Source: Mobula hypostoma (Eukaryota). From it: a DNA stretch of 64,000 nucleotides. The notes under the pieces were generated by a model, which saw nothing but the letters and a program-made list of their open reading frames with translations, did not search any database and was not told the origin of the DNA. The stretch is taken from NCBI RefSeq assembly GCF_963921235.1, contig NC_086097.1, positions 17,794,001-17,858,000 on the forward strand, read 5' to 3'. Each line of letters starts with the position of its first letter. The first letter of the stretch is position 1. Made by a program: the position numbers and the translations under genes. Of the stretch, positions 1 through 64,000 are shown in pieces.

Positions 1-1040
1 TGTTTTTGTAGCTGATGAACTCAGATAGGCATAATCATCATTACAGGATTGGCTGCAGAATTCCTTCCAATCTTACAGTGTGTCTGCACCCACCTTGGCA
101 TTCCAGTCTCCATAGATGGTTAAAATGTCTTTTTCTTTTGTCCACCTTGCCAATAATGCCCTGGAGTTGTGTGTAGAACTCCTCCACTTGGTCATCTTCA
201 TAGTCAGTTGTTGGTGCATAGGCCTGTATTTCTGTGATGTTGAAAGGTGCTGCTCTAAGGCCGATGGATATAAGCCTGCTGGATACTGAGAGGCACCAGA
301 GTCCTGAGTTCTTGATGCTCTTGTTAACAAGAAATCCTACACCATTGGCATGTTTGTCAAATTCTCCACTGTATATGGCCTGCCTCAATAAGATGTTCAT
401 TAAGGATTTTCCACCTGACTTCAGAGTCCCACGATGTGCCAGGTATATTTTTCCAGCTCATATGCGAGTTCCTGCAGTTTCCCTGCTTGAACAAGTGTTC
501 ACACATTCCATGTGGCTTATGAGATGTAGTCTCTCTCACGGATCTTCTGTGGTAAGATTTCACCAGTAGCATACTTAACACCTTTGCTCTGGTGTGCAAT
601 GGATGGTGCAGTCCTTGGTGACCCAGGCTGTGCCAATCTAGCATGGGGTCTGTTGCTATGTTCAACCAACATGTTGCGTGTCTTGGGCAGGTGAGACCTA
701 ATAGTGCCCATCCTTCTCCAGGCCAGACCACAGCCAATGTTCTCCAACTCAGTGGCTCGCCCTGGGCTCAAACACGTGGTCATTGTAGGTCTTCAGGGAA
801 CTCATCCGCTCTGGTCAGTGACTTTGTCAACGAGATCCTTCACCCAGTGGTGCTGTGTTAACACCACCTCCTCACGTCATTTAACCCGCCAGCTGAAGCA
901 GTGTATCGGGGTGTGCCATATGGTGGCAGATGTGAGAAGGATGAGGACCAGTGATGCCCATCCACCCTACAAGGTAGAGTGCAGCGGCCAGATATCAAAG
1001 GTACTGCCTCTATCTAGAGCCTCCTACACCTTCAATCACC
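1..1040 (-). mobile_element. RTE-clade LINE, 5' region (5' UTR plus frameshifted AP endonuclease), runs off the window start
   Basis: ORFs 41..400 and 73..330: GVGFLV..VSSRLISI..IQAYAPT..VEEFY..GDWNAKVG, typical RTE-type APE motifs; 5' boundary approximate. Confidence 0.7.
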
Positions 1041-2623
1041 TTAGACATGAATAAAACACTCTGTATGCTGTAAAGGATGTAACATGATCTATCACTCATT
1101 CCATTAACATGTTTGCTGTGTCATAAGTACAAATTCAATTACATGTCACATGATCCCTCACACTCTTGCCAGCAACAACTGCAGCAAGGACGAATGTACA
1201 CATTATGTTTATCAGTCAGATTTGCTAGGAATTGCAGATTTTGCCATCTCAGTGGTGGATGTCCAGCCATGACAAAGACGGATCAGTTTATGACATGTAG
1301 TGGGGCAGCCACGTGCTTCTGAAGTTACTGAGACTGTCTTTGCAAGGTCAGGTGCATTTCTATAGGGCATTTGATCATTTCTTATCCCTCAGCCAATTAC
1401 TGGCTGGTCCCTATTTTATATAACAACCTACATACATATTAATGTAGTTTTTCTCTCTCTCTAACTATCACTATAGCAAGGACAAATTCAGAGAAATATA
1501 GGAGGGTCCCTTCTATTTAACAAGAGCAAGAGGGAGAGGAGGAAGTGTTACTGGAAGAGGTGAAAAACCCAGTGTGATTGTGAAGACTCTGGATCTTCCT
1601 GAGCTGATGGAAAGTACTGGTGCAGCTATGGACATTATGCCTTTGCACATGACTCCACATGTTACCAGCTTATTTATAGATATTGCAAGGGATACTCAGC
1701 AAGAATATGGAGTACTGAGTTCTATTTCATGAGGTGAAGTTCTAAGGCAGTTCAGCTAAACCTGAAACAGCTCTCTGGTCTGGCTGGATGGCATAACAGC
1801 ACAGCAGTTCTGTCTGAAAGAACACTGATAAGTGTGATGAATGGAATGCAAGTTAGAGATGATGTAGAATTAAATGATAAAATTCACTGCTTGACGCTTA
1901 ATTACTTCTTGTGGAATAATTGTGTCCACTTTATCAAATCTTATCACTTAGAGCCTGAGAGTTTAAATTCAATTGTTCAGATTATATAAAGCTCCCAACC
2001 TTCAACCATGAACACCCTAGCATTACATGGTTTCACAGGTTCAGTAGAATGCACTTGTTCAACTTGCATCACTCTTGAACAGACTGTTGTTATGTCACAA
2101 CAGATAAATGCCACTTATAAACAGGGGCCAAAATTGAAAGATGAATTTTTAGAGTAGACATGGAACTGGAAGCTTTAACATCTGTTGGGCAGTTTGCCTC
2201 ATAGCCAATGTAAAGAATTTTGTCTGTACAGCTCCTGAAGGGTTCTATTAGACAGTTGAAATAGAATATGACTTTATTTTAAGTTGTTACTTTCTTTCTA
2301 CAGATACTGACTCTGAGATTGCATTCATGTGCATACCCTAGATGAGCATACCACAAGTGCACTCACTTCTGGTGAGACAGAGTAGCTTGAATTTGACCAT
2401 TGTATGGAAAGAGCTGATAATGGAAGAACAGCTCAGTTATATGACATTCAGTGAGGGTGCTGAATAAATAACTATCAAGAACTGCGCAAGTGAAGATAGC
2501 TGACTCAGCACACATGGGACCTGCAATTTCAAGGCATCCAATGTTCACTGAGTTCATTCTGTTGATCTAATTAATTTAAGTCTTTAAATGCAATATTCTT
2601 TAAATATCATTGAGGTCCACAAG

Positions 2624-2967
2624 AACACACACAAAATGCTGGAGGAACTCAGCATGTCAGGCAGCATCTATGGGAAGGAATAAACAGTTGACATTTTGGG
2701 CTGAGATCCTTCATCAGGACTGGAAAGGAAGGGGGATGAAGCCCGGATAAGAAGGTGAAGGGAGGGGAAGGAGTACAAGCCGGAAGGTGACAGGTGAAGC
2801 CAGGTGGGTGGAGGGAGGGGGGATGAAGTGAGAAGTTGGGAGATCATAGGTGGAAAAGTTAAAGGGCTGAAGAAGAAAGAATCTGAAAGGAGAGGAGAGT
2901 GGACCATAGGAGAAAGGGAAGGAGAAGGGGCGCTGGGGGAAGTGATAGGCAGGTGAAGAGAAGTACA
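2624..2967 (-). mobile_element. Short non-autonomous Penelope-derived 3'-end element with a degenerate hammerhead motif (about 2685-2722)
   Basis: acacacacaaaatgctggaggaactcagc..., minus strand CAGTC CTGATGA AGGATCTCAGCCC AAAAT GTC AACTG; purine-rich body like 35390-35640. Confidence 0.8.
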
Positions 2968-4389
2968 CAAAATAGGTACTAAGTCTTAAATCTATTCCAT
3001 CATTCAACATTATAGTTATCTACTTTAAACACCATTTTCCTGACCTATTTTAATCTCCCCAATTCCTTTAAAATCCTGAAATCTGATAATGTACATTTAG
3101 AACTTGCTTAGTTTGGACTTCCATAGACAAGATGGCTAGGAGGAAAGAGTATGACTGGCTACAGTCCAAATATAGAAGCAGAACATAAAAGAATTTTTTA
3201 ATATTATGTGAATGGGAATTGGGTCAATAGGATCAGAGTGTTGAATGCTTGGCTTAGAGGTGGATACGGGAGAAATAGATTTACAATTATAAATTCAACA
3301 GACAAGACATTTGTGCAAAGTGGTAATTGATAACTAAAATCCATAGGAATGAAACAGAGCAAAAAGCAAACTGATGGAGGAACTCAGCAGGTGAAGCAGC
3401 ATCTGTGGAGAAAAATAGATAGTTGATGATTTGGATTGAAAACTTTCATCTGAACTAAAAGATAAAGGGGAAATGTTGAAGCAAGAGCTAGAAAATAATA
3501 AGTGACTGCATGTGAAGCCTATATATTGTAATTGGTACTATTTCTGATTTTTTTTTTTAGAGTTTCTATACTGTGCTTCTGGATAGACAACATTCAAATG
3601 CAATTTAGGCATAGCCCTTCAGCCACTCAGAAGATCCTGACAAGGCTTTCCCTGTCATAGAGACTAGGGAGACTTAAATATAGCTTATCTATCTTTTCCT
3701 CATTTTCTTATTTGATATATCCATTTATAGTTGTGAATGCCCTCTTCATAACTTAATTTCTTTATCTGTCTTTTTCATCAGCAACTTTAGTAAAACATAC
3801 CTTTTGTACCTTCAACCATAAGACCATTAAATATAGGAGCAGAATGAGGACATTTATCCCATAACTCCATTTTCCTATCTTCTCCCCACTACCTTAAACC
3901 CTCTTACCAATCAAGAACCCATCCATTGTTGCCTTTAATCAGATGCCTCTACTTCAATCTGAGGTTCCCACCTACTTTAACAAGACCATGATCGTCGTGG
4001 TAACTAAGAAAAACAAGGAAATGAAACTTAATGACTACTGCTCTGTGGCTCTGACAATCATGAAATAATTCAAGAGGTTGATCATGGCACATATCAACTG
4101 CAGCCTCCCAGACAACCTGAACCTACTGCTGAAACAAGTTTATGCAAGATGTCATCTACCTGGCTGTACACTCTTACATAGAAATATAGAAAACCTACAG
4201 CACAATACAGGCCCTTTGGCCCACAATGCTGTGCATGTACTTACTTTAGAAATTTATTTTTCTAAGCTCCATGTATCTATCCATGAATCTCGTAAAAGAC
4301 CTTATTGTATCTTCTCCAGAACATCTGACAGTAAAGTTACCTACTGTAGAATATACAGTAGTTTATTGGCTGCAGCTCCTCATTAAATA

Positions 4390-5485
4390 CCAAGGTACCA
4401 AGCAAATTTATTATAGGAAAGTTACTAATGTGGTTACAGCATTGGCTGATTGGTAGGAGGCAGCAACAAGGAATAAAAAGATCCCCGTCTAGATGGCTGC
4501 CAGTGGTTTTCCGAAGGTGCCTGTGTTAGGACTGCTTTTTATGCTGTATATAAGGGATTTAGATGATGGAATAAATGGTTTTTTTGCCAAGCTTGCAGAT
4601 GATACGAAGATTGTTGGAGGGGCAAGAGGACTGTAGAGAGACTCAAACAGATTTGGAGAATGAGCAAGATAGTGGCAAATGAAATACAATGTTGGAAAGT
4701 GATTGGTCATGCACTTTGGTAGTAGAAATAAATCTGCAGACTATTTTCTAAATGGAAAGAAAATCCAAAAATCTGAGATGAAAAGGGACTTGGGAGCCCT
4801 TGTGCAGAACATCCTAAAGATTAATTTGTGGGTTTGAGTCAGTGGTGAGGAAAGCAAATGCAATGTTAGCATTCATTTCAAGAGCAGGGATGTGATGCTG
4901 AGGCTTTATAAGATACTGTTGAGGCCTCACCTTGAGTATTGTGAACAGTTTTGGGCTCATCTTAGAAAAGATGTGCTGGCATTGGTGGGGTCCAGAGGTG
5001 ATTTACAAGGATGATTCTGGGAATGAAAGGGTTAGCATGTGAGGAGCGTTTCATGGCTCTGGTCTGTACTTGCTGGAATTTAGAAGGATGAGGGGAGATT
5101 TCATTGAAATATTTCGAATGTTGAAAGCCCTAGAAAGAGTAGATGTGGAAGGGATGTTTCCCATGGTGGGGGAGTCTAGGACAAGAGGGCACAGTCTCAG
5201 AATAGAGGGGTGTTCATTTAAAACAGAGATGCAGAGAAATTTCTTTAGCCAGAGGGAGGTGAATTTGTGGAATTTGTTACCAGATGCAGCTGTGGGGGTG
5301 TGGTCATTGGGTGCATTTAAGGAAAAGATTGATAGGTTCTTTATTGGACACGGCATCAAAGGTTATGGAGAGAAGTCTGGAGAATGGGGTTGAGGAGGGG
5401 GAGAAAAAGGATCAGCGATGATTGAATGGTGGAGCAGACTCAATGGGCCAAATGGCCTAATTCTGCTCCCATGTCTTATGGTCTA
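4390..5485 (+). mobile_element. CR1-clade LINE 3' fragment, degenerate
   Basis: RT remnants (AKLADDTK), C-terminal RTRGHSLRI..NFFSQR..NLWN motif in ORF 5070..5393, 3' end cttatggtct. Confidence 0.85.
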
Positions 5486-6233
5486 AATTCATATCCAAAC
5501 TCTTTTATCTGGGACCCAATACCTCCCTTCATAGTTGGATTCTTGAGATACTGACAAAATCAGTGAAGGTAGGTAGCAACTTCTCCACCTTGTGTGGGCT
5601 CTGGGTCTCCACGAGGCTACTTTCTCAGCCTCCTACTTTACTCTCTATACACCAGGACTGGGTAGACAGATTATTTCGAATTCCATCTTCAAATTTGCAT
5701 ATGACAGCACCTTCCAAAGTGGGCCGGATCTCAAATAACAATGAGTTGGGGTATAGGAAGGAAGAAGGTGGCCTTGTGGAATGATGTCATGACAACCTGT
5801 CCCTCATTGTCAACAAAATAAAAGAGCTGTTCATCAAAACAGCAGAACAAGGAGGGGAGGCAGCACACCTGCTCTTGCTAGGAGTGGTCATCACCTGTCC
5901 TGGTTCAACCACATAAATGCCAAGGCCAAGAAAGTTCACTGGTGTTTCTAGTTCTTCAGGAGGCTAAAGAAATTTGGCATGACCCCTATGACCGTCACCA
6001 ATTTTTACTGAAACACCATAAAAAGTATCATGTCTAGACACTTTATGGCTTGGTAAGGTAGTTGCTCTGCCTGAGACTGCAAAAAACTGCAGAAAAGTTG
6101 TGGACGCAGCTCCGTAATCATGGAAACCACCCCCCACCCCCTTCATGGACACTGTCTATATTTTTGCTGCTTCGATAAAGCAGCTAACATACTAAAAGAA
6201 CACACCTACCCCAGACAATCCTCCTCCTCCCAT

Positions 6234-6892
6234 AATTAATTGAAAGAGGCGGCACAGGTAGTTAGGGTCGTAAAGAAAGCTTTTGGTCTTGATAAATGGA
6301 AGTATTGTGTACAAGGGATGGAATGTTATGATGAAGTTGTATAACACAGTAGTGAGTCCTAATTTGGCACAGTGTATGCAGTTTTGGTCACCTACCCACA
6401 GGAAAGATGTAAATAAGGTTGAAGGAGTATAAAGAAAAATTACATGGATGTTGCCGGGACTGGAAGATGTGAGTTATAAAGAAAGATTGGATAGGTTAAG
6501 ACTTTATTCCTTGGAATGTAGCTGATTGAGGGAAGATTTGATAGAGATACAAAGTTACGAGGGATATAGATAGGGTAAATGTATGGTGGTGTTTTCCACT
6601 GTGGATGGGGGGGACTACAACTAGAGGTATTGCTTAAGAGGGAAAGGTGGAAAGTTTAAGGGAACCTGAGGGGAAACTTCTTTGCTCAGAGGGTTGTGAG
6701 AGTGTGGAATGAGCTGCCAGCACAAGCGGTGCATGTGAGCTCGATTTCAACATGTACGTGAAGTTTGGATAGGTACATGGGTAAGTAGGGCAATGGTCCA
6801 GCTGCAGGTCAATGAGACTAGGTAGTTTAAATGGTTTGGCACTGACTAGATGGGTCAACAGGCCTGTTTCTGTGCTGTACTTCTCTATGACT
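6234..6892 (+). mobile_element. CR1 3' fragment with candidate 12-bp TSD
   Basis: CR1 C-terminal remnants and tail tgtgctgtacttctctatga; flanks tcctcctcccat (6222-6233) / tcctgctcccat (6893-6904). Confidence 0.75.
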
Positions 6893-7085
6893 TCCTGCTC
6901 CCATTGGCAGAAGATAAAAAAAATTATAAGAACATATCAATAGGCTTAAGGACAGCTTCTATCCCGGTTATAAAACAGACCCCTAGAACGAAAAGATGGA
7001 TGCTTGACCTTACGATCTACTATGTTATGGGCTTGTACCTCATTATCTACCTGCACTGCACTTTTAATGTCCCTGTAACAATTCA

Positions 7086-10000
7086 GGGTTTTAAATTTTT
7101 AGATCACTGGGATCTCTTCCGGGGAAGGTGGGACCTGTACAGATTGGATGGGTTGCACCTGAACTTGAGGGGGAGCAATATTCTTGCAGGTAGGTTTGCT
7201 AGCATGGTTCGGGAGGGTTTAAACTATTTTGCGAGGGGGATGGGACCCAGAGCAATAGAGCAGTGAAAGAAGTGCATGGAGAAAAGCCAGATCTAACATA
7301 CAGAAAGGCTTTGAGGAAAGAGAAGCAGAATAAACGGTGTAAAGACAGTAAGGTAGAAGGGATGAAATGTGTGTACCTCAATGCAAGAAGCATCAGGAAC
7401 AAAGGTGATGAACTGAGAGCTTGGATACATACATGGAATTATGATGTAGTGGCCATTACAGAGACTTGGCTGGCACCAGGGCAGGAATGGATTCTCAATA
7501 TTCCTGGATTTCAGTGCTTTAAAAAGGGATAGAGAGGGTGGAAAAAGGGGTGGAGGGGTGGCATTACTGGTCAGGGATACTATTACAGCTACAGAAAGGG
7601 TGGGTAATGTAGCAGGATCCTCTTTTGAGTCAATATGGGTGGAACAGGAAGGGAGCAGTTACTCTACTGGGGGTATTCTATAGGCCCCCTGGTAGCAGCA
7701 GAGATACAGAGGAGCAGATTGGGAGGCAGATTTTGGAAAGGTGCAAAAATAACAGGGTTGTTATCATGGGTGACTTTAACTTCCCTAATATTGATTGGCA
7801 CCTGATTAGTTCCAAGGGTTTAGATGGGGCAGAATTTGTTAAGTGTGTCCAGGATGGATTCCTGTCACAGTATGTGGACAGGCCGACCAGGAGGAATGCC
7901 ATACTAGATCTAGTACTAGGTAATGAACCAGGTCAGGTCACAGATCTCTCAGTGGGTGAGCATCTGGGGGACAGTGACCACCGCTCCCTGGCCTTTATAA
8001 TTATCATGGAAAAGGATAGAATTAAAGAGGACAGGAAAATTTTTAATTGGGGAAAGGCAAATTATGAAGCTATAAGGCTAGAATTTGTGGGTGTGAATTG
8101 GGATGATGTTTTTGCAGGGAAATGTACTATGGACATGTGGTCGATGTTTAAAGATCTCTTGCGGGATGTAAGGGATAAATTTGTCCCGGTGAGGAAGATA
8201 AAGAATGGTAGGGTGAAGGAACCATGGGTGACAAGTGAGGTGGAAAATCTAGTCAGGAGGAAGAAGGCAGCATACATGAGGTTTAGGAAGCAAGGATCAG
8301 CTGGGTCTATTGAGGAATATAGGGAAGCAAGAAAAGAGCTTAAGAAGGGGCTGAGAAGAGCAAGAAGGGGGCATGAGAAGGCCTTGGCGAGTAGGGTAAA
8401 GGAAAACCCCAAGGCATTCTTCAATTATGTGAAGAAAAAAAGGATGACAGGAGTGAAGGTAGGACCGATTAGAGATAAAGGTGGGAAGATGTGCCTGGAG
8501 GCTGTGGAAGTGAGCGAGGTCGTCAATGAATACTTCTCTTTGGTATTCACCAATGAGAGGGAACTTGATGATGGTGAGGACAATATGAGTGAGGGTGATG
8601 TTCTGGAGCATGCTGATATTAAGGGAGAGGAGGTGTTGGAGTTGTTAAAATACATTAGGACAGATAAGTCCCCGGGGCCTGATGGAATATTCCCCAGGCT
8701 GCTCCACGAGGCGAGAGAAGAGATTGCTGAGCCTCTGGCTAGGATCTTTATGTCCTCGTTGTCCACGGGAATGGTACCGGAGGATTGGAGGGAGGCGAAT
8801 GTTGTTCCCTTGTTCAAAAAAGGTAGTAGGGATAGTCCGGGTAATTATAGACCAGTGAGCCTTACGTCTGTGGTGGGAAAGCTGTTGTTAAAAGATTCTT
8901 AGAGATAGGATCTATAGGCATTTAGAGAATCATGGTCTGATCAGGGACAGTCAGCATGGCTTTGTGAAGGGCAGATTGTGTCTAACAAGCCTGATAGAGT
9001 TCTTTGAGGAGGTGACCAGGCATATAGATGAGGGTAGTGCAGTGGATGTGATCTATATGGATTTTAGTAAAGCAGTTGACAAGGTTCCACATGGTAGGCT
9101 TATTCAGAAAGTTAGAAGGCATGGGATCCAGGGAAGTTTGGCCAGGTGGATTCAGAATTGGCTTGCCTGCAGAAGGCAGAGGGTGGTGGTGGAGTGAGTA
9201 CATTCAGATTGGAGGATTGTGACTAGTGGTGTCCCACGAGAATCTGTTCTGGGACCTCTACTTTTCGTGATTTTTATTAACGACTTGGATGTGGGGGTAG
9301 GAGGGTGGGTTGGCAAGTTTGCAGACGACACAAAGGTTGGTGGTGTTGTAGATAGTGTAGAGGATTGTCAAAGATTGCAGAGAGACATTGATAGGATGCA
9401 GAAGTGGGCTGAGAAATGGCAGATGGAGTTCAACCCGGAGAAGTGTGAGATGGTACACTTTGGAAGGACAAACTCCAAGGCAGAGTACAAAGAAAATGGC
9501 AGGATACTTGGTAGTGTGGAGGAGCAGAGGGATCTGTGGGTACATGTCCACAGATCCCTGAAAGTTGCCTCACAGGTGGATAGAGTAGTTAAGAAAGCTT
9601 ATGGGGTGTTAGCTTTCATAAGTCGAAGGATAGAGTTTAAGAGTCGCGATGTAATGATGCAGCTCTATAAAACTCTGGTTAGGCCGCACTTGGAGTGTTG
9701 TGTCCAGTTCTGGTCACCTCACTATAGGAAGGATGTGGAAGCATTGGAAAGGGTACAGAGGAGATTTACCAGGATGCTGCCTGCCTGGTTTAGAAAGTAT
9801 GCATTATGATCAGAGATTAAGGGAGCTAGGGCTTTACTCTTTGGAGAGAAGGAGGATGAGAGGAGACATGATAGAGGTGTACAAGATAATAAGAGGAATA
9901 GATAGAGTGGATAGCCAGCGCCTCTTCCCCAGGGCACCACTGCTCAATACAAGAGGACATGGCTTTAAGGTAAGGGGTGGGAAGTTCAAGGGGGATATTA

Positions 10001-10211
10001 GAGGAAGGTTTTTTACTCAGAGAGTGGTTGGTGCGTGGAATGCACTGCCTGAGTCAGTGGTGGAGGCAGATACACTAGTGAAGTTTAAGAGACTACTAGA
10101 CAGGTATATGGAGGAATCTAAGGTGGGGGCTTATATGGGAGGCAGGGTTTGAGGGTCGGCACAACATTGTGGGCCGAAGGGCCTGTACTGTGCTGTACTG
10201 TTCTATGTTCT
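7086..10211 (+). mobile_element. 5'-truncated CR1 LINE (end of esterase ORF1 plus whole ORF2 EN-RT with a few frameshifts and a stop)
   Basis: QGFKFLDHWDLF..DGLHLN; YLNARSI, ITETWL, GDFNFP, SDH (APE); YRPVSLTS, DFSKA, FADDTK (RT); tail tgtactgttctatgttct; candidate TSD AATTCA at 7080-7085 and 10212-10217. Confidence 0.93.
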
Positions 10212-10227
10212 AATTCATTCTGCATTC

Positions 10228-10600
10228 AAAACACGAGAAAATCAGCAAATTCTGGAAAACCAAAGCAGCACACACAAAATGCTGGAGGAATTCAGTAGGC
10301 CAAGCAGAACCTATGGAAAAGAGTAAACAGTCGATAGTTCAGGTTGAGATCCTTCAAGACTGGAAAGGAAGGGGGGAAGTCAGAATAAAGTGGACGGAGG
10401 GGAGGAAGAAGTACAAGGAGGCAGGTGATAAGTGAAACTGGGAGAGGGGGAGGGTGAATTAAAGAGCTGGGAAGTTGATTGGTGAAAGATAAAGGGCTAG
10501 AGAAGTGGGTGTCTGATGGGAGAGGACAGAAAACCATGGAAGAAAGGGTAAGGGGAGGAGCACCAGAGGAAAGTGATGGGCAGGTAAGGAGATAAGAATG
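10228..10600 (-). mobile_element. Penelope-derived short element (hammerhead core damaged) with candidate 12-bp TSD
   Basis: Same family as 2624-2967; flanks cattctgcattc (10216-10227) / cattttgcattc (10601-10612). Confidence 0.8.
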
Positions 10601-10635
10601 CATTTTGCATTCTGTTCTTGTTTTTTTCTTGTTCT

Positions 10636-11030
10636 ATGCCTTATGAGAATAGGTTGAGTGAACTTGGCCTTTTCCCTTGAGTGACAGAGATTGAGAGGTG
10701 ACCTGTTAGAGGCATACATGATGATGAGGGGCATTGATCGTGCGGATAGCCAGACCTGAAATGGCTATCACGAGGCAGCATAGTTTTAAGGTGCTTGGAA
10801 GTAGGTACAGAGGTGATGTCAGAGGCAAGTTTTTCACACAGAGAGTGGTGGTGTGTGGAATGCACTGTCAGCGACAGTGGTAGAGGCAAATTCTAAGTTT
10901 CATAAAAGACCCTTTGGAAAAATAGAAGGCTACGTGGTAGGGAAATTCTAAGTAGTTTATAGAGTCGGTTACATGCTCGGTATAACATTGTTGGGCTGAA
11001 GGGCCTGTAATGTGCTGTAGATTTCTATGA
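10636..11030 (+). mobile_element. CR1 3' fragment
   Basis: Degenerate CR1 C-terminus and tail gggcctgtaatgtgctgtagatttctatg. Confidence 0.75.
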
Positions 11031-11629
11031 TTCTCCTTCAGTGTGAAAATGCAATTATCTGTATGGATGGCTTCCAGTTTTTCACTGTATATTGGTACAT
11101 GTGACAATAATAAACCAATTCATCTTAAATACACCCAATAGCTTAGCCTTCACATTCCTTCATTGGCAATGAATTCCACAGATTCACCACTCACTAGCTG
11201 AAGAAATTCCTCCTCGCTTCTATTCTAAAAGGGCACCCCTTTATTCTGAAACTATTCTTTGAATCCTAGACTCTCCCATGAATGGAAACGTCCTCACCAT
11301 GTCCACTCTTGTAGGGCTCTGTGCAAGTAAATTCTATCCAAGTAAACAAAAATTATAAAATAGAATTAAGGGCCCAGCACCAATTACTATGCCATAGCAC
11401 TTGTTACAGTTTATGAACCAGAGAAAAATAGTGATATATGCCTTCTCTCTGTTGCTGCTACCTAGCTAATCTTCCATCCATTGCTCCCATACCATGTTAT
11501 CTCCTATACCATGAGTTTGTTTTTTCCAAAATAACCTATATGCAGTACCTTGTTTTATTTTAAAATGGCTTCTAGCTTGGTAGAATTCAGGACTGACAAC
11601 TATTATTAATGACAAGAAGGTTTGAAGAA

Positions 11630-13195
11630 AACAATGAAGGGAGGATAATGAAGAGAAGGTAAAGAAAAGAGAGAGCTAGCCAATAAAATTAAGGAGGGTA
11701 CCAAAGGTTTCTTCAGATACAAAAATTGTAAAAGAGAGGTGAGAGTGGATATTAGACAACTGGAAAAGGATGCTGGAGAAGGAGTAATGGGGACAATGAA
11801 AAGGCGGACGAACTGAATAAGTATTTTGCATCAGTATTCACTGTGTAAGACACTAGGAGTATGGTGGAAGTTCCAGCTGTCAGGGGTCATGAAGTGTGTG
11901 AGGTTACCATAACTAGAAAGAAGGCTTTTGGGAAACTTAAAGACCTGAAGGTAGATAAGTCACCTGGACCAGATGGTATACACCCCAGGATTCTGAAAGA
12001 AGGGGTTAAAGAGATTGTGGAGGCGTTAGTAATGATCGTTCAAGAATCACTAGATTCTGGAATGTTTTTGGAAGACTGGAAAATTGCAAATGTCACTCCA
12101 CTCTTTAAGAAGTGAGAAAGGCAGAAGAAAGGAAACTATAGGCCAGTTAGTCTGACCTCAGTGGTTGGGAAGATGTTGGGGTCGATTATTAACAATGAGG
12201 ACTCAAAGTACTTGAAGGCACATGATAAAATAGACCATAGTTTCCTCAAGGGAAGGTCTTGCCTGACAAAACTGTTGGAAAATTCTTTGTAGAACTAACA
12301 AGCAGGTTAGACAAAGGAGAGATGGTTGATGTGTTCTTGGATTTTCAGAAGACCTTTGACAAGGTGCCACACATGAGGCTGCTTAACAAGCTATGAGCCC
12401 ACAGTATTACAGGAAAGGTTCTACTATGGATAAAACAGTGGCTGATTGGCAGGATGCAAAGAGTAGGGATAAAAGGAACCTTTCCTGGTTGGCGACTAGA
12501 GGTATTCTACAGGGGTTTGTGTTGGGACCGAAAATTTTTACGTTGCATGTCAATGATTTGGATGAAGGAATTGATGACTTTGTTGCAAAGTTTGCAGACA
12601 ATATGAAGATAGGTGAAGAGGCAGGTAGGTTTGAGGAAGTAGAGAGACTACAGAAGGACTTAGCTGGATTAGGAGAATGGGCAAAGAAATGGCAGATGGA
12701 ATACAGTGTCGGGAAGTATATGGTCATGCACTTTGGTAGAAGAAATGAAAGAGTTGACTATTTTCTAAATGAAGAGAAAATACAAAAAACAGAGGTGTAA
12801 AGGTACTTGGGAGTGTTTGTGTAAGATTCCCTAAAAGTTAATTTGCAGGTTGAGTCTGTAGTAAGAAAGGCATTTGCAGTGTTAGCATTCATTTCAAGAG
12901 GACTAGAGTGGCTGTGGAAAGGATGTTTCCTATGGTGGGAGAGTCTAGAACTCAGCTTCAGAATAGAAGCGCATCCTTTTAGAACGATGATGAGGAATTT
13001 CCTTAGCCAGGGAGTGGCGAATCTGTGGAATTCTTTTCCACAGGCAGCTGTAGAGGCTAAATCTGTATGTTTATTTAGGGAAGATTTTGACAGATGGTCA
13101 GGGTGTGAAGGGATACAGGGAGAAGACGGGCTGAGAGGAAAATTGACTCAATGGGCCAAATGGCCTGATTCGGCTCCTATATCTTATGGTCTTAT
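11630..13195 (+). mobile_element. CR1 LINE ORF2 fragment, degenerate, with an internal deletion near 12908
   Basis: [36 protein letters not shown]; 3' end cttatggtctta. Confidence 0.88.
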
Positions 13196-13226
13196 CAGTG
13201 TTTTAATGTGTTCTCTATATGAGGCA

Positions 13227-13320
13227 GATTGCGCCTTCTGCCAATCTGCGTCTTGTAAGGCATGAAAATACCCGACGCAGGCCTCTCATGGTCTGAGTCG
13301 ACGTCTCCCACCCCCAACCC
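13227..13320. mobile_element. Unclassified 94-bp insertion with perfect 12-bp TSD
   Basis: CTATATGAGGCA at 13215-13226 and 13321-13332; CpG-rich insert with internal inverted repeats. Confidence 0.7.
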
Positions 13321-14071
13321 CTATATGAGGCAAGGGCATATTTTCAGTATCTCCAGCTGAGCAAAGTGAAATCAGTTGGGGTCCTACTGTCTATAACATT
13401 TAAGTGGTATTTTGTGTTGTCTTCATATGTTTTCTAAGAGCATCTGTACACTACTGTGTGAGCATAGCTAAAAAAAATTAACTATGTGATTTTGGATAAA
13501 TGAAGGCTTTCATTAATCTTCAACATAGTATCAATCAATGCACATAAAGAGAAATGTAAGATAATGATGTGACTGTGGAAGAGAAGGAAATACAAATAAA
13601 CTGTAGATTATGTGATGGAGTAGTTGCCAGAACCATTTGTTGTTGACATACAATAGGCAGAGCAACAGAGACCCTCTTTTACACTTGTTATTTCCTGATG
13701 CAAACTTCTTGGCTTGATGACTTCAATCATTGGCCATATCCAAAAAATAATGTTGCCAAATGGGATCAATGCACACATAATGTTATAAGTTTCATGGTAC
13801 AGTTCAAATAATGACAACATATTTTCTTTTCTCAGTAGTGTTGTCATTTGAGACTAAAATTTTGATACATCTTTCTACTTCTGTCAGACTTATTGAATAG
13901 TATTAATAATTACAAAAGTTATTATAACTGTTTACAAAAAATCTTGGAAAATGTAAAAAATGTTTTTTTCTGGTTATTATTTAATTAAAACCCTGTGGTA
14001 TATATTAAAATAAAAACAAATTTGGAATGTTGCAGTCCCTAATGTTGTTATGATGCTGTGTTGTGTTTCAG

Positions 14072-14194
14072 ATAAGAATGAGTGCTTGATTTCTGGCATT
14101 TGTGCACATGGGAATTGTGTCAACATGGAAGGGTCTTATAGATGCATTTGTAACCAAGGTTTTGAGCATGTGATAGACCAGAAGAGCTGCAGAG
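14072..14194 (+). CDS. LTBP2: cbEGF exon [42 protein letters not shown]
   Basis: tgtgtttcag acceptor, 123 nt open, six Cys, G|gtttgt donor. Confidence 0.93.
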
Positions 14195-17100
14195 GTTTGT
14201 GAACATTTTCAAACATGTCCAATGCTAGCTTGCCAATACTGACTCATGATATTCCTTTAAGCATTTAGTTGTTCCTTCTTTGCATGTGTGTGCTTTACTG
14301 TTAACTTCCTCCTCCTCCTCCCAAAACAAAAAAACACATTATTGCTTATCCTTGACTTTTAAAATTCTTGGGCCTGGAAGATTAAAAAATGTTGTGCTCT
14401 GACTAGTAGGTTTAATTGTGAACCTGTTCTCACTACTGCACTGGGCATAGGACATTTGAAAACGTGAAACAGAAGTTTTTATGGGGCAAATCTCTATAAA
14501 GGACATAAGCCACAGAACCGGTGGCTGTAACAACTAGCAGCAGAGAAAGCAACAGGGAGGATGTGATGATTGAGAAATTGGGTGCTGCTCCATCTGACAA
14601 GACACCATGGTAGAAGTAAACAGATGAAAGCAGAGCCGGATATATATATAGCCAACTAGTAACAAGTGAATTAAGAAGAAATGTTAAAGCAGAAAATCAG
14701 GTTTTGAAGGGTAATTTCACTACTTGGAAAAAAAAATTACCGAAAGCTCTCATGACCTCTTCAGTGATAATGCAAATTACTCTAATCTGAAATATGACTT
14801 CATTTCTAACTCTGATTGGATCCAGCTCTGTCTGGCATCTTGTCCAGAGGCATTCCAACATGGGTGGCCTTGAGTTGGCATTGCCTGGTGGAGTCCCTGA
14901 AGTATGCAAGCCTCCACATGATGTCAACATGTTAATCCAGGTCCTGGAGGATTCTGCTTCATTGTTCTCTCAAGCAATGTGTTCTTGTTACTCACCATTC
15001 TCTACATGAGAAAGATCCTTGTCAAATCCTTTCTAAATCTCTCTTTACTTCCCCTAAATAGGTCTCTGAGATAGTGCTTCCCATTGTAATTTACAAATCA
15101 TTCCACAAATTTTGAATTCGATATTGCACTAAGCACATTTTTAATTGCAAGCAACACTCATTTATCCTAACGAACTTTACATCTTTTCTGCTACACATTT
15201 TCTTCAACCCATTCGAAAGATTTTTCCAGAGCAGCACACACAAAATGCTGGAGGAACTCAGCAAGTCAGGGAAAAACTATGGAAGGAAATAAACAGTTGT
15301 AGCGATGTGCTACACACAGAGCTAGAAATATCGACACACAGACTGTAGGTTGCACTCGAGACTAGTTTATTCAGACTGTGAGGGCGGTTGGAACGTCCGT
15401 TCTGGGGTGCACCATCATCGCGGCGTCTGCCAAGGCTTCCTTGGCTTTAACGAAAGCAGCCGCAGCCTCTTCGTCCCAAGTAATGTCCTTGCCTTTACCT
15501 GACATCAAGGTGAACAAAGGGCACAGATACGGGCTGCTGAGGGGAGGAAGCGGTGGTAGAAGTTCACCATACCAACGAACTCCTGCAGTCCTTTGACTGT
15601 GTTGGGGGAGGTGAAGTGGCGGATTGCGTCTACCTTGGCAGGCAGAGGTGTTGCCCCGTCTTTGGTAATCCTGTGGCCCAGGAAGTCGATGGTGTCGAGT
15701 CCGAACTGCCATTTGGCTGGGTTGATCGTGAGGCTGAAATCAGTCAGGCGGGAGTAGAGCTGGCGGAGGTGGGACAGATGCTCCTGACGACTACTGCTGG
15801 CTATGAGGATGCCATCCAAATAGATGAACGCAAAGTCCAGGTCGCGTCCCACCACATCCATTAGCTGCTGGAACATCTGTGCGGCATTCTTCAGGCGGAA
15901 CGGCATTCGGAGGAATTCGAACAGGCCGAACGGGGTGATGAGTGCTCTTTTGGGGATGTTTTCAGGGTGTACCGGAATTTGATGGTACCCCCAGATGAGG
16001 TCTACTTTGGAAAAGATGCTTGCCCCGTGCAGGTTTGCTGCAAAGTCCTGTATGTGCAGCATGGGGTAGTGGTCTGGAGTTGTAGCCTCGTTCAGTCTGC
16101 GGCAGTCGCCGTATGGTCTCCAGCCCCTGGCTGCTTTGGGCACCACGTGCAGGGAGGAGGCCCATGGGCTGTTGGACCGCTGTACGATCCCCAATTCCTC
16201 CATCCTCTTGAACTCCTCCTTCGCTAGGCGGAGCTTGTCTGGGGGGAGCCTTCGTGCGTGGGCGTGGAGGGGTGGTCCCTGGGTTGGAATGTGGTGCTGT
16301 ATTCCGTGTCTGGCCCCAAGAGTGCTTGGGCCATGGCTGCCAGTGTGAAGTCCCACGTGAACCGGCTGGGGCCAAACTGCAGTTGCATTGTGCGGGTGCC
16401 GTAAGTCCGTATCGTGCTGCTGTTTGCGGCCCTCAGGGTAGGTCCCGGCTCCCTGTTGCGGGTGTCATACCTCATCGGGGGTAAGACGCTGATTTCCGCT
16501 CCGGTGTCGACCAAGAAGCGGCGTCCCGACTGTCCTGGTGGCCAGCCGCTTATAGCCTTTAGCGGCGGCTGGCCCTGGCGTTTCCTGGGAACTTGCAGGG
16601 CGGGTGACAACGGTTGGCTTCTGTGCCCCACCGCTGGTGGTAGAAACACCACTGTTCATTGGCCTCCTTACTCCTGCCTCTGGGTGTGTGCGTACTGTTG
16701 CCGGGCCTGGTCTGGCCTGCTGTTGGGCGCGTGGCTAGGTAATCTGTCCAATGGACACCCCGCTTTTCCTCTTGGCTTTTCACAGCATGTCTGCCTGGGC
16801 CGCCACCTTCCGGGGGTCACTGAAATCTGTGTCGGCCAGCAGCAGATGTATGTCCTTGGGCAGTTGCTGTAGGAACGCCTGCTCAAATATGAGGCAGGGC
16901 TTGTGTCCTTCAGCCAGGGCCAGCATCTCGTTCATTAATGCTGATGGCAGCCTGTCTCCCAAACCATCCAGATGTAGCAAGTGGGCACCTCGCTCACGCC
17001 GTGAGAGGCCAAAGGTCCCTATGAGCAGCACTTTGAATGCTGCATATTTGCCTTCTTCTCTGGATGACTGTATGAAATCCTCAACCTGGGCGGCTGTCTC

Positions 17101-20100
17101 CTGGTCAAGGGAGCTCACCACATAATAGTAACGCGTGGAATCAGAAGATATCTGCCGAATATGGAACTGGGCTTCTGCGTGGTCGCAGCATCCAGAAAGT
17201 TGGCAGTTTTAGCGAAACTGCGTGAACAGATGAAGAGTCGGTCATCTTTGGTCCAAATCCCGTTTGGACCGTTGGGGTCACCAATGTAGTGATGTGCTAC
17301 ACACAGAGCTAGAAATAACGACACACAGTCTGTAGGTTCCACTCAAGACCAGTTTATTCAAACTTCATGGCACTGGCTTTTACGCAGTTCCGTTCCTGCC
17401 CTCTCCGGGCAGAAATGATGTCAGAGGTGCATTACAAAAGTCTTTTCCCGCACGCAGGCTTTCTTCCCTTGCTGGCGAAGAAGAAAGCCCAGTGTCATTT
17501 TGGGGCTGGCCGCTCTGCTGACGTGCACGCCATTTTGTGAGCCGGTTCGCCTGTGTAGAAAGTGGGTCGCCACACAGTCAACATTTTGGTCTAAAACCCT
17601 TCATCAGAACTGGAAAGGAAAGAGATAAAAGCCACTGTTAAAAAGTAGGTTGAGAGAAAGGAGCAGAAGCTGGCAGGTGGTAGGTGAAACCAGGTGAGAG
17701 TGAAGATGAGTGGGTGGGGGCAGATAATGAACTAAGAAGCACCTCATTCCTTCCCCCAGCTGCTTTTTCTGGCTTTTGCCTCTTCCTTTCTAGTCGTGAT
17801 GAAGGGTAAGACCCAAAATGTCGACTGTTTATTCTCCTCCTCAGATGTTGCCTGACCTAAGTTCCTCCAGCATTTTGTGTGTGTTGCTTAAGATTCAGCC
17901 GAATTTCTTCCATTTAAAAGATTTTTCCAACAAGCTTCTCTTTTAATTGCAGACTCTTCTTATTTGTTTTCCATAACCCTTCATGATTTGTACACTTCTT
18001 TTAAATGTCCTTTTAATCTTTTCTGCAATCCCTTTAAGATCTTCATGTTGATTTGAACCATTGTGCACAAAATGGACACAGTATTCCATTTGTGACTTAA
18101 CTAATCCATGGAACAAACTGCCAGCACAAGTGATGCATGTAAGCTCAATTTCAACATTTAAGAGAAGTTTGGACAGGTACGTGAATGGTAGAGCTATGAA
18201 GGGCTAAGGTCCCAGTACAGGTCAATAGTAGCAGGCAGTTTAAATCGTTCGGAACAGTCTAGATGAACCAAAGGGCCTGTTTCTGTGCTGTATCTTTCTA
18301 TGACTGTATAGCATTATTTCCTTTTGTACTCTAGCTTCTGTTTATAAAATCCTGGATCACTTATGTTTTAAGCATTTTGTCGAACCATTGTCAAATATTT
18401 GTGCATATCTACCCTCAGATCTCTATTCATGCATTTCCATTAGAACTGTGCTCCTTTGATTGTTTTGCTTCTGTTCATTTTCCTATCAAAATACATCATC
18501 TCAAAATTCTTTGCACTAAATTTCAAAATTCAAAAGAAATTTATTATCAAAGTACATATATGTCACCTTATACAACCCTGAGATTAGTTTTCTTGCGGGC
18601 ATACACTGTAAATCCAAAAACACAATACTGTAAGATCAATGAAAGAGCTCATCCAGCAGGACAAACTAACAACCAATGTGCAAAAGACAACAAACTATGT
18701 AAATTCAGAAGAAAAAATAATAATAAGTAAATAAGCAATAAATATCAAGAACGTGAGATGAAGAGTCCTTGAAATCGAGTTCAGTGATGGGGTGAGTGAA
18801 ATTGAGTAAAGTTATCCTCTCTGGCCAAGGGGTCAATGGTTGAGGGGTAGTAGCTGTTCCTGAATCTGGTAGTGTGGATCCTGAGGCTCCTGTACCTTCT
18901 TCCTGATAGCAGCAGTGAGAAAAGGGCATGGCCTGGATGGTGATGGTCCTTGATGATGCTTTCCTGTGACAGTGATCCATGTAGCTATGCTTTCTTTATA
19001 ATTGCTTATGTGCTGACACCAGGACAGATCCTCTGAAATGATAACACTGAGGAATTTTAAGTTGCTGACACTATTTATTTCTGATCCCCCGATGAGGCCT
19101 GGCTCATAGACCTTTGGTTTCTTCCTTCTGAAAGCAATAATCAGCTCCTTAGTCTTGCTGACATTGAGTGAGATATTGTTGTTGTGGCACCACTCAGCCA
19201 AATTTTCAATGTCCCTCTTATATGCTGATTTGTTGCCACCTTTTATTTGATGGTTCTTTTCATGTACCATATCTCCATCAATTTTATCGCTTTTCTGAAG
19301 TCTGTTACTTTATTGAAAGTTTTATGGCATTTTCAGAATTTGAAATTGTTTCATTTCCTTATTCCCTAATATAATTTAACTAGTCCCTGATAATAGGTCT
19401 CCTTTTACTACTTGGTTTTTACAGTCCTATGCAACGTTTTACTTTTTATGTAATAATTACTAGCTCATTCTCATTTTATTTTAGCCATCTCTTATAGTTT
19501 AGTCATATGTTCATTGAATACTCTGAAATATCTGTTTAAATGTTTCTCACAGTTCATCTACTATTATATCTTTTAATACAGTTTTGTAGTCTACTTCAGC
19601 CAATTTGTCCTTGCACTGAGGTGATTAGCTTTATTTAAGAGAATACCTTTGGACTTTTGTATACAGTATCAGTTTAAAATGCTATGAACGTTTTCATCAG
19701 ATTATTATCACTGTCACTAGTGAATCAGTTAGTATGAGAATGTCTTTTAATCATGTAACGTTATAGAAGAAGAAAGTAAATATAGATAGGAAAACTGATA
19801 ATATTCTGTGGAAATAAATTCTCACTCCTTTTTCATGTTTATCTGTATCTGTAGCTAAGTTGTTAACTGGGAATCTGGGATACTCATCTGAGCATGAATT
19901 ATATGAAATGTGCCCCAATTGAGTTCGCACTTAGTTGAATACTGATAGTAGTGCCTATAGATCAAACACCCTGATTTTCATTTTGGTCTTTGAACTGCAC
20001 ATTTACACAATTAACTGTGCTCTGTTTGTATTTGATCCTACACTGAATTGTCCATGCTTCAAGTAACAGTCTGCTGAAACTTGAACATAGTTACTATATT

Positions 20101-23100
20101 TTCTATGCAGATATTGATGAATGTATATTCCATGATATTTGTTTGAATGGACTTTGTACAAATACTGAGGGATCCTATACTTGCTCAGACTGCAATCCTG
20201 GATACAGAATATCAGATAACAGACAGGCATGTGAAGGTAGGTCTAATGGAGGTATGATGTAGAAATTGAATAACATCAACAGAATGCTTCTGTGGTTTGA
20301 AATAATGGAATTTATTATCCTTTACGCTGTAGACATTGATGAATGTTTATCTCATGATGCTTGTTTGAATGGACTTTGCACAAATACTGAGGGATCCTAT
20401 ACTTGCACAAACTGCAGTCCTGGATACAGAATATCAGAAAACAGACAGACATGTGAAGGTAGGTATAATGAAGGTATGTTTTAGAAATTGACTGCAATAA
20501 ACCAGAACATATCTGGCATTTTAAATAATGAAATTTATTGTACTTTATGCTATAGACATCGATGAATGTATATCCCCTGATGTTTGTTCCAATGGACTTT
20601 GCGTGAATATCGAAGGATCCTACATATGTTCAGTCTGCAATACAGGATACAGAACATCAGAAGACAAACGGACATGTGAAGGTAAGTATGGAGGTACAAT
20701 GTACAAGCTAACTGCAATTAAAGCATAATGATTCTGTCTATAATTCCACTGGTTGGTGATATTTCCATCTCTTGCCTTTAAATTAGATTATATTAAAATA
20801 TCACAAACAAGAGAATGTCTGAAGATGCGGAAAATCGGAGCAACACACACAAAATGCTAGAGGAACTCAGCAGGCCAGGCATCATTTAGGAAATGAGTAC
20901 AGTCAACGTTTCGGGACGAAACCCTTTGGCAGGACTATAGGCCAGTTAGTCTGGCTTCGGTGGCTGGCAAGATGTTAGAGTTGATTATTAAGGTTGAGGT
21001 TTCTGGGTACTTGGAGGCACATGATAAATAGGCTGTAGTCAGCATGGTTTCCTCAAGGGAAAATCTTGCCTCAAAAATTTGTTGGAATTCTTTCTAGAAA
21101 TAACCAGCAGGATAGACAAAGGAGAATCAGTTAATGTTGTGTACTTCGATTTTCAGAAGACCTTTGACAAGGTACCACACATGAGGCTGCTTAACAAGCT
21201 ACGAGCCCATGGTATTTCAGGAAAGATTCTGGCATGGATAAAGCAGTGGCTGATGGGCAAGAGGCAAAGTGTGGGAATAAAGGGAGCCTTTTCTGCCTGG
21301 CTGCCAGAAACTAATGTTGTTTTACAGGGGTCTGTGTTGGGGGTGATTCTTTTGCATTATATGTTAGTGATTTGGATGATGGCTTTGTTGCAAAGTTTGC
21401 AGACAATATGAAGGTAGGCAGAGGAGAAGATTGTTTTGAGGAAGTAGAAAGAAGCAGATTAGGAGAATGGGCAAAGAAATAGCAGATGGAATGCAGTGTC
21501 AGGAAGTGTATGGTCATGCACTTTGGTAGAAGAAATGAAAGAGTTAACTATTTTCTAAAAGGAGAGAAAATACAAACAACTGAGGTGCAAGGGGACTTGG
21601 GACTCCTTGTGCAAGATTCCTTAATTTGCTGGTTGAGCCTGTGGTGAGGAAAGCAAATGCAATGTTAGCATTTATTTCAGAAGGACTAGAATATAAAAGC
21701 AAGGATGTACAGTAATGTTAAAAATTTATAAAGCACCAGTGAGGTCTCACTTGGAGTATTGTGAGCAGTTCAGGTCCCCTTATCTTAGAAAGGATGCGCT
21801 GAAACTGGAGAGGGTTCAAAAGAAGTTCACAGAAATGATTCCAGGATTGAATGCCTTGTCATGTGAAAAGCATTTGATGGCTGTAGGCCTGTATTCACTT
21901 CATTCAAAAGAATGAAGGGTGACCTTATTGTAACCCATCAAATGGTGAAAGGCCTTGATACAGTGGATATGGAGAGAATGTTTCCTATGGTGGGAGAGTC
22001 TAAGACCGGAGGACACAGCCTCAGAATAGAGCTGCGTCCTTTTGGAACAGAGATGAGGAGGAATTTCTCTAGCTAGAGTGTGGTGAACCTGTGGAATACT
22101 TTGTTACAGGCAGCTGTGGAATCCAAATCTTTATGTATATTTAAAGCAGAAGTTAATAGATTCTTGATTGGTCAGGGCATGAAGAAATACGGAGAGAAGA
22201 CACGAGATTGGGGCTGAGAGGAAAATTGGATCAGCCATGATGAAATTCCGGAACAGGCTCGATGGGTCAACTGCTCCTATATCTTATGGTTTTGTGGAGT
22301 ATAAGAAATGGAGGAGGAGGAGGAGAAGATGGCGACGTGACACAGTGCACGTGGCCTCTCCAGTGAATGATATCTTTGTCAAGTAGGGTAGTGTGCACAA
22401 TTCTGATTTGATGGAGACAAATGTGAGAGTACAGAGGAACATCTGGAGAATCTTCTGAAATGCCCGCTTCGCTGCCATTGCTACTGTGTGGTAACTGGAA
22501 TCTCCGGAGCAGAAGTTTCCGAATCCTCGGCTTTGCTTGTTTCGGCGGCCGGGGTTAGGTCGAAAGCGCTCGGGAGGCTGCATCGGAGGTGCGAGTCAGA
22601 GGCTCGGTTTTCAGATGGATGGACTCAGTGTCAGCTGTGGTCGGCTGCTTCCAAGGCATCGGCAGTTGTCGGTGCCTTGGAGGTTTATGGCAGGGAGTTT
22701 CTCCCTTTTGCCGCCTGCTATTGGGGACTCAGGAGTCGATCAGGACTTGAGACTATTTTTTAACCGTGCCCATGGTCTGTTCTATATCAAATTATGGTAT
22801 TGTTTTGCACTGCTGTAACTATATGTTATAATTATGTGGTTTTGTCAGTGTTAGTCTTTGGTTTGTCCTGCTTTCTGTGATATCACTCTCAAGGAACATT
22901 GTATCATTTCTAAATGCATGTATGCATTTCTAAATGACAATAAAAGAGGACTGAGTGTTCTCAGAATCTAAAAAATGCAAGAGAACGAAATAAAAAGAGA
23001 GACTTCAGGATGGCTAAAAGGCATGAGGTTGCCTTAGTAGACAAGTGAAGGAAAACCCTGAAGAATTCTAAAGATATGTTAAGAGCAAAGGATTGCAAGG

Positions 23101-26100
23101 GACAAAATTGGTCCACTGGAAGATCAGAATGGTAATCATGCATGGAACCAAAACTGATGGGGGAGATGTTAACTGGATTTCTTGCATCTAAATTTTCTCA
23201 GGAGACGGACACAGGGTGGAGAGAAGTGAGGTAAAGCAGCGTAGAGTTCATGGATCCTATACAGAATACAGAGAAGGAGGTATTAGCTGTCTTGATGAAA
23301 ATTAGGGGGGATAATCCACAGGACTTGATGAGATGTTCCTTCAGACCCTGTGGGAGGTAAGTACAGAAATTGTATTGGCCCTAGCAGAGGTATTTAAATC
23401 ATCCTTAGCGACAGTCCTGCTGAAGGGTTTCAGCCCGAAATGTCGAATCTACTTGTTTCCTAGATGCTGCCTGGCCTGCTGAGTTCCTCCAGCATTTTGT
23501 GCGTGTTACTTATATTAAAATATGTTCAAATCCATTCTGCATAAATACCAATTATCTTAAACACAAAAGTTCAAATTGAAATATTTAGGTGATTTTTTAT
23601 ATCATTGCATTAGATAGCCGTATCTTGGTTTATAATTTTATCAGTTACATTGAAAGTGCAAGATCATTTAATATTCCATCGGAGTAAATTCAGAGAAAGT
23701 TTTTAATTATTCACATTTTTGCTGTTTATTTTCGTAATAAATTTATTTTCTGTTTTCAGCATAAGCACATTTTTGAGAATATTAGAAAATGATATAGACA
23801 TACAGAGTATTTCATAAACTGCAGTTGGCAAGATTTTGCAATTTTAGAATATTGAATATTAATTTTCCCCAAATTAAATCTGAACACAAAATGGAACATT
23901 GGATTAACATGGAAATACTAAATACAGTTATAACATGGCTAAAAATCAAATATGACATAGTCAAAGTCAATGGAAATGATAATAAGATTTGGCTGCTATA
24001 TGATTCAGTGTAAATTAGTTGAATTTGTAGACAAAGGATGGAAATATCTTCCCTTCACTATCGTCCCATTTTATGACACAATGGAAATCTAGGATCTTTT
24101 TTAGAAAATAACTTCCCACTAGGGAAAAGATACTTAATCAACTTCAGAGATAATTAGAGAATTTCTGTGTATCCTTTTTTCCAAATATTACTAACAAGCA
24201 AGTGTTCTTTAGTCTATGACTTTCATCATATGTCAGTCTAAATATTTACTTTCCATGCTCTTAAAATTCCATGATTCTGCAATTCTATTTTAGATTCTAA
24301 ATAATAAAAATATCCAGCCAGTTTTCTGAGTTAATTTATTCATACACTTCAGTTGTAAGTTTACACAGATTTATTCTGTTATATAAATAAAAAGAATAAT
24401 AAATCAGTGTCAGTGAATTTAAAGATGCCGATTGCAATAAGTGGACAATTTTGAATACAGTACTTATTTTAGACCTCCAAGAAGCTTCTTGATACATTAG
24501 CATTCTTTATCTATTAGCAATGCTTCTAACTAAAGTGTAGGGAACTGAGAAAAACAATGACAAATATGTGAAAGATATACAAAGCACAGGTGGAAGTCTT
24601 CAGTCAAGTGATAAAAGTAAACCAGGAGCCAATTCTCTGCTGGTTGACTGTTGATATGGTTTCCTGCACACCAGAAAGACAGGAAATCGTTTGTAGACAG
24701 TGACCCAGATTAATGTTGAAATGGAGAATCCATCTGTTTGAGTCAGGTGGTCAGGAAGTGATCCAACTCTACCATTAAGGGGAAGCCCCAGGATTCCAAA
24801 GACAAAGTAAAGGGACAGAAACTTCAGTCCTTGAACTATTTACTTGACCTTTGTGTTCAAGGAATAATACACTGTGCATTTGCATTGCATCCTATGCATT
24901 TAAAGTAATGGAATATGAGACTCATGTAAAAACGGACTTATGTATAATGCTTTATATGAAATAAATGCTATTTCCATTAGTCAGCAAGTCAACAACTGTA
25001 GGCCAAAGTAAATAAGAAGATGATACTGTATAGGGGGTGACACAGTAGGGTAGTGGTTAGTGGATCACATTACAGCACCAGTCAGTGATCAATGATTGGG
25101 GTTCAATTCTTGTTGCTGTCTGTAAGCAGTTTGTAAATTCTCCCCATGACCGTGCGGTTTTCCTCTGGGTGCTCTAGTCTCCTCTGTTTCTCTAAAGACA
25201 TACATTTAGGGTTGGCAAGTTGTGGACATACTATGTTGGTGCTAGAAACATGATGACATTTGCAAGCTGCCCAGCGCAATCCTCGTTGATTTGATTTGAC
25301 ACAAACAATGCATTTTGCTGTATGTTTCAAGGTATATGTGACAAATAAAGTTCATTTTTTAATCTTAAGTCATTCAAGAACCAAACGTCTAGTACGAGAG
25401 GGCATGACTTAAGGATTGAAGGGCCCCCGTTCAGAACAGAAATGCGAAGAAATTTTTTTAGTCAGAGGGTGATGAATCTATGGAATTTGTTGCCATGGGC
25501 AGCAGTGGAGGCCAAGTCATTGGGTGTATTTAAGGCAGAGATTGATAGGTATCTGAGTAGCCAGGCCATCAAAGGTTATGGTGAGAAGGCAGGGGAGTGG
25601 GACTAAATGGGAGAATGGATCAGCTCATGATAAAATGGCGGAAAAGACTCGATGGGCCAAATGGCCAACTTCTGCTCCTTTGTCTTATGGTAATTTTTCC
25701 TGTAACCCTTAACTCCTATAATCCAAAGGTCTGTCCATCTCAGCCTTGAATGACACCGTTTCTGCAGATGTTTGGAGTAAACATTTCACTGTATTCCCTG
25801 TGATAAAATAATTTCCTCCCTGACCATTTTAAGTAGGCAATTTTCTATTCTAAAACCATATCCCCAGTTATAGATTTCCCCATAAGAGTCAAATCTATCT
25901 CAGAATCAAATCCATCAAGCTTCCTCAGATTCTCCTTTATTTCAATGAAATCACTTCTCATTTTCCTAAACATCATTAACCATAGGCACACTCTTCGTTC
26001 ATTTTTCGTAAAATAATCCTTTCATTACAGACGTCAATATACTAAACTTCCTTTGAATTGTCACTAGTACAACTATATACCCCCTCAAAATAAAATTAAA

Positions 26101-29100
26101 ACTTTATGCAGTATTTCAGTCATTGAAATACATTTGGAAATATCATCAAAACAAAGTTGGGGGTGGGAAGAAACATTGCCATATCTAATTATTTTCTGTG
26201 AGAAATGGTCCAATTTGCAGGAAGAAAGGATGTTATGTATTTTATACAAAAGAAATGAAGGAATAAGCAAAAGGGCAGAGAATAGGATAGCTCTTTCTAA
26301 CTCAGCAGTGAAATGGTTTGTTCTTTTCATGGAAAAGAAGTAGTTAACCAAAGAAAATAATTTACTGTTAAGGAAAATAAGTTTTAAAAAAAGGTTAAGA
26401 TGGCTTCTTTAACAGAAGAGACTTTGCTTGACATGTTTATTTCTAGTTAATTTTATTGCATGTAGCATGTGATTTTTTTTTAAAAAAGTAATGCCAGTGT
26501 GCCAGCTTACACAATTCTATGGAAACTTCTTTGCGGCGTACAGCTCGTACATTATTTGGAAAACAGTAACATTAATACAAAATTGATTTAGAGTACTAAA
26601 AGTCTTTTAAGTGGTTGTAATTTTAATGATAGATCAAACTAGTTAAAAATATTGTTGGGTTTTATTCTGCCATCTGTTTTTGTTAGAATTGAAGGAACTC
26701 AAAATCTGTGCAGTTATTTATTATTTCGTAGATTCTAAATGATATGTTTCAAAGCAGTAGACCTTAAAATATTAATGTCAACATATTAATATTTTAGAAC
26801 CATTGAACTATGCGGTACTGAAAATCAAAGTTATCCAATATACAGCTTGCCAGAAAAGCATTTAAAAATATCTGGCAAATTCTTTAATGCTTATATTGTA
26901 ATGTAAACCAGACAGCAGAAATAATATTTCCATCTGACTTAGCAGTCCTGAGGTACTTATTGAAAATACAAGGATGGTAACAAGCATTTTAGGGATGTTA
27001 ATGAATAAAATCTTCAAATATATTGGAACACCAACAATGCAGGCTTTATTGCCACCGCAGGAATGTTTGTGATTTTTTTTATAGCACAGAAGAGGCAGTT
27101 ACTATCATCAGGCTTCAGTTAAGCCTAAAAGTTCCCTGGCATCCTTCCCCGGGATATAACCTTGTTTTGCTGATTTTTGGAGCAAGGATGGCCTTTGATA
27201 AGTTACATAACACAAAAGTGTAAGCAAGACAATAATGAGAAAACAAGTATTAGTATAACTCAGACAATAATGTAAATAAAGTGGCATTTCCTATAATGTA
27301 TTATTGGTTGCCACAGCTCTGATGAATAGTAATTTTAAAATGCTGCAAAAATTTTCCTATTTAAACCTGCTTTAATGTGTTTGACACCCATACATTCACC
27401 TTAATCTGCCTTATTCTCAGAATCAGAATTACTGCTGCATTGAATGAGACAATTTGGCTAATCAAGACTATATCATCCTCCTCTTTCAGCCCTGGAACTA
27501 TTTTTATCCATTTCAAATTATTACCTAGCTTTCTTTAGAATACGGTTGAATTGGTCTCCACTACCACCAGGCTGTGCATTCATGTAAACAAAAGCTCCTA
27601 ATCTCACTTGTTATTTTACTAATCAACAATATTTTTGACCTTTTAATCAACAGGAAATGTTTCTTTTTATCTATGCATGCAAGCTTGATTTCACTGTTTA
27701 AGAGCAGTTTGGATAGGTACATGGATGGTAAGGGTATGGAGGGCTATGGTCCTGGTGCAGGTCAATGGGATTAAGCAATTTAAATGGATTGGCATGGACT
27801 AGATGGGCCGAAGGGCCTGTTTATGTACTGTACTTTTCTGTGACTCTATGACTACTCTGTAGCCTTCATGATTTTTTTTCTATCATTCTACTTGTATTTG
27901 TCTCTGTTCTTAGGAGAACCTTCCCAGTTTTTCCTGTCTATCCGTATAAGAAAAGATCCTCATCTTTTCTGCTCTTTTTCTAAAGATTTCTTTCCTAAAA
28001 TGGGTATCCATAATTACCATTGTGGCTGAGCCAGTGTTTTATAAATGTGTGCACTACAGTTATTTACTAAGATTCTCCAACAGCACGTCCCAAATCCATC
28101 AAGAAGAAGAGCAGTATGGGAATACTTACCATCTGTTTTTGTGGCAGATTTTCACGATTATCAAACAATCAATTCATTTATTTTCTCTGAAAGCGCAATG
28201 CCTTCCTGATAGAATAGTGGCTTTCTACTCTCAAACAGGAAGGAGCTTCAGATGTTGCTTCCTCCCTTCTTTCAATTTCATTACATCCTACACCACCAGC
28301 AAAAGCAGGGTACATATTATTGCATGCAGTTAAGATGTGAAAGAGCCTTGATAGAGTGGATATGGAGAGGATGTTTCCTATGGTGAGAGAGTCTAGGACC
28401 AGAGGACAGAACTTCTAAAGAGAGGGGTGTCCTTTTAGAACGGAGATGAGGAGGAATTTCTTTAGCCGGAGAGTGGTGACTCTGTGGAATTTGTTGACAC
28501 AGGCAGCTATGGAGCACAAGTCTTTAAGTATATTTAAGCCAGAAGTTTTATACATTCTTTATTGGTCAGGACATGAAGGAATATTGGGAGAAGGCAAGAG
28601 ATTGGAGTTGAGAAGGAAAATGGATCAGCTATGATGAAATGGCAGAGCAGACTCGATGGGCCAAATGTCCTAATTGTACTCCTATATCTTATAAAATACA
28701 TATCCCTCTTTTGCCCTATATGCTTACCTAGGCACGCTACCACAGTCATGTGTCTTTTCTGGAAACTTGCCTGAGCTTCTCCCTCCTCCTTCCCTCTTCT
28801 TCAATTCCTCACTCTGTCCCCCCTTTACCTCTTCTCTTCTCCTCATCTGCTTATCATCTCCCACTGGTGTCCTTCCTCCTTCCCTTTCTCCCATTGTCTA
28901 TTTTTAATCTCCTATAAGATTCCTTCTTCTCCAGCCCTTTACCTTTACTACCTATCACCACCTAGCTTCCTACATCAAACCTAACTCCCCCACCCACGTG
29001 ACTTTACCTATCACTTTCTAGCTTGTTCTCCTTCTGCCCTGCCGCCACCTTTTCATTCTGGCATTCTCCCCCTTCCTTTCCAGTCCTGAAGAAGGGTCTT

Positions 29101-32100
29101 GGCCAGAAATGTTAACTGTTTATTCATTTGCATAGATGATGCCTGACCTAAGTTCCTCCAGCATTGTGTATGTGTGTACGTGTGTGTTTGTGTCTTTAGG
29201 TCATCGGTGTTAAATTCTTCACTAGGTCATACCATCTGCTATTTGTTACATTCATGTTCTATTTTTAATCTTTTGACCACAGTTGCAAATGAACTGCAGA
29301 TTGAACAAGTAAGTATAGTCAGTCAATCTTTGTGACCTTGGAAATATTATCATCCTGAAAAAAAAATGTGTAAAATCCATGTGTTACTTAAGAAGAAAAT
29401 TAAATAAACTTTCTTTGTATAGAAAATCTCTACCTTCTTAATATTGTGATGGCCTGCACATTGAAATATAACTTAATACACAAACACCAGTCTGAAAAGA
29501 ACTATAAGCATGAAAATTCATCATACATTTTAGATTGACTGATGCTGAAGAGACCATGTTAGTCATGCTGAGTTGCTGCAGTTCAGCTTGCAATATGTGG
29601 CAGATTGATAGTCATAGTCAGACTTTATTGATCTCGAGGGAAATTGGGTTTCGTTACAGTTGCACCAACCAAGAATAGAGTATAGATATAGCAATATAAA
29701 ACTATAAATAATTAAATAATAATATGTAAATTATGCCAGGAAATAAGTCTATGACCAGCCTATTGGCTCAGGGTGTCTGACCCTCCAAGGGAGGAGTTGT
29801 AAAGTTTGATGGCCACAGGCAGGAATGACTTCCTATGACGCTCAGTGTTGCATCTCGGTGGAATGAGTCTCTGGCTGAATGTACTCCTGTGCCCAACCAG
29901 TACATTATGTAGTGGATGGGAGACATTGTCCAAGATGGCATGCAACTTGGGCAGCATCCTCTTTTCAGACACCACCATCAGAGAGTCCAGTTCCATCCCC
30001 ACAACATCACTGGCCTTACGAATGAGTTTGTTGATTCTGTTGGTGTCTGCTACCCTCAGCCTGCTACCCCAGCACACCACAGCAAACATGATCGCACTGG
30101 CCACCACAGACTCGTAGAACATCCTCAGCATCGTTCGACAAATGTTAAAGGACCTCATTCTCCTCAGGAAATAGAGACGGCTCTGACCCTCTTGTAGATA
30201 GCCTCAGTGTTCTTTGACCAGTCCAGTTTATTGTCAATTCGTATCCCAGGTATTTGTAATCCTCCACCATGTCCACACTGACCCCCTGGATGGAAACAGA
30301 GGTCACCGGTGCCTTAACCCTCCTCAGGTCCACCACCAGCTCCTTAGTCTTTTTCACATTAAGCTGCAGATAATTCTGCTCACACCATGGGACAAAGTTT
30401 CCTACTGTAGCCCTGTACTCAACCTCATCTCCTTGCTGATGCATCCAGCTATGACAGAGTCATCAGAAAACTTCTGAAGATGGCAAGACTCTATGCGATA
30501 GTTGAAGTCCGAGGTGTAAATGGTGAAGAGAAAGGGAGACAAGACAGTGCTGCTGATCACTCTGTCTGACACACAGTGTTGCAAGCACACATACTGTGGT
30601 CTGCCAGTCAGGTAATCAATAATCCATGACACCAAGAAAGCATCCACCTGGATCGCTGTCAGCTTCTCCCCCAGCAGAGCAGGGCGGATGGTGTTGAACG
30701 CACTGGAGAAGTCAAAAAACATCACCCTCACAGTGCTCGCTGGCTTGTCCAGGTGGGCGTAGACACGGTTCAGCAGGTAGACGATGGCACCCTCAACTCC
30801 TAGTCGGGGCTGGTAGGCGAACTGGAGGGGAGCTAAGTGTGGCCTAACCCCGTAGGCCGGAGCAACTCCAGAACAAGTCTCTCCAGGGTCTTCATGATGT
30901 GGGAGGTCAATCCCACCGGTCTGTAGTCATTGAGGCCACTGGGGCACAGCGTCTTTGGCACAGGGACGAGGCAGGATGTCCTCCACAGCACAGGAACCCT
31001 CTGGAGACTCAGGCTCAGGTTGAAGACATGGTGAAGTACTCCACATAGCTGAAGGGCACAGGCTTTGAGCACCCTGGTGCTGACACCATCTGGGCCTGCA
31101 GCCTTGCTTGGGTTGAGACGTTTCAACTGTCTTTTCAGCTGTGAAGCCCACCATGGTGGTTTCGTGTGGGGGAGGGGTATAGTCATGAGAGCAGGGTGGG
31201 GGACTGTGAGGAGGAGTAGTAGGGGAGAGTGGAATATGTGTTGGTTGGGGGCCGACAGCAGATGAATCATGTGGGGGATGGGCAGGGGCCACAATGTCAA
31301 ATCTGTTAAAGAACAGGTTAAGTTCGTTGGCCCTGTCCACACTGCCTTCAGCTCCTCTGTTGCTAGTTTGCCCCCACTCCAGACCTCTCTCATGTTGTTC
31401 TGTTGGAGTTTCCACTCAAGCTTCCTCCTATACCTGCCTTTAGCCTCCCTGATCCTGGCTTTCAGGTCCCTCTATATTGCCTTCAGCTCCTCCTTATTTC
31501 CATCTCTAAACACCCTCTTTTTTGCATTCAGGATGTTCTTAATGTCCTTTGTTGCCCATGGCTTGTTATTTGAATGACAAAGGACAGATCTTGCTGGAAC
31601 ATTGCAGTCCACACAGAAGTTGATGTAACCAGTGATGCACTCTGTGAGCCCATCAGTATCCTCTCCATGTGGCTCACAGAGTGCCTGCCAGTCTGTCACC
31701 TCAAAACAACCCTGGAGCTCCTCATAAGCTTCCTCCAACCATTTCCTCACTGTTCTCGAGGTTGCAGGTTTGCTCTTCACCAGAGGCATGTAGCAGGGTT
31801 TGAGATGCACTAGGTTGTGATCTGACCTTCCCAATGGGGGGAGGGGAGAGGAGCTGTATGCATCCTTAATATTAGCATACATCAAATCCAGAGTCCTCTC
31901 CCCTCTGGTTGTACAGCTCACATACTGCGTGAAGTTGAGCAGTGTTCTAGCCATGGTAACCTGGTTGAAGTCACCCGAGATGGTAATGAGGGCACTCGGG
32001 TGCTGTGTTTGTAATCTGGCTATGACGGTGTAAATGATGTTACACGTCGACGTCGGGTTGGCAGAGGGAGGGATGAACACAACAACCACAATTGCATGTG

Positions 32101-35100
32101 AGATTTCCCTTGGCAAATAATAAGGCCGGAGTCCAACAGCAAATAGTTCAATATCCGGGCTACAAACACGTTCCTTGATCGTATTACGACCAGGATTGCA
32201 CCATCTGTTGTTTACCAGAACAGCAAGCCCCCCTCCTTTTACACTTATCGCTCGCAGTGCAATTCCGGTCATTCCTGGAATAGCCAGGAGTCAGAGAACA
32301 TTTCGGGACAGTAGTGAGAGCAGAAGAAGAGTGAACTCCTCTTCTCCATAAGACTCTGTTGTCCCGACCTGGTCCTCTTCCTTCTCCTTTTTGATCCTCC
32401 TCTGCATCCTCTGTGTGTTTTCCTCCAGATTTCAGCCGGGGTGTCTGCCGCTCTATTCGCTAAACCGGCTGGCATAAGTGCAATCAGCTGGTCCCTGGAT
32501 GTGTGACTTCCTTGGAAAAGCAGACTCCAAGTATTGTTTCCTTGACATGTGAATGTAAAAAAGTTCTCAGTCAAAACCCTAGCAGGATAAGTCACCCTTA
32601 CTAGAGCCTTTCTTCCCCTTCCGTTCCTGGCATATGGCCTTGCTCTTTAAGCTAAACCATCTTGTCTGTAATGTTCAATACCTAGATGTTTGGCAACAAC
32701 ATTCCCGTATTTCAATAGAACTATCATATAGACATGTAAAACTCAATATGCTCTCAAGACTCCAGTGCTTCAACAAATGAACCAACAAATACACAAGCTT
32801 TCTTTCTTCTCTTTCAGCAATCAGATTTGGAGATCCTTGAAGACACCGGTATCAGATTTATGTACTCTTTCCATTTTCTCTCCTTGCCAAATGCATGGTA
32901 CTGACGTTGTGCTGATTTCTACTAAATGACCCCTCCTATATATATCATCCCTATCCCTCCATTCCTTTCATATTATGTTGATCTAAAAGTTCCTTAAACT
33001 CCGCAAAACTGCCTGCTCCCACTACTACCCCTACTAATCTATTCCAGGCACCTACAACCCCCTGTGTTGAAACAAAACTTCCCTCCTTTAACCTTAAAAA
33101 CATGTCCTCTGATATTTGACATTCCTACCTGAGGGAAGAGATTCTGACTGTCTATGTGTACTATAATTTTTAAAAGCCCAGTGAGGTCTCCCTTGACATC
33201 TGTCTACACTGAGCTTGCATAGTCTCCCTATAATTACATGGGTTTCCTCCAAATGCTAGTGTTTCCTCCCACATTCCAAAAGATGTATGGGTTGGTAAAT
33301 TAATGAGCCACTATAAATCACACTTACTGAGTAGGTGAATGGTAGAATGCGGGGGAAATTAATGGGAATGTGGGGAATACAGACTACTGTGGGATTGGTT
33401 AAATGGTTGCTTGAAGGTCAGCATAGATAATAAAGTGAAGGGATTGTTTCCACACTGCATGGCTCAAAATTATCATTCTATGAGTACTGGATGATTAGTA
33501 TATTCTGTACACATTAATTGTGCACACGCAGTGCATGTGTTAATGTGTGAGGTAATATTTCAAACTGAGCCATGCTAAAATATGTGTTCACAACTTGTGC
33601 ATGAAAATGGAGGCAAATGTGCAACTCAGTGCTGAAATAAAGGTGTCTTCAAACTGATTTACATTAGCAGTATTACTTTTTCATTCTCTTTACCCTTCCC
33701 CATCCTCTCCATCTGTCCATCTCCCACACACTCTTCCCACTGCCCCCCACTAGTCTCCTCTGCCTTCTCCACTTCTTTCCCGTTATTCTATTCTGCAGCT
33801 TCCTCCCCTTGCAGTCATCTTCAGCCCTTTGTCACTTCCACCTATCTGTTTCCACTCTCTCCTCCCACTTTTGCCTAACGCTCGCTCCCCCCACCTGGAT
33901 CTACCTGTCACTTACTAGCACTTCCTCCAGCCCTTCCCTCCACCTTTCTTTATCTTTTTATCTCTTCTATCTTTCAATTTAGATTATGGTATCTTGACCA
34001 TAATTCTTGACTTCCTCAAGAATTTGTATGTTGCTCCAACTTCCAGCATCTGCATTTTCCTGTGTCTCTTTTATCACTTTCTTACAGCATCTGAACTTTC
34101 CCGCGATTTCTGTTTCTGTTGCAAAAACATAATTCTAATGTTTTGCTTGTATTCTGGGCATAATCTAACAGAAAGTAAGAAGAGTAAAAAAAAGCCAACA
34201 ATGCATAACACAAAATAATTTGTTTCTTATCTCAATCCCAAATGATACTGGCACAAAATCAAGAGAGTAGAGGATATGAATAATGTAGAGCCTAGTCGTT
34301 AGCTGAGCAGGTGTGAATGTCTGTTAACCTTCTACTATTATTTTACATGGTATCTTTACAAACAAAAATGACAATCCCTTATCTGATCTATCGCAGAATC
34401 CTTTCTATGTCAAGATCATCACCTTAGATGATTACGGTCTTATTCTTTTTGGGTCTTTAGCTCCCAGTGGAGTATAGGCCATTGATGACCTCCCATTTCC
34501 ATCGTACAAAGTCGATGGTATGGTTGGAGTTCATCAATGTTTCTGTAATCCGTTGTGTCCACTGTACAAGGGGGTTGGTCTATACAGCTTCACCAGAGCC
34601 CTGTTGGCTGGCCTTTCCCATTTCCACCTCTCACAATGAGGATGTAGAGTTGGACTTTGAGAGTCAGAAAATCACCTTACTTGTCATATAGAAAAAAAAT
34701 CCACAACCCAGGAATAATAATGCATGTATACATTTCTAAATGACAATAAAGTCTCATAATCTAATATAAAGTTATCATATTTATTCATACTCCTCTTCTT
34801 ATGCTCTTTAAGGAATTGTTTGCCATATATCTATCTCAACTGACTTATTCCATTGCAATGACCTCTGGTTCTCCCAAAAAATGAAACTTTTTCTCCATGT
34901 TTAGCCTGACAAGGACCCTCAGGGCTTTATCAGTTTTAGTCAAGCTATGTTGCACACTATCAGGAAAAGAAAATCAAAACTGGACAACATAAAGTACAGC
35001 ACTATCCTCATCTCCTCTCAGTTAGGTGTTTTCTATAGAGCAAGCATGAAAGAGCAAGGATTATTTGGAAATATTCAATGCCAAAGCATTATGTTTGTAT

Positions 35101-38100
35101 CTTTTCTTAGTTTGCCTTCTTCTCATTCATTTCCAGCTGATAAGTTCTAGCACAAATTTTCTTTACCATCTCTTTAAATTAAAACAAGGTCATTTCCAAA
35201 GTTATGATGGCAAAACTTAACATAACAAATAGAAGCTGGAGTGGACAATACAACAGTTAACAACAGGAATTCTGCAGATGCTGGAAATTCAAACAACACA
35301 CGTGCTGGTGAACGTAGCAGGCCAGGCAGCATCTCTAGGAAGAGGTACAGTCGATGTTTCAGGCTGAGACCCTTCGTCAGGACTAACTGAAGGAAGAGTT
35401 AGTAAGAGATTTGAAAGTGGGAGGGGGAGGGGGAGATCCAAAATGATAGGAGAAGAAAGGAGGGGGAGGGATGGAGCCAAGAGCTGGACAGGTGATTGGC
35501 AAAGGGGATATGAGAGGATCATGGGACAGGAGGTCCGGGGAGAAAGACAAGGGGGGGGAACCCAGAGGATGGGCAAGGGGTATAGTCAGAGGGACAGAGG
35601 GAGAAAAAGGAGAGTGAGAGAAAGAGTGGGTGTATAAAAATAAATAACAGATGGGGTACGAGGGGGAGGTTGGGTATTAGCGGAAGTTAGAGAAGTCGAT
35701 GGTCATGCTATCAGGTTGGAGGCTACCCAGACGGAATATAAGGTGTTGTTCCTCCAACCTGAGTGTGGCTTCATCTTTACAGTAGAGGAGGCCGTGGATA
35801 GACATGTCAGAATGGGAATGGGATGTGGAATTAAAATGTGTGGCCACTGGGAGATCCTGCTTTCTCTGGCGGACAGAGCGTAGGTGTTCAGCAAAGCGGT
35901 CTCCCAGTCTGAGTCGGGTCTCGCCAATATATAAAAGGCCACATCGGGAGCACCAGATGCAGTATATCACCCCAGCCGACTCACAGGTGAAGTGTCGCCT
36001 CACCTGGAAGGACTGTTTGGGGCCCTGAATGGTGGTAAGGGAGGAAATGTAAGGGCATGTGTAGCACTTGTTCCGCTTACAAGGATAAGTGCCAGGAGGG
36101 AGATCAGTGGGGAGGGATGGGGGGACGAATGGACAAGGGAGTCGCGTAGGGAGCGATCCCTGCGGAAAGGGGGGTGGGGGAGGAAAGATGTACTTAGTGG
36201 TGGGATCCCGTTGGAGGTGGCGGAAGTTACGGAGAATAATATGTTGGACCCGGAGGCTGGTGGGGTGGTAGGTGAGGACCAGGTGAACCCTATTCCTAGT
36301 GGGGTGGTGGGAGGATGGAGTGAGAGTAGATGTGCATGAAATGGGGGAGGTGCATTTGAGAGCAGAGTTGATAGTGGAGGAAGGGAAGCCCTTTTCTTTA
36401 AAAAAGGAGGGTATCTCCCTCGTCCTGGAATGAAAAGCCTCATCCTGAGAGCAGATGCGGCGGAGACGGAGGAATTGCGAGAAGGGGATGGCATTTTTGC
36501 AAGAGACAGGGTGAGAAGAGGAATAGTCCAGATAGTGTGAGAATCAGTAGGCTTATAGTAGACATCAATGGATAAGCTGTCTCCAGAGACAGAGACAGAA
36601 AGATCTAGAAAGGGGAGGGAGGTGTCGGAAATGGACCAGGTAAACTTGAGGGCAGGGTGAAAGTTGGAGGCAAAGTTTATAAAGTCAACGAGCTCAGCAT
36701 GCGTGCAGGAAGCAGCGCCAATGCAGTCGTCGATGTAGCAAAGGAAAAATGGGGGACAGATACCAGAATAGGCACGGAACATAGATTGTTCCACAAACCC
36801 AACAAAAAGGCAGGCATAGCTAGGACCCATACGGGTGCCCATAGCTACACCTTTAGTCTGGAGGAAGTGGGAGGAGCCAAAGAAGAAATTATTAAGAGTA
36901 AGGACTAATTCCACTAGACGGAGCAGAGTGGTGATAGAGGGGAACTGATTAGGTCTGGAATCCAAAAAGAAGCGGAGAGCTTTGAGACCTTCCTGATGGG
37001 GGATGGAAGTATATAGGGACTGGACATCCATGGTGAAAATAAAGCGGTGGGGGCCAGGGAACTTAAAATCATCGAAAAGTTTAAGAGCATGAGAAGTGTC
37101 ATGAACATAGGTAGGAAGGGATTGAACAAGGGGGGATAAAACCGTGTCGAGGTATGCAGAAATGCGTTTGGTAGGGCAGGAGCAAGCTGAGACAATAGGT
37201 CTGCCAGGATAGGCAGGTTTGTGGATCTTGGGTAGGAGGTAGAAACGGGAAGTGCGAGGTGTGGGAACTATAAGGTTGGTAGCAGTGGATGGGAGATCGC
37301 CTGAGCGGATAAAGTCGGTGATGGTGTGGGAGACAATGGCCTGGTGCTCCTTAGTGGGATCAAGATCAAGGGGTAAATAAGAGGAGGTATCCGCGAGTTG
37401 TCGCTGTGCCTCGGCAAGGTAGAGGTCAGTACGCCAGACTACAACAGCACTCCCCTTATCGGCGGGTTTAATAATAAGGTTAGGATTAGTTTGGAGGGAG
37501 TGGAGAGCAGAGCGTTCCGAAGGAGTGAATTTGGAATGGGAACAAGGTGCGGTGAAGTCGAAACAGTTGATGTCCCATCGGCAGTTAGCGATAAAGAGAT
37601 CCAGAGCAGGCAGAAGACCAGAGCGGGGTGTCGATGAAGAGGAGGGTTGAAGACGGGAGAAGGGGTCATCGGTGGGGGTGGAAGAGTCCTTGCCGAAGAA
37701 GTAGGCTCGGAGACAAAGACGGCGGAAGAAGAGTTCCGCATCGTGGCGAACACAGAACTCGGAATACAGCAGTCAATCCCGTTTCACCATTTGGTATGAC
37801 TCTGGCTGATCTTGTGCCTTCTCCGTTTCCCTAATATTCTCACCTAAAAAGGAAAAACTTTAGACTTAAAGAGAGCATCTATACTTACCCAAAATTTTCT
37901 TCATATTTGAAGAATTCTCAACAGTGCTATGTTCTTATTTCAAACAAATCTCATCACATTTATGAGGAATAATTCTCCAAATTGCTTTGTCTTTTGCCAG
38001 CATTTTAAATGGGTGCATCAGCACTTTAAGTTGCATTAATTTTACATGGCATTCTTTAGCCAATATGATTGAAATAATGTTCTGTTAATGTAAAAGTATG

Positions 38101-41100
38101 CGCGTTGTACCACACTCAGTTAAATGAAATATAATCTCAAAATCATGCTCATCAAAAAGACAACCACCTATACCAAAGAGTCCAGTACAGACTTAAAAGT
38201 ATTTTTTTTATCTTTGATCTCTGGTATTTTCATGTCTTCTTTTTCTCTCTCTGTGCTTTTTAAAGAACCAATTAATTGTAAACAGACATGAACAATGGAA
38301 TCATAGAAGATTTGTGATGCAAAAGGAGGACTCTATACCCATCAGGTCCATGCTCATTGAGCAAGAGCAGCAGAGTAAACAGGATTTTGGAAAATATTAC
38401 CAGTTAAGGTATAAGATGCAGGATGATTGAAAGAAAAACACCAAAATGCCAGAGGATTAGAGAAGGTGGAGAATCAAAAAGAATGAAGAGGAATGATAGC
38501 AAGAAAAATCTTAGTGCTCCAACATTGTTACGTTGTGCAAATTTTCTGCACTGTTCAAGTTTTCTAATCTCCCTATCAATGTTCTTTTACAGACATCAAT
38601 GAGTGTTTGAATAAGGACATCTGTGGTCCAAATGGGGAGTGCATAAACAATGAAGGGTCCTATTTCTGCCAGTGTGCCAGTGGTTTTTCCAGTAGTCCTG
38701 ATGGTACAAGTTGTCAAGGTAAGATATCATCAGGATAGACCTATGTTTCTGTATGTCACCCTGTTAGTAAGTTGAAAAACTTAGTAACATTTAGTAGGAT
38801 TTCCTTTTACTGCAGAAATCACATTTTCAATTATCTTCAAGATTTTTCATTTTTTCAGAAGATAATTGAGTGTGTGGTATGATGTTCCCAAAATACTTCT
38901 GTATGAAACTAAGCTATAGTTAATATGGAGCAATGAAAATGAGATTTCCTTTGATTGCAAGATGCTGGCTACACTTATTGTATGATAATAAAACCAAAGA
39001 GATCATACGGCATAGGCCCATTTCCCTCATCAAATCTGCTCCACCATTCCATCATGGCTGATTTATTATCCCGCACAACTCCATTCTCCTTCCTTCTCCC
39101 CGGTAATCTTTGACACCTTTACAGATCAAGAACCTATCAACTTCCACTTTAAATATCTGCAGTAACTTAGCCTCCACAGCCTTCAATGGCAATGAATTCC
39201 ACAGATTTACTACCCTAATGCTAATCAAATGAAAATTTAAAAAACAGTAAAATAACAGCAAAATTTATTTTTCTTTTTTAGGTCGTAAGTAGTAAATTTT
39301 AATTGATCTTAACTAAAGGTTCCTTGAAACCATCAATCATTGTTTTTTAGAATTAATTCTAATAAATTAGCACATGAAATCCAAAGCAATGATGCATGGT
39401 CAAGATTGCTGTAAACAAGAACCTAATAATAATGATGATCAAATACAGTATTAAACATTTAGTGCAGTTTTATGTGTATTTCTGACTAATGTCATTATGT
39501 ATGCAATATTAAAAATAAGATAACATTCTAAATCTAGTTATGAATGAATCTGGAAAATTACTTAGGACAAAGGGTTAGGATCATAATGTTGTGGATAAAC
39601 TCCAGTAGTTAACTAAGGACAAACCTTCAAATATTTTGAGTTAGTTTTTGTCGTATAGAAATAAATTGCAAAAAGTATATATCATAAGGTAAGTTGTGAA
39701 TGTGCCAATAGTATTGCAATGTTGTTATTACTATGGAGAGCATACTCTCCTAGAAAATCACTAACACTCACTATGAATGGAAAGCAAACATTTGCAGAAG
39801 GTTACAATGCTCCAGGTTTTACACAATTTAAATTCTTAAAGGCTGAATTCAACTTTAATAGGAGATAGACAATAGACTTCTCATTATATAACTGGTAATA
39901 TTTTCTCTTCCATTCTAATAAGTCAGTTAAATAGAAAGTTAAAAATGGGAGCTGTTCAGATATTGAATTTTACCTCACCTAATTCTGGGAAATTAGAAAG
40001 CAACATTTCAATAAATAGTGTAAATATTGAATAAACAATATTTTATTGACATGAGATCAAAGCAGAATACTAAATATCTGCCGCCATATCTGCCGGAGGA
40101 AGTGATGGATGCAGGTTCAATTTCAACATTTAAGAGAAGTTTGGATGAGTACATGAATGGGAGGAGTATGGAGAGCTATGGTCCAGGTGCAGGTCGATTG
40201 AACTAGGCAGATTAATAGTTCAGTATGGACTAGATGGGCTGAAGAGCCTGTTTCTCTGATGTAATGCTCTATGTCTTTATTAGAATAGATCCTATTCTGT
40301 AAATTCATTTCAAATCAAATTAAGAAGTCAATGCAAATGCTTCTTTTAAAATTAATGAAATGAATAATGGTACTGTAAAGTAGAAAGAGTTAATTAAAAT
40401 GTTACTGTCGATAATATTGCATTCTGAGAACTATGTTCAAAACAGTTTGTTTGAAGTTGAAGTATTTTTTTCAACAAGGCAAACATCAAACATAAACATG
40501 AGGCTCAGTGTGGTGAGCTTGATACAGAAAATAGGTATTGGGTTTTACTATTAGATTACATAAAAACGTAGGAACATATAAAGGAACAAGAGTGAACAAG
40601 AGTAAACAAGTGGTCCCTCAAGCCTACTCTGCCATCCATTATGATTGTGGTGGATCCAGTCATTTCCTGTCAAGCTGATTCCAAATATTCACTTTCTGAT
40701 TAGCCTCCTAAAAATGGTGCATGTTTCATCTGATTCTTCTAAACACCTCTGAGTTTATGCGCAGTTTACTAAATCTCTCTCTTACAGCCTGATTACAACA
40801 CTCTCCACCATCCTGGGAATCAATCTGGTGAACTTTCATTGCATTTCATTGAAATTATATTCTTCCCTGTGTAGGAGAGCCAGACGAATATTCCAAATGA
40901 AATCTTAGCCTGGATATATAGGTAATTTCCAATTATGGCAAAACTCCAGTAATTTGCTATCCAACAATTTGATAATCCCAGTGCTTTGGCATGTGGGTCA
41001 CTGGGTACTGACTCTCAACCCTTCTTGAACCAGAACCTTGGACTTGTGCTTTGTTTTAAAAAAACTCACAGGGTTTTATTCACTCTTTACATATTGGAGC

Positions 41101-44100
41101 CCTATTCTCAAACTCATTTTCACATCGGAGGTCCATGATCCCATGTTCCATTCCCCACATTTCACACACTTCCTTTGATCCTTGTACCACACTCCCTTTA
41201 AACTCGAGTGGATTTGTTGCCCACACTTCTTTGAAACTTTCCGCAGGCTTGTTTCCAATGTTCCTTTTAATCCTACCTAGTTCAATGAAAACTTTATTAT
41301 TGTACTTTGTAACATACATAAAAAATTGAGAGTGCATTGGTGTATGATATTCAATTGTCTGGACAATCTGTAGTTATGTCCCAGCGAAGTTGTAAGCATT
41401 TAGGGTGTACGGTATTTCTGTTTGTGTCGTCAATTCCTCAATTGAGATAAGTCACCTGCAGTTTTAGTTTTTCTTTATCATTTTCTCAACTCTGACTCTA
41501 AGTGCTGATGTAATTTTATTTTTTTGTGTACTTAGACATACTCTGGTTATCATAATCTATTCTGTATCATTGTTAGCCGGGGTGAGGTGCTGGTAATGGA
41601 TGTTGTACCTTTATTTTTGAATGTTGAAGTTTGTACCTTTATTAAAGAAAGTGGGCAAAAAAATGAGTGGGAACTACAAAAGTAAGTCTACCATCTGAGA
41701 AAGATAAGCTATAGTGTCTATGATTATGACTACCCTTTAGTATTTGCTGATCCTTTAACTGTAACTCACCTTAGTTTCACCTTACCAAATCTCTTCCCTC
41801 ACCTATTTAGTTTAAAGCAATTAATAGTAGGTTTGTAATGTGTAATGAACCATTTCAATTTAGTCAATTTTGAGGGTCTTTTCAGCTATTTTTGCTCCTG
41901 AACTCCCCTGTACTGTTACACCTACTACATTATGCTCCACAGATATTAATGAATGCTTGACTAAGGATATTTGTGGACCCAATGGAGAATGTATAAACAA
42001 TGAAGGAGGCTCTTATTACTGCCTTTGTGCTCAGGGCTATACCACTACTCCTGATGGAACAGGCTGTGAAGGTAAGACCTATGTCAATGTCCGCTACTAA
42101 AATGCCTACTAAATGTAATGTACATGATTCGTAAACTAACTGAATGTTGAACAAGTGTTTTTTGGCTGTTTTGGTAATCAAGAAGAGGGGAGGGTGGAGG
42201 AGCAGTGCTAGGTGATGTTTGGCATTTTAGAAGCTAAATATTCCATCTCCTGTATTGTCACCCTGTTGATAAGGATGTGGGTAATGCAGCAGTGAGAAGT
42301 AGTTTGACTTAGACAATCAAGATGAAATTAATTTTTGATTTGGGGAAATATCACAGTAATAGTCAGAAATGAAATTAATGAGGATTCATCCAGTGAAGCT
42401 TTGTAGATGGAGCTGAGAAATAAGAAGAGGATGGTCACCTTGCTGGGGTTCTACTATAGGCCCAAAAGAATCAACACGAATTAGAGGAACAAAAATGCAG
42501 GGAGATTGTGGAGAGCTGTAAGACTCAGTTTGTCACAGCTGGGGATTTAAACTATCTTAACATTGATTGGGACTGCCATAGTGTTAAGAATTTAACGGGG
42601 ATGGAATTTATCAGTATGTTCAGGAAATTTCCCTCAAGCAATATATAGAGAACCAAGCAACATATATCACATCACATAATTCAGTGATAATGCATTTGAT
42701 CCTGCCCTACCAGGGCAAAGACAAAGCTTGTTCTACTCTTTGGTAATAGGGAAAGTGGCAGACGTTAAAGTGGGAGAGCACTTTGGAACCAGTAGCCATA
42801 TTTCTATTATTTTTAAAACTAGTTATGGAGAGCGATGACTGGTTCACATATTCAAAGTTCTAAGTTGGGGCCAGGTCAATTTTGATGGTATTAAATACAA
42901 GCTGGCAAAGATTTATTGGAGCTGGTTGCTTGCAGGTAAAGAGATCTCTGTCAAGTGGAAGGCTTTTAAAAGTAAAATCAAGCTTGCAATGTTCCTGTTG
43001 AGAGTGAAGGGCAAGGCTAGCAGGGGTAAGGAACCCTCAATGACAAGAGATATTGAGATCTTGGTCTGGTAAAAAGAAGCATGGGAAGATGTGAAGCCCT
43101 GGATGTGTATAGGGGATACAGGAGTATTCTCTAGATGGAAATCAGCAGAGCGAGAAAGGAGACATGGGATATATTTAGAAGATTAAGGAGAATCTAACAG
43201 ATTCTTAATGAATTAAATGCATTAAACAAAAAAAGAGTAATTTGGGACCCCTTGGAGACGAAGTGGATATCTATGTATGGAGTCACAGGAGATGGGCAAG
43301 GATCTCAATGAATGTTTATCCTCTGGTTTTACCTTTAAATAAATGGGTAAATTGGTTTATTGTTGTCACATGTACTGAGTTACAGTGAAAAATGTCATTA
43401 CAACAGTGCATTGAGGTAGTACAAGGTATAACAGACTGCAGAATAAAATGGTACAGTACAGCAAAAGTGCAGTGCAGGTGTTTAGTAATGTGCACCGTCA
43501 CAATGGAGTAGATCATGAGTTCAAGAGTCCATTCAATATATTAAAGTTACAGGATAGACCATAAGATATAGCAGCAGAGCTAGGCTATTTGGCCGATCAA
43601 AAGAAGCTGGCGTTGAGCCTGTGTATGCTTTTAGGGGTTTTGTATGTTCTGCTGCAATGACAAGGAAGGAAAAGAGAATATCTGAGTGGGTAGGTTCTCC
43701 GATTATGCTGGCTGCTTTACTGGAGCCTTAAGAAATAGAGACAGAGTCCATGGAAGGGAGGCCACTTCCCATAGTATGTTGAGTTGTGTCTGTGATTCTC
43801 TGCAGTTTTTGTAGTCCTGTGCTGAGCAGTTGCCATACCAAGCTGTGATGCATCCAGATAAGATGTTCCGTATGGTGCATTGATAAAAATCGGTGAGACA
43901 TGACATGATGACTTTGGAACTAGTTATAGTTAATGAGGATATCTTGCAGATAGTCTGCATACAGTATTGGATGTGCTGGACATCTAAAAATGTATGAAGA
44001 TAGGCAATCTCTGAAGCCTCAGGTATCTTAATGCACGCTGTGCAGAGGTAGAGAAGAATCTGGAAGTGCCCTAGTTGAGATATTTGCATCATTGTTAATC

Positions 44101-47100
44101 ATGGGTGAGGTGCTGGAAGACTGGAAGGTGGCAAATGTTGTGCTTTTATTTATGAAGGACTGTAAAGGGAAAGGATGGAAACAGAGAATGACAGTGGGAG
44201 GTTGTTTCTCAAACTGGGGGGCCATGACTAATGGTGTGCTTCAGAGGTTCTATTGTTGTTTGACGTCTATGTCAACAGCAACACACACACAATGCTGGAG
44301 GAAATCAACAGGCCAGGCAGCATCTATAGAAAAGAGTAAACAGTTGACGTTTTGGGTTGAGCCCCTTCAGCTGGACTGGAAAGGAAGGGGAGAAGTCAGA
44401 GTAGGAAGGTGGGGGTGGGAAGGAAGAAGCACAAGAGGGCAGGTGATAGGTGAAAGCAAGAAAAGGGAAGGGGATGAAGTAAAGAACTGGGAAGTTGATT
44501 GGTGAACAAGATAAAGGGCTGGAGAAATTGAGTCTGATAGAGGACAGAAGACCATGGAAGGAAAGGAAAGGGGGAGGAGCACCAGCAGAAGATAATGGAC
44601 AAGTTAGAAGATAAAGTGAGAAAGGGAAATGGGAATGGGGAATGGTGAAGGGGGAGGTGTGGCATTTACCAGAAGTTCGAGAAATTGGTGTTCATGCCAT
44701 CAGGTTGGAGGCTACCCAGACGGAATATTAAGTGTTGCTCCTCCATCCTGATTGTAGTCTCATCCTGGCAGTAGAAAAGGTCATGTCAGAATGGGGATGG
44801 GAAGTAAAATTGGAATGGGTGGCCACCGGGAGATCCCGCTTTTTGTTTCAGATAGAGTAAAGGTGCTTGGCGAAACTGTCCCCCAATCTATGGCGGGTCT
44901 CACTGATATACAGGAGGCCACACCGGGAGCACTGGATACAGTAGATGACTCCCGCAGACTTGCAGGTGAAGTGTTGCCTCACCTGGAAGGACTGTTTGAG
45001 GTACTGAATGGTAGTGATGGAGGAGGTGGAGGGGCAGGTGTAGCACTTGTTCTGCTTGCAAGGATAAGTGCTAGCAGGGAGATCAGTGTGGGGGGACAAA
45101 CGGGTAAGTGAGTTGCGTAGGGAGCGATTCCTACAGAAAGTGTGGGGGGGGGGAATGGGAAAGGTATGCTTGGTGATGGGATCCTGTTGGAGATGGCGGA
45201 AGTTATGGAGAATTATGTGCTGAATGTGGATGGTAGTGAGGTGGTTGGTGACCCACTACAAACTGTTTGGGTTTCTTTATTTAATGAAGATGAATTTACA
45301 CTAGAGACAGTACAGAGAGGTTACTGTAACCTTGGGAGTGTAAATTTTTCTTCATACCAGAATCTAGAACAGGGGACATTGTTTCAATGTAAGGGATCAA
45401 CCTTATGGCAAAGAGCGAATCCTACTTCTTGGATTGTGAATCTTTAGAATTATTTACCCCAGAAACCTATAAAGGTTGAGTTGTTGAGTGTAGGAAGGCT
45501 GACGCAAAGTATTTTTTAAACTATAATATGCTCAACAATTACAAAGAATAAGTAGAAAAATGGAGTTGAGGTCTGGGTTAGATCATCCATGAGCATTGAT
45601 TTCCCATGCCAGCTTGCATTTCTCATGTATTAAGTAAAAAAAAAAATATCTTTGAAAATGAAAAATCAGTCTTTATCATATAAAACAGACTTGTTTGATT
45701 CCTTAAAATCGATTTACCTCCAGCAGCTGCTGTTCTAATACAGACCACCCTGTCTTCTAATAGAAAAAGAATATTTTCTTAACAAGTTCAGCCAGAAGTC
45801 TGAAACAAGATTGTATATATTTGGAAAGGATCTAAATAGATTGGCTTAATTGCACTTTCAGTAACATTGATTTAATATGTGTTTTGTTTCATTATTTTCA
45901 TATTTCTTCATTACTACCTTACATTTTTAATATTTTTCTTATGAATTTAGGTAACGCACCATTTTCTTCTGGTCTTTTTCCTTCTCATCTTTCCAAATGT
46001 TAAGTTTGATTAAATCTTTGACCCAATCGACTGCATTACTGTTAGCACACAATTTCAGTTGACCCCTTGAACTGAAGTATACTAGCTTCTGAATGCAATC
46101 CATTTAGGAAAAGGAGAAAGGATGAAGAGTAGGTGAAATAATACTATTTATTAGCAGCTACAATGAAAGCAAAAATAGAATCCATATTGATCCAGATAAA
46201 ATCTAAAAAGGATCATTGGCACTAATTGCTGCATCCTGCAGATGATCTAATAAAGAAAATTGTGTGGCAAGTGAAATATGGAGACAAATTCAAGAAAGTC
46301 AACTGCATCATTTTTAAATGGACAACAGGAATAAGGAAGTAAAATTCCTATAAGGTGTATAGGAATCCAGTCTAACCCAATTTGTAGAGAATTCATTAGT
46401 GGGGAATTCGCTATTCAATCTAATAGTAAAGAATGAACTGGATCCATCGAGAAGTGAAAGTAGGCAAGTACCCCGGTACTAGTGTGAATATCACAATAGA
46501 CTCAGTGATAATCATGGAAAAGAACAAAAATGTGGTCAACAGATTTGGAAGAAGTTGAATTTGACATGGTTTAAATAGAATAGATTAGCAAGGTCACAAA
46601 AGTTGAACAATCCATACCAGGCATGCATAAAAAGAGTTACTTTTTAATCCGGATAGCAATCACGATTTCAAAGGCAGAGTTTCGCAGAGGTTTCTCTTGA
46701 GTTGAGGAGCGACCAGTCAGCAAGAGGTATTGTGTAAAAAGAGCTATCTTTCAGTCAGGTCCACATTCAAGATTTAAAAAGCAGAGCTTCGAGCCAGGTT
46801 TCTCTGAGTTGGACAGTCCACACCCGGGGAGCGTGAAAAGAGCTTCTTTTTAATCAGGGCAGCGAGTGAAATTTTAAAAGCAGAGTTTTGCGGCAGTTTC
46901 TCTGAGTTGCTGAGCAACCAATCAACAAGAGGGATTCATTAGCAAGGGGAAAAACAAGTAACGCAGGTGCAAGCAGACCGGCCATTCTTGTGAGTGTGCC
47001 GGTCTTTAGGGTGGCTTAGGCAAGATCAGGTTTGGGTGAAATAAATTATCTTGTAATTTACTCTCTCTGTATTCATATTTGTTTATTCCTCACCTGCTTG

Positions 47101-50100
47101 TGCATAATATAGTGGGAATGGCTCCAGGGGCAGTGTTTTGTACCATGTGTGGGACGTGGGAAGTCTGGGAGACTGAAGGTAAACACATCTGCACCAGGTG
47201 TACCAAGCTACTGGTCCTAAGAGAACGTGTTAAGGAACTGGAGATGCAGCTCGATGACCTTTGACTCATACGGGAGAATGAGGAGGTGATAGATAGCAGC
47301 TACAGGAAGGTACTCACCCCAGAGTTGCAGGAGACAGGTAACTGGGTGATATTCAAGAGAAGTAGGGGAAAGACACAGCCAGTGCAGTGTACACCTAAGG
47401 CTGTTCCCCTCAATAATAAGTATATAATTTTAGATACTATTGCTTGGGGGGAGCCATAGTGACTGGGTTGCTGGTACTGAGTAAGTTACTATGGTTCAGA
47501 AGAGTATAGAGGTGAAGAGGACTACAGTGTTGATATGAGATTCTTCAGTCAGAGGAATAGAGACGAGTTTCTGTGAGTGTGATAGAGACACCCAGATGGT
47601 ATGTTGCCTCCCTAGCGTCAGGATCAGAGATGTCTCGGATTGTGTCCATGGCATTTTCAAGTGTAAGTGTGAGCAGCCAGAAAGAAGTCTTGGTACGTAA
47701 TGGCACCAGTGACATAGGTTGACAAGGTGAGGAGGTCCTGAAGAGAGATTTTAGGGAGCTAGGTAGATAGCTGAGAAACAGGATCTCTAGGGTAGTAATC
47801 TCTGGATTGCTGCCTGTGTCATGTACCAATGAGGTTAAGAATGGGATGATTTGGCAGGTGAATGTATGGCTGAGGAACTGGGGCAGGGGAAGGGGTTTAG
47901 ATGTATGGATCATTGGGATCTCTTCTAGGGAAGGTATGACCTATACAAATGGGACAGGATACACCTGAACCAGAGGGGGTCCAATATCCTTGGAGGCAGG
48001 TTGACCAGAGTTGTCCGAGTGGGTTTAAACTAATTTGGCAGAGGGATGGGAACCAGAGCGGGCGTGCTGAAGATGAGGTAGGTGGGTTACAAACAGAGGC
48101 AATGTGTAGTGAAACTGCTAACAAGGAGAAGCTGTTGATAGGGCAAAGTTGCAGTTAATGAGATGAGTTGCAATGTAAAAGGTGGACAAAACTGAAAAGG
48201 GTGAATACAGGAATAAAGGTGGTACATTTGAATGTGCACAGTATACGAAATAAGGTGAACTTGCAGCACAGTTGCAGATTGGCATATACGATGTTGTAGG
48301 CATCACTGAATCATGGCTAAAAGAAGAGTATAGCTAGAAGCATAATGTCCAAGGTTACACATTGTTTTGAAAGGATAGGCAGGAAGGCAAAGGGGTTGGC
48401 ATGGCTCTGTTGGTAAAAAATTAAATTAAGTCATTGGAAGAGATGACATAGGGTCGGAAGGTGTTGTGGATACAGCTAAGGAACTGCAAGGGTAAAAAGA
48501 CCTTGAAGGGAGGTATATACAGTCCCCCAAACAGTAGGAAGTACATTGTCTGCAAGTTAAAATGGGACATAAAAAAATGCATGCCAAAAGAGCAATGTTA
48601 CAATAGTCATGGGGGATTTCAATATGAAGGTAGATTGGGAAAATCAAGTTGGTGTGGGACTCCAAGAGGGTGGATCTCCAGAATGCTTATGAGATGGCTT
48701 TTTAGAGCAGCTTGGGGTTGAGTCCACCAGGGGATGAGCTATTCTAGATTGGGTGTTGTGCAATGAACCTGAATTGATTTGAGAACTTAAGGTAAAAAAA
48801 AAGCTCTTAGGGGCAAGTGATCATAATATAATGGTCTTCACCCTGAAATTTGAGGAGAAGCTAAAGACAGATGTATCACTATTACAGTGGAGTAAAGGGA
48901 ATTAAAGAGGCTTGAGAGAGGATTTGGCCAGAATTTATTAGAAAAGAACACTGACAAGGATGATGGCACAGCAGCAATGGCTGGAAAATCTGGAAGCAAT
49001 TCAGAAGACATAGGATATATACATCCCAAAAAGGAAGTATTCTAAAGGTAAGATGACACAACCATGGCTAACAAGGGAAGTCAATGCCAACATAAAAGCC
49101 AAAGAGAGGGCAAATAATAGAGCAAAATAAGTGGGAAGTTAGAAGATTAGAAAGATTTTAAATACCAACAGAAGACAACTAGAAAAATCATTAAGAAGGT
49201 AAAGATAGAATATCCAAGTAAGTTAGCCAATAATATTAAAGAGGATACCAAAGTTTCTCCAGATACATAAAGTGTAAAAAAAGAGAAAAGAATGGATATT
49301 GGATTGCTGGAATACAATGCTGGAGAGGTAGTAATGGGGGACAAGGAAATGGCACACGAACTGAATAAGTATTTTTCATCATTCTTCACTGTGGAAGACA
49401 GTAGCACTATGCTGGAAGTTCCAAGTGTCAGGGGTCCTGAAGTGTATGACATTACCATTACTAGGGTGAAGATTTTTGGAAAGCAGAAAGGTGTGAAGGT
49501 AAATAAGTCACCTGGACCGGATGGTGTACACACCAGGGTTCTGAAAAAGCTGGCTGAAGAGATTGTGAAGGCATTAGTGGTGATCTTTCAAGAATCACTA
49601 CATTCTGGAATGGTTCTGGAAGACTGGAAAATTGCAATTGTTACTCCACTCTTCAGGAAGGGAGAAAGGAAGAAAAAAAGAAACTATAGGCCAGTTAGTC
49701 CAACCTCAGTGGTTGGGAAGATTTTAAGGATGAGTTCTCATGGTAATTAGAGGCACATGATAAAAATAGGCCGTAGTTAGCATGGTTTCCTCAAGGAAAT
49801 ATTTAGCTTGACAATTCTGTTGGAATTCTATGAAGAAATAACAAGCTGTATTGACAAAGCAGCATCGCTTGACATTGAGTACTTGGCTTTTCAGAAAGCC
49901 TTTGACAGAGTGCCATACATGAGGCTGCTTAACAAGCTATGATCCCATGTTATTACAGGAAAGCATGGATAAAGCAGTGGCCGATTGACAGAAGAGGGAA
50001 TAAAGGGAGTTTTTCTGGTTGGCTGCTGGTGGCTAGTTGTGAACTACAGGAGTCTTTGTTGGGACCGAATTTTTTTACGTTATATGTCAATGATTTTGAT

Positions 50101-53100
50101 GATGGAATTGATGGCTTTGTTGCAAAGTTTACAGACAATATGAAGATAGGTGGAGGGTCAAGCAGTTTTGAGGAAGTAGAGAGGCTATAGATGGACTTAG
50201 ATTAGGAGAATGGGCAAAGAAGTAACAGATGGACTACAGTGTTGGGAAGCGTATGGTCATGCACTTTGGTAGAATAAATGAAAAGGTTGATTATTTTCTA
50301 AATGGAGAGAAAATACAAAAATCTGAGGCGCAACTGGATTTTGAAGTCCTTGTGCAGGATTCCTTAAAGATTAATTTGTAGGTTGAGTCTGCAGTGAGGA
50401 AGGCAAACGTGATGTTAGCATTTATTTCAATTTATTGCACTAGAATATAAAAGGAGGGATGGAATGTTGAGACTTTATAAAGCACTGTTGAGGCCTCACT
50501 GGGAGTATTGTAAGCAGTTTTGAGCCCCTTATCTTATAAAGGATGTGCTGAAATTGGAGAGCGTTCAATGAAGATTCACAAAAATGTTTCCAGGATTAAA
50601 CGGTTTGTCATATGAAGAACGTTTAATGGCTCTGAGCCTGTGTTTGCTGGAATTCAGAAGAAAGAATGGTGACCTCATTGAAACCTACCATATGGTGAAA
50701 GGCTTTGATAGAGTGGATGTGGAGAGGATGGGAGATTGGGAGAGTCTAAGACCAGAGGACACAGCCTCACAATAGAGGGGTGTCCTCTTAGAATGGAGAT
50801 GAGGACATCTCATTAGCTAGCAAGTGGTGAATCTGTGCAATTCATTGCCACTGGCAGCTGTGGAGTCCAAGTCTTTACGTATATTTAAGGCAGAGTTTGA
50901 TAGATTCTTGATTGGTCAGTGAATGAAAGGATATGGTTATATGGCAGGAGATTGGGGATGAGAGGAAAAATGGCTCAACCATGATGAAATGGCAGGGCAG
51001 ACTCGATGAGCCAAATGACTTAATTCTGCTCCTATAGCTTATGGTCTTATGATCTAAACCAAGCGTTTGGTTTTGTTGCTAGAGGGTTCAAAATAAAGGT
51101 GGGTAAGTTGTGTTAAATCTTATGGAATTTTGGTTAGAGCTCTCTTGGAATACTCTGCACAGTCCTAGTTGCCATATTATAAAAAGAAAACGGCCAATAG
51201 AGTGAGTGCAAAGCCACAAATTTGAAAGAATACATATCAGGAAAAAATGAATAGCCTGATATCTTTCTTAAGCAACAGGTGGTTAAACCAGTACCTAACA
51301 GAGGCTTTTAACATGCTGATAGGTTTCAATAGAGTGATACACAAAGAAAGCTTCCATTTATGAGGGAGCAATACTAGAGGGCATCTATATAAACCAGATG
51401 CCAAGGAATTCAGAAGAATCTTGAGAACATGAAACTTGCTAATATAGCGAACAATGGTACTGAATAGAAGTGATGCATTTGAAGGGAAGGAGTAGGGAAT
51501 AGAGATTGTGTGCTGATAGATTTAGGTAAGAATAGACAGCAGATAGTTCAAATTGAACATAGAAGCTGTTGTGGATTGGTTAAGCTTCATGTAGTATATT
51601 CTCTGCATTCAACACTATCATACCCTCAAAACTAACCACTAATCTCCAAGACCTAAGCCTTGATATCTTCTTTTGCCATTGGGTACTTGATTTCCTCACT
51701 TGAAGACCCCAGTCTGTTTGGATTGGCAACAACATCTCCTCCAAAGTCACCATCAACATAGGTGCATCACAAGGCTGTGAGTTTAGTCCTGCTCTGCTTG
51801 CTTTATACTTAGGACTGTGAGGCTAAGTATAACTCCAACACTGCATTTAAATTTGCTGATGACACCACTGTTGTTGGCCAAATCAAAGATGGTGATGAAT
51901 TGACATATAGGTGGGAGATTTGAAAATCTAATTGAGTGGTACCATAACAACAACATCTCATTCTACTTCAGCAAAAACAAAGTGCTGATTATTGATTACA
52001 GGAGGAAGAAATTGAAGGTCTATGAGCCAGAGTTCATTATGGGATCAGAGGTAGAGAGGGTCAGTAACTTTTAATTTCTGGGCATTATCATGTCAGAGGA
52101 TCTGTCCTAGGACCAGTACATAAATGCCATTACAAGGAAGGCATGGCAGCATCTCTACTTTCTTATAGGTTTGCCTAGATTTGGCATGTCATCTAAAATT
52201 TCGACTAACTTCTATAGATGAACAACGGAGAGTACCCTGATTGGTTGCATCATGGCCAATGCCCAAGAATAGGAAAGTCTTCAGGGACATAACTAATATC
52301 CTCCTTCTTTAAAGAATAGAGTTGCCCTTTCTCCACACCTGCATCGTCTCCATTTCCCGGTTATCGGTGTTAAGTCCATCTTACTGCTGCCTTAACAGGA
52401 TAGAGTTCCTCTTGTTCTCATTAACCACCCAATGAGCCTCCGCATCTGACATACCATTCTCTGCAACGTCTGCCATCTACAATGGGATTCTACCACCAAG
52501 TGCATCTTTACTCCCCCCTCCCCCCCCCACCGACTCTCTGCTTTCTACTGGTATACTGGTATCGCTTCCTCCATGATTCCCTTGTCCATTCGTCCCTCCC
52601 CACTAATATTCATCATGGCACTTATCCTTGCAAGTGGCCAAAATGCTGCACATAACCATTCATCTCTTCCTTCACCTCCATTCAGAGTCCCAAACAGTCC
52701 TTCCAGGTGGGACAACACTTCACCTGCGAAACTTTTGGGGTTATCTGTTGTATCCAGTGCTCTCGATGCAGCCTCTATATTGGTGAGACTTGATGTAGAT
52801 TGGGGAAACACTTTGTCAGCACCTCAGTTCCATCCACAAAAAGCAGAATTTCCAGATAGCCAACTATTTTAATTCCTGTCCCCATTCGTATTCCAACATG
52901 TCGGTCCGTAGCCTCTTCTTCTGTGCACTCTCAGGTTGGAATGGCCCTTTGCCTTTTCCACCTATCACTTCCCAGCTTCTTACTTCATTACCCCCTCCCC
53001 TCCTAACTGCCTTCACCTCTCACCACCTAGCTTGTTCTCCTTCCCCTCCTGACCTTCTTATTTTGGCATCTTCCCCCTTACTTTCCAGTCCTGCTGAAAG

Positions 53101-56100
53101 ACCTCAGCCCAAAACATTGACTGTTTATAATTTCTATTGATGCTACCGACCTAGTGAGTTCCTCCATCCAGGCCTGTGATGTTGAATTGACAAAAAGTGA
53201 ATACAGCCCAGTCCATTACAGGAAAACTCCTCCTCACCTTTGAGCACATCTACAAAGAGTGTTGTTGCAATAAAACAACATCCATTATCAAGGACCCCTA
53301 CCATCCAGGTCGTGCTTTCTTCTGATGAATGATTTCGGCCCAAAATGGCGACTGTTTACTCTTTTTCATAGATTCTGCCTGGCCTGCTGAGTTCCTCCAG
53401 CATTTTGTGTGTCATGCTCTCTTCTCGCTGCTACCACCAGGAAGTAGGTACTGGAGTTACCATATACCAAGTTCAGGAACAGTTTACCTCTCAACCATCA
53501 GGCTTCTGAACCAAGATGGATAACTTCACTTTCTACAAAATTGAACTGATCACTGAATGCAACCCATGGACTCACTTTTAAGGACTTTACAGCTCATACT
53601 CTCAGTATTTATTTACTTAATTATTTATTTTTTGTACTTGCACAGTTTTTCTTTTTGCACATTGGTTGCTTGTCAGTCTATTTGTGTAGTTTTTCATTGC
53701 TTCTATTGTATTTTTTGTTCTACTGGGAATGCTTGCAAGAAAATTAATCTCAGGGTAGTACCTACATGTACATACTTTGATAATGAATTTACTTTGAACT
53801 TTGAAACTTACAACGTATATAGAGTGGAAATGAAATTTCAGACCCTTTTAAACCTCAGTAAAAAATTGATGTAATTAGTAAAACCTTTAGGATTATAGTA
53901 AAAATATGATTATAAAGAAAACAGTATTTTCTGCAATAAATGAGGACAGCAGATACACATCCATTGCCATTACAGAACATTAGCTCAGAGCAGCTTAGAC
54001 TCTACAATTTTATGAGGTAATTAATGTAATGTAATTTTAGAAGTGAAGAGATTGCCAGAAGCGCCTTGAATAAACAATGTTGGATAGTTCTCTGGCTAGA
54101 TGTATGTGCACTGAGTGTACTGTCAATTAGCCAAGTTATCATATCTTGGATACTATGTTACAGCAAGATAATTTTTCCACCTCAAACTATGTCACATTTC
54201 CAGGCTTTTGTTTGGACATCTTTGTCAATGGAAATTATCAAGTTATGAAATTTTAAAAAATATGTTTTGGGTTGAAACTTACTTTAAAATGGTTAGTTTT
54301 TCATGAAAGTCATAATCTGCTAATCTGTAGACAAGTGAAAAGTTTTTATAAACTAATTGGAATTTAGTATTTTTCCCAGAATTGCAGTCATAGCAATTTG
54401 GTGGCTTGTCTCCAAAAGTGATAAACAGTTTAGCCTCCCCCTTCTCCTATTTCTTACATTCTTACACTTTGTTAACTACCTGATGGAACATAAAATTCAA
54501 GTATGATGATTAGAAAACAAGGTATTTAATATGCTCAACTGAATCATATTTGAGCAGTAGAAAATAAACTGACTTTTAGATCAAAGTTCAAAGTAAATTT
54601 ATTATCAAAGTGTATCGCGATATACAACCCTGAGATTCATGTTCCTGTGGGTATACTCAACAAATCTTTAGAATAGTAAGTACTATGTAACAGAATCAAT
54701 GAGTGACTGCCAAACTAGGGCTTTCATCTGGAGTGCAGAAGGCAACACACTGCAAATGCAAAAAGAAGAAACAATAATATAAATAAATAAGCAATAAATA
54801 TAAAGAAGCTGAAATGAAGAGTGCTTAAAAGTGAGTCCATTGGTTGTGGGAACATTTCAATGATAGGGCAAGTGAAATTGAGTAAAGTTATCCCCTTTGT
54901 TCAAGATCCTGATGGTTGAGGGGGACTAACTGCTCCTAAACCTGGTGTGCGAGACCTAAGGCTCTTGCACCTTCCTCCTGATGGCAGGAGTGAGAAGAGA
55001 GCATATCCTGGGAGGTGGGGGTCCCTGATGATGGATGGTACTTTCCTGTGATAGTGGTTCATGTAGATGTGCTCAAAGGTGGGGAGAGCTTTACTTGTGA
55101 TGGACTGAGCCATATCCATTACTTTTTGTAGAAATTATCCGTTCAAGGGCATTAGTGTTTCCATATCAGGCTGTGATGCAGCCAGTCAATATACTCTCCA
55201 CCACACATCTATAGAAGTTTGTCAGTGTTTTGGATATCATGCTGAATCTCTGCAAACTCTTAAGGAAGTAGAGGTGCTGCCACACTTCCTTCATAATTGC
55301 TCTTATGTGTTGGGCCCAGAACAGGTCCACTAAAATAAGATCACTGAAGAATTTAAAGTTGCTAACCCTCTCCGCCTCTGTCTCCCCAGTTGCTTCAGAG
55401 AGATCGTACCTGGTCCTCTTGTAACTTTCCTGGTAACCAGACTCTCATCTGGCTCTCAGCAGATTTCAGATCTCATGGTTCATCCAGAGCTTCTAATTGG
55501 GAAGACTCTGAATGATTTATTGGGGACACACTCACCTACAGCTGTTTTAATAAAGTCCGTGACAACAGTGGTGTATTCATTCAGAACCCTAGATGTGTGC
55601 TTGAACACGGCTCAGTCCACTGACTCGAAGCAATCCCATAGCCATTCCTCTGCCTCTCGCGACAACCTCTTTGTCGTCCTAATCTCTGGAGCTTTGCTCT
55701 TTAGCCTCTGCCTGTTTGCATGCAGAAGAAGGCCAGCCAAGTGATCTGGTTTACCAAAATGCAGTCTGGGCAAGGGATGTTAGGCACTTCTTATCTTAGT
55801 ATAACAGTAGTCCAGTATGTTGGGACCTCAGGGACTACAGGTTATATGCTGATGGTAATTAGGTAGGGATTTCTTCAAACAAGCCTGGTTGAAGTCTCCG
55901 ACTATGATTTGAAATGCTTTGGGATGGACTATTCCTTGTTTGAAGGCGGTTTCACATAATATCCCGAGCGCTTGATTATAGTCGGCTGTTGGTGGTATGT
56001 AAATTGCAGTCAGGCTTACGGAGGAGAACTCCCTCGGTAAATAGAACAGATGATATTTGACTGTTAGGTGTTCAAGTTCAGGGAAATAAGAGTTTGACAA

Positions 56101-59100
56101 ACCACCACATCGGAGCACCAACGAGAGTTTATCATAAAACACACACCTCATCCTTTTGCCTTTCCCGACTCAGCAGTTAGGTCCATTCTGTAAATTGAGA
56201 AGGCTATGGGTTTGATCACTGTATCTGGCATGCCTGGAGAAAGCCACGTTACAATCAAGCATACAATGGAACACACTTTCAGTTCTCTTTGATCCAGCAG
56301 TCTTGCCCTCAGATCCTCAATCTTGCTCTCCAGCAACTTCATATTTGCCAACAAAATGTTACATTTCAACATATTTTCCAGTGCAGTATGATGCACAAAA
56401 CAATGTCCAAAATTCTATCAATAGCTTGTCTTGGTCCACCCAAGTAGATGCTGCAGCCAAGAATGTGCACCTCAGAAGACTAAGGAAACTTGGCATGTAC
56501 CCATTGACCCTCACCATCTATTGATACACCATGGAAAGCATCCTATCTGAATGCATCACAGCTTGGTATTACAATTGTTCTACCCAAGACCACAAGAAAT
56601 TGCAGAGAATTGTATACAGCTCAGCCCATCACAAAAACAAAACCCCTCTCCAAGGAATATGTCTGCACTTCATGCTGCCTCAGAGAAGCGGCCAACATAA
56701 TCAAAGACTTCTCTCATTCCAGACATTCCCTTTTCTCTCTCCTTGCACCAGGCAGAAAATACAGCAGTTTGAAATCTTGCATCACCAAGCTCAAGGACAG
56801 CTCCTATCTTGCTATTATAAGATTCTTGAATCAACCTTGTGTACAACACCATAGGTCCATTAGATATTGGAGCAGAAATAGGCCATTTGGCCCACTGAGT
56901 CTGCTCTGCCATTTCATCATGGCTGATCCATTTTTATGTGATTCATTTGTATGATATTGTGAAGTCAAGACTTCATCTTTCTACCTTGTCATGGCACTTG
57001 CTCCTTATTGTCGGTTTGCAATAACTCTTTCTGTAATTGTAACACTTTAGGCTGCATTCTGTTATTGCTTTTTGCTTGTACTACCTCGTTGAACTCGTGC
57101 TATGAAAGATCTGTATGGCTGGCCGGTAAAATAGAATTTCACAATATCTTGGTACCTGTGATAATAATAAACTAATTATCAATTGCCAATTCTGAAATTT
57201 ATTCATTAAAGATAAATAAAATAAACTGGGAAGGCATATGGGGCAGTGTCTTCTTTATTTTATTACAGTTTCATGGATTTAAGTTGTATTCATAGAAATT
57301 TGGATGTCTGACTCCAAACATTATTTTGTGTATCATACCACACTGTAAAATTTAATTGTTACAATTGAAACTAAGTGCTGCCTCAACTGGTGTTAACTGG
57401 ATCCACTTGTGGAAAACTGAAGAAATATGCATGGAAAAGTCACAGTCAGATTGCAAAGCACTTCATCTTATTTTATTTTCCTGTGTTTTGTAAGCTGCAA
57501 GGCAATATGAGTAAGTAGCACACTGAAGACAAGAATGTATCCACAGCAGATATTTATCAATGAATGTAGTTATAAATATTCAACAAATATCACCATTCCT
57601 TTGATACACAAATATTGTTGAAGAGGTTTATAAATATAGAATTTCAGTGTGTAACAATTGAGCCACTTTCTCAAAAGGGCTAACAATAATGAGTGATTAA
57701 TGATTATTTAAGTTACTTAGATGGAGAATCATTGGATGGTTAAGGATGCAGCAATGAGTTCAGATGTGCAAAGGCTCAATGATGTTAAAACCTTAGATAT
57801 TAACATCCAAGCACAATTTTATATAGTACTGCAGATTCATTGATATCATTAACTCTCTCCCAGTAAATAATTCTCTCCCAATCTTTAAAATGGTGTAAAA
57901 TAAATAAAGTTTTGGCATAAAAATATATCGTAAAAACACATTTCCCTCCAAAGCCAAAACAAATAAAATTGTGCTTGGATGTTAATATCTAAGATTTTAA
58001 CATCATTGAGCCTTTGCACGTCTGAACTCATTGCTGCATCCTATGAAAGGAAACTGGCGACTTTCATAAGGAAACCAGAGCTAGTGGGAAGATAGAGGAT
58101 TGGGGGAGTTCTCAAAAACTTGCAGGAGGAAACCAAGATGGTCATTTGGAAGGAAAAGATGAATTATGAAAGGAAACTGGCGACTAATAATTTCCAGACA
58201 TCAATGGTATAGTGGTGTGGATCTATTTCAAAAAAGGTACACTTTGACAAGCATAAAATAACAAACCAGAAACAGTACAAAATTGTAAGAACAAATTGTG
58301 AATAAGATAATAAACTGGTTGAGAGTAATGCAGTTGATAATGTGCATATGAACATTCAAAAAAATATTTGACTAAGTAACATAAGCTTGTAACCAAATTT
58401 GAATCCTGTGTGAAAAGAGACTGAAAAAGAGCGTACAAATTTAAGATAAATTAAGGTCACACCAGGTGCAGTATATGAGAGCAGATACCCTTGCACAAGT
58501 ACTGGGAGATTTACAGTAAGCTTTGGAAGAATGAAGTTGTTCATGGAGAATTGAAGGGCAGAAATGAACCCGGTAATTGCTAATAGAGGTAAACAAGGAA
58601 GAACTAGGAATTATTTATCTGGGAGTCCAGAAAGAGCATCCATTGTACTTTTTTCTTTTTTTCATGGTTTCTTTACTTTCTACTCTTCATTAATTGAAAT
58701 ATGACCATGCTTATCCACTCATGACTGTGTGGCTAAGCACAGCTCCAATGCTATCTTCAAATCTGAAATCTGAATCACAGGTGGTGATGAATGAACTTAC
58801 TGGAGCAAGAGATGTCACCTATCCTCTTGCTTGACATCAGCAAACTAACAAGCTGATTTTTGGCTTCAAGAGAAGGAAGCATGGCAGCAGCTGAGAGAGT
58901 TAGCAGCTTTAAATTCTTTGGTGCTAATATCAGATGATCTGTCCTAGGCCCAGCAATCATAACATGCAATCATAAGAAAGTACAGATGCTGGTGTGCTTC
59001 CCTGAGGAGACCAAAGGAGTTCTGCTTGTTGTTATACTCTAACAAACTTCTACAGGTGTATTGTTAAAAGTATTCTGACTGGCTTCATCATGGTCTGCTA

Positions 59101-60028
59101 TGGCAATTTAAATGCACAGGTACTAAAGCTGCAGAGAGTCATGGACTCAGTCCAATACAGGACAGGCACATCCCTCCCCATCATCAGTAGTATCTACAGG
59201 AGACACTGCCTCAAAAAGACAACCTCTATCAGCAAAGATCAAACCATCCAACACTTGCCATTTTCTCACAGCTACTAGTGTACTGATGAAAGAGAACCTT
59301 GAACATTTTGCAGTGACAGGAAATATTGATGGAAGAAAAAGTTGCAGTTGACAGCACATGACATTCATGAGTTACATCAAGGGATGGACAGGAAAAAGAT
59401 TTGAAGAGCTTATTAGAGCTTCCCAAACTAAAAACAGATGGAAGATCATGTTCATCCACATCATATAACACGACACATAATGATGATGACTGGTGGACAG
59501 GAGGTACAGAAGCCTGAAGTCCCACACCATCGCGTTCAAGAACTGCCACCTCCCTCAACCATTCAGTTCTTGAGCAACATCATAACCACTTTGACCATTT
59601 CATGCTAAAATGAACTTTATATTTTTTGTTCTAATTGTATTTTCCTATAAAAAGTGTATATATATGTTTCTTGTGAAGGCTGCTTTTTGATGCCATGTGC
59701 CTGTGATCCTGCTGCAAGTAAACTTTTCATTGCACTTGTGCATCATAATAAACTTGACTTTGACTAAGCAGATCTGCAAGGACTCTTGATTATTTCAAGA
59801 TTATATGCCCATAGTTTTCCTTCTCTTCAATTTATGTAAGAAATTTAATTTTTATCTATCCACTAATTATTTGCTTTTTCTTTTTATGCTCTATTTAACC
59901 TACAGATGTGGATGAATGCCACGAGGAGACTAATTGCTCAGGTGGACAATGCATAAATACAGATGGATCCTATATATGTAGATGTCAGACAGGGTTTACA
60001 CATTTACCTGAAGCAGAACAATGTATTG
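14072..60028 (+). CDS. LTBP2: Internal part of an LTBP/fibrillin-family gene, most likely latent TGF-beta binding protein 2 (7 cbEGF exons; gene extends beyond both window ends)
   Basis: Seven AG..GT-bounded phase-1 exons, each D-[IVK]-[DN]-E-C...C-x-N-x-x-G-(G)-S-Y-x-C. Order CAHG-domain, C-x-x-C domains, CGPNGEC domains, CSGGQC domain mirrors my recollection of human LTBP2 (GVCAHGKC..; GLCLNTEGSFACSAC..; CAPHGECLN..GTSCQ; CVGGHCVNTEGSF..CETGF). Family is certain; paralogue call is from memory, not a database search. Confidence 0.75.
15298..15373 (-). repeat. Remnant (terminal 76 bp) of the 3' LTR
   Basis: tgtagcgatgtgctacacacagagctagaaata..tttattca near-identical to 17285-17360; fused directly to pol sequence. 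Confidence 0.88.
17270..17283 (-). promoter_or_regulatory. Primer-binding site complementary to the tRNA-Trp 3' end
   Basis: TGGTGACCCCAACG one base inside the 5' LTR; 13/14 match to the tRNA-Trp PBS TGGTGACCCCGACG known from avian leukosis viruses. Confidence 0.85.
17285..17574 (-). repeat. 5' LTR (290 bp) of the Gypsy element
   Basis: Minus strand starts TGTGGCGAC and ends CTACA; contains AATAAA; 17285-17360 matches 15298-15373. Confidence 0.9.
17760..17890 (+). mobile_element. Penelope-derived short element, inverted relative to the adjacent copy
   Basis: agtcgtgatgaagggtaagacccaaaatgtcgactg..gttcctccagcattttgtgtgtgttgct. Confidence 0.8.
18105..18310 (+). mobile_element. CR1-type 3' tail fragment
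   Basis: Matches the tails at 6705-6890, 27670-27850 and 40090-40275. Confidence 0.7.
18520..19250 (-). mobile_element. Rex1/Babar-like LINE 3' fragment
   Basis: ORF 18833..19270: [32 protein letters not shown]. Confidence 0.75.
20111..20236 (+). CDS. LTBP2: cbEGF exon B1: [42 protein letters not shown]
   Basis: ttctatgcag acceptor, 126 nt, G|gtaggt donor; C4-x-x-C5 spacing. Confidence 0.93.
20333..20458 (+). CDS. LTBP2: cbEGF exon B2: [42 protein letters not shown]
   Basis: tttacgctgtag acceptor, 126 nt, G|gtaggt donor; contained in ORF 20266..20484. Confidence 0.92.
20556..20681 (+). CDS. LTBP2: cbEGF exon B3: [42 protein letters not shown]
   Basis: tttatgctatag acceptor, 126 nt, G|gtaagt consensus donor; contained in ORF 20528..20728. 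Confidence 0.93.
20800..20936 (-). mobile_element. Penelope-derived terminus beginning at the hammerhead motif (20901-20936)
   Basis: Minus strand AGTC CTGCCAA AGGGTTTCGTCCC GAAAC GTT GACT then family terminus. Confidence 0.8.
20937..22290 (+). mobile_element. CR1 LINE 3' half, degenerate
   Basis: [31 protein letters not shown]; 3' end cctatatcttatggt. Confidence 0.88.
22310..22972 (+). repeat. Unclassified CpG-rich interspersed repeat
   Basis: Starts ggaggaggaggagaagatggcg; its 3' end atgcatgtatgcatttctaaatgacaataaa recurs at about 34720-34765. Confidence 0.5.
22975..23412 (+). mobile_element. CR1 ORF2 internal fragment (EN-RT linker)
   Basis: Similar to 8350-8770 ([40 protein letters not shown]). 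Confidence 0.75.
23413..23510 (+). mobile_element. Penelope-derived terminus beginning at the hammerhead motif (23413-23448)
   Basis: AGTC CTGCTGA AGGGTTTCAGCCC GAAAT GTC GAAT..gagttcctccagcattttgtgcgtgtt. Confidence 0.8.
25033..25360 (+). mobile_element. tRNA-derived V-SINE-like element
   Basis: A-box-like tagggtagtgg, B-box-like ggttcaattc, V-domain-like ggttttcctctgggtgctctagtctcctc..aaagac, tail gtgacaaataaag. Confidence 0.7.
25380..25692 (+). mobile_element. CR1 3' fragment
   Basis: [23 protein letters not shown] and 3' UTR ending cttatggt. Confidence 0.8.
28335..28692 (+). mobile_element. CR1 3' fragment
   Basis: ORF 28446..28634 [15 protein letters not shown]; conserved 3' UTR. Confidence 0.8.
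28760..29175 (+). mobile_element. Penelope-derived short element with hammerhead motif (29081-29118)
   Basis: Pyrimidine-rich body then CAGTC CTGAAGA AGGGTCTTGGCCA GAAAT GTT AACTG. Confidence 0.8.
29608..32500 (-). mobile_element. Rex1/Babar-clade LINE, long copy with EN and RT (several frameshifts and deletions)
   Basis: [32 protein letters not shown] (APE); [29 protein letters not shown] (RT); minus-strand AATAAA plus (GACTAT)n tail at 29608-29630; 5' end approximate. Confidence 0.88.
33200..33460 (+). mobile_element. Degenerate V-SINE-like element
   Basis: gggtttcctccaaatgctagtgtttcctcccacattccaaaaga V-domain-like core. Confidence 0.55.
33700..34070 (+). mobile_element. Old Penelope-derived short element
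   Basis: Pyrimidine-rich body ending tgttgctccaacttccagcatctgca, the family terminus. Confidence 0.5.
35261..37762 (-). mobile_element. Penelope-like element (Neptune type): RT plus GIY-YIG endonuclease, 5'-truncated, frameshifted
   Basis: [28 protein letters not shown] (ORF 36000..37031); linker [14 protein letters not shown] (C-x4-C-x2-C, Neptune hallmark); [21 protein letters not shown] (ORF 35677..36003); candidate TSD aatacaacagttaa (35247-35260) / aatacagcagtcaa (37763-37776). Confidence 0.92.
35349..35384 (-). ncRNA. Minimal type I hammerhead ribozyme motif in the Penelope 3' region
   Basis: AGTC CTGACGA AGGGTCTCAGCCT GAAAC ATC GACT: stem I AGTC/GACT, CUGANGA and GAAA cores, short stem II, NUH triplet AUC; minimal hammerheads are an established feature of Penelope-like elements. 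Confidence 0.75.
38593..38718 (+). CDS. LTBP2: cbEGF exon C1: [42 protein letters not shown]
   Basis: ttcttttacag acceptor, 126 nt, G|gtaaga donor. Confidence 0.94.
39000..39215 (-). mobile_element. CR1 3' fragment
   Basis: ORF 39052..39261 [19 protein letters not shown]. Confidence 0.75.
41943..42071 (+). CDS. LTBP2: cbEGF exon C2: [43 protein letters not shown]
   Basis: tgctccacag acceptor, 129 nt, G|gtaaga donor; contained in ORF 41870..42100. Confidence 0.92.
42180..45590 (+). mobile_element. Highly degenerate CR1 ORF2 interrupted by a Rex-like fragment (about 43330-43905, minus) and a Penelope fragment
   Basis: Remnants [29 protein letters not shown]; collinear with 7530-10150. Confidence 0.65.
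44272..45240 (-). mobile_element. Penelope-like element 3' part (Cys linker, partial GIY-YIG, 3' UTR, decayed hammerhead at about 44341-44378)
   Basis: ORF 44848..45099 [30 protein letters not shown]. Confidence 0.85.
46628..46940 (+). repeat. About three diverged ~100-bp tandem monomers upstream of CR1 ORF1
   Basis: aaaagag(t/c)t..tt(t/c)a(a/g)tc near 46630, 46737 and 46836; gcagag..tttctct(t)gagttg near 46674, 46781 and 46880. Confidence 0.65.
46628..51052 (+). mobile_element. Apparently full-length but heavily decayed CR1 LINE (repetitive 5' UTR, Zn-finger/coiled-coil/esterase ORF1, EN-RT ORF2)
   Basis: [29 protein letters not shown] (47079..47264); esterase remnants collinear with 63221..63979; [21 protein letters not shown]; tail cttatggtcttatga. 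Confidence 0.85.
52285..53170 (+). mobile_element. Penelope-like 3' fragment with partial GIY-YIG and decayed hammerhead (about 53086-53123)
   Basis: Reverse-complement similarity to 35680-36410; cagtcctgctgaaagacctcagcccaaaacattgactg. Confidence 0.8.
53324..53410 (+). mobile_element. 87-bp Penelope terminus starting at the hammerhead core, with candidate 15-bp TSD
   Basis: gtcgtgctttcttct (53309-53323) / gtcatgctctcttct (53411-53425); (CT)GATGAATGATTTCGGCCCAAAATGGCGACTG.. Confidence 0.75.
54580..56375 (-). mobile_element. Rex1/Babar-like LINE with RT largely deleted (3' end plus EN region)
   Basis: [21 protein letters not shown] (55828..56151); C-terminal [19 protein letters not shown] (54901..55119). 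Confidence 0.75.
56400..57185 (+). mobile_element. Rex1/Babar-like 3' fragment containing a small inverted CR1 tail (about 56850-56935)
   Basis: [38 protein letters not shown]. Confidence 0.75.
57743..58042. repeat. Long inverted repeat: 80-bp arms (57743-57822, 57963-58042), 78/80 identical, 140-bp spacer
   Basis: Direct base-by-base comparison of the left arm with the reverse complement of the right arm. Confidence 0.95.
58700..59765 (+). mobile_element. Old Rex1/Babar-like 3' fragment
   Basis: [29 protein letters not shown]; tail aataaacttgactttgact. Confidence 0.6.
59906..60028 (+). CDS. LTBP2: cbEGF exon [42 protein letters not shown]
   Basis: T-rich tract then taacctacag acceptor, 123 nt, G|gtaaga donor; N-C-S sequon. 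Confidence 0.93.
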
Positions 60029-60183
60029 GTAAGAATCATGAAAAATATTGGTAACTTTATTTTGGTATTAAAGTATACAATACAGATTGTAATATAGAAA
60101 CATAGAAAATAGGTGCAGGAGTAGGCCATTCGGCCCTTCGAGCCTGCACCGCCATTTATTATGATCATGGCTGATCATCCAAC

Positions 60184-63100
60184 TCAGAACCCCACCCCAG
60201 CCTTCCCTCCATACCCCCTGACCCCTGTAGCCACAAGGGCCATATCTAACTCCCTCTTAAACATAGCCAATGAACTGGCCTCAACAGTTTGCTGTGGCAG
60301 AGAATTCCACAGATTCACCACTCTCTGTGTGAAGAAGTTTTTCCTAATCTCGGTCCTAAAAGGCTTCCCCTCTATCCTCAAACTGTGACCCCTCGTTCTG
60401 GACCTCCCCAACATCGGGAACAATCTTCCCGCATCTAGCCTGTCCAATCCCTTTAGGATCTTATACGTTTCAATCAGATCCCCCCTCAATCTTCTAAATT
60501 CCAACGAGTACAAGCCCAGTTCATCCAGTCTTTCTTCATATGAAAGACCTGCTATCCCAGGAATCAATCTGGTGAACCTTCTTTGTACTCCCTCTATGGC
60601 AAAGATGTCTTTCCTCAGATTAGGAGACCAAAACTGCACACAATACTCCAGGTGTGGTCTCACCAAGGCCTTGTACAACTGCAGTAGTACCTCCCTGCTC
60701 CTGTACTCGAATCCTCTCGCTATAAATGCCAGCATAACGTTCGCCTTTTTCACCGCCTGCTGTACCTGCATGCCCACTTTCAATGACTGGTGTATAATGA
60801 CACCCAGGTCTCGTTGCACCTCCCCTTTTCCTAATCGGCCACCATTCAGATAATAATCTGTTTTCCTATTTTTGCCACCAAAGTGGATAACTTCACATTT
60901 ATCCACATTAAATTGCATCTGCCATGAGTTTGCCCACTCACCCAACCTATCCAAGTCACCCTGCATCCTCTTAGCATCCTCCTCACTGCTAACACTGCCA
61001 CCCAGCTTCGTGTCATCCGCAAACTTGGAGATGCTGCATTTAATTCCCTCATCCAAGTCATTAATATATATTGTAAACAACTGGGGTCCCAGCACTGAGC
61101 CTTGCGGTACCCCACTAGTTACCGCCTGCCATTCTGAAAAGGTCCCGTTTATTCCCACTCTTTGCTTCCTGTCTGCTAACCAATTCTCCACCCACACCAA
61201 TACCTTACCCCCAATACCGTGTGCTTTAAGTTTGCCCACTAATCTCCTGTGTGGGACCTTGTCAAAAGCCTTTTGAAAATCCAAATATACCACATCCACT
61301 GGTTCTCCCCTATCCACTCTACTAGTTACATCCTCAAAAAATTCTATGAGATTCGTCAGACATGATTTTCCTTTCACAAATCCATGCTGACTTTGTCCGA
61401 TCATTTCACCGCTTTCCAAATGTGCTGTTATCACATCCTTGATAACTGACTCCAGCAGTTTCCCCACCACCGACGTTAGGCTAACCAGCCTATAATTCCC
61501 CGGTTTCTCTCTCCCTCCTTTTTTAAAAAGTGGGGTTACATTAGCCACCCTCCATCCTCAGGAACTAGTCCAGAATCTAACGAGTTTTGAAAAATTATCA
61601 CTAATGCATCCACTATTTCTTGGGCTACTTCCTTAAGCACTCTAGGATGCAGACCATCTGGCCCTGGGGATTTATCTGCCTTCAATCCCTTCAATTTACC
61701 TAACACCACTTCCCTACTAACATGTATTTCACTCAGTTCCTCCATCTCACTGGACCCTCTGTCCCGTACTATTTCTGGAAGATTATTTATGTCCTCCTTA
61801 GTGAAGACAGAACCAAAGTAATTATTCAATTGGTCTGCCATGTCCTTGCTCCCCATAATCAATTCACCTGTTTCTGTCTGCAGGGGACCTACATTTGTCT
61901 TTATCAGTCTTTTCCTTTTTACATATCTATAAAAGCTTTTACAGTCCGTTTTTATGTTCTCTGCCAGTTTTCTCTCATAATCTTTTTTCCCCTTCCTAAT
62001 TAAGCCCTTTGTCCTCCTCTGCTGAACTCTGAATTTCTCCCAGTCCTCAGGTGAGCCACTTTCTCTGGCTAATTTGTATGCTACTTCTTTGGAATTGATA
62101 CTATCCCTAATTTCTCTTGTCAGCCACGGGTGCACTACCTTCCTTGATTTATTCTTTTGCCAAACTGGGATGAACAATTGTTGTAGTTCATCCATGCAAC
62201 CTTTAAATGCTTGCCATTGCATATCCACCGTCAATCCTTTAAGTGTCATTTGCCAGTCTATCTTAGCTAATTCACGTCTCATACCTTCAAAGTTACCCCT
62301 CTTTAAGTTCAGAACCTTTGTTTCTGAATTAACTATGTCACTCTCCATATTAATGAAGAATTCCACCATATTATGGTCACTCTTATCCAAGGGGCCTCTC
62401 ACGACAAGATCGCTAATTAACCCTTCCTCATTGCTCAAAACCCAGTCCAGAATAGCCTGCTCTCTAGTTGGTTCCTCGACATGTTGGTTCAAAAAACCAT
62501 CCCGCATACATTCCAAGAAATCCTCTTCCTCAGCACCTTTACCAATTTGGTTCACCCAGTCTACATGTAGATTGAAGTCACCCATTATAACTGCTGTTCC
62601 TTTATTGCACACATTTCTAATTTCCTGTTTAATACCATCTCCGACCTCACTACTACTGTTAGGTGGCCTGTACACAACTCCCACCAGCGTCTTCTGCCCC
62701 TTAGTGTTACGCAGCTCTACCCATATTGATTCCACATCTTCCCGGCTTATGTCCTTCCTTTCTATTGCGTTAATCTCTTTTTTAACCAGCAACGCCACCC
62801 CACCTCCCCTTCTTTCATGTCTATCCCTCCTGAATATTGAATATCCCTGAACGTTGAGCTCCCATCCCTGGTCACCCTGGAGCCATGTCTCTGTGATCCC
62901 AACTATATCATAATCATTAATAACAATCTGCACTTTCATTTCATCCACCTTATTACGAATGCTCCTTGCATTGACACATAAAGCCTTCAGGCGCTCTTTT
63001 ACAACTCTCTTAGCCCTTGTACAATTACGTTGAAAAGTGGCCCTTTTTAATGCTTGCCCTGGATTTGTCGGCCTGCCACTTTTACTTTTCTCCTTTGTAC

Positions 63101-63215
63101 TTTTTGCTTCTTCGCTCACTTTACACCCCTCTGTCTCTCTGCACTGGTTCCCATCCCTCTGTTGTGAACTAACCTCCTCACGCCTAGCCTCTTTAATTTG
63201 ATTCCCACCCCGCAA
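60184..63215 (-). pseudogene. CR1 ORF2 (AP endonuclease plus reverse transcriptase), one 1-nt frameshift
   Basis: 559-aa and 454-aa ORFs; the junction reads cctgaggat-ggagggtggct where the copy at 8778-8800 has gaggattggagg (PEDWR); QGSVLGP, FADD intact. Confidence 0.92.
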
Positions 63216-63220
63216 CCATT

Positions 63221-64000
63221 CTAGTTTAAAGTCACCTCAGTAGCCCCCGCTAATCTCCCTGCCAGGATATTGGTCCCCCTAGGATTCAAGTGTAACCCGT
63301 CCTTTTTGTACAGGTCACGCCTGCGCCAAAAGAGGTCCCAATGATCCAAAAACTTGAATCCCTGCCCCCTGCTCCAATCCCTCAGCCACGCATTTATCCT
63401 CCACCTCATCGCATTCCTACTCTCACTGTCGCGTGGCACAGGCAGTAATCCCGAGATTACTACCTTTGCGGTCCATTTTCTCAACTCCCTTCCTAGCTCC
63501 CTATATTCTCCTTTCAGGACCTCATCCCTTTTCCTACCTATGTCATTGGTACCTATATGTACCACGACCTCTGGCTCCTCACCCTCCCACTTCAGGATAT
63601 CTTGGACACGATCAGAAATATCCTGGACCCTGGCACCAGGGAGGCAAACTACCATCCGGGTCTCTGGACTGCGTCCACAAAATCGCCTATCTGACCCCCT
63701 TACTATCGAGTCCCCTATCACAACTGCCCTCCTCTTCCTTGCCCTACCCTTCTGAGCTACAGGGCCAGACTCTGTGCCGGAGGCACGGCCACTGTCGCTT
63801 CCCCCGGGTAAGCTGTCCCCCCCAACAGTACTCAAACAGGAGTACCTGTTGTTAAGGGGCACAGCCACCGGGGTACTCCCCATCACCTGACTTTTCCCCT
63901 TCCCCCTCCTAACCGTGACCCACTTGTCTGCCTCCCGTGGCCCCGGCGTGACCACCTGCCTTCCACTCCTCTCTATCACTTCCTCGCTCTCCCTGACCAG
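63221..64000 (-). CDS. CR1 ORF1 protein with SGNH/GDSL esterase domain (N-terminus outside the window)
   Basis: VIGDSIVR (block I), CLPGAR (II), HIGTND (III), DGLHL (V). Confidence 0.88.
   Translation of the reverse strand: MVRESEEVIERSGRQVVTPGPREADKWVTVRRGKGKSQVMGSTPVAVPLNNRYSCLSTVGGDSLPGGSDSGRASGTESGPVAQKGRARKRRAVVIGDSIVRGSDRRFCGRSPETRMVVCLPGARVQDISDRVQDILKWEGEEPEVVVHIGTNDIGRKRDEVLKGEYRELGRELRKWTAKVVISGLLPVPRDSESRNAMRWRINAWLRDWSRGQGFKFLDHWDLFWRRRDLYKKDGLHLNPRGTNILAGRLAGATEVTLN

What the first reader, a model, noticed from the sequence alone, without database searches (positions are those of the whole stretch)
20111..20730. Tandem triplication of a cbEGF exon together with its mini-intron (period 222-223 nt)
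Seen: three 126-nt exons separated by 96-nt and 97-nt introns, in a gene whose other visible introns are 3-18 kb. The two introns align at about 76% by hand (gtaggt-taatg-aggtatg..aaataatg-aatttatt), and the sequence after exon B3 resembles them. B1 versus B2: 114/126 nt identical, 8 codons with amino-acid replacements but only 2 purely synonymous differences; all Cys and Ca-binding residues are kept. From memory, human LTBP2 has two consecutive C-x-x-C domains here. Inference: a lineage-specific domain gain, with relaxed or diversifying selection on surface residues or exon-limited gene conversion.
Basis: partly seen in the sequence, partly recalled or inferred. Interest (0 to 1): 0.7.

Follow-up and report, generated by a model that had tools for sequence, protein, structure and literature searches.

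The report
Ray LTBP2's triplicated EGF exon
In this ray's LTBP2 gene (an elastic-fibre protein) one calcium-binding EGF exon sits in three spliced-in tandem copies, an old duplication shared with stingrays at a spot whose copy number ranges from 1 to 8 in annotated jawed-vertebrate proteins, which likely changes the length of the protein's central rod.

Summary
Three 126-nt phase-1 cbEGF exons (20111-20236, 20333-20458, 20556-20681) are separated by 96- and 97-nt GT-AG introns that are 74/97 identical; the median of 34 measured introns in the gene is 10.7 kb. One transcript contig joins upstream exon-B1-B2-B3-downstream exon with no mismatch, and single DNA contigs of two other organisms span the triplet, so it is no artefact. 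A RefSeq Mobula LTBP2-like model already holds all three domains. The triplet is old, not species-specific: copies group by position across Mobula, Hypanus and Hemitrygon. In protein models this C-x-x-C module numbers 3 in 8 of 9 batoids, 1 in 9 of 12 sharks (2, 3 and 5 in the others), 4-8 in bichir, bowfin, paddlefish and gar, and 1-2 in 8 tetrapods, while the C-terminal EGF/TB order barely changes. Diversifying selection and gene conversion are unsupported; constraint is relaxed but still purifying. Batoids lack an upstream C-x-x-C exon, whose decayed relic lies just upstream of this window. The mechanism is ordinary; the hotspot starts where the human FGF-2/heparin-binding fragment starts.

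The parts
14072..14194 (+). Upstream cbEGF exon A of LTBP2 (single copy); spliced directly to B1
   Evidence: exact match to P0127 residues 1092-1132 and splice sites; the loose end of the transcript contig before B1 is this exon's 3' end
20111..20236 (+). Exon B1, cbEGF with C-x-x-C (Cys spacing 5,4,8,2,12)
20237..20332 (+). Mini-intron i1, 96 nt, GT-AG
   Evidence: joint 'skips 96, GT..AG' in run X9; 74/97 identical to i2
20333..20458 (+). Exon B2, cbEGF with C-x-x-C
20459..20555 (+). Mini-intron i2, 97 nt, GT-AG
   Evidence: joint 'skips 97, GT..AG' in run X9
20556..20681 (+). Exon B3, cbEGF with C-x-x-C; the most divergent copy, on a long branch
20682..20735 (+). Donor flank after B3, homologous to the 5' half of both mini-introns (likely their source); right end approximate
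   Evidence: best of 32 donor flanks of the gene for both i1 (38.5, next 36) and i2 (39, next 31)
38593..38718 (+). Downstream cbEGF exon C, spliced directly to B3 across a 17.9-kb intron
   Evidence: loose end of the transcript contig behind B3; P0127 residues 1259-1300

Best explanation
This is an old, in-frame tandem triplication of one symmetric (phase 1-1) calcium-binding EGF exon of ray LTBP2; all three copies are spliced into one transcript and likely add two rigid cbEGF units to the rod between TB2 and TB3. Likely history (inferred): a short segment holding the exon and roughly 50 nt of each flank was copied in tandem, so that the old donor flank and acceptor flank met and formed a ~96-nt intron; a second event, likely unequal crossing-over, copied exon plus mini-intron to give B1-i1-B2-i2-B3. 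Shown: the triplet predates the split of devil rays and stingrays, and the copies have kept their positional identity and all fold and calcium residues while other residues change 2-3 times faster than in the protein's other cbEGFs. Shown in protein models: this module is the most variable part of LTBP2 (1-8 copies), and batoids lack the upstream C-x-x-C exon, so the net gain over a typical shark is one domain (14 vs 13). Inferred function: mainly spacer length, tolerated or weakly selected, possibly with an effect on FGF-2/heparan-sulphate binding.
For: Splicing: contig 7 of run X9 (7515 nt) runs A-B1-B2-B3-C with 0 differences and GT..AG joints of 96 and 97; depth is even over the three exon bins in X9, X11 (organism A) and X17 (organism B). 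19 of 20 batoid models carry three copies, Pristis two. DNA: single contigs of organisms B and C span all 1171 bases with 16 and 48 differences; organism D covers 20174-20619. Age: Myliobatiform B2 clade 99/90 and B3 clade 100/99; MobulaA triplet as one clade rejected, p-AU 2e-60. Origin of the introns: their 5' halves match the flank after B3 best of 32 donors. Purifying selection: 9/98 vs 23/97, p 0.007; 26 of 26 modules keep all Cys. Hotspot: domain strings of 33 species. Relic exon. EGF domains tend to duplicate one at a time with exon junctions in linkers (PMC1553488 passages).
Against: The acceptor halves of the mini-introns do not match the flank before B1 better than other acceptors do (22.5 and 23.0 vs maxima 26 and 32), so only half of the junction-intron model is shown. 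A Mobula-only B1+B2 clade is not rejected (p-AU 0.085), and B1 copies form a clade only in the larger tree, with two long branches inside, not in the elasmobranch tree. B3's lower identity may reflect its long branch rather than an earlier duplication. For B1 against organism C, listed replacements (4/98) equal the upstream intron rate (19/511; p 0.78; 13 table rows were hidden), so B1 may be close to neutral. Faster change is not significant in skates (p 0.44) or three shark pairs. Copy counts rest on annotated proteins, not genomes. No function was tested.
Confidence: 0.8

Rival explanations
1. The copies were fixed and diverged under positive selection for new ligand-binding surfaces (FGF-2, heparan sulphate), so the triplet is an adaptive binding module rather than a spacer.
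For: Modules change 2-3 times faster than the other cbEGFs in Mobula vs stingrays; position-specific residues are kept across families; the human FGF-2/heparin-binding fragment F2 (EGF 9-14) begins at the first such module, judged from the paper's primer against mammalian models.
Against: No dN/dS above 1 (0.83, 0.39, 0.49); replacement divergence is below intron divergence for B1/B2; the ray modules are acidic (2-3 K+R vs 7-8 D+E), a poor heparin surface; single-EGF peptides did not bind FGF-2 in the paper, so the site is not mapped to this module.
Confidence: 0.12
2. The array is kept alike by gene conversion confined to the exons (concerted evolution).
For: B1/B2 dS (0.12) is lower than intron divergence (24% raw). 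In other lineages copies do group within a lineage: Narcine 1+2 (95/92), skate 2+3 (87/87), near-identical lamniform copies; positional orthology over all three-copy batoids is rejected for copy 2 (p-AU 0.0005) and marginally for copy 3 (0.04).
Against: The synonymous-versus-intron contrast is not significant (p 0.19) and no long identical tract exists (p 0.56); in Mobula, Hypanus and Hemitrygon copies are closer to the same position in another species than to each other.
Confidence: 0.15
3. Several copies are ancestral in jawed vertebrates or batoids, and most sharks and tetrapods lost them; the ray state is a retention.
For: Non-teleost ray-finned fishes have 4-8 copies, Heptranchias two dissimilar ones, most tetrapods two; 8 of 9 batoids have exactly three.
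Against: Batoid copies other than Myliobatiform B3 form one clade apart from the shark copies (95/95), and homologous 76%-identical neutral introns would be unlikely to last from the origin of jawed vertebrates (inference). An ancestral batoid triplet with later turnover is not excluded.
Confidence: 0.1
4. The triplet is an assembly artefact, or the copies are non-functional or mutually exclusive exons.
For: None found; contigs drop rare isoforms, so minor skipping cannot be seen.
Against: Copies differ by 10-21%; independent organisms carry it in one contig; a spliced contig holds all three in a row.
Confidence: 0.01

Closest known systems
RefSeq LTBP2-like models of rays (P0127 = XP_062900141.1, labelled Mobula hypostoma; Hemitrygon P0247; Hypanus P0246)
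   Same: P0127 contains B1, B2 and B3 letter for letter at residues 1134, 1176 and 1218; the stingray models have three orthologous modules.
   Different: The annotation lists the domains but gives no account of their origin, the homologous mini-introns or the relic exon.
Mammalian LTBP2 EGF 9-10 and fragment F2 (EGF 9-14; PMC4532469)
   Same: Same position in the rod and same Cys spacing (5,4,8,2,12); F2 starts at the first such module.
   Different: Mammalian models have two dissimilar copies plus the upstream C-x-x-C domain; the ray has three similar copies and lacks the upstream one. Binding was shown only for the human six-domain fragment.
Expansion of EGF domain repeats by single-exon tandem duplication (PMC1553488; PMC3995336)
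   Same: One domain per symmetric exon, highest similarity to the neighbour, faster substitution in labile repeats; calcium-binding EGF is named among the repeat types that change unit number.
   Different: PMC3995336 finds rapid unit gain or loss rare and treats one-unit-per-exon repeats as lacking DNA proximity; here the units are 222 nt apart with the intron itself duplicated, and one site has changed in many lineages. 'LTBP' and 'fibrillin' have 0 occurrences in that paper's main text.
cbEGF cassette array in a second LTBP gene of the same genome (G000:C50, about 13.06-13.08 Mb; called LTBP4 by earlier scan notes)
   Same: Tandem exon duplication in the central cbEGF rod, including a C-x-x-C exon, with intact splice sites.
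   Different: Two-exon cassette, 7+5 exons, 2-5 kb spacing, exons 94-100% identical; no mini-introns.

Membership tests
Calcium-binding EGF domain (Pfam EGF_CA) | Score above the curated cut-off | tested here: met
   39.3, 38.8 and 41.1 bits vs 27
Calcium-binding EGF domain (Pfam EGF_CA) | Six Cys and the D-x-D/N-E ... N ... Y/F consensus (consensus recalled) | tested here: met
   kept in 26 of 26 batoid modules, position 3 being D or N
Calcium-binding EGF domain (Pfam EGF_CA) | Binds calcium and folds with 1-3, 2-4, 5-6 disulphides | not testable with these tools
   sequence similarity to fibrillin-1 and LTBP1 structures only; no model was built
LTBP2 | Four TB/hybrid domains with a long cbEGF run between TB2 and TB3 | tested here: met
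   four TB hits on C1 flank the window; Pfam TB with 4 stretches in P0127; domain string
LTBP2 | Closest relatives are LTBP2 rather than LTBP1, 3 or 4 | tested here: met
   nearest hits to the N-terminal region are named LTBP2(-like); some bird and reptile UniRef entries in the list are labelled LTBP1; no gene tree or synteny test was run
Tandem exon duplication, constitutive type | Adjacent homologous symmetric exons with homologous flanking intron sequence | tested here: met
   donor side shown, acceptor side not detected
Tandem exon duplication, constitutive type | All copies included together in the mRNA | tested here: met
   one contig with both joints; inclusion levels cannot be measured from contigs
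Mutually exclusive homologous exons | Only one copy per transcript | tested here: not met
   B1-B2-B3 in one contig; 19 of 20 batoid models hold three
Concertedly evolving repeat array | Copies more alike within than between species | tested here: not met
   in Myliobatiformes copies group by position; the pattern is met in lamniform shark models, a separate array
FGF-2/heparin-binding region of LTBP2 (F2) | Binding of FGF-2 and heparin | not testable with these tools
   positional homology only

The most novel reading that the evidence does not exclude
LTBP2 carries a 450-million-year-old 'accordion': one C-x-x-C cbEGF exon at the start of the FGF-2/heparin-binding region is gained and lost again and again (1 to 8 copies) while the rest of the protein holds still, and its copy number tunes rod length or growth-factor capture. 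In rays a self-made ~96-nt junction intron made the unit compact and easy to re-duplicate, and the gain offset the decay of the upstream C-x-x-C exon.
Probability: 0.2. Interest if true: 0.6.

Novelty: new member of a known kind. Interest (0 to 1): 0.33.

Why it matters
It is a clean natural record of how an extracellular EGF array grows: the duplicated exon, the intron copied with it, and a decayed neighbour exon are all legible in one gene. The comparison points to one labile block in LTBP2, a gene linked to human connective-tissue disease (Weill-Marchesani syndrome, per abstracts listed), and that block overlaps the fragment shown to bind FGF-2 and heparin. Natural 1-, 2-, 3-, 5- and 8-copy versions offer a ready series to test whether rod length or module number affects binding or microfibril decoration. 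The mechanism is known and the domains are already annotated, so interest is modest.

Tried and rejected
One search used exon boundaries one base off and gave a wrong frame; corrected. The homologue search with the EGF-rich region returned only fibrillin-type proteins in its top 120 and was not used. Laying runs on 13900-21000 was swamped by repeats, so its joint table was uninformative; run X19 showed no cover of the exons there, which proves nothing. No run was on record as RNA; the RNA label is a guess, though GT..AG joints make contig 7 of X9 a spliced transcript. No chimaera LTBP2 was among the 120 listed hits. The DNA search of the own genome gave 1 match, the locus itself, and blastn of the unit over 464 kb gave no fourth copy. 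Acceptor-side homology of the mini-introns was not detected. The AU test for MobulaA B1+B2 could not be run because an identical row lies on the other side. Short introns between cbEGF exons are not unique here: among 150 scored EGF_CA hits of 1040 candidates, pairs lie 263, 341 and 390 nt apart in other genes, so the informative point is the homology of the two introns, not their size. Literature: 0 papers for LTBP2 + exon duplication, LTBP + cbEGF + evolution + shark and tandem exon duplication + fibrillin + EGF; the listings showed no title or abstract on this. A 2011 Biochemical Journal paper on TB-domain protein evolution (recalled) is not held and may discuss LTBP domain counts. Supplements were not read. 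No structure or complex prediction was run: the fold class is not in doubt and no ray FGF-2 sequence was at hand.

Full report
Observation. The window holds three 126-nt exons at 20111-20236 (B1), 20333-20458 (B2) and 20556-20681 (B3), each with AG and GT borders in phase 1, separated by introns of 96 and 97 nt. TRF reports the array with period 222, 2.6 copies and score 761. B1/B2 share 114/126 bases, B1/B3 and B2/B3 99/126. The two introns share 74 of 97 columns (score 122; maximum 50 in 300 shuffles), and the sequence after B3 resembles both. Each exon encodes one calcium-binding EGF domain above Pfam's cut-off with Cys spacing 5,4,8,2,12, that is C-x-x-C between Cys4 and Cys5.

The gene. 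Four TB-domain hits on G000:C1 flank the window. The nearest proteins are ray and shark LTBP2-like models. Model P0127, labelled Mobula hypostoma LTBP2-like X1, contains the three domains letter for letter and maps by exact match to 35 segments between residues 258 and 2004; residues 1-257 lie outside what I fetched. Of the 34 introns so measured the median is 10.7 kb; the two mini-introns are the smallest, followed by 496 and 543 nt.

It is real and spliced. A 7515-nt contig of run X9 lies on B1, B2 and B3 with no difference, skips 96 and 97 nt at GT..AG, and its loose ends are the upstream exon (14072-14194) and the downstream exon (38593-38718). Depth is even over the three exon bins in X9, X11 and X17, the last from a second organism. 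Single DNA contigs of organisms B and C span 19600-20770 with 16 and 48 differences, and organism D covers B1 to B3 in two pieces. Contigs drop rare forms, so minor skipping is untested. 19 of 20 batoid models (9 assemblies) carry three modules; alternative Mobula isoforms skip other exons, not these.

Age and distribution. One model per species gives: three copies in 8 of 9 batoids (two Mobula, Hypanus, Hemitrygon, Narcine, Leucoraja, Amblyraja, Rhinoraja) and two in Pristis; one copy in 9 of 12 sharks, two in Heptranchias, three in Carcharodon and five nearly identical ones in Cetorhinus; eight in gar and paddlefish, six in bowfin, four in bichir; one or two in 8 tetrapods. These are annotations, not genome counts. 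Across the 33 strings the part after TB3 is identical in all and the last domains before it nearly so, so variation concentrates in this block; my pattern misses the first non-calcium EGF in most bony vertebrates, so their totals are one low. In trees of the 42-residue modules (few columns, many open forks) Mobula, Hypanus and Hemitrygon copies group by position: B2 at 99/90 and B3 at 100/99 in the elasmobranch tree, while B1 is not resolved there. The triplet of this species as one clade is rejected (p-AU 2e-60); a Mobula-only B1+B2 clade is not (0.085). Positional orthology across all three-copy batoids is rejected for copy 2 (0.0005) and marginally for copy 3 (0.04), and all batoid copies as one clade is not rejected (0.44). 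So the triplet predates the devil ray-stingray split; skates and the electric ray reached or reshaped three copies partly on their own; the lamniform array is likely separate.

How it arose (inferred). The first 50 nt of both mini-introns match the flank after B3 best among 32 donor flanks of the gene, narrowly for i1 (38.5 vs 36) and clearly for i2 (39 vs 31). This fits a short tandem duplication whose junction joined the old donor flank to the old acceptor flank. The acceptor half does not stand out against 32 other acceptors, so that half is unproven. The higher B1/B2 and i1/i2 similarity fits a second step that copied exon plus intron, but B3's long branch could also explain its distance.

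Selection. With the co-duplicated introns as yardstick, B1/B2 replacements are too few (9/98 vs 23/97, p 0.007), which indicates purifying selection if introns and exons are of one age. Synonymous changes (3/28) do not differ significantly from the introns (p 0.19) and there is no long identical tract (p 0.56), so conversion is not shown. Between species the triplet changes faster than the other 13 cbEGFs compared (10/123 vs 18/535 against Hemitrygon, p 0.025; 14/123 vs 20/535 against Hypanus, p 0.002; not independent), but not significantly in skates or three shark pairs. For B1 against organism C the listed replacements run at the intron rate (4/98 vs 19/511; 13 rows of the table were hidden). 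The reading is relaxed constraint on non-consensus residues with the fold kept.

A lost neighbour. All 12 sharks and most bony vertebrates have a further C-x-x-C domain two positions upstream; all 9 batoids lack it. At L008:4208-4327, about 5.8 kb before the window and in the expected intron, lies a 120-nt relic with a GT donor, a broken acceptor, stops and frameshifts. A profile from 15 such domains scores it 11.3 bits, against 1.4 for the next place in the 21-kb intron and at most 7.7 in 30 shuffles; 19 control stretches scored up to 8.2 apart from three above 20, which I attribute to intact EGF exons in those stretches. The ray rod therefore has 14 EGF domains between TB2 and TB3 against 13 in most sharks. 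Whether loss and gain are linked is untested.

Function (inferred). A cbEGF run forms a calcium-stiffened rod (established knowledge), so the simplest effect is a longer spacer. In human LTBP2 the single FGF-2 site and a heparin site map to fragment F2, EGF 9-14 (PMC4532469, passages and section 5 read); the F2 sense primer decodes to the start of the first C-x-x-C module of mammalian models. The TGF-beta-inducing activity maps to the neighbouring F3 (PMC5666796, passages). The variable block thus overlaps F2, but the site was not mapped to one EGF and the ray modules are acidic. I favour a spacer role, with altered binding as the bolder reading.

Known context. EGF repeats expand mostly one domain at a time with exon junctions in linkers (PMC1553488, passages); rapid unit change is rare overall but includes calcium-binding EGF (PMC3995336, passages). 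A second LTBP gene of this genome has a larger array of 7+5 exons, 94-100% identical, with intact splice sites, also noted by earlier agents. I found no paper on LTBP2 copy number in fishes (searches returned 0; listings only), but most subscription papers are not searched.

Verdict. Real, expressed, old and already annotated; a new member of a known kind. The added value is the comparative hotspot, the copied intron and the relic exon. Interest 0.33.

Noticed in passing
L008:4208-4327 (G000:C1:17788208-17788327, about 5.8 kb before the window): Decayed 120-nt relic of the upstream C-x-x-C cbEGF exon that sharks keep and all 9 batoid models lack; donor intact, acceptor broken, stops and frameshifts.
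   Followed up: yes
L043-L045 (G000:C50:13060718-13082210): A second LTBP gene carries a tandem array of 7 + 5 cbEGF exons, 94-100% identical, with intact splice sites and 80-92% identical surrounding blocks.
   Followed up: partly
L048-L049 (G000:C50:13110895 and 13115099): Two exons 4.2 kb apart encode an identical cbEGF peptide in the same gene.
   Followed up: no
proteins P0269 and P0132: Basking shark (5) and white shark (3) models have near-identical copies of the same module: a young or homogenised separate expansion, or an assembly effect.
   Followed up: partly
proteins P0144, P0138 and other lizard and snake models: Squamate LTBP2 models also lack the upstream C-x-x-C domain, a likely independent loss.
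   Followed up: no
window 38593-38718 and 41943-42071: The next two exons are an older duplicate pair shared with sharks; skate models have only one of them.
   Followed up: partly
window about 20800-20950: A high-copy repeat, likely a SINE (label from my own knowledge), starts about 120-150 nt after B3; very high contig depth.
   Followed up: no
proteins P0246 and P0248: Hypanus models have a 43-64 residue insertion after the second downstream cbEGF that reads as an extra EGF-like unit.
   Followed up: no

What the first reader, a model, noticed from the sequence alone, without database searches (positions are those of the whole stretch)
35261..37762. Neptune-type Penelope element carrying a minimal hammerhead ribozyme, likely the parent family of many short intronic hammerhead-bearing repeats
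Seen: about 290 nt downstream of the GIY-YIG stop, the minus strand reads AGTC-CTGACGA-AGGGTCTCAGCCT-GAAAC-ATC-GACT (35349-35384). Related motifs occur near 2685, 3420, 10328, 15294/17575, 17792, 20901, 23413, 29081, 44341, 53086 and 53322. The by-eye consensus is CAGTC CTGATGA AGGGTCTCGGCCC GAAAC GTC GACTG: 5-bp stem I, catalytic cores, an extra A after CUGANGA, a GGG/CCC stem II and a palindromic ACGU stem III with a GUC cleavage triplet. Established: Penelope-like elements carry minimal type I hammerheads thought to cleave as dimers. Inference: this host has a high-copy non-autonomous hammerhead family; most copies were damaged by CpG decay (cgaaacgtcgac to caaaatgtcaac, which hits the catalytic G of GAAA). 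The 35349 copy keeps both cores.
Basis: partly seen in the sequence, partly recalled or inferred. Interest (0 to 1): 0.75.

Follow-up and report, generated by a model that had tools for sequence, protein, structure and literature searches.

The report
Dead Penelope retroelement with minimal hammerhead
This is a cut-short, broken copy of a known kind of jumping gene in what is likely a ray genome; its end carries an already described tiny self-cutting RNA motif that is likely inactive here, and the scattered short repeats are mostly stumps of sister copies rather than a separate mobile family.

Summary
Observation confirmed. 35260-37762(-) is one insertion with a 13-14-bp target duplication. 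It is a 5'-truncated, frameshifted RT + GIY-YIG Penelope-like element with the Neptune linker; the closest named protein is from Mobula (89%). A minimal type I hammerhead starts 291 nt after the stop. All 11 other listed motifs are real. The same architecture occurs in 15 of 80 homologous loci from other sources, and such motifs in fish Neptune elements are published. Three corrections. (1) The short repeats look like ordinary insertion products: nested 5' ends, target duplications, an inverted pair with a one-sided tail. They are not a separate non-autonomous family. (2) Most resemble the sister copy at 44280-45251 more than the 35349 element. (3) The 35349 copy keeps its core but has lost the helix III palindrome (ACGU to ACAU), has no partner and is antisense to the host gene, so it is likely inert. 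Two variants look inherited rather than decayed: U11.1 (majority of aligned contigs) and A6C (4 of 12 copies). Copy starts pile up at the motif's front edge, not at the cut site. The scan has reported this family many times on other DNA. Ordinary; interest low.

The parts
35260..37762 (-). 5'-truncated Neptune-type Penelope-like element (subfamily B), single insertion, one hammerhead, no upstream terminal repeat
35247..35260 (.). left target-site duplication (14 nt, 2 mismatches to the right one)
37763..37776 (.). right target-site duplication
36534..37760 (-). reverse transcriptase part (PF00078, E 2e-7; DKG and YIDD motifs); starts at residue 196 of an 889-aa relative; frame break near 36535
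35677..36534 (-). thumb, CX4CXXC linker (36081), CCHH and GIY-YIG domain (PF01541 22.5 bits, cut-off 22.6); short out-of-frame stretch about 36118-36170; stop 35677-35679
35386..35676 (-). pyrimidine-rich 3' untranslated stretch ending in TACTAAC...YAG just before helix I
   Evidence: direct reading
35348..35385 (-). minimal type I hammerhead: core intact, U11.1, helix III segment ACAU (palindrome lost), AUC triplet
35260..35347 (-). sequence 3' of the predicted cut site, including the optional ~35-nt tail (35260-~35295)
44277..45251 (-). older sister-subfamily copy (A) with GIY-YIG remnant; hammerhead 44341-44378 with U4>A, A6>C, G12>A
52296..53190 (+). older subfamily A copy with GIY-YIG remnant; hammerhead 53086-53123 with A6>C, G12>A
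53322..53410 (+). stub starting inside the core, 15-nt target duplication, inserted in a LINE-like fragment
2612..3022 (-). 5'-truncated subfamily A copy, motif 2685-2722, G12>A, 14-nt candidate duplication
3358..3476 (-). old decayed copy, motif 3420-3457
10228..10596 (-). 5'-truncated subfamily A copy with tail, 16-nt target duplication, 3-nt deletion in the core
15228..17908 (.). head-to-head inverted unit: minus copy (17575-17705, continuing 15228-15296) and plus copy (17744-17908, with tail); 21-nt target duplication; split by an LTR retrotransposon at about 15297-17573
20806..20937 (-). stub starting at the front edge of helix I, with tail, abutting a LINE; A6>C, G8>A
23412..23510 (+). 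stub starting at the front edge of helix I, abutting a LINE fragment; A6>C
28791..29175 (+). 5'-truncated subfamily A copy; core intact but A11.1, U15.2, U17, A1.1

Best explanation
The locus is a 5'-truncated, frameshifted copy of a Neptune-type Penelope-like retroelement whose 3' end carries a minimal type I hammerhead motif that is likely inactive in this copy, and the short repeats are likely shorter insertion products of the same and sister subfamilies. Shown: domain order, linker, breaks, target duplications, staggered 5' ends, two 3' ends, one inverted pair, the lesions per copy. Inferred from published work on other Penelope elements: the element's endonuclease nicks the target, and its RT starts at one of two internal sites about 90 and 125 nt past the hammerhead (hence the optional tail). 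It copies RNA that is still uncut at the hammerhead and usually falls off early. In a full tandem master the two hammerheads would pair through the ACGU palindrome, or be helped by the element's protein, and cut slowly after GUC; this cut is probably not needed for insertion. The 35349 copy has no partner, has ACAU for ACGU, and is antisense to the host gene.
For: RT and GIY-YIG hits; 89% identity to a Mobula protein and 66-71% to Chiloscyllium proteins; colinear with 889-aa relatives from residue 196. Linker CKRNKCYTC and CCHH present, the published Neptune/Nematis mark (PMC8557442). Nested 5' ends at roughly -2377, -873, -790, -300, -290, -234, -93, -47, -19, 0, 0 and +5 from helix I. Target duplications at 5 of 8 units searched. 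Inverted unit with a tail on one arm only, as drawn for Penelope elements. Contig depth falls from 9.6 million at the motif to 0.56 million at 37634-37725, against 11-18 in the flanks (the tool says this is no copy number). In 80 homologous loci a descriptor found 19 hits in 15 loci and 0 in 5 shuffle passes; 19 of 19 have the extra A, G10.1-C11.1 and a palindromic helix III, none of which was demanded. Core positions C3-A6, G8, A9, G12-A15.1 and U16.1 have no variant row at 6% in four runs, and G16.2 is the majority letter (70-89%).
Against: No genome was available, so a non-autonomous subfamily elsewhere in the genome is not excluded. Three of 12 copies start within about 5 nt of the front edge of helix I, and 282 contigs end there with unrelated flanks; random truncation does not explain that pile-up. 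No covariation among the window copies. No Rfam hit; fold z -0.10. No target duplication found for 44341 or 53086, and only chance-level ones for 29081. No cleavage data for this family. Neptune versus Nematis was not tested by a tree.
Confidence: 0.87

Rival explanations
1. The short repeats are a distinct non-autonomous family (SINE-like or retrozyme-like) that replicates on its own short RNA with help from the Penelope protein.
For: Three of 12 copies start at the motif's front edge and contig ends pile up at 35383-35384. Retrozymes are reported from one chondrichthyan genome, mean unit 363 bp (bioRxiv 10.64898/2026.07.22.740005).
Against: Nine of 12 copies have different, longer 5' extents colinear with the ORF-bearing copies. 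None is in a head-to-tail tandem as retrozymes require; 53086 and 53317 are separated by LINE-like DNA and 53317 has its own target duplication. Depth declines gradually along the element.
Confidence: 0.08
2. The front edge of helix I is a 3' splice site of an intron in the terminal repeat, as in Drosophila virilis Penelope, so that stubs beginning there come from spliced RNA and sense copies may act as cryptic acceptors in host introns.
For: Both subfamilies have a pyrimidine tract and YAG ending inside helix I; subfamily B adds TACTAAC 13-20 nt upstream and subfamily A has G/GTAAAT at its stop. The D. virilis intron ends at the 5' end of helix I (PMC4209133). The 23412 stub joins LINE DNA at ACAG, where a related LINE fragment continues GGTGAGG.
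Against: None of the 15 joints shown (of 1271) has GT..AG ends on the element's strand; no loose-end row at 35382 with a shared consensus. Homologous hammerheads have T-rich upstream DNA but no consistent YAG at helix I. Subfamily B has GCTAAT, not GT, at the stop. The RNA label of the runs is a guess and they are contigs.
Confidence: 0.1
3. The 35349 hammerhead (or another intronic copy) has been kept as a working ribozyme that cuts the host pre-mRNA.
For: It is one of 2 of 12 copies with all core letters, and it lies between exons of a cbEGF-repeat gene.
Against: It is antisense to the exons, young (CpG o/e 0.57 against 0.27 for the window) so intactness needs no selection, and has lost the palindrome. 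All five sense copies carry core or helix lesions.
Confidence: 0.02

Closest known systems
Minimal hammerheads (min-HHR) in the terminal repeats of metazoan Penelope-like elements, including fish Xena, Poseidon and Neptune (Cervera and De la Pena 2014, PMC4209133; parts 1-2 of 4 read)
   Same: Type I, 4-5-bp helix I, one extra nucleotide between 9 and 10.1, palindromic 15.2-16.2, no helix III as monomer, mostly single motifs from truncated copies, opposite-strand pairs 100-700 bp apart.
   Different: Helix II is short (4 bp with a U-G pair). The majority of contigs like this copy have G10.1-U11.1 in place of the conserved G-C. No shark or ray is named in the parts read; supplements not seen.
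Neptune clade of endonuclease-bearing Penelope-like elements (Craig et al. 2021, PMC8557442; passages read)
   Same: RT then C-terminal GIY-YIG, DKG motif, CX2-5CXXC linker, CCHH motif, 5' truncation, inverted adjacent copy, 30-40-bp one-sided tail, hammerhead near the 3' end.
   Different: This copy lacks the N-terminal part (about 195 aa against P0010, about 340 aa against shark P0121) and the upstream repeat; it is not inserted in a (TA)n microsatellite; clear 13-21-nt target duplications.
PAc, Poseidon element of Anolis carolinensis (Frangieh et al. 2024, PMC11167929; parts 1-2 of 4 read)
   Same: Two 3' ends downstream of the hammerhead defining a tail; copies made from uncut RNA; there the hammerhead is protein-assisted and dispensable for insertion in vitro.
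   Different: Poseidon clade, no linker finger; its ORF starts inside the hammerhead, whereas in two homologous loci here the hammerhead lies about 160 nt before a candidate start codon.
Non-LTR retrozymes (bioRxiv 10.64898/2026.07.22.740005; part 1 of 5, passages and Discussion read)
   Same: Type I hammerhead related to Penelope terminal repeats.
   Different: Defined by tandem units with hammerheads in consecutive repeats; the window copies are solo or inverted.

Membership tests
EN+ Penelope-like element | single ORF with RT followed by C-terminal GIY-YIG | tested here: met
   broken by frameshifts in this copy; GIY-YIG score 22.5 is just under the Pfam cut-off 22.6
EN+ Penelope-like element | DKG motif and CCHH finger in the endonuclease | tested here: met
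   PADKG; FTC...YCIWCSRC...YIGE...EH...HF
EN+ Penelope-like element | 5' truncation, inverted adjacent copies, one-sided 30-40-bp tail | tested here: met
EN+ Penelope-like element | partial tandem forming an upstream pLTR | tested here: not met
   this copy has a target duplication directly at its truncated 5' end; homologous loci L002 and L014 do show it. Expected for a truncated insertion.
Neptune clade | CX2-5CXXC linker between RT and endonuclease | tested here: met
   CKRNKCYTC at 36081; shared with Nematis, where it is described as reduced
Neptune clade | RT phylogeny with named Neptune references | not testable with these tools
   no named reference sequences among the proteins returned
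min-HHR of Penelope elements | CUGANGA and GAAA cores, U16.1-H17 | tested here: met
   for this copy; for the family
min-HHR of Penelope elements | helix I of 4-5 bp, helix II, extra nucleotide after A9 | tested here: met
min-HHR of Penelope elements | palindromic 15.2-16.2 for dimer helix III | tested here: not met
   ACAU in this copy; met for the family majority, G16.2 70-89%
min-HHR of Penelope elements | conserved G10.1-C11.1 pair | tested here: not met
   G-U in this copy and in 65-74% of aligned depth; G-C in 19 of 19 homologous hits
min-HHR of Penelope elements | covariation of helices | tested here: inconclusive
   none above shuffles in 12 window copies; structure kept with unrelated letters in 15 of 80 homologous loci, but the descriptor demanded pairing
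min-HHR of Penelope elements | Mg2+-dependent cleavage as dimer | not testable with these tools
   needs an in vitro assay
Non-LTR retrozyme | head-to-tail tandem units each with a complete hammerhead | tested here: not met
Non-autonomous SINE-like family | shared fixed 5' end and head sequence not from the ORF-bearing element | tested here: not met
   staggered 5' ends colinear with ORF-bearing copies in 9 of 12; the 3 stubs share no head. Window only.

The most novel reading that the evidence does not exclude
In ray Neptune elements the hammerhead is not a working cutter during transposition but marks where the copied RNA begins (a transcription start, a splice acceptor or an RT barrier at helix I). 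Whole subfamilies have therefore amplified with inherited sub-optimal cores: G10.1-U11.1 in the young subfamily and A6C in an older one. The huge copy number makes this genome a natural record for testing whether Penelope hammerheads are passengers.
Probability: 0.3. Interest if true: 0.45.

Novelty: new member of a known kind. Interest (0 to 1): 0.2.

Why it matters
As found, it adds a ray lineage to a published pattern and corrects the reading of the short repeats. What Penelope hammerheads do is still called unclear (PMC8557442). A family with very many copies, inherited core variants and a pile-up of copy starts at the motif's front edge would let that question be tested by counting, and then by one cleavage assay. 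The single copy in the finding has no likely function.

Tried and rejected
Rfam: no hammerhead family at E<=10. An exact degenerate motif found 0 stretches in metagenome contigs; the protein alignment found no relative in viral contigs. No RNA holder is on record; runs marked RNA are guesses and all informative runs are contigs, so nothing here shows expression, RNA ends or strand. The one raw-read run laid (X21) gave 2 reads. No loose-end row at the predicted cut site among the 24 rows shown of 671: weak. Splice joints: none among 15 shown of 1271. Covariation in window copies: none (one search used a mis-registered structure and is discarded). The G12>A excess over C11.1>T (7:1) is not significant (p 0.07), so a G12A master is not claimed. 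Dimer folding by ViennaRNA gave no hammerhead dimer for this copy or for controls and is uninformative. A possible 13th very old copy at about 33690-34070 scored 143 against a shuffled maximum of 129 and was left out of all counts. Lunse et al. on dimer cleavage is not held; seen only as a title and a sentence in a review. Paper searches for Penelope + shark + repeat + Neptune, hammerhead + elasmobranch and Penelope / Mobula / transposable showed no description of this ray family; the library lacks most subscription papers and Repbase, and supplements of PMC4209133, PMC8557442 and the bioRxiv preprint, which may list such families, were not seen.

Full report
Observation. The minus strand at 35349-35384 reads exactly as stated, and helix I begins 291 nt after the stop codon at 35677-35679. 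With flank homology all 12 listed motifs are real. Rfam did not see them and the 38-mer is no more stable than its shuffles (z -0.10), though its best fold is helix I plus helix II with both cores unpaired.

The element. 35260-37762 is bounded by a 14-nt duplication with two mismatches. It encodes RT (PF00078) and GIY-YIG (PF01541, 22.5 bits against a cut-off of 22.6). It aligns to an 889-aa relative from residue 196 to 887 in two frames with a break near 36535; a short out-of-frame stretch lies at about 36118-36170. A shark relative has about 340 residues ahead of the matching point. The best of 1924 hits is a Mobula hypostoma protein at 89%, followed by Chiloscyllium and Stegostoma, so the host is likely a ray. 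The DKG motif, the CX4CXXC linker and the CCHH motif are present. Craig et al. give the linker as the mark of Neptune and Nematis, reduced in Nematis (PMC8557442, passages). 'Neptune-type' therefore holds by architecture; no tree was run. The copy is dead: truncated at insertion, frameshifted, with one hammerhead and no upstream repeat.

The short repeats. They share 3' ends and differ at the 5' end: about -873, -790, -300, -290, -234, -93, -47, -19, 0, 0 and +5 nt from helix I. Target duplications of 14-21 nt were found at 5 of 8 units searched. The copies at 15294/17575 and 17792 form one head-to-head unit with a 21-nt duplication and a tail on one arm only, later split by an LTR retrotransposon. 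Truncation, inverted partners and a one-sided 30-40-bp tail are the published insertion forms of these elements. In a DNA run that matches this locus's flank without a difference, summed contig depth falls from 9.6 million at the motif to 0.56 million near the 5' end, against 11-18 in the flanks (not a copy number, and the motif bin also collects sister subfamilies). This is a truncation ladder, not a fixed-length element. Over the 60 nt upstream of helix I, five of six short copies that retain such sequence are closer to the copies at 44280-45251 and 52296-53190 (62-82%) than to the 35349 element (20-62%); seven of eight tails agree. Those two longer copies carry GIY-YIG remnants. The 35349 element is a younger sister (CpG o/e 0.57 against 0.27-0.33), not the parent.

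The hammerhead. Two of 12 copies keep every core letter (29081, 35349); G12>A is in seven, A6>C in four. The 35349 copy has ACAU where the dimer needs the ACGU palindrome. Contigs aligned to it show G16.2 as the majority (70-89% in four runs) and no variant row at 6% for C3-A6, G8, A9, G12-A15.1 or U16.1, so the young family is core-intact and this copy has decayed. Position 11.1 is different: only 26-35% of depth has C, while neighbouring sites show 65-89% non-reference letters, so U11.1 is likely inherited (short contigs favour the reference letter, which is why I compare with neighbours). Four identical A6>C changes at a non-CpG site have a chance of 7e-5 to 1e-3 per site under assumed rates of 2-4%, so they too likely come from a master. 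A natural A6C hammerhead cuts at under 0.1 per minute (PMC3088659, passage). Among the window copies covariation does not exceed shuffles. In 80 homologous loci, many of which end before the 3' region, a descriptor found 19 motifs in 15 loci and none in five shuffle passes; 17 are sense and two lie in inverted repeats. Nine sit 95-302 nt after the estimated ORF end. All 19 show the extra A, G10.1-C11.1 and a palindromic helix III, which the descriptor did not demand. These are the traits Cervera and De la Pena list for minimal hammerheads, which they report in fish Neptune elements, mostly as single motifs, with no monomer cleavage and low dimer cleavage (PMC4209133).

How it most likely works. 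Inferred from the Anolis element (PMC11167929): the protein nicks the target and starts reverse transcription at one of two internal sites downstream of the hammerhead, giving the two 3' ends seen here (35259 and about 35295-35303). Every copy that holds both the core and the tail must come from RNA uncut at that site. None of the 12 starts at the cut site, and the blast shows no tail-only copy apart from the split one. In Anolis the hammerhead needs the protein to cut and is dispensable for insertion. Inherited U11.1 and C6 fit that. Host exons of a cbEGF-repeat gene lie on the plus strand at 14071, 38592, 41942 and 59905 (LTBP-like by recall), so the 35349 motif is antisense in the pre-mRNA, and all five sense copies are damaged.

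What is left open. Three of 12 copies start at the front edge of helix I. In the DNA run 282 contigs end at 35383 with unrelated flanks (agreement 0.32), close to the 307 at the 3' end; 859 more at 35384 are a mix dominated by sister-subfamily upstream sequence. Earlier notes of this scan reported this pile-up and read it as the RNA's 5' end; I confirmed the pile-up only in part and not its cause. A splice acceptor at that point is an alternative: both subfamilies have a pyrimidine tract and YAG there, and the D. virilis intron ends at helix I (PMC2377424 passages). No matching joint was among the 15 of 1271 shown and homologues lack a consistent YAG, so I give it 10%.

Verdict. A real feature, correctly spotted, of a published kind. 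The non-autonomous-family and parent claims are not borne out, and the copy singled out is likely inert. New member of a known kind; interest 0.2.

Noticed in passing
window 15297-17573 (-): Gypsy-like LTR retrotransposon remnant (full LTR about 17281-17573, partial LTR 15297-15375, RT remnant) inserted into the 3' strand of helix I of a hammerhead copy, with a 4-nt ACTG duplication.
   Followed up: partly
window 35336 and 35346; loose end at 35354: A-to-G changes on the element's strand at UA contexts are more frequent in runs guessed to be RNA (11-15% and 6-14%) than in the DNA run (3% and 2%), and one run has 24 contigs reading GGGGC for GAAAC. Possible RNA editing, but individuals differ and one of the runs is marked probably DNA.
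   Followed up: partly
window 38592-38714 and 41942-42067 (+): Two very similar cbEGF exons 3.3 kb apart, suggesting an exon duplication in the host gene.
   Followed up: no
window about 33690-34070 (+): Possible very old copy of the same 3' end with an almost erased hammerhead; score 143 against a shuffled maximum of 129.
   Followed up: partly
window 20937/20938 and 23411/23414: Both front-edge stubs abut LINE fragments with 3-4 nt of shared letters; the LINE does not visibly continue on the other side, suggesting template switching or target deletion.
   Followed up: partly
window 52296-53410 (+): Two independent insertions 230 nt apart in the same orientation inside one LINE-like fragment; both cores are damaged.
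   Followed up: partly
L002 910-1110 / 3976-4176; L014 1-357 / 3152-3509; L035; L064: Near-complete homologous elements with direct (L002, L014) or inverted (L035, L064) terminal repeats, each holding a minimal hammerhead; L002 has GUA as its triplet.
   Followed up: partly
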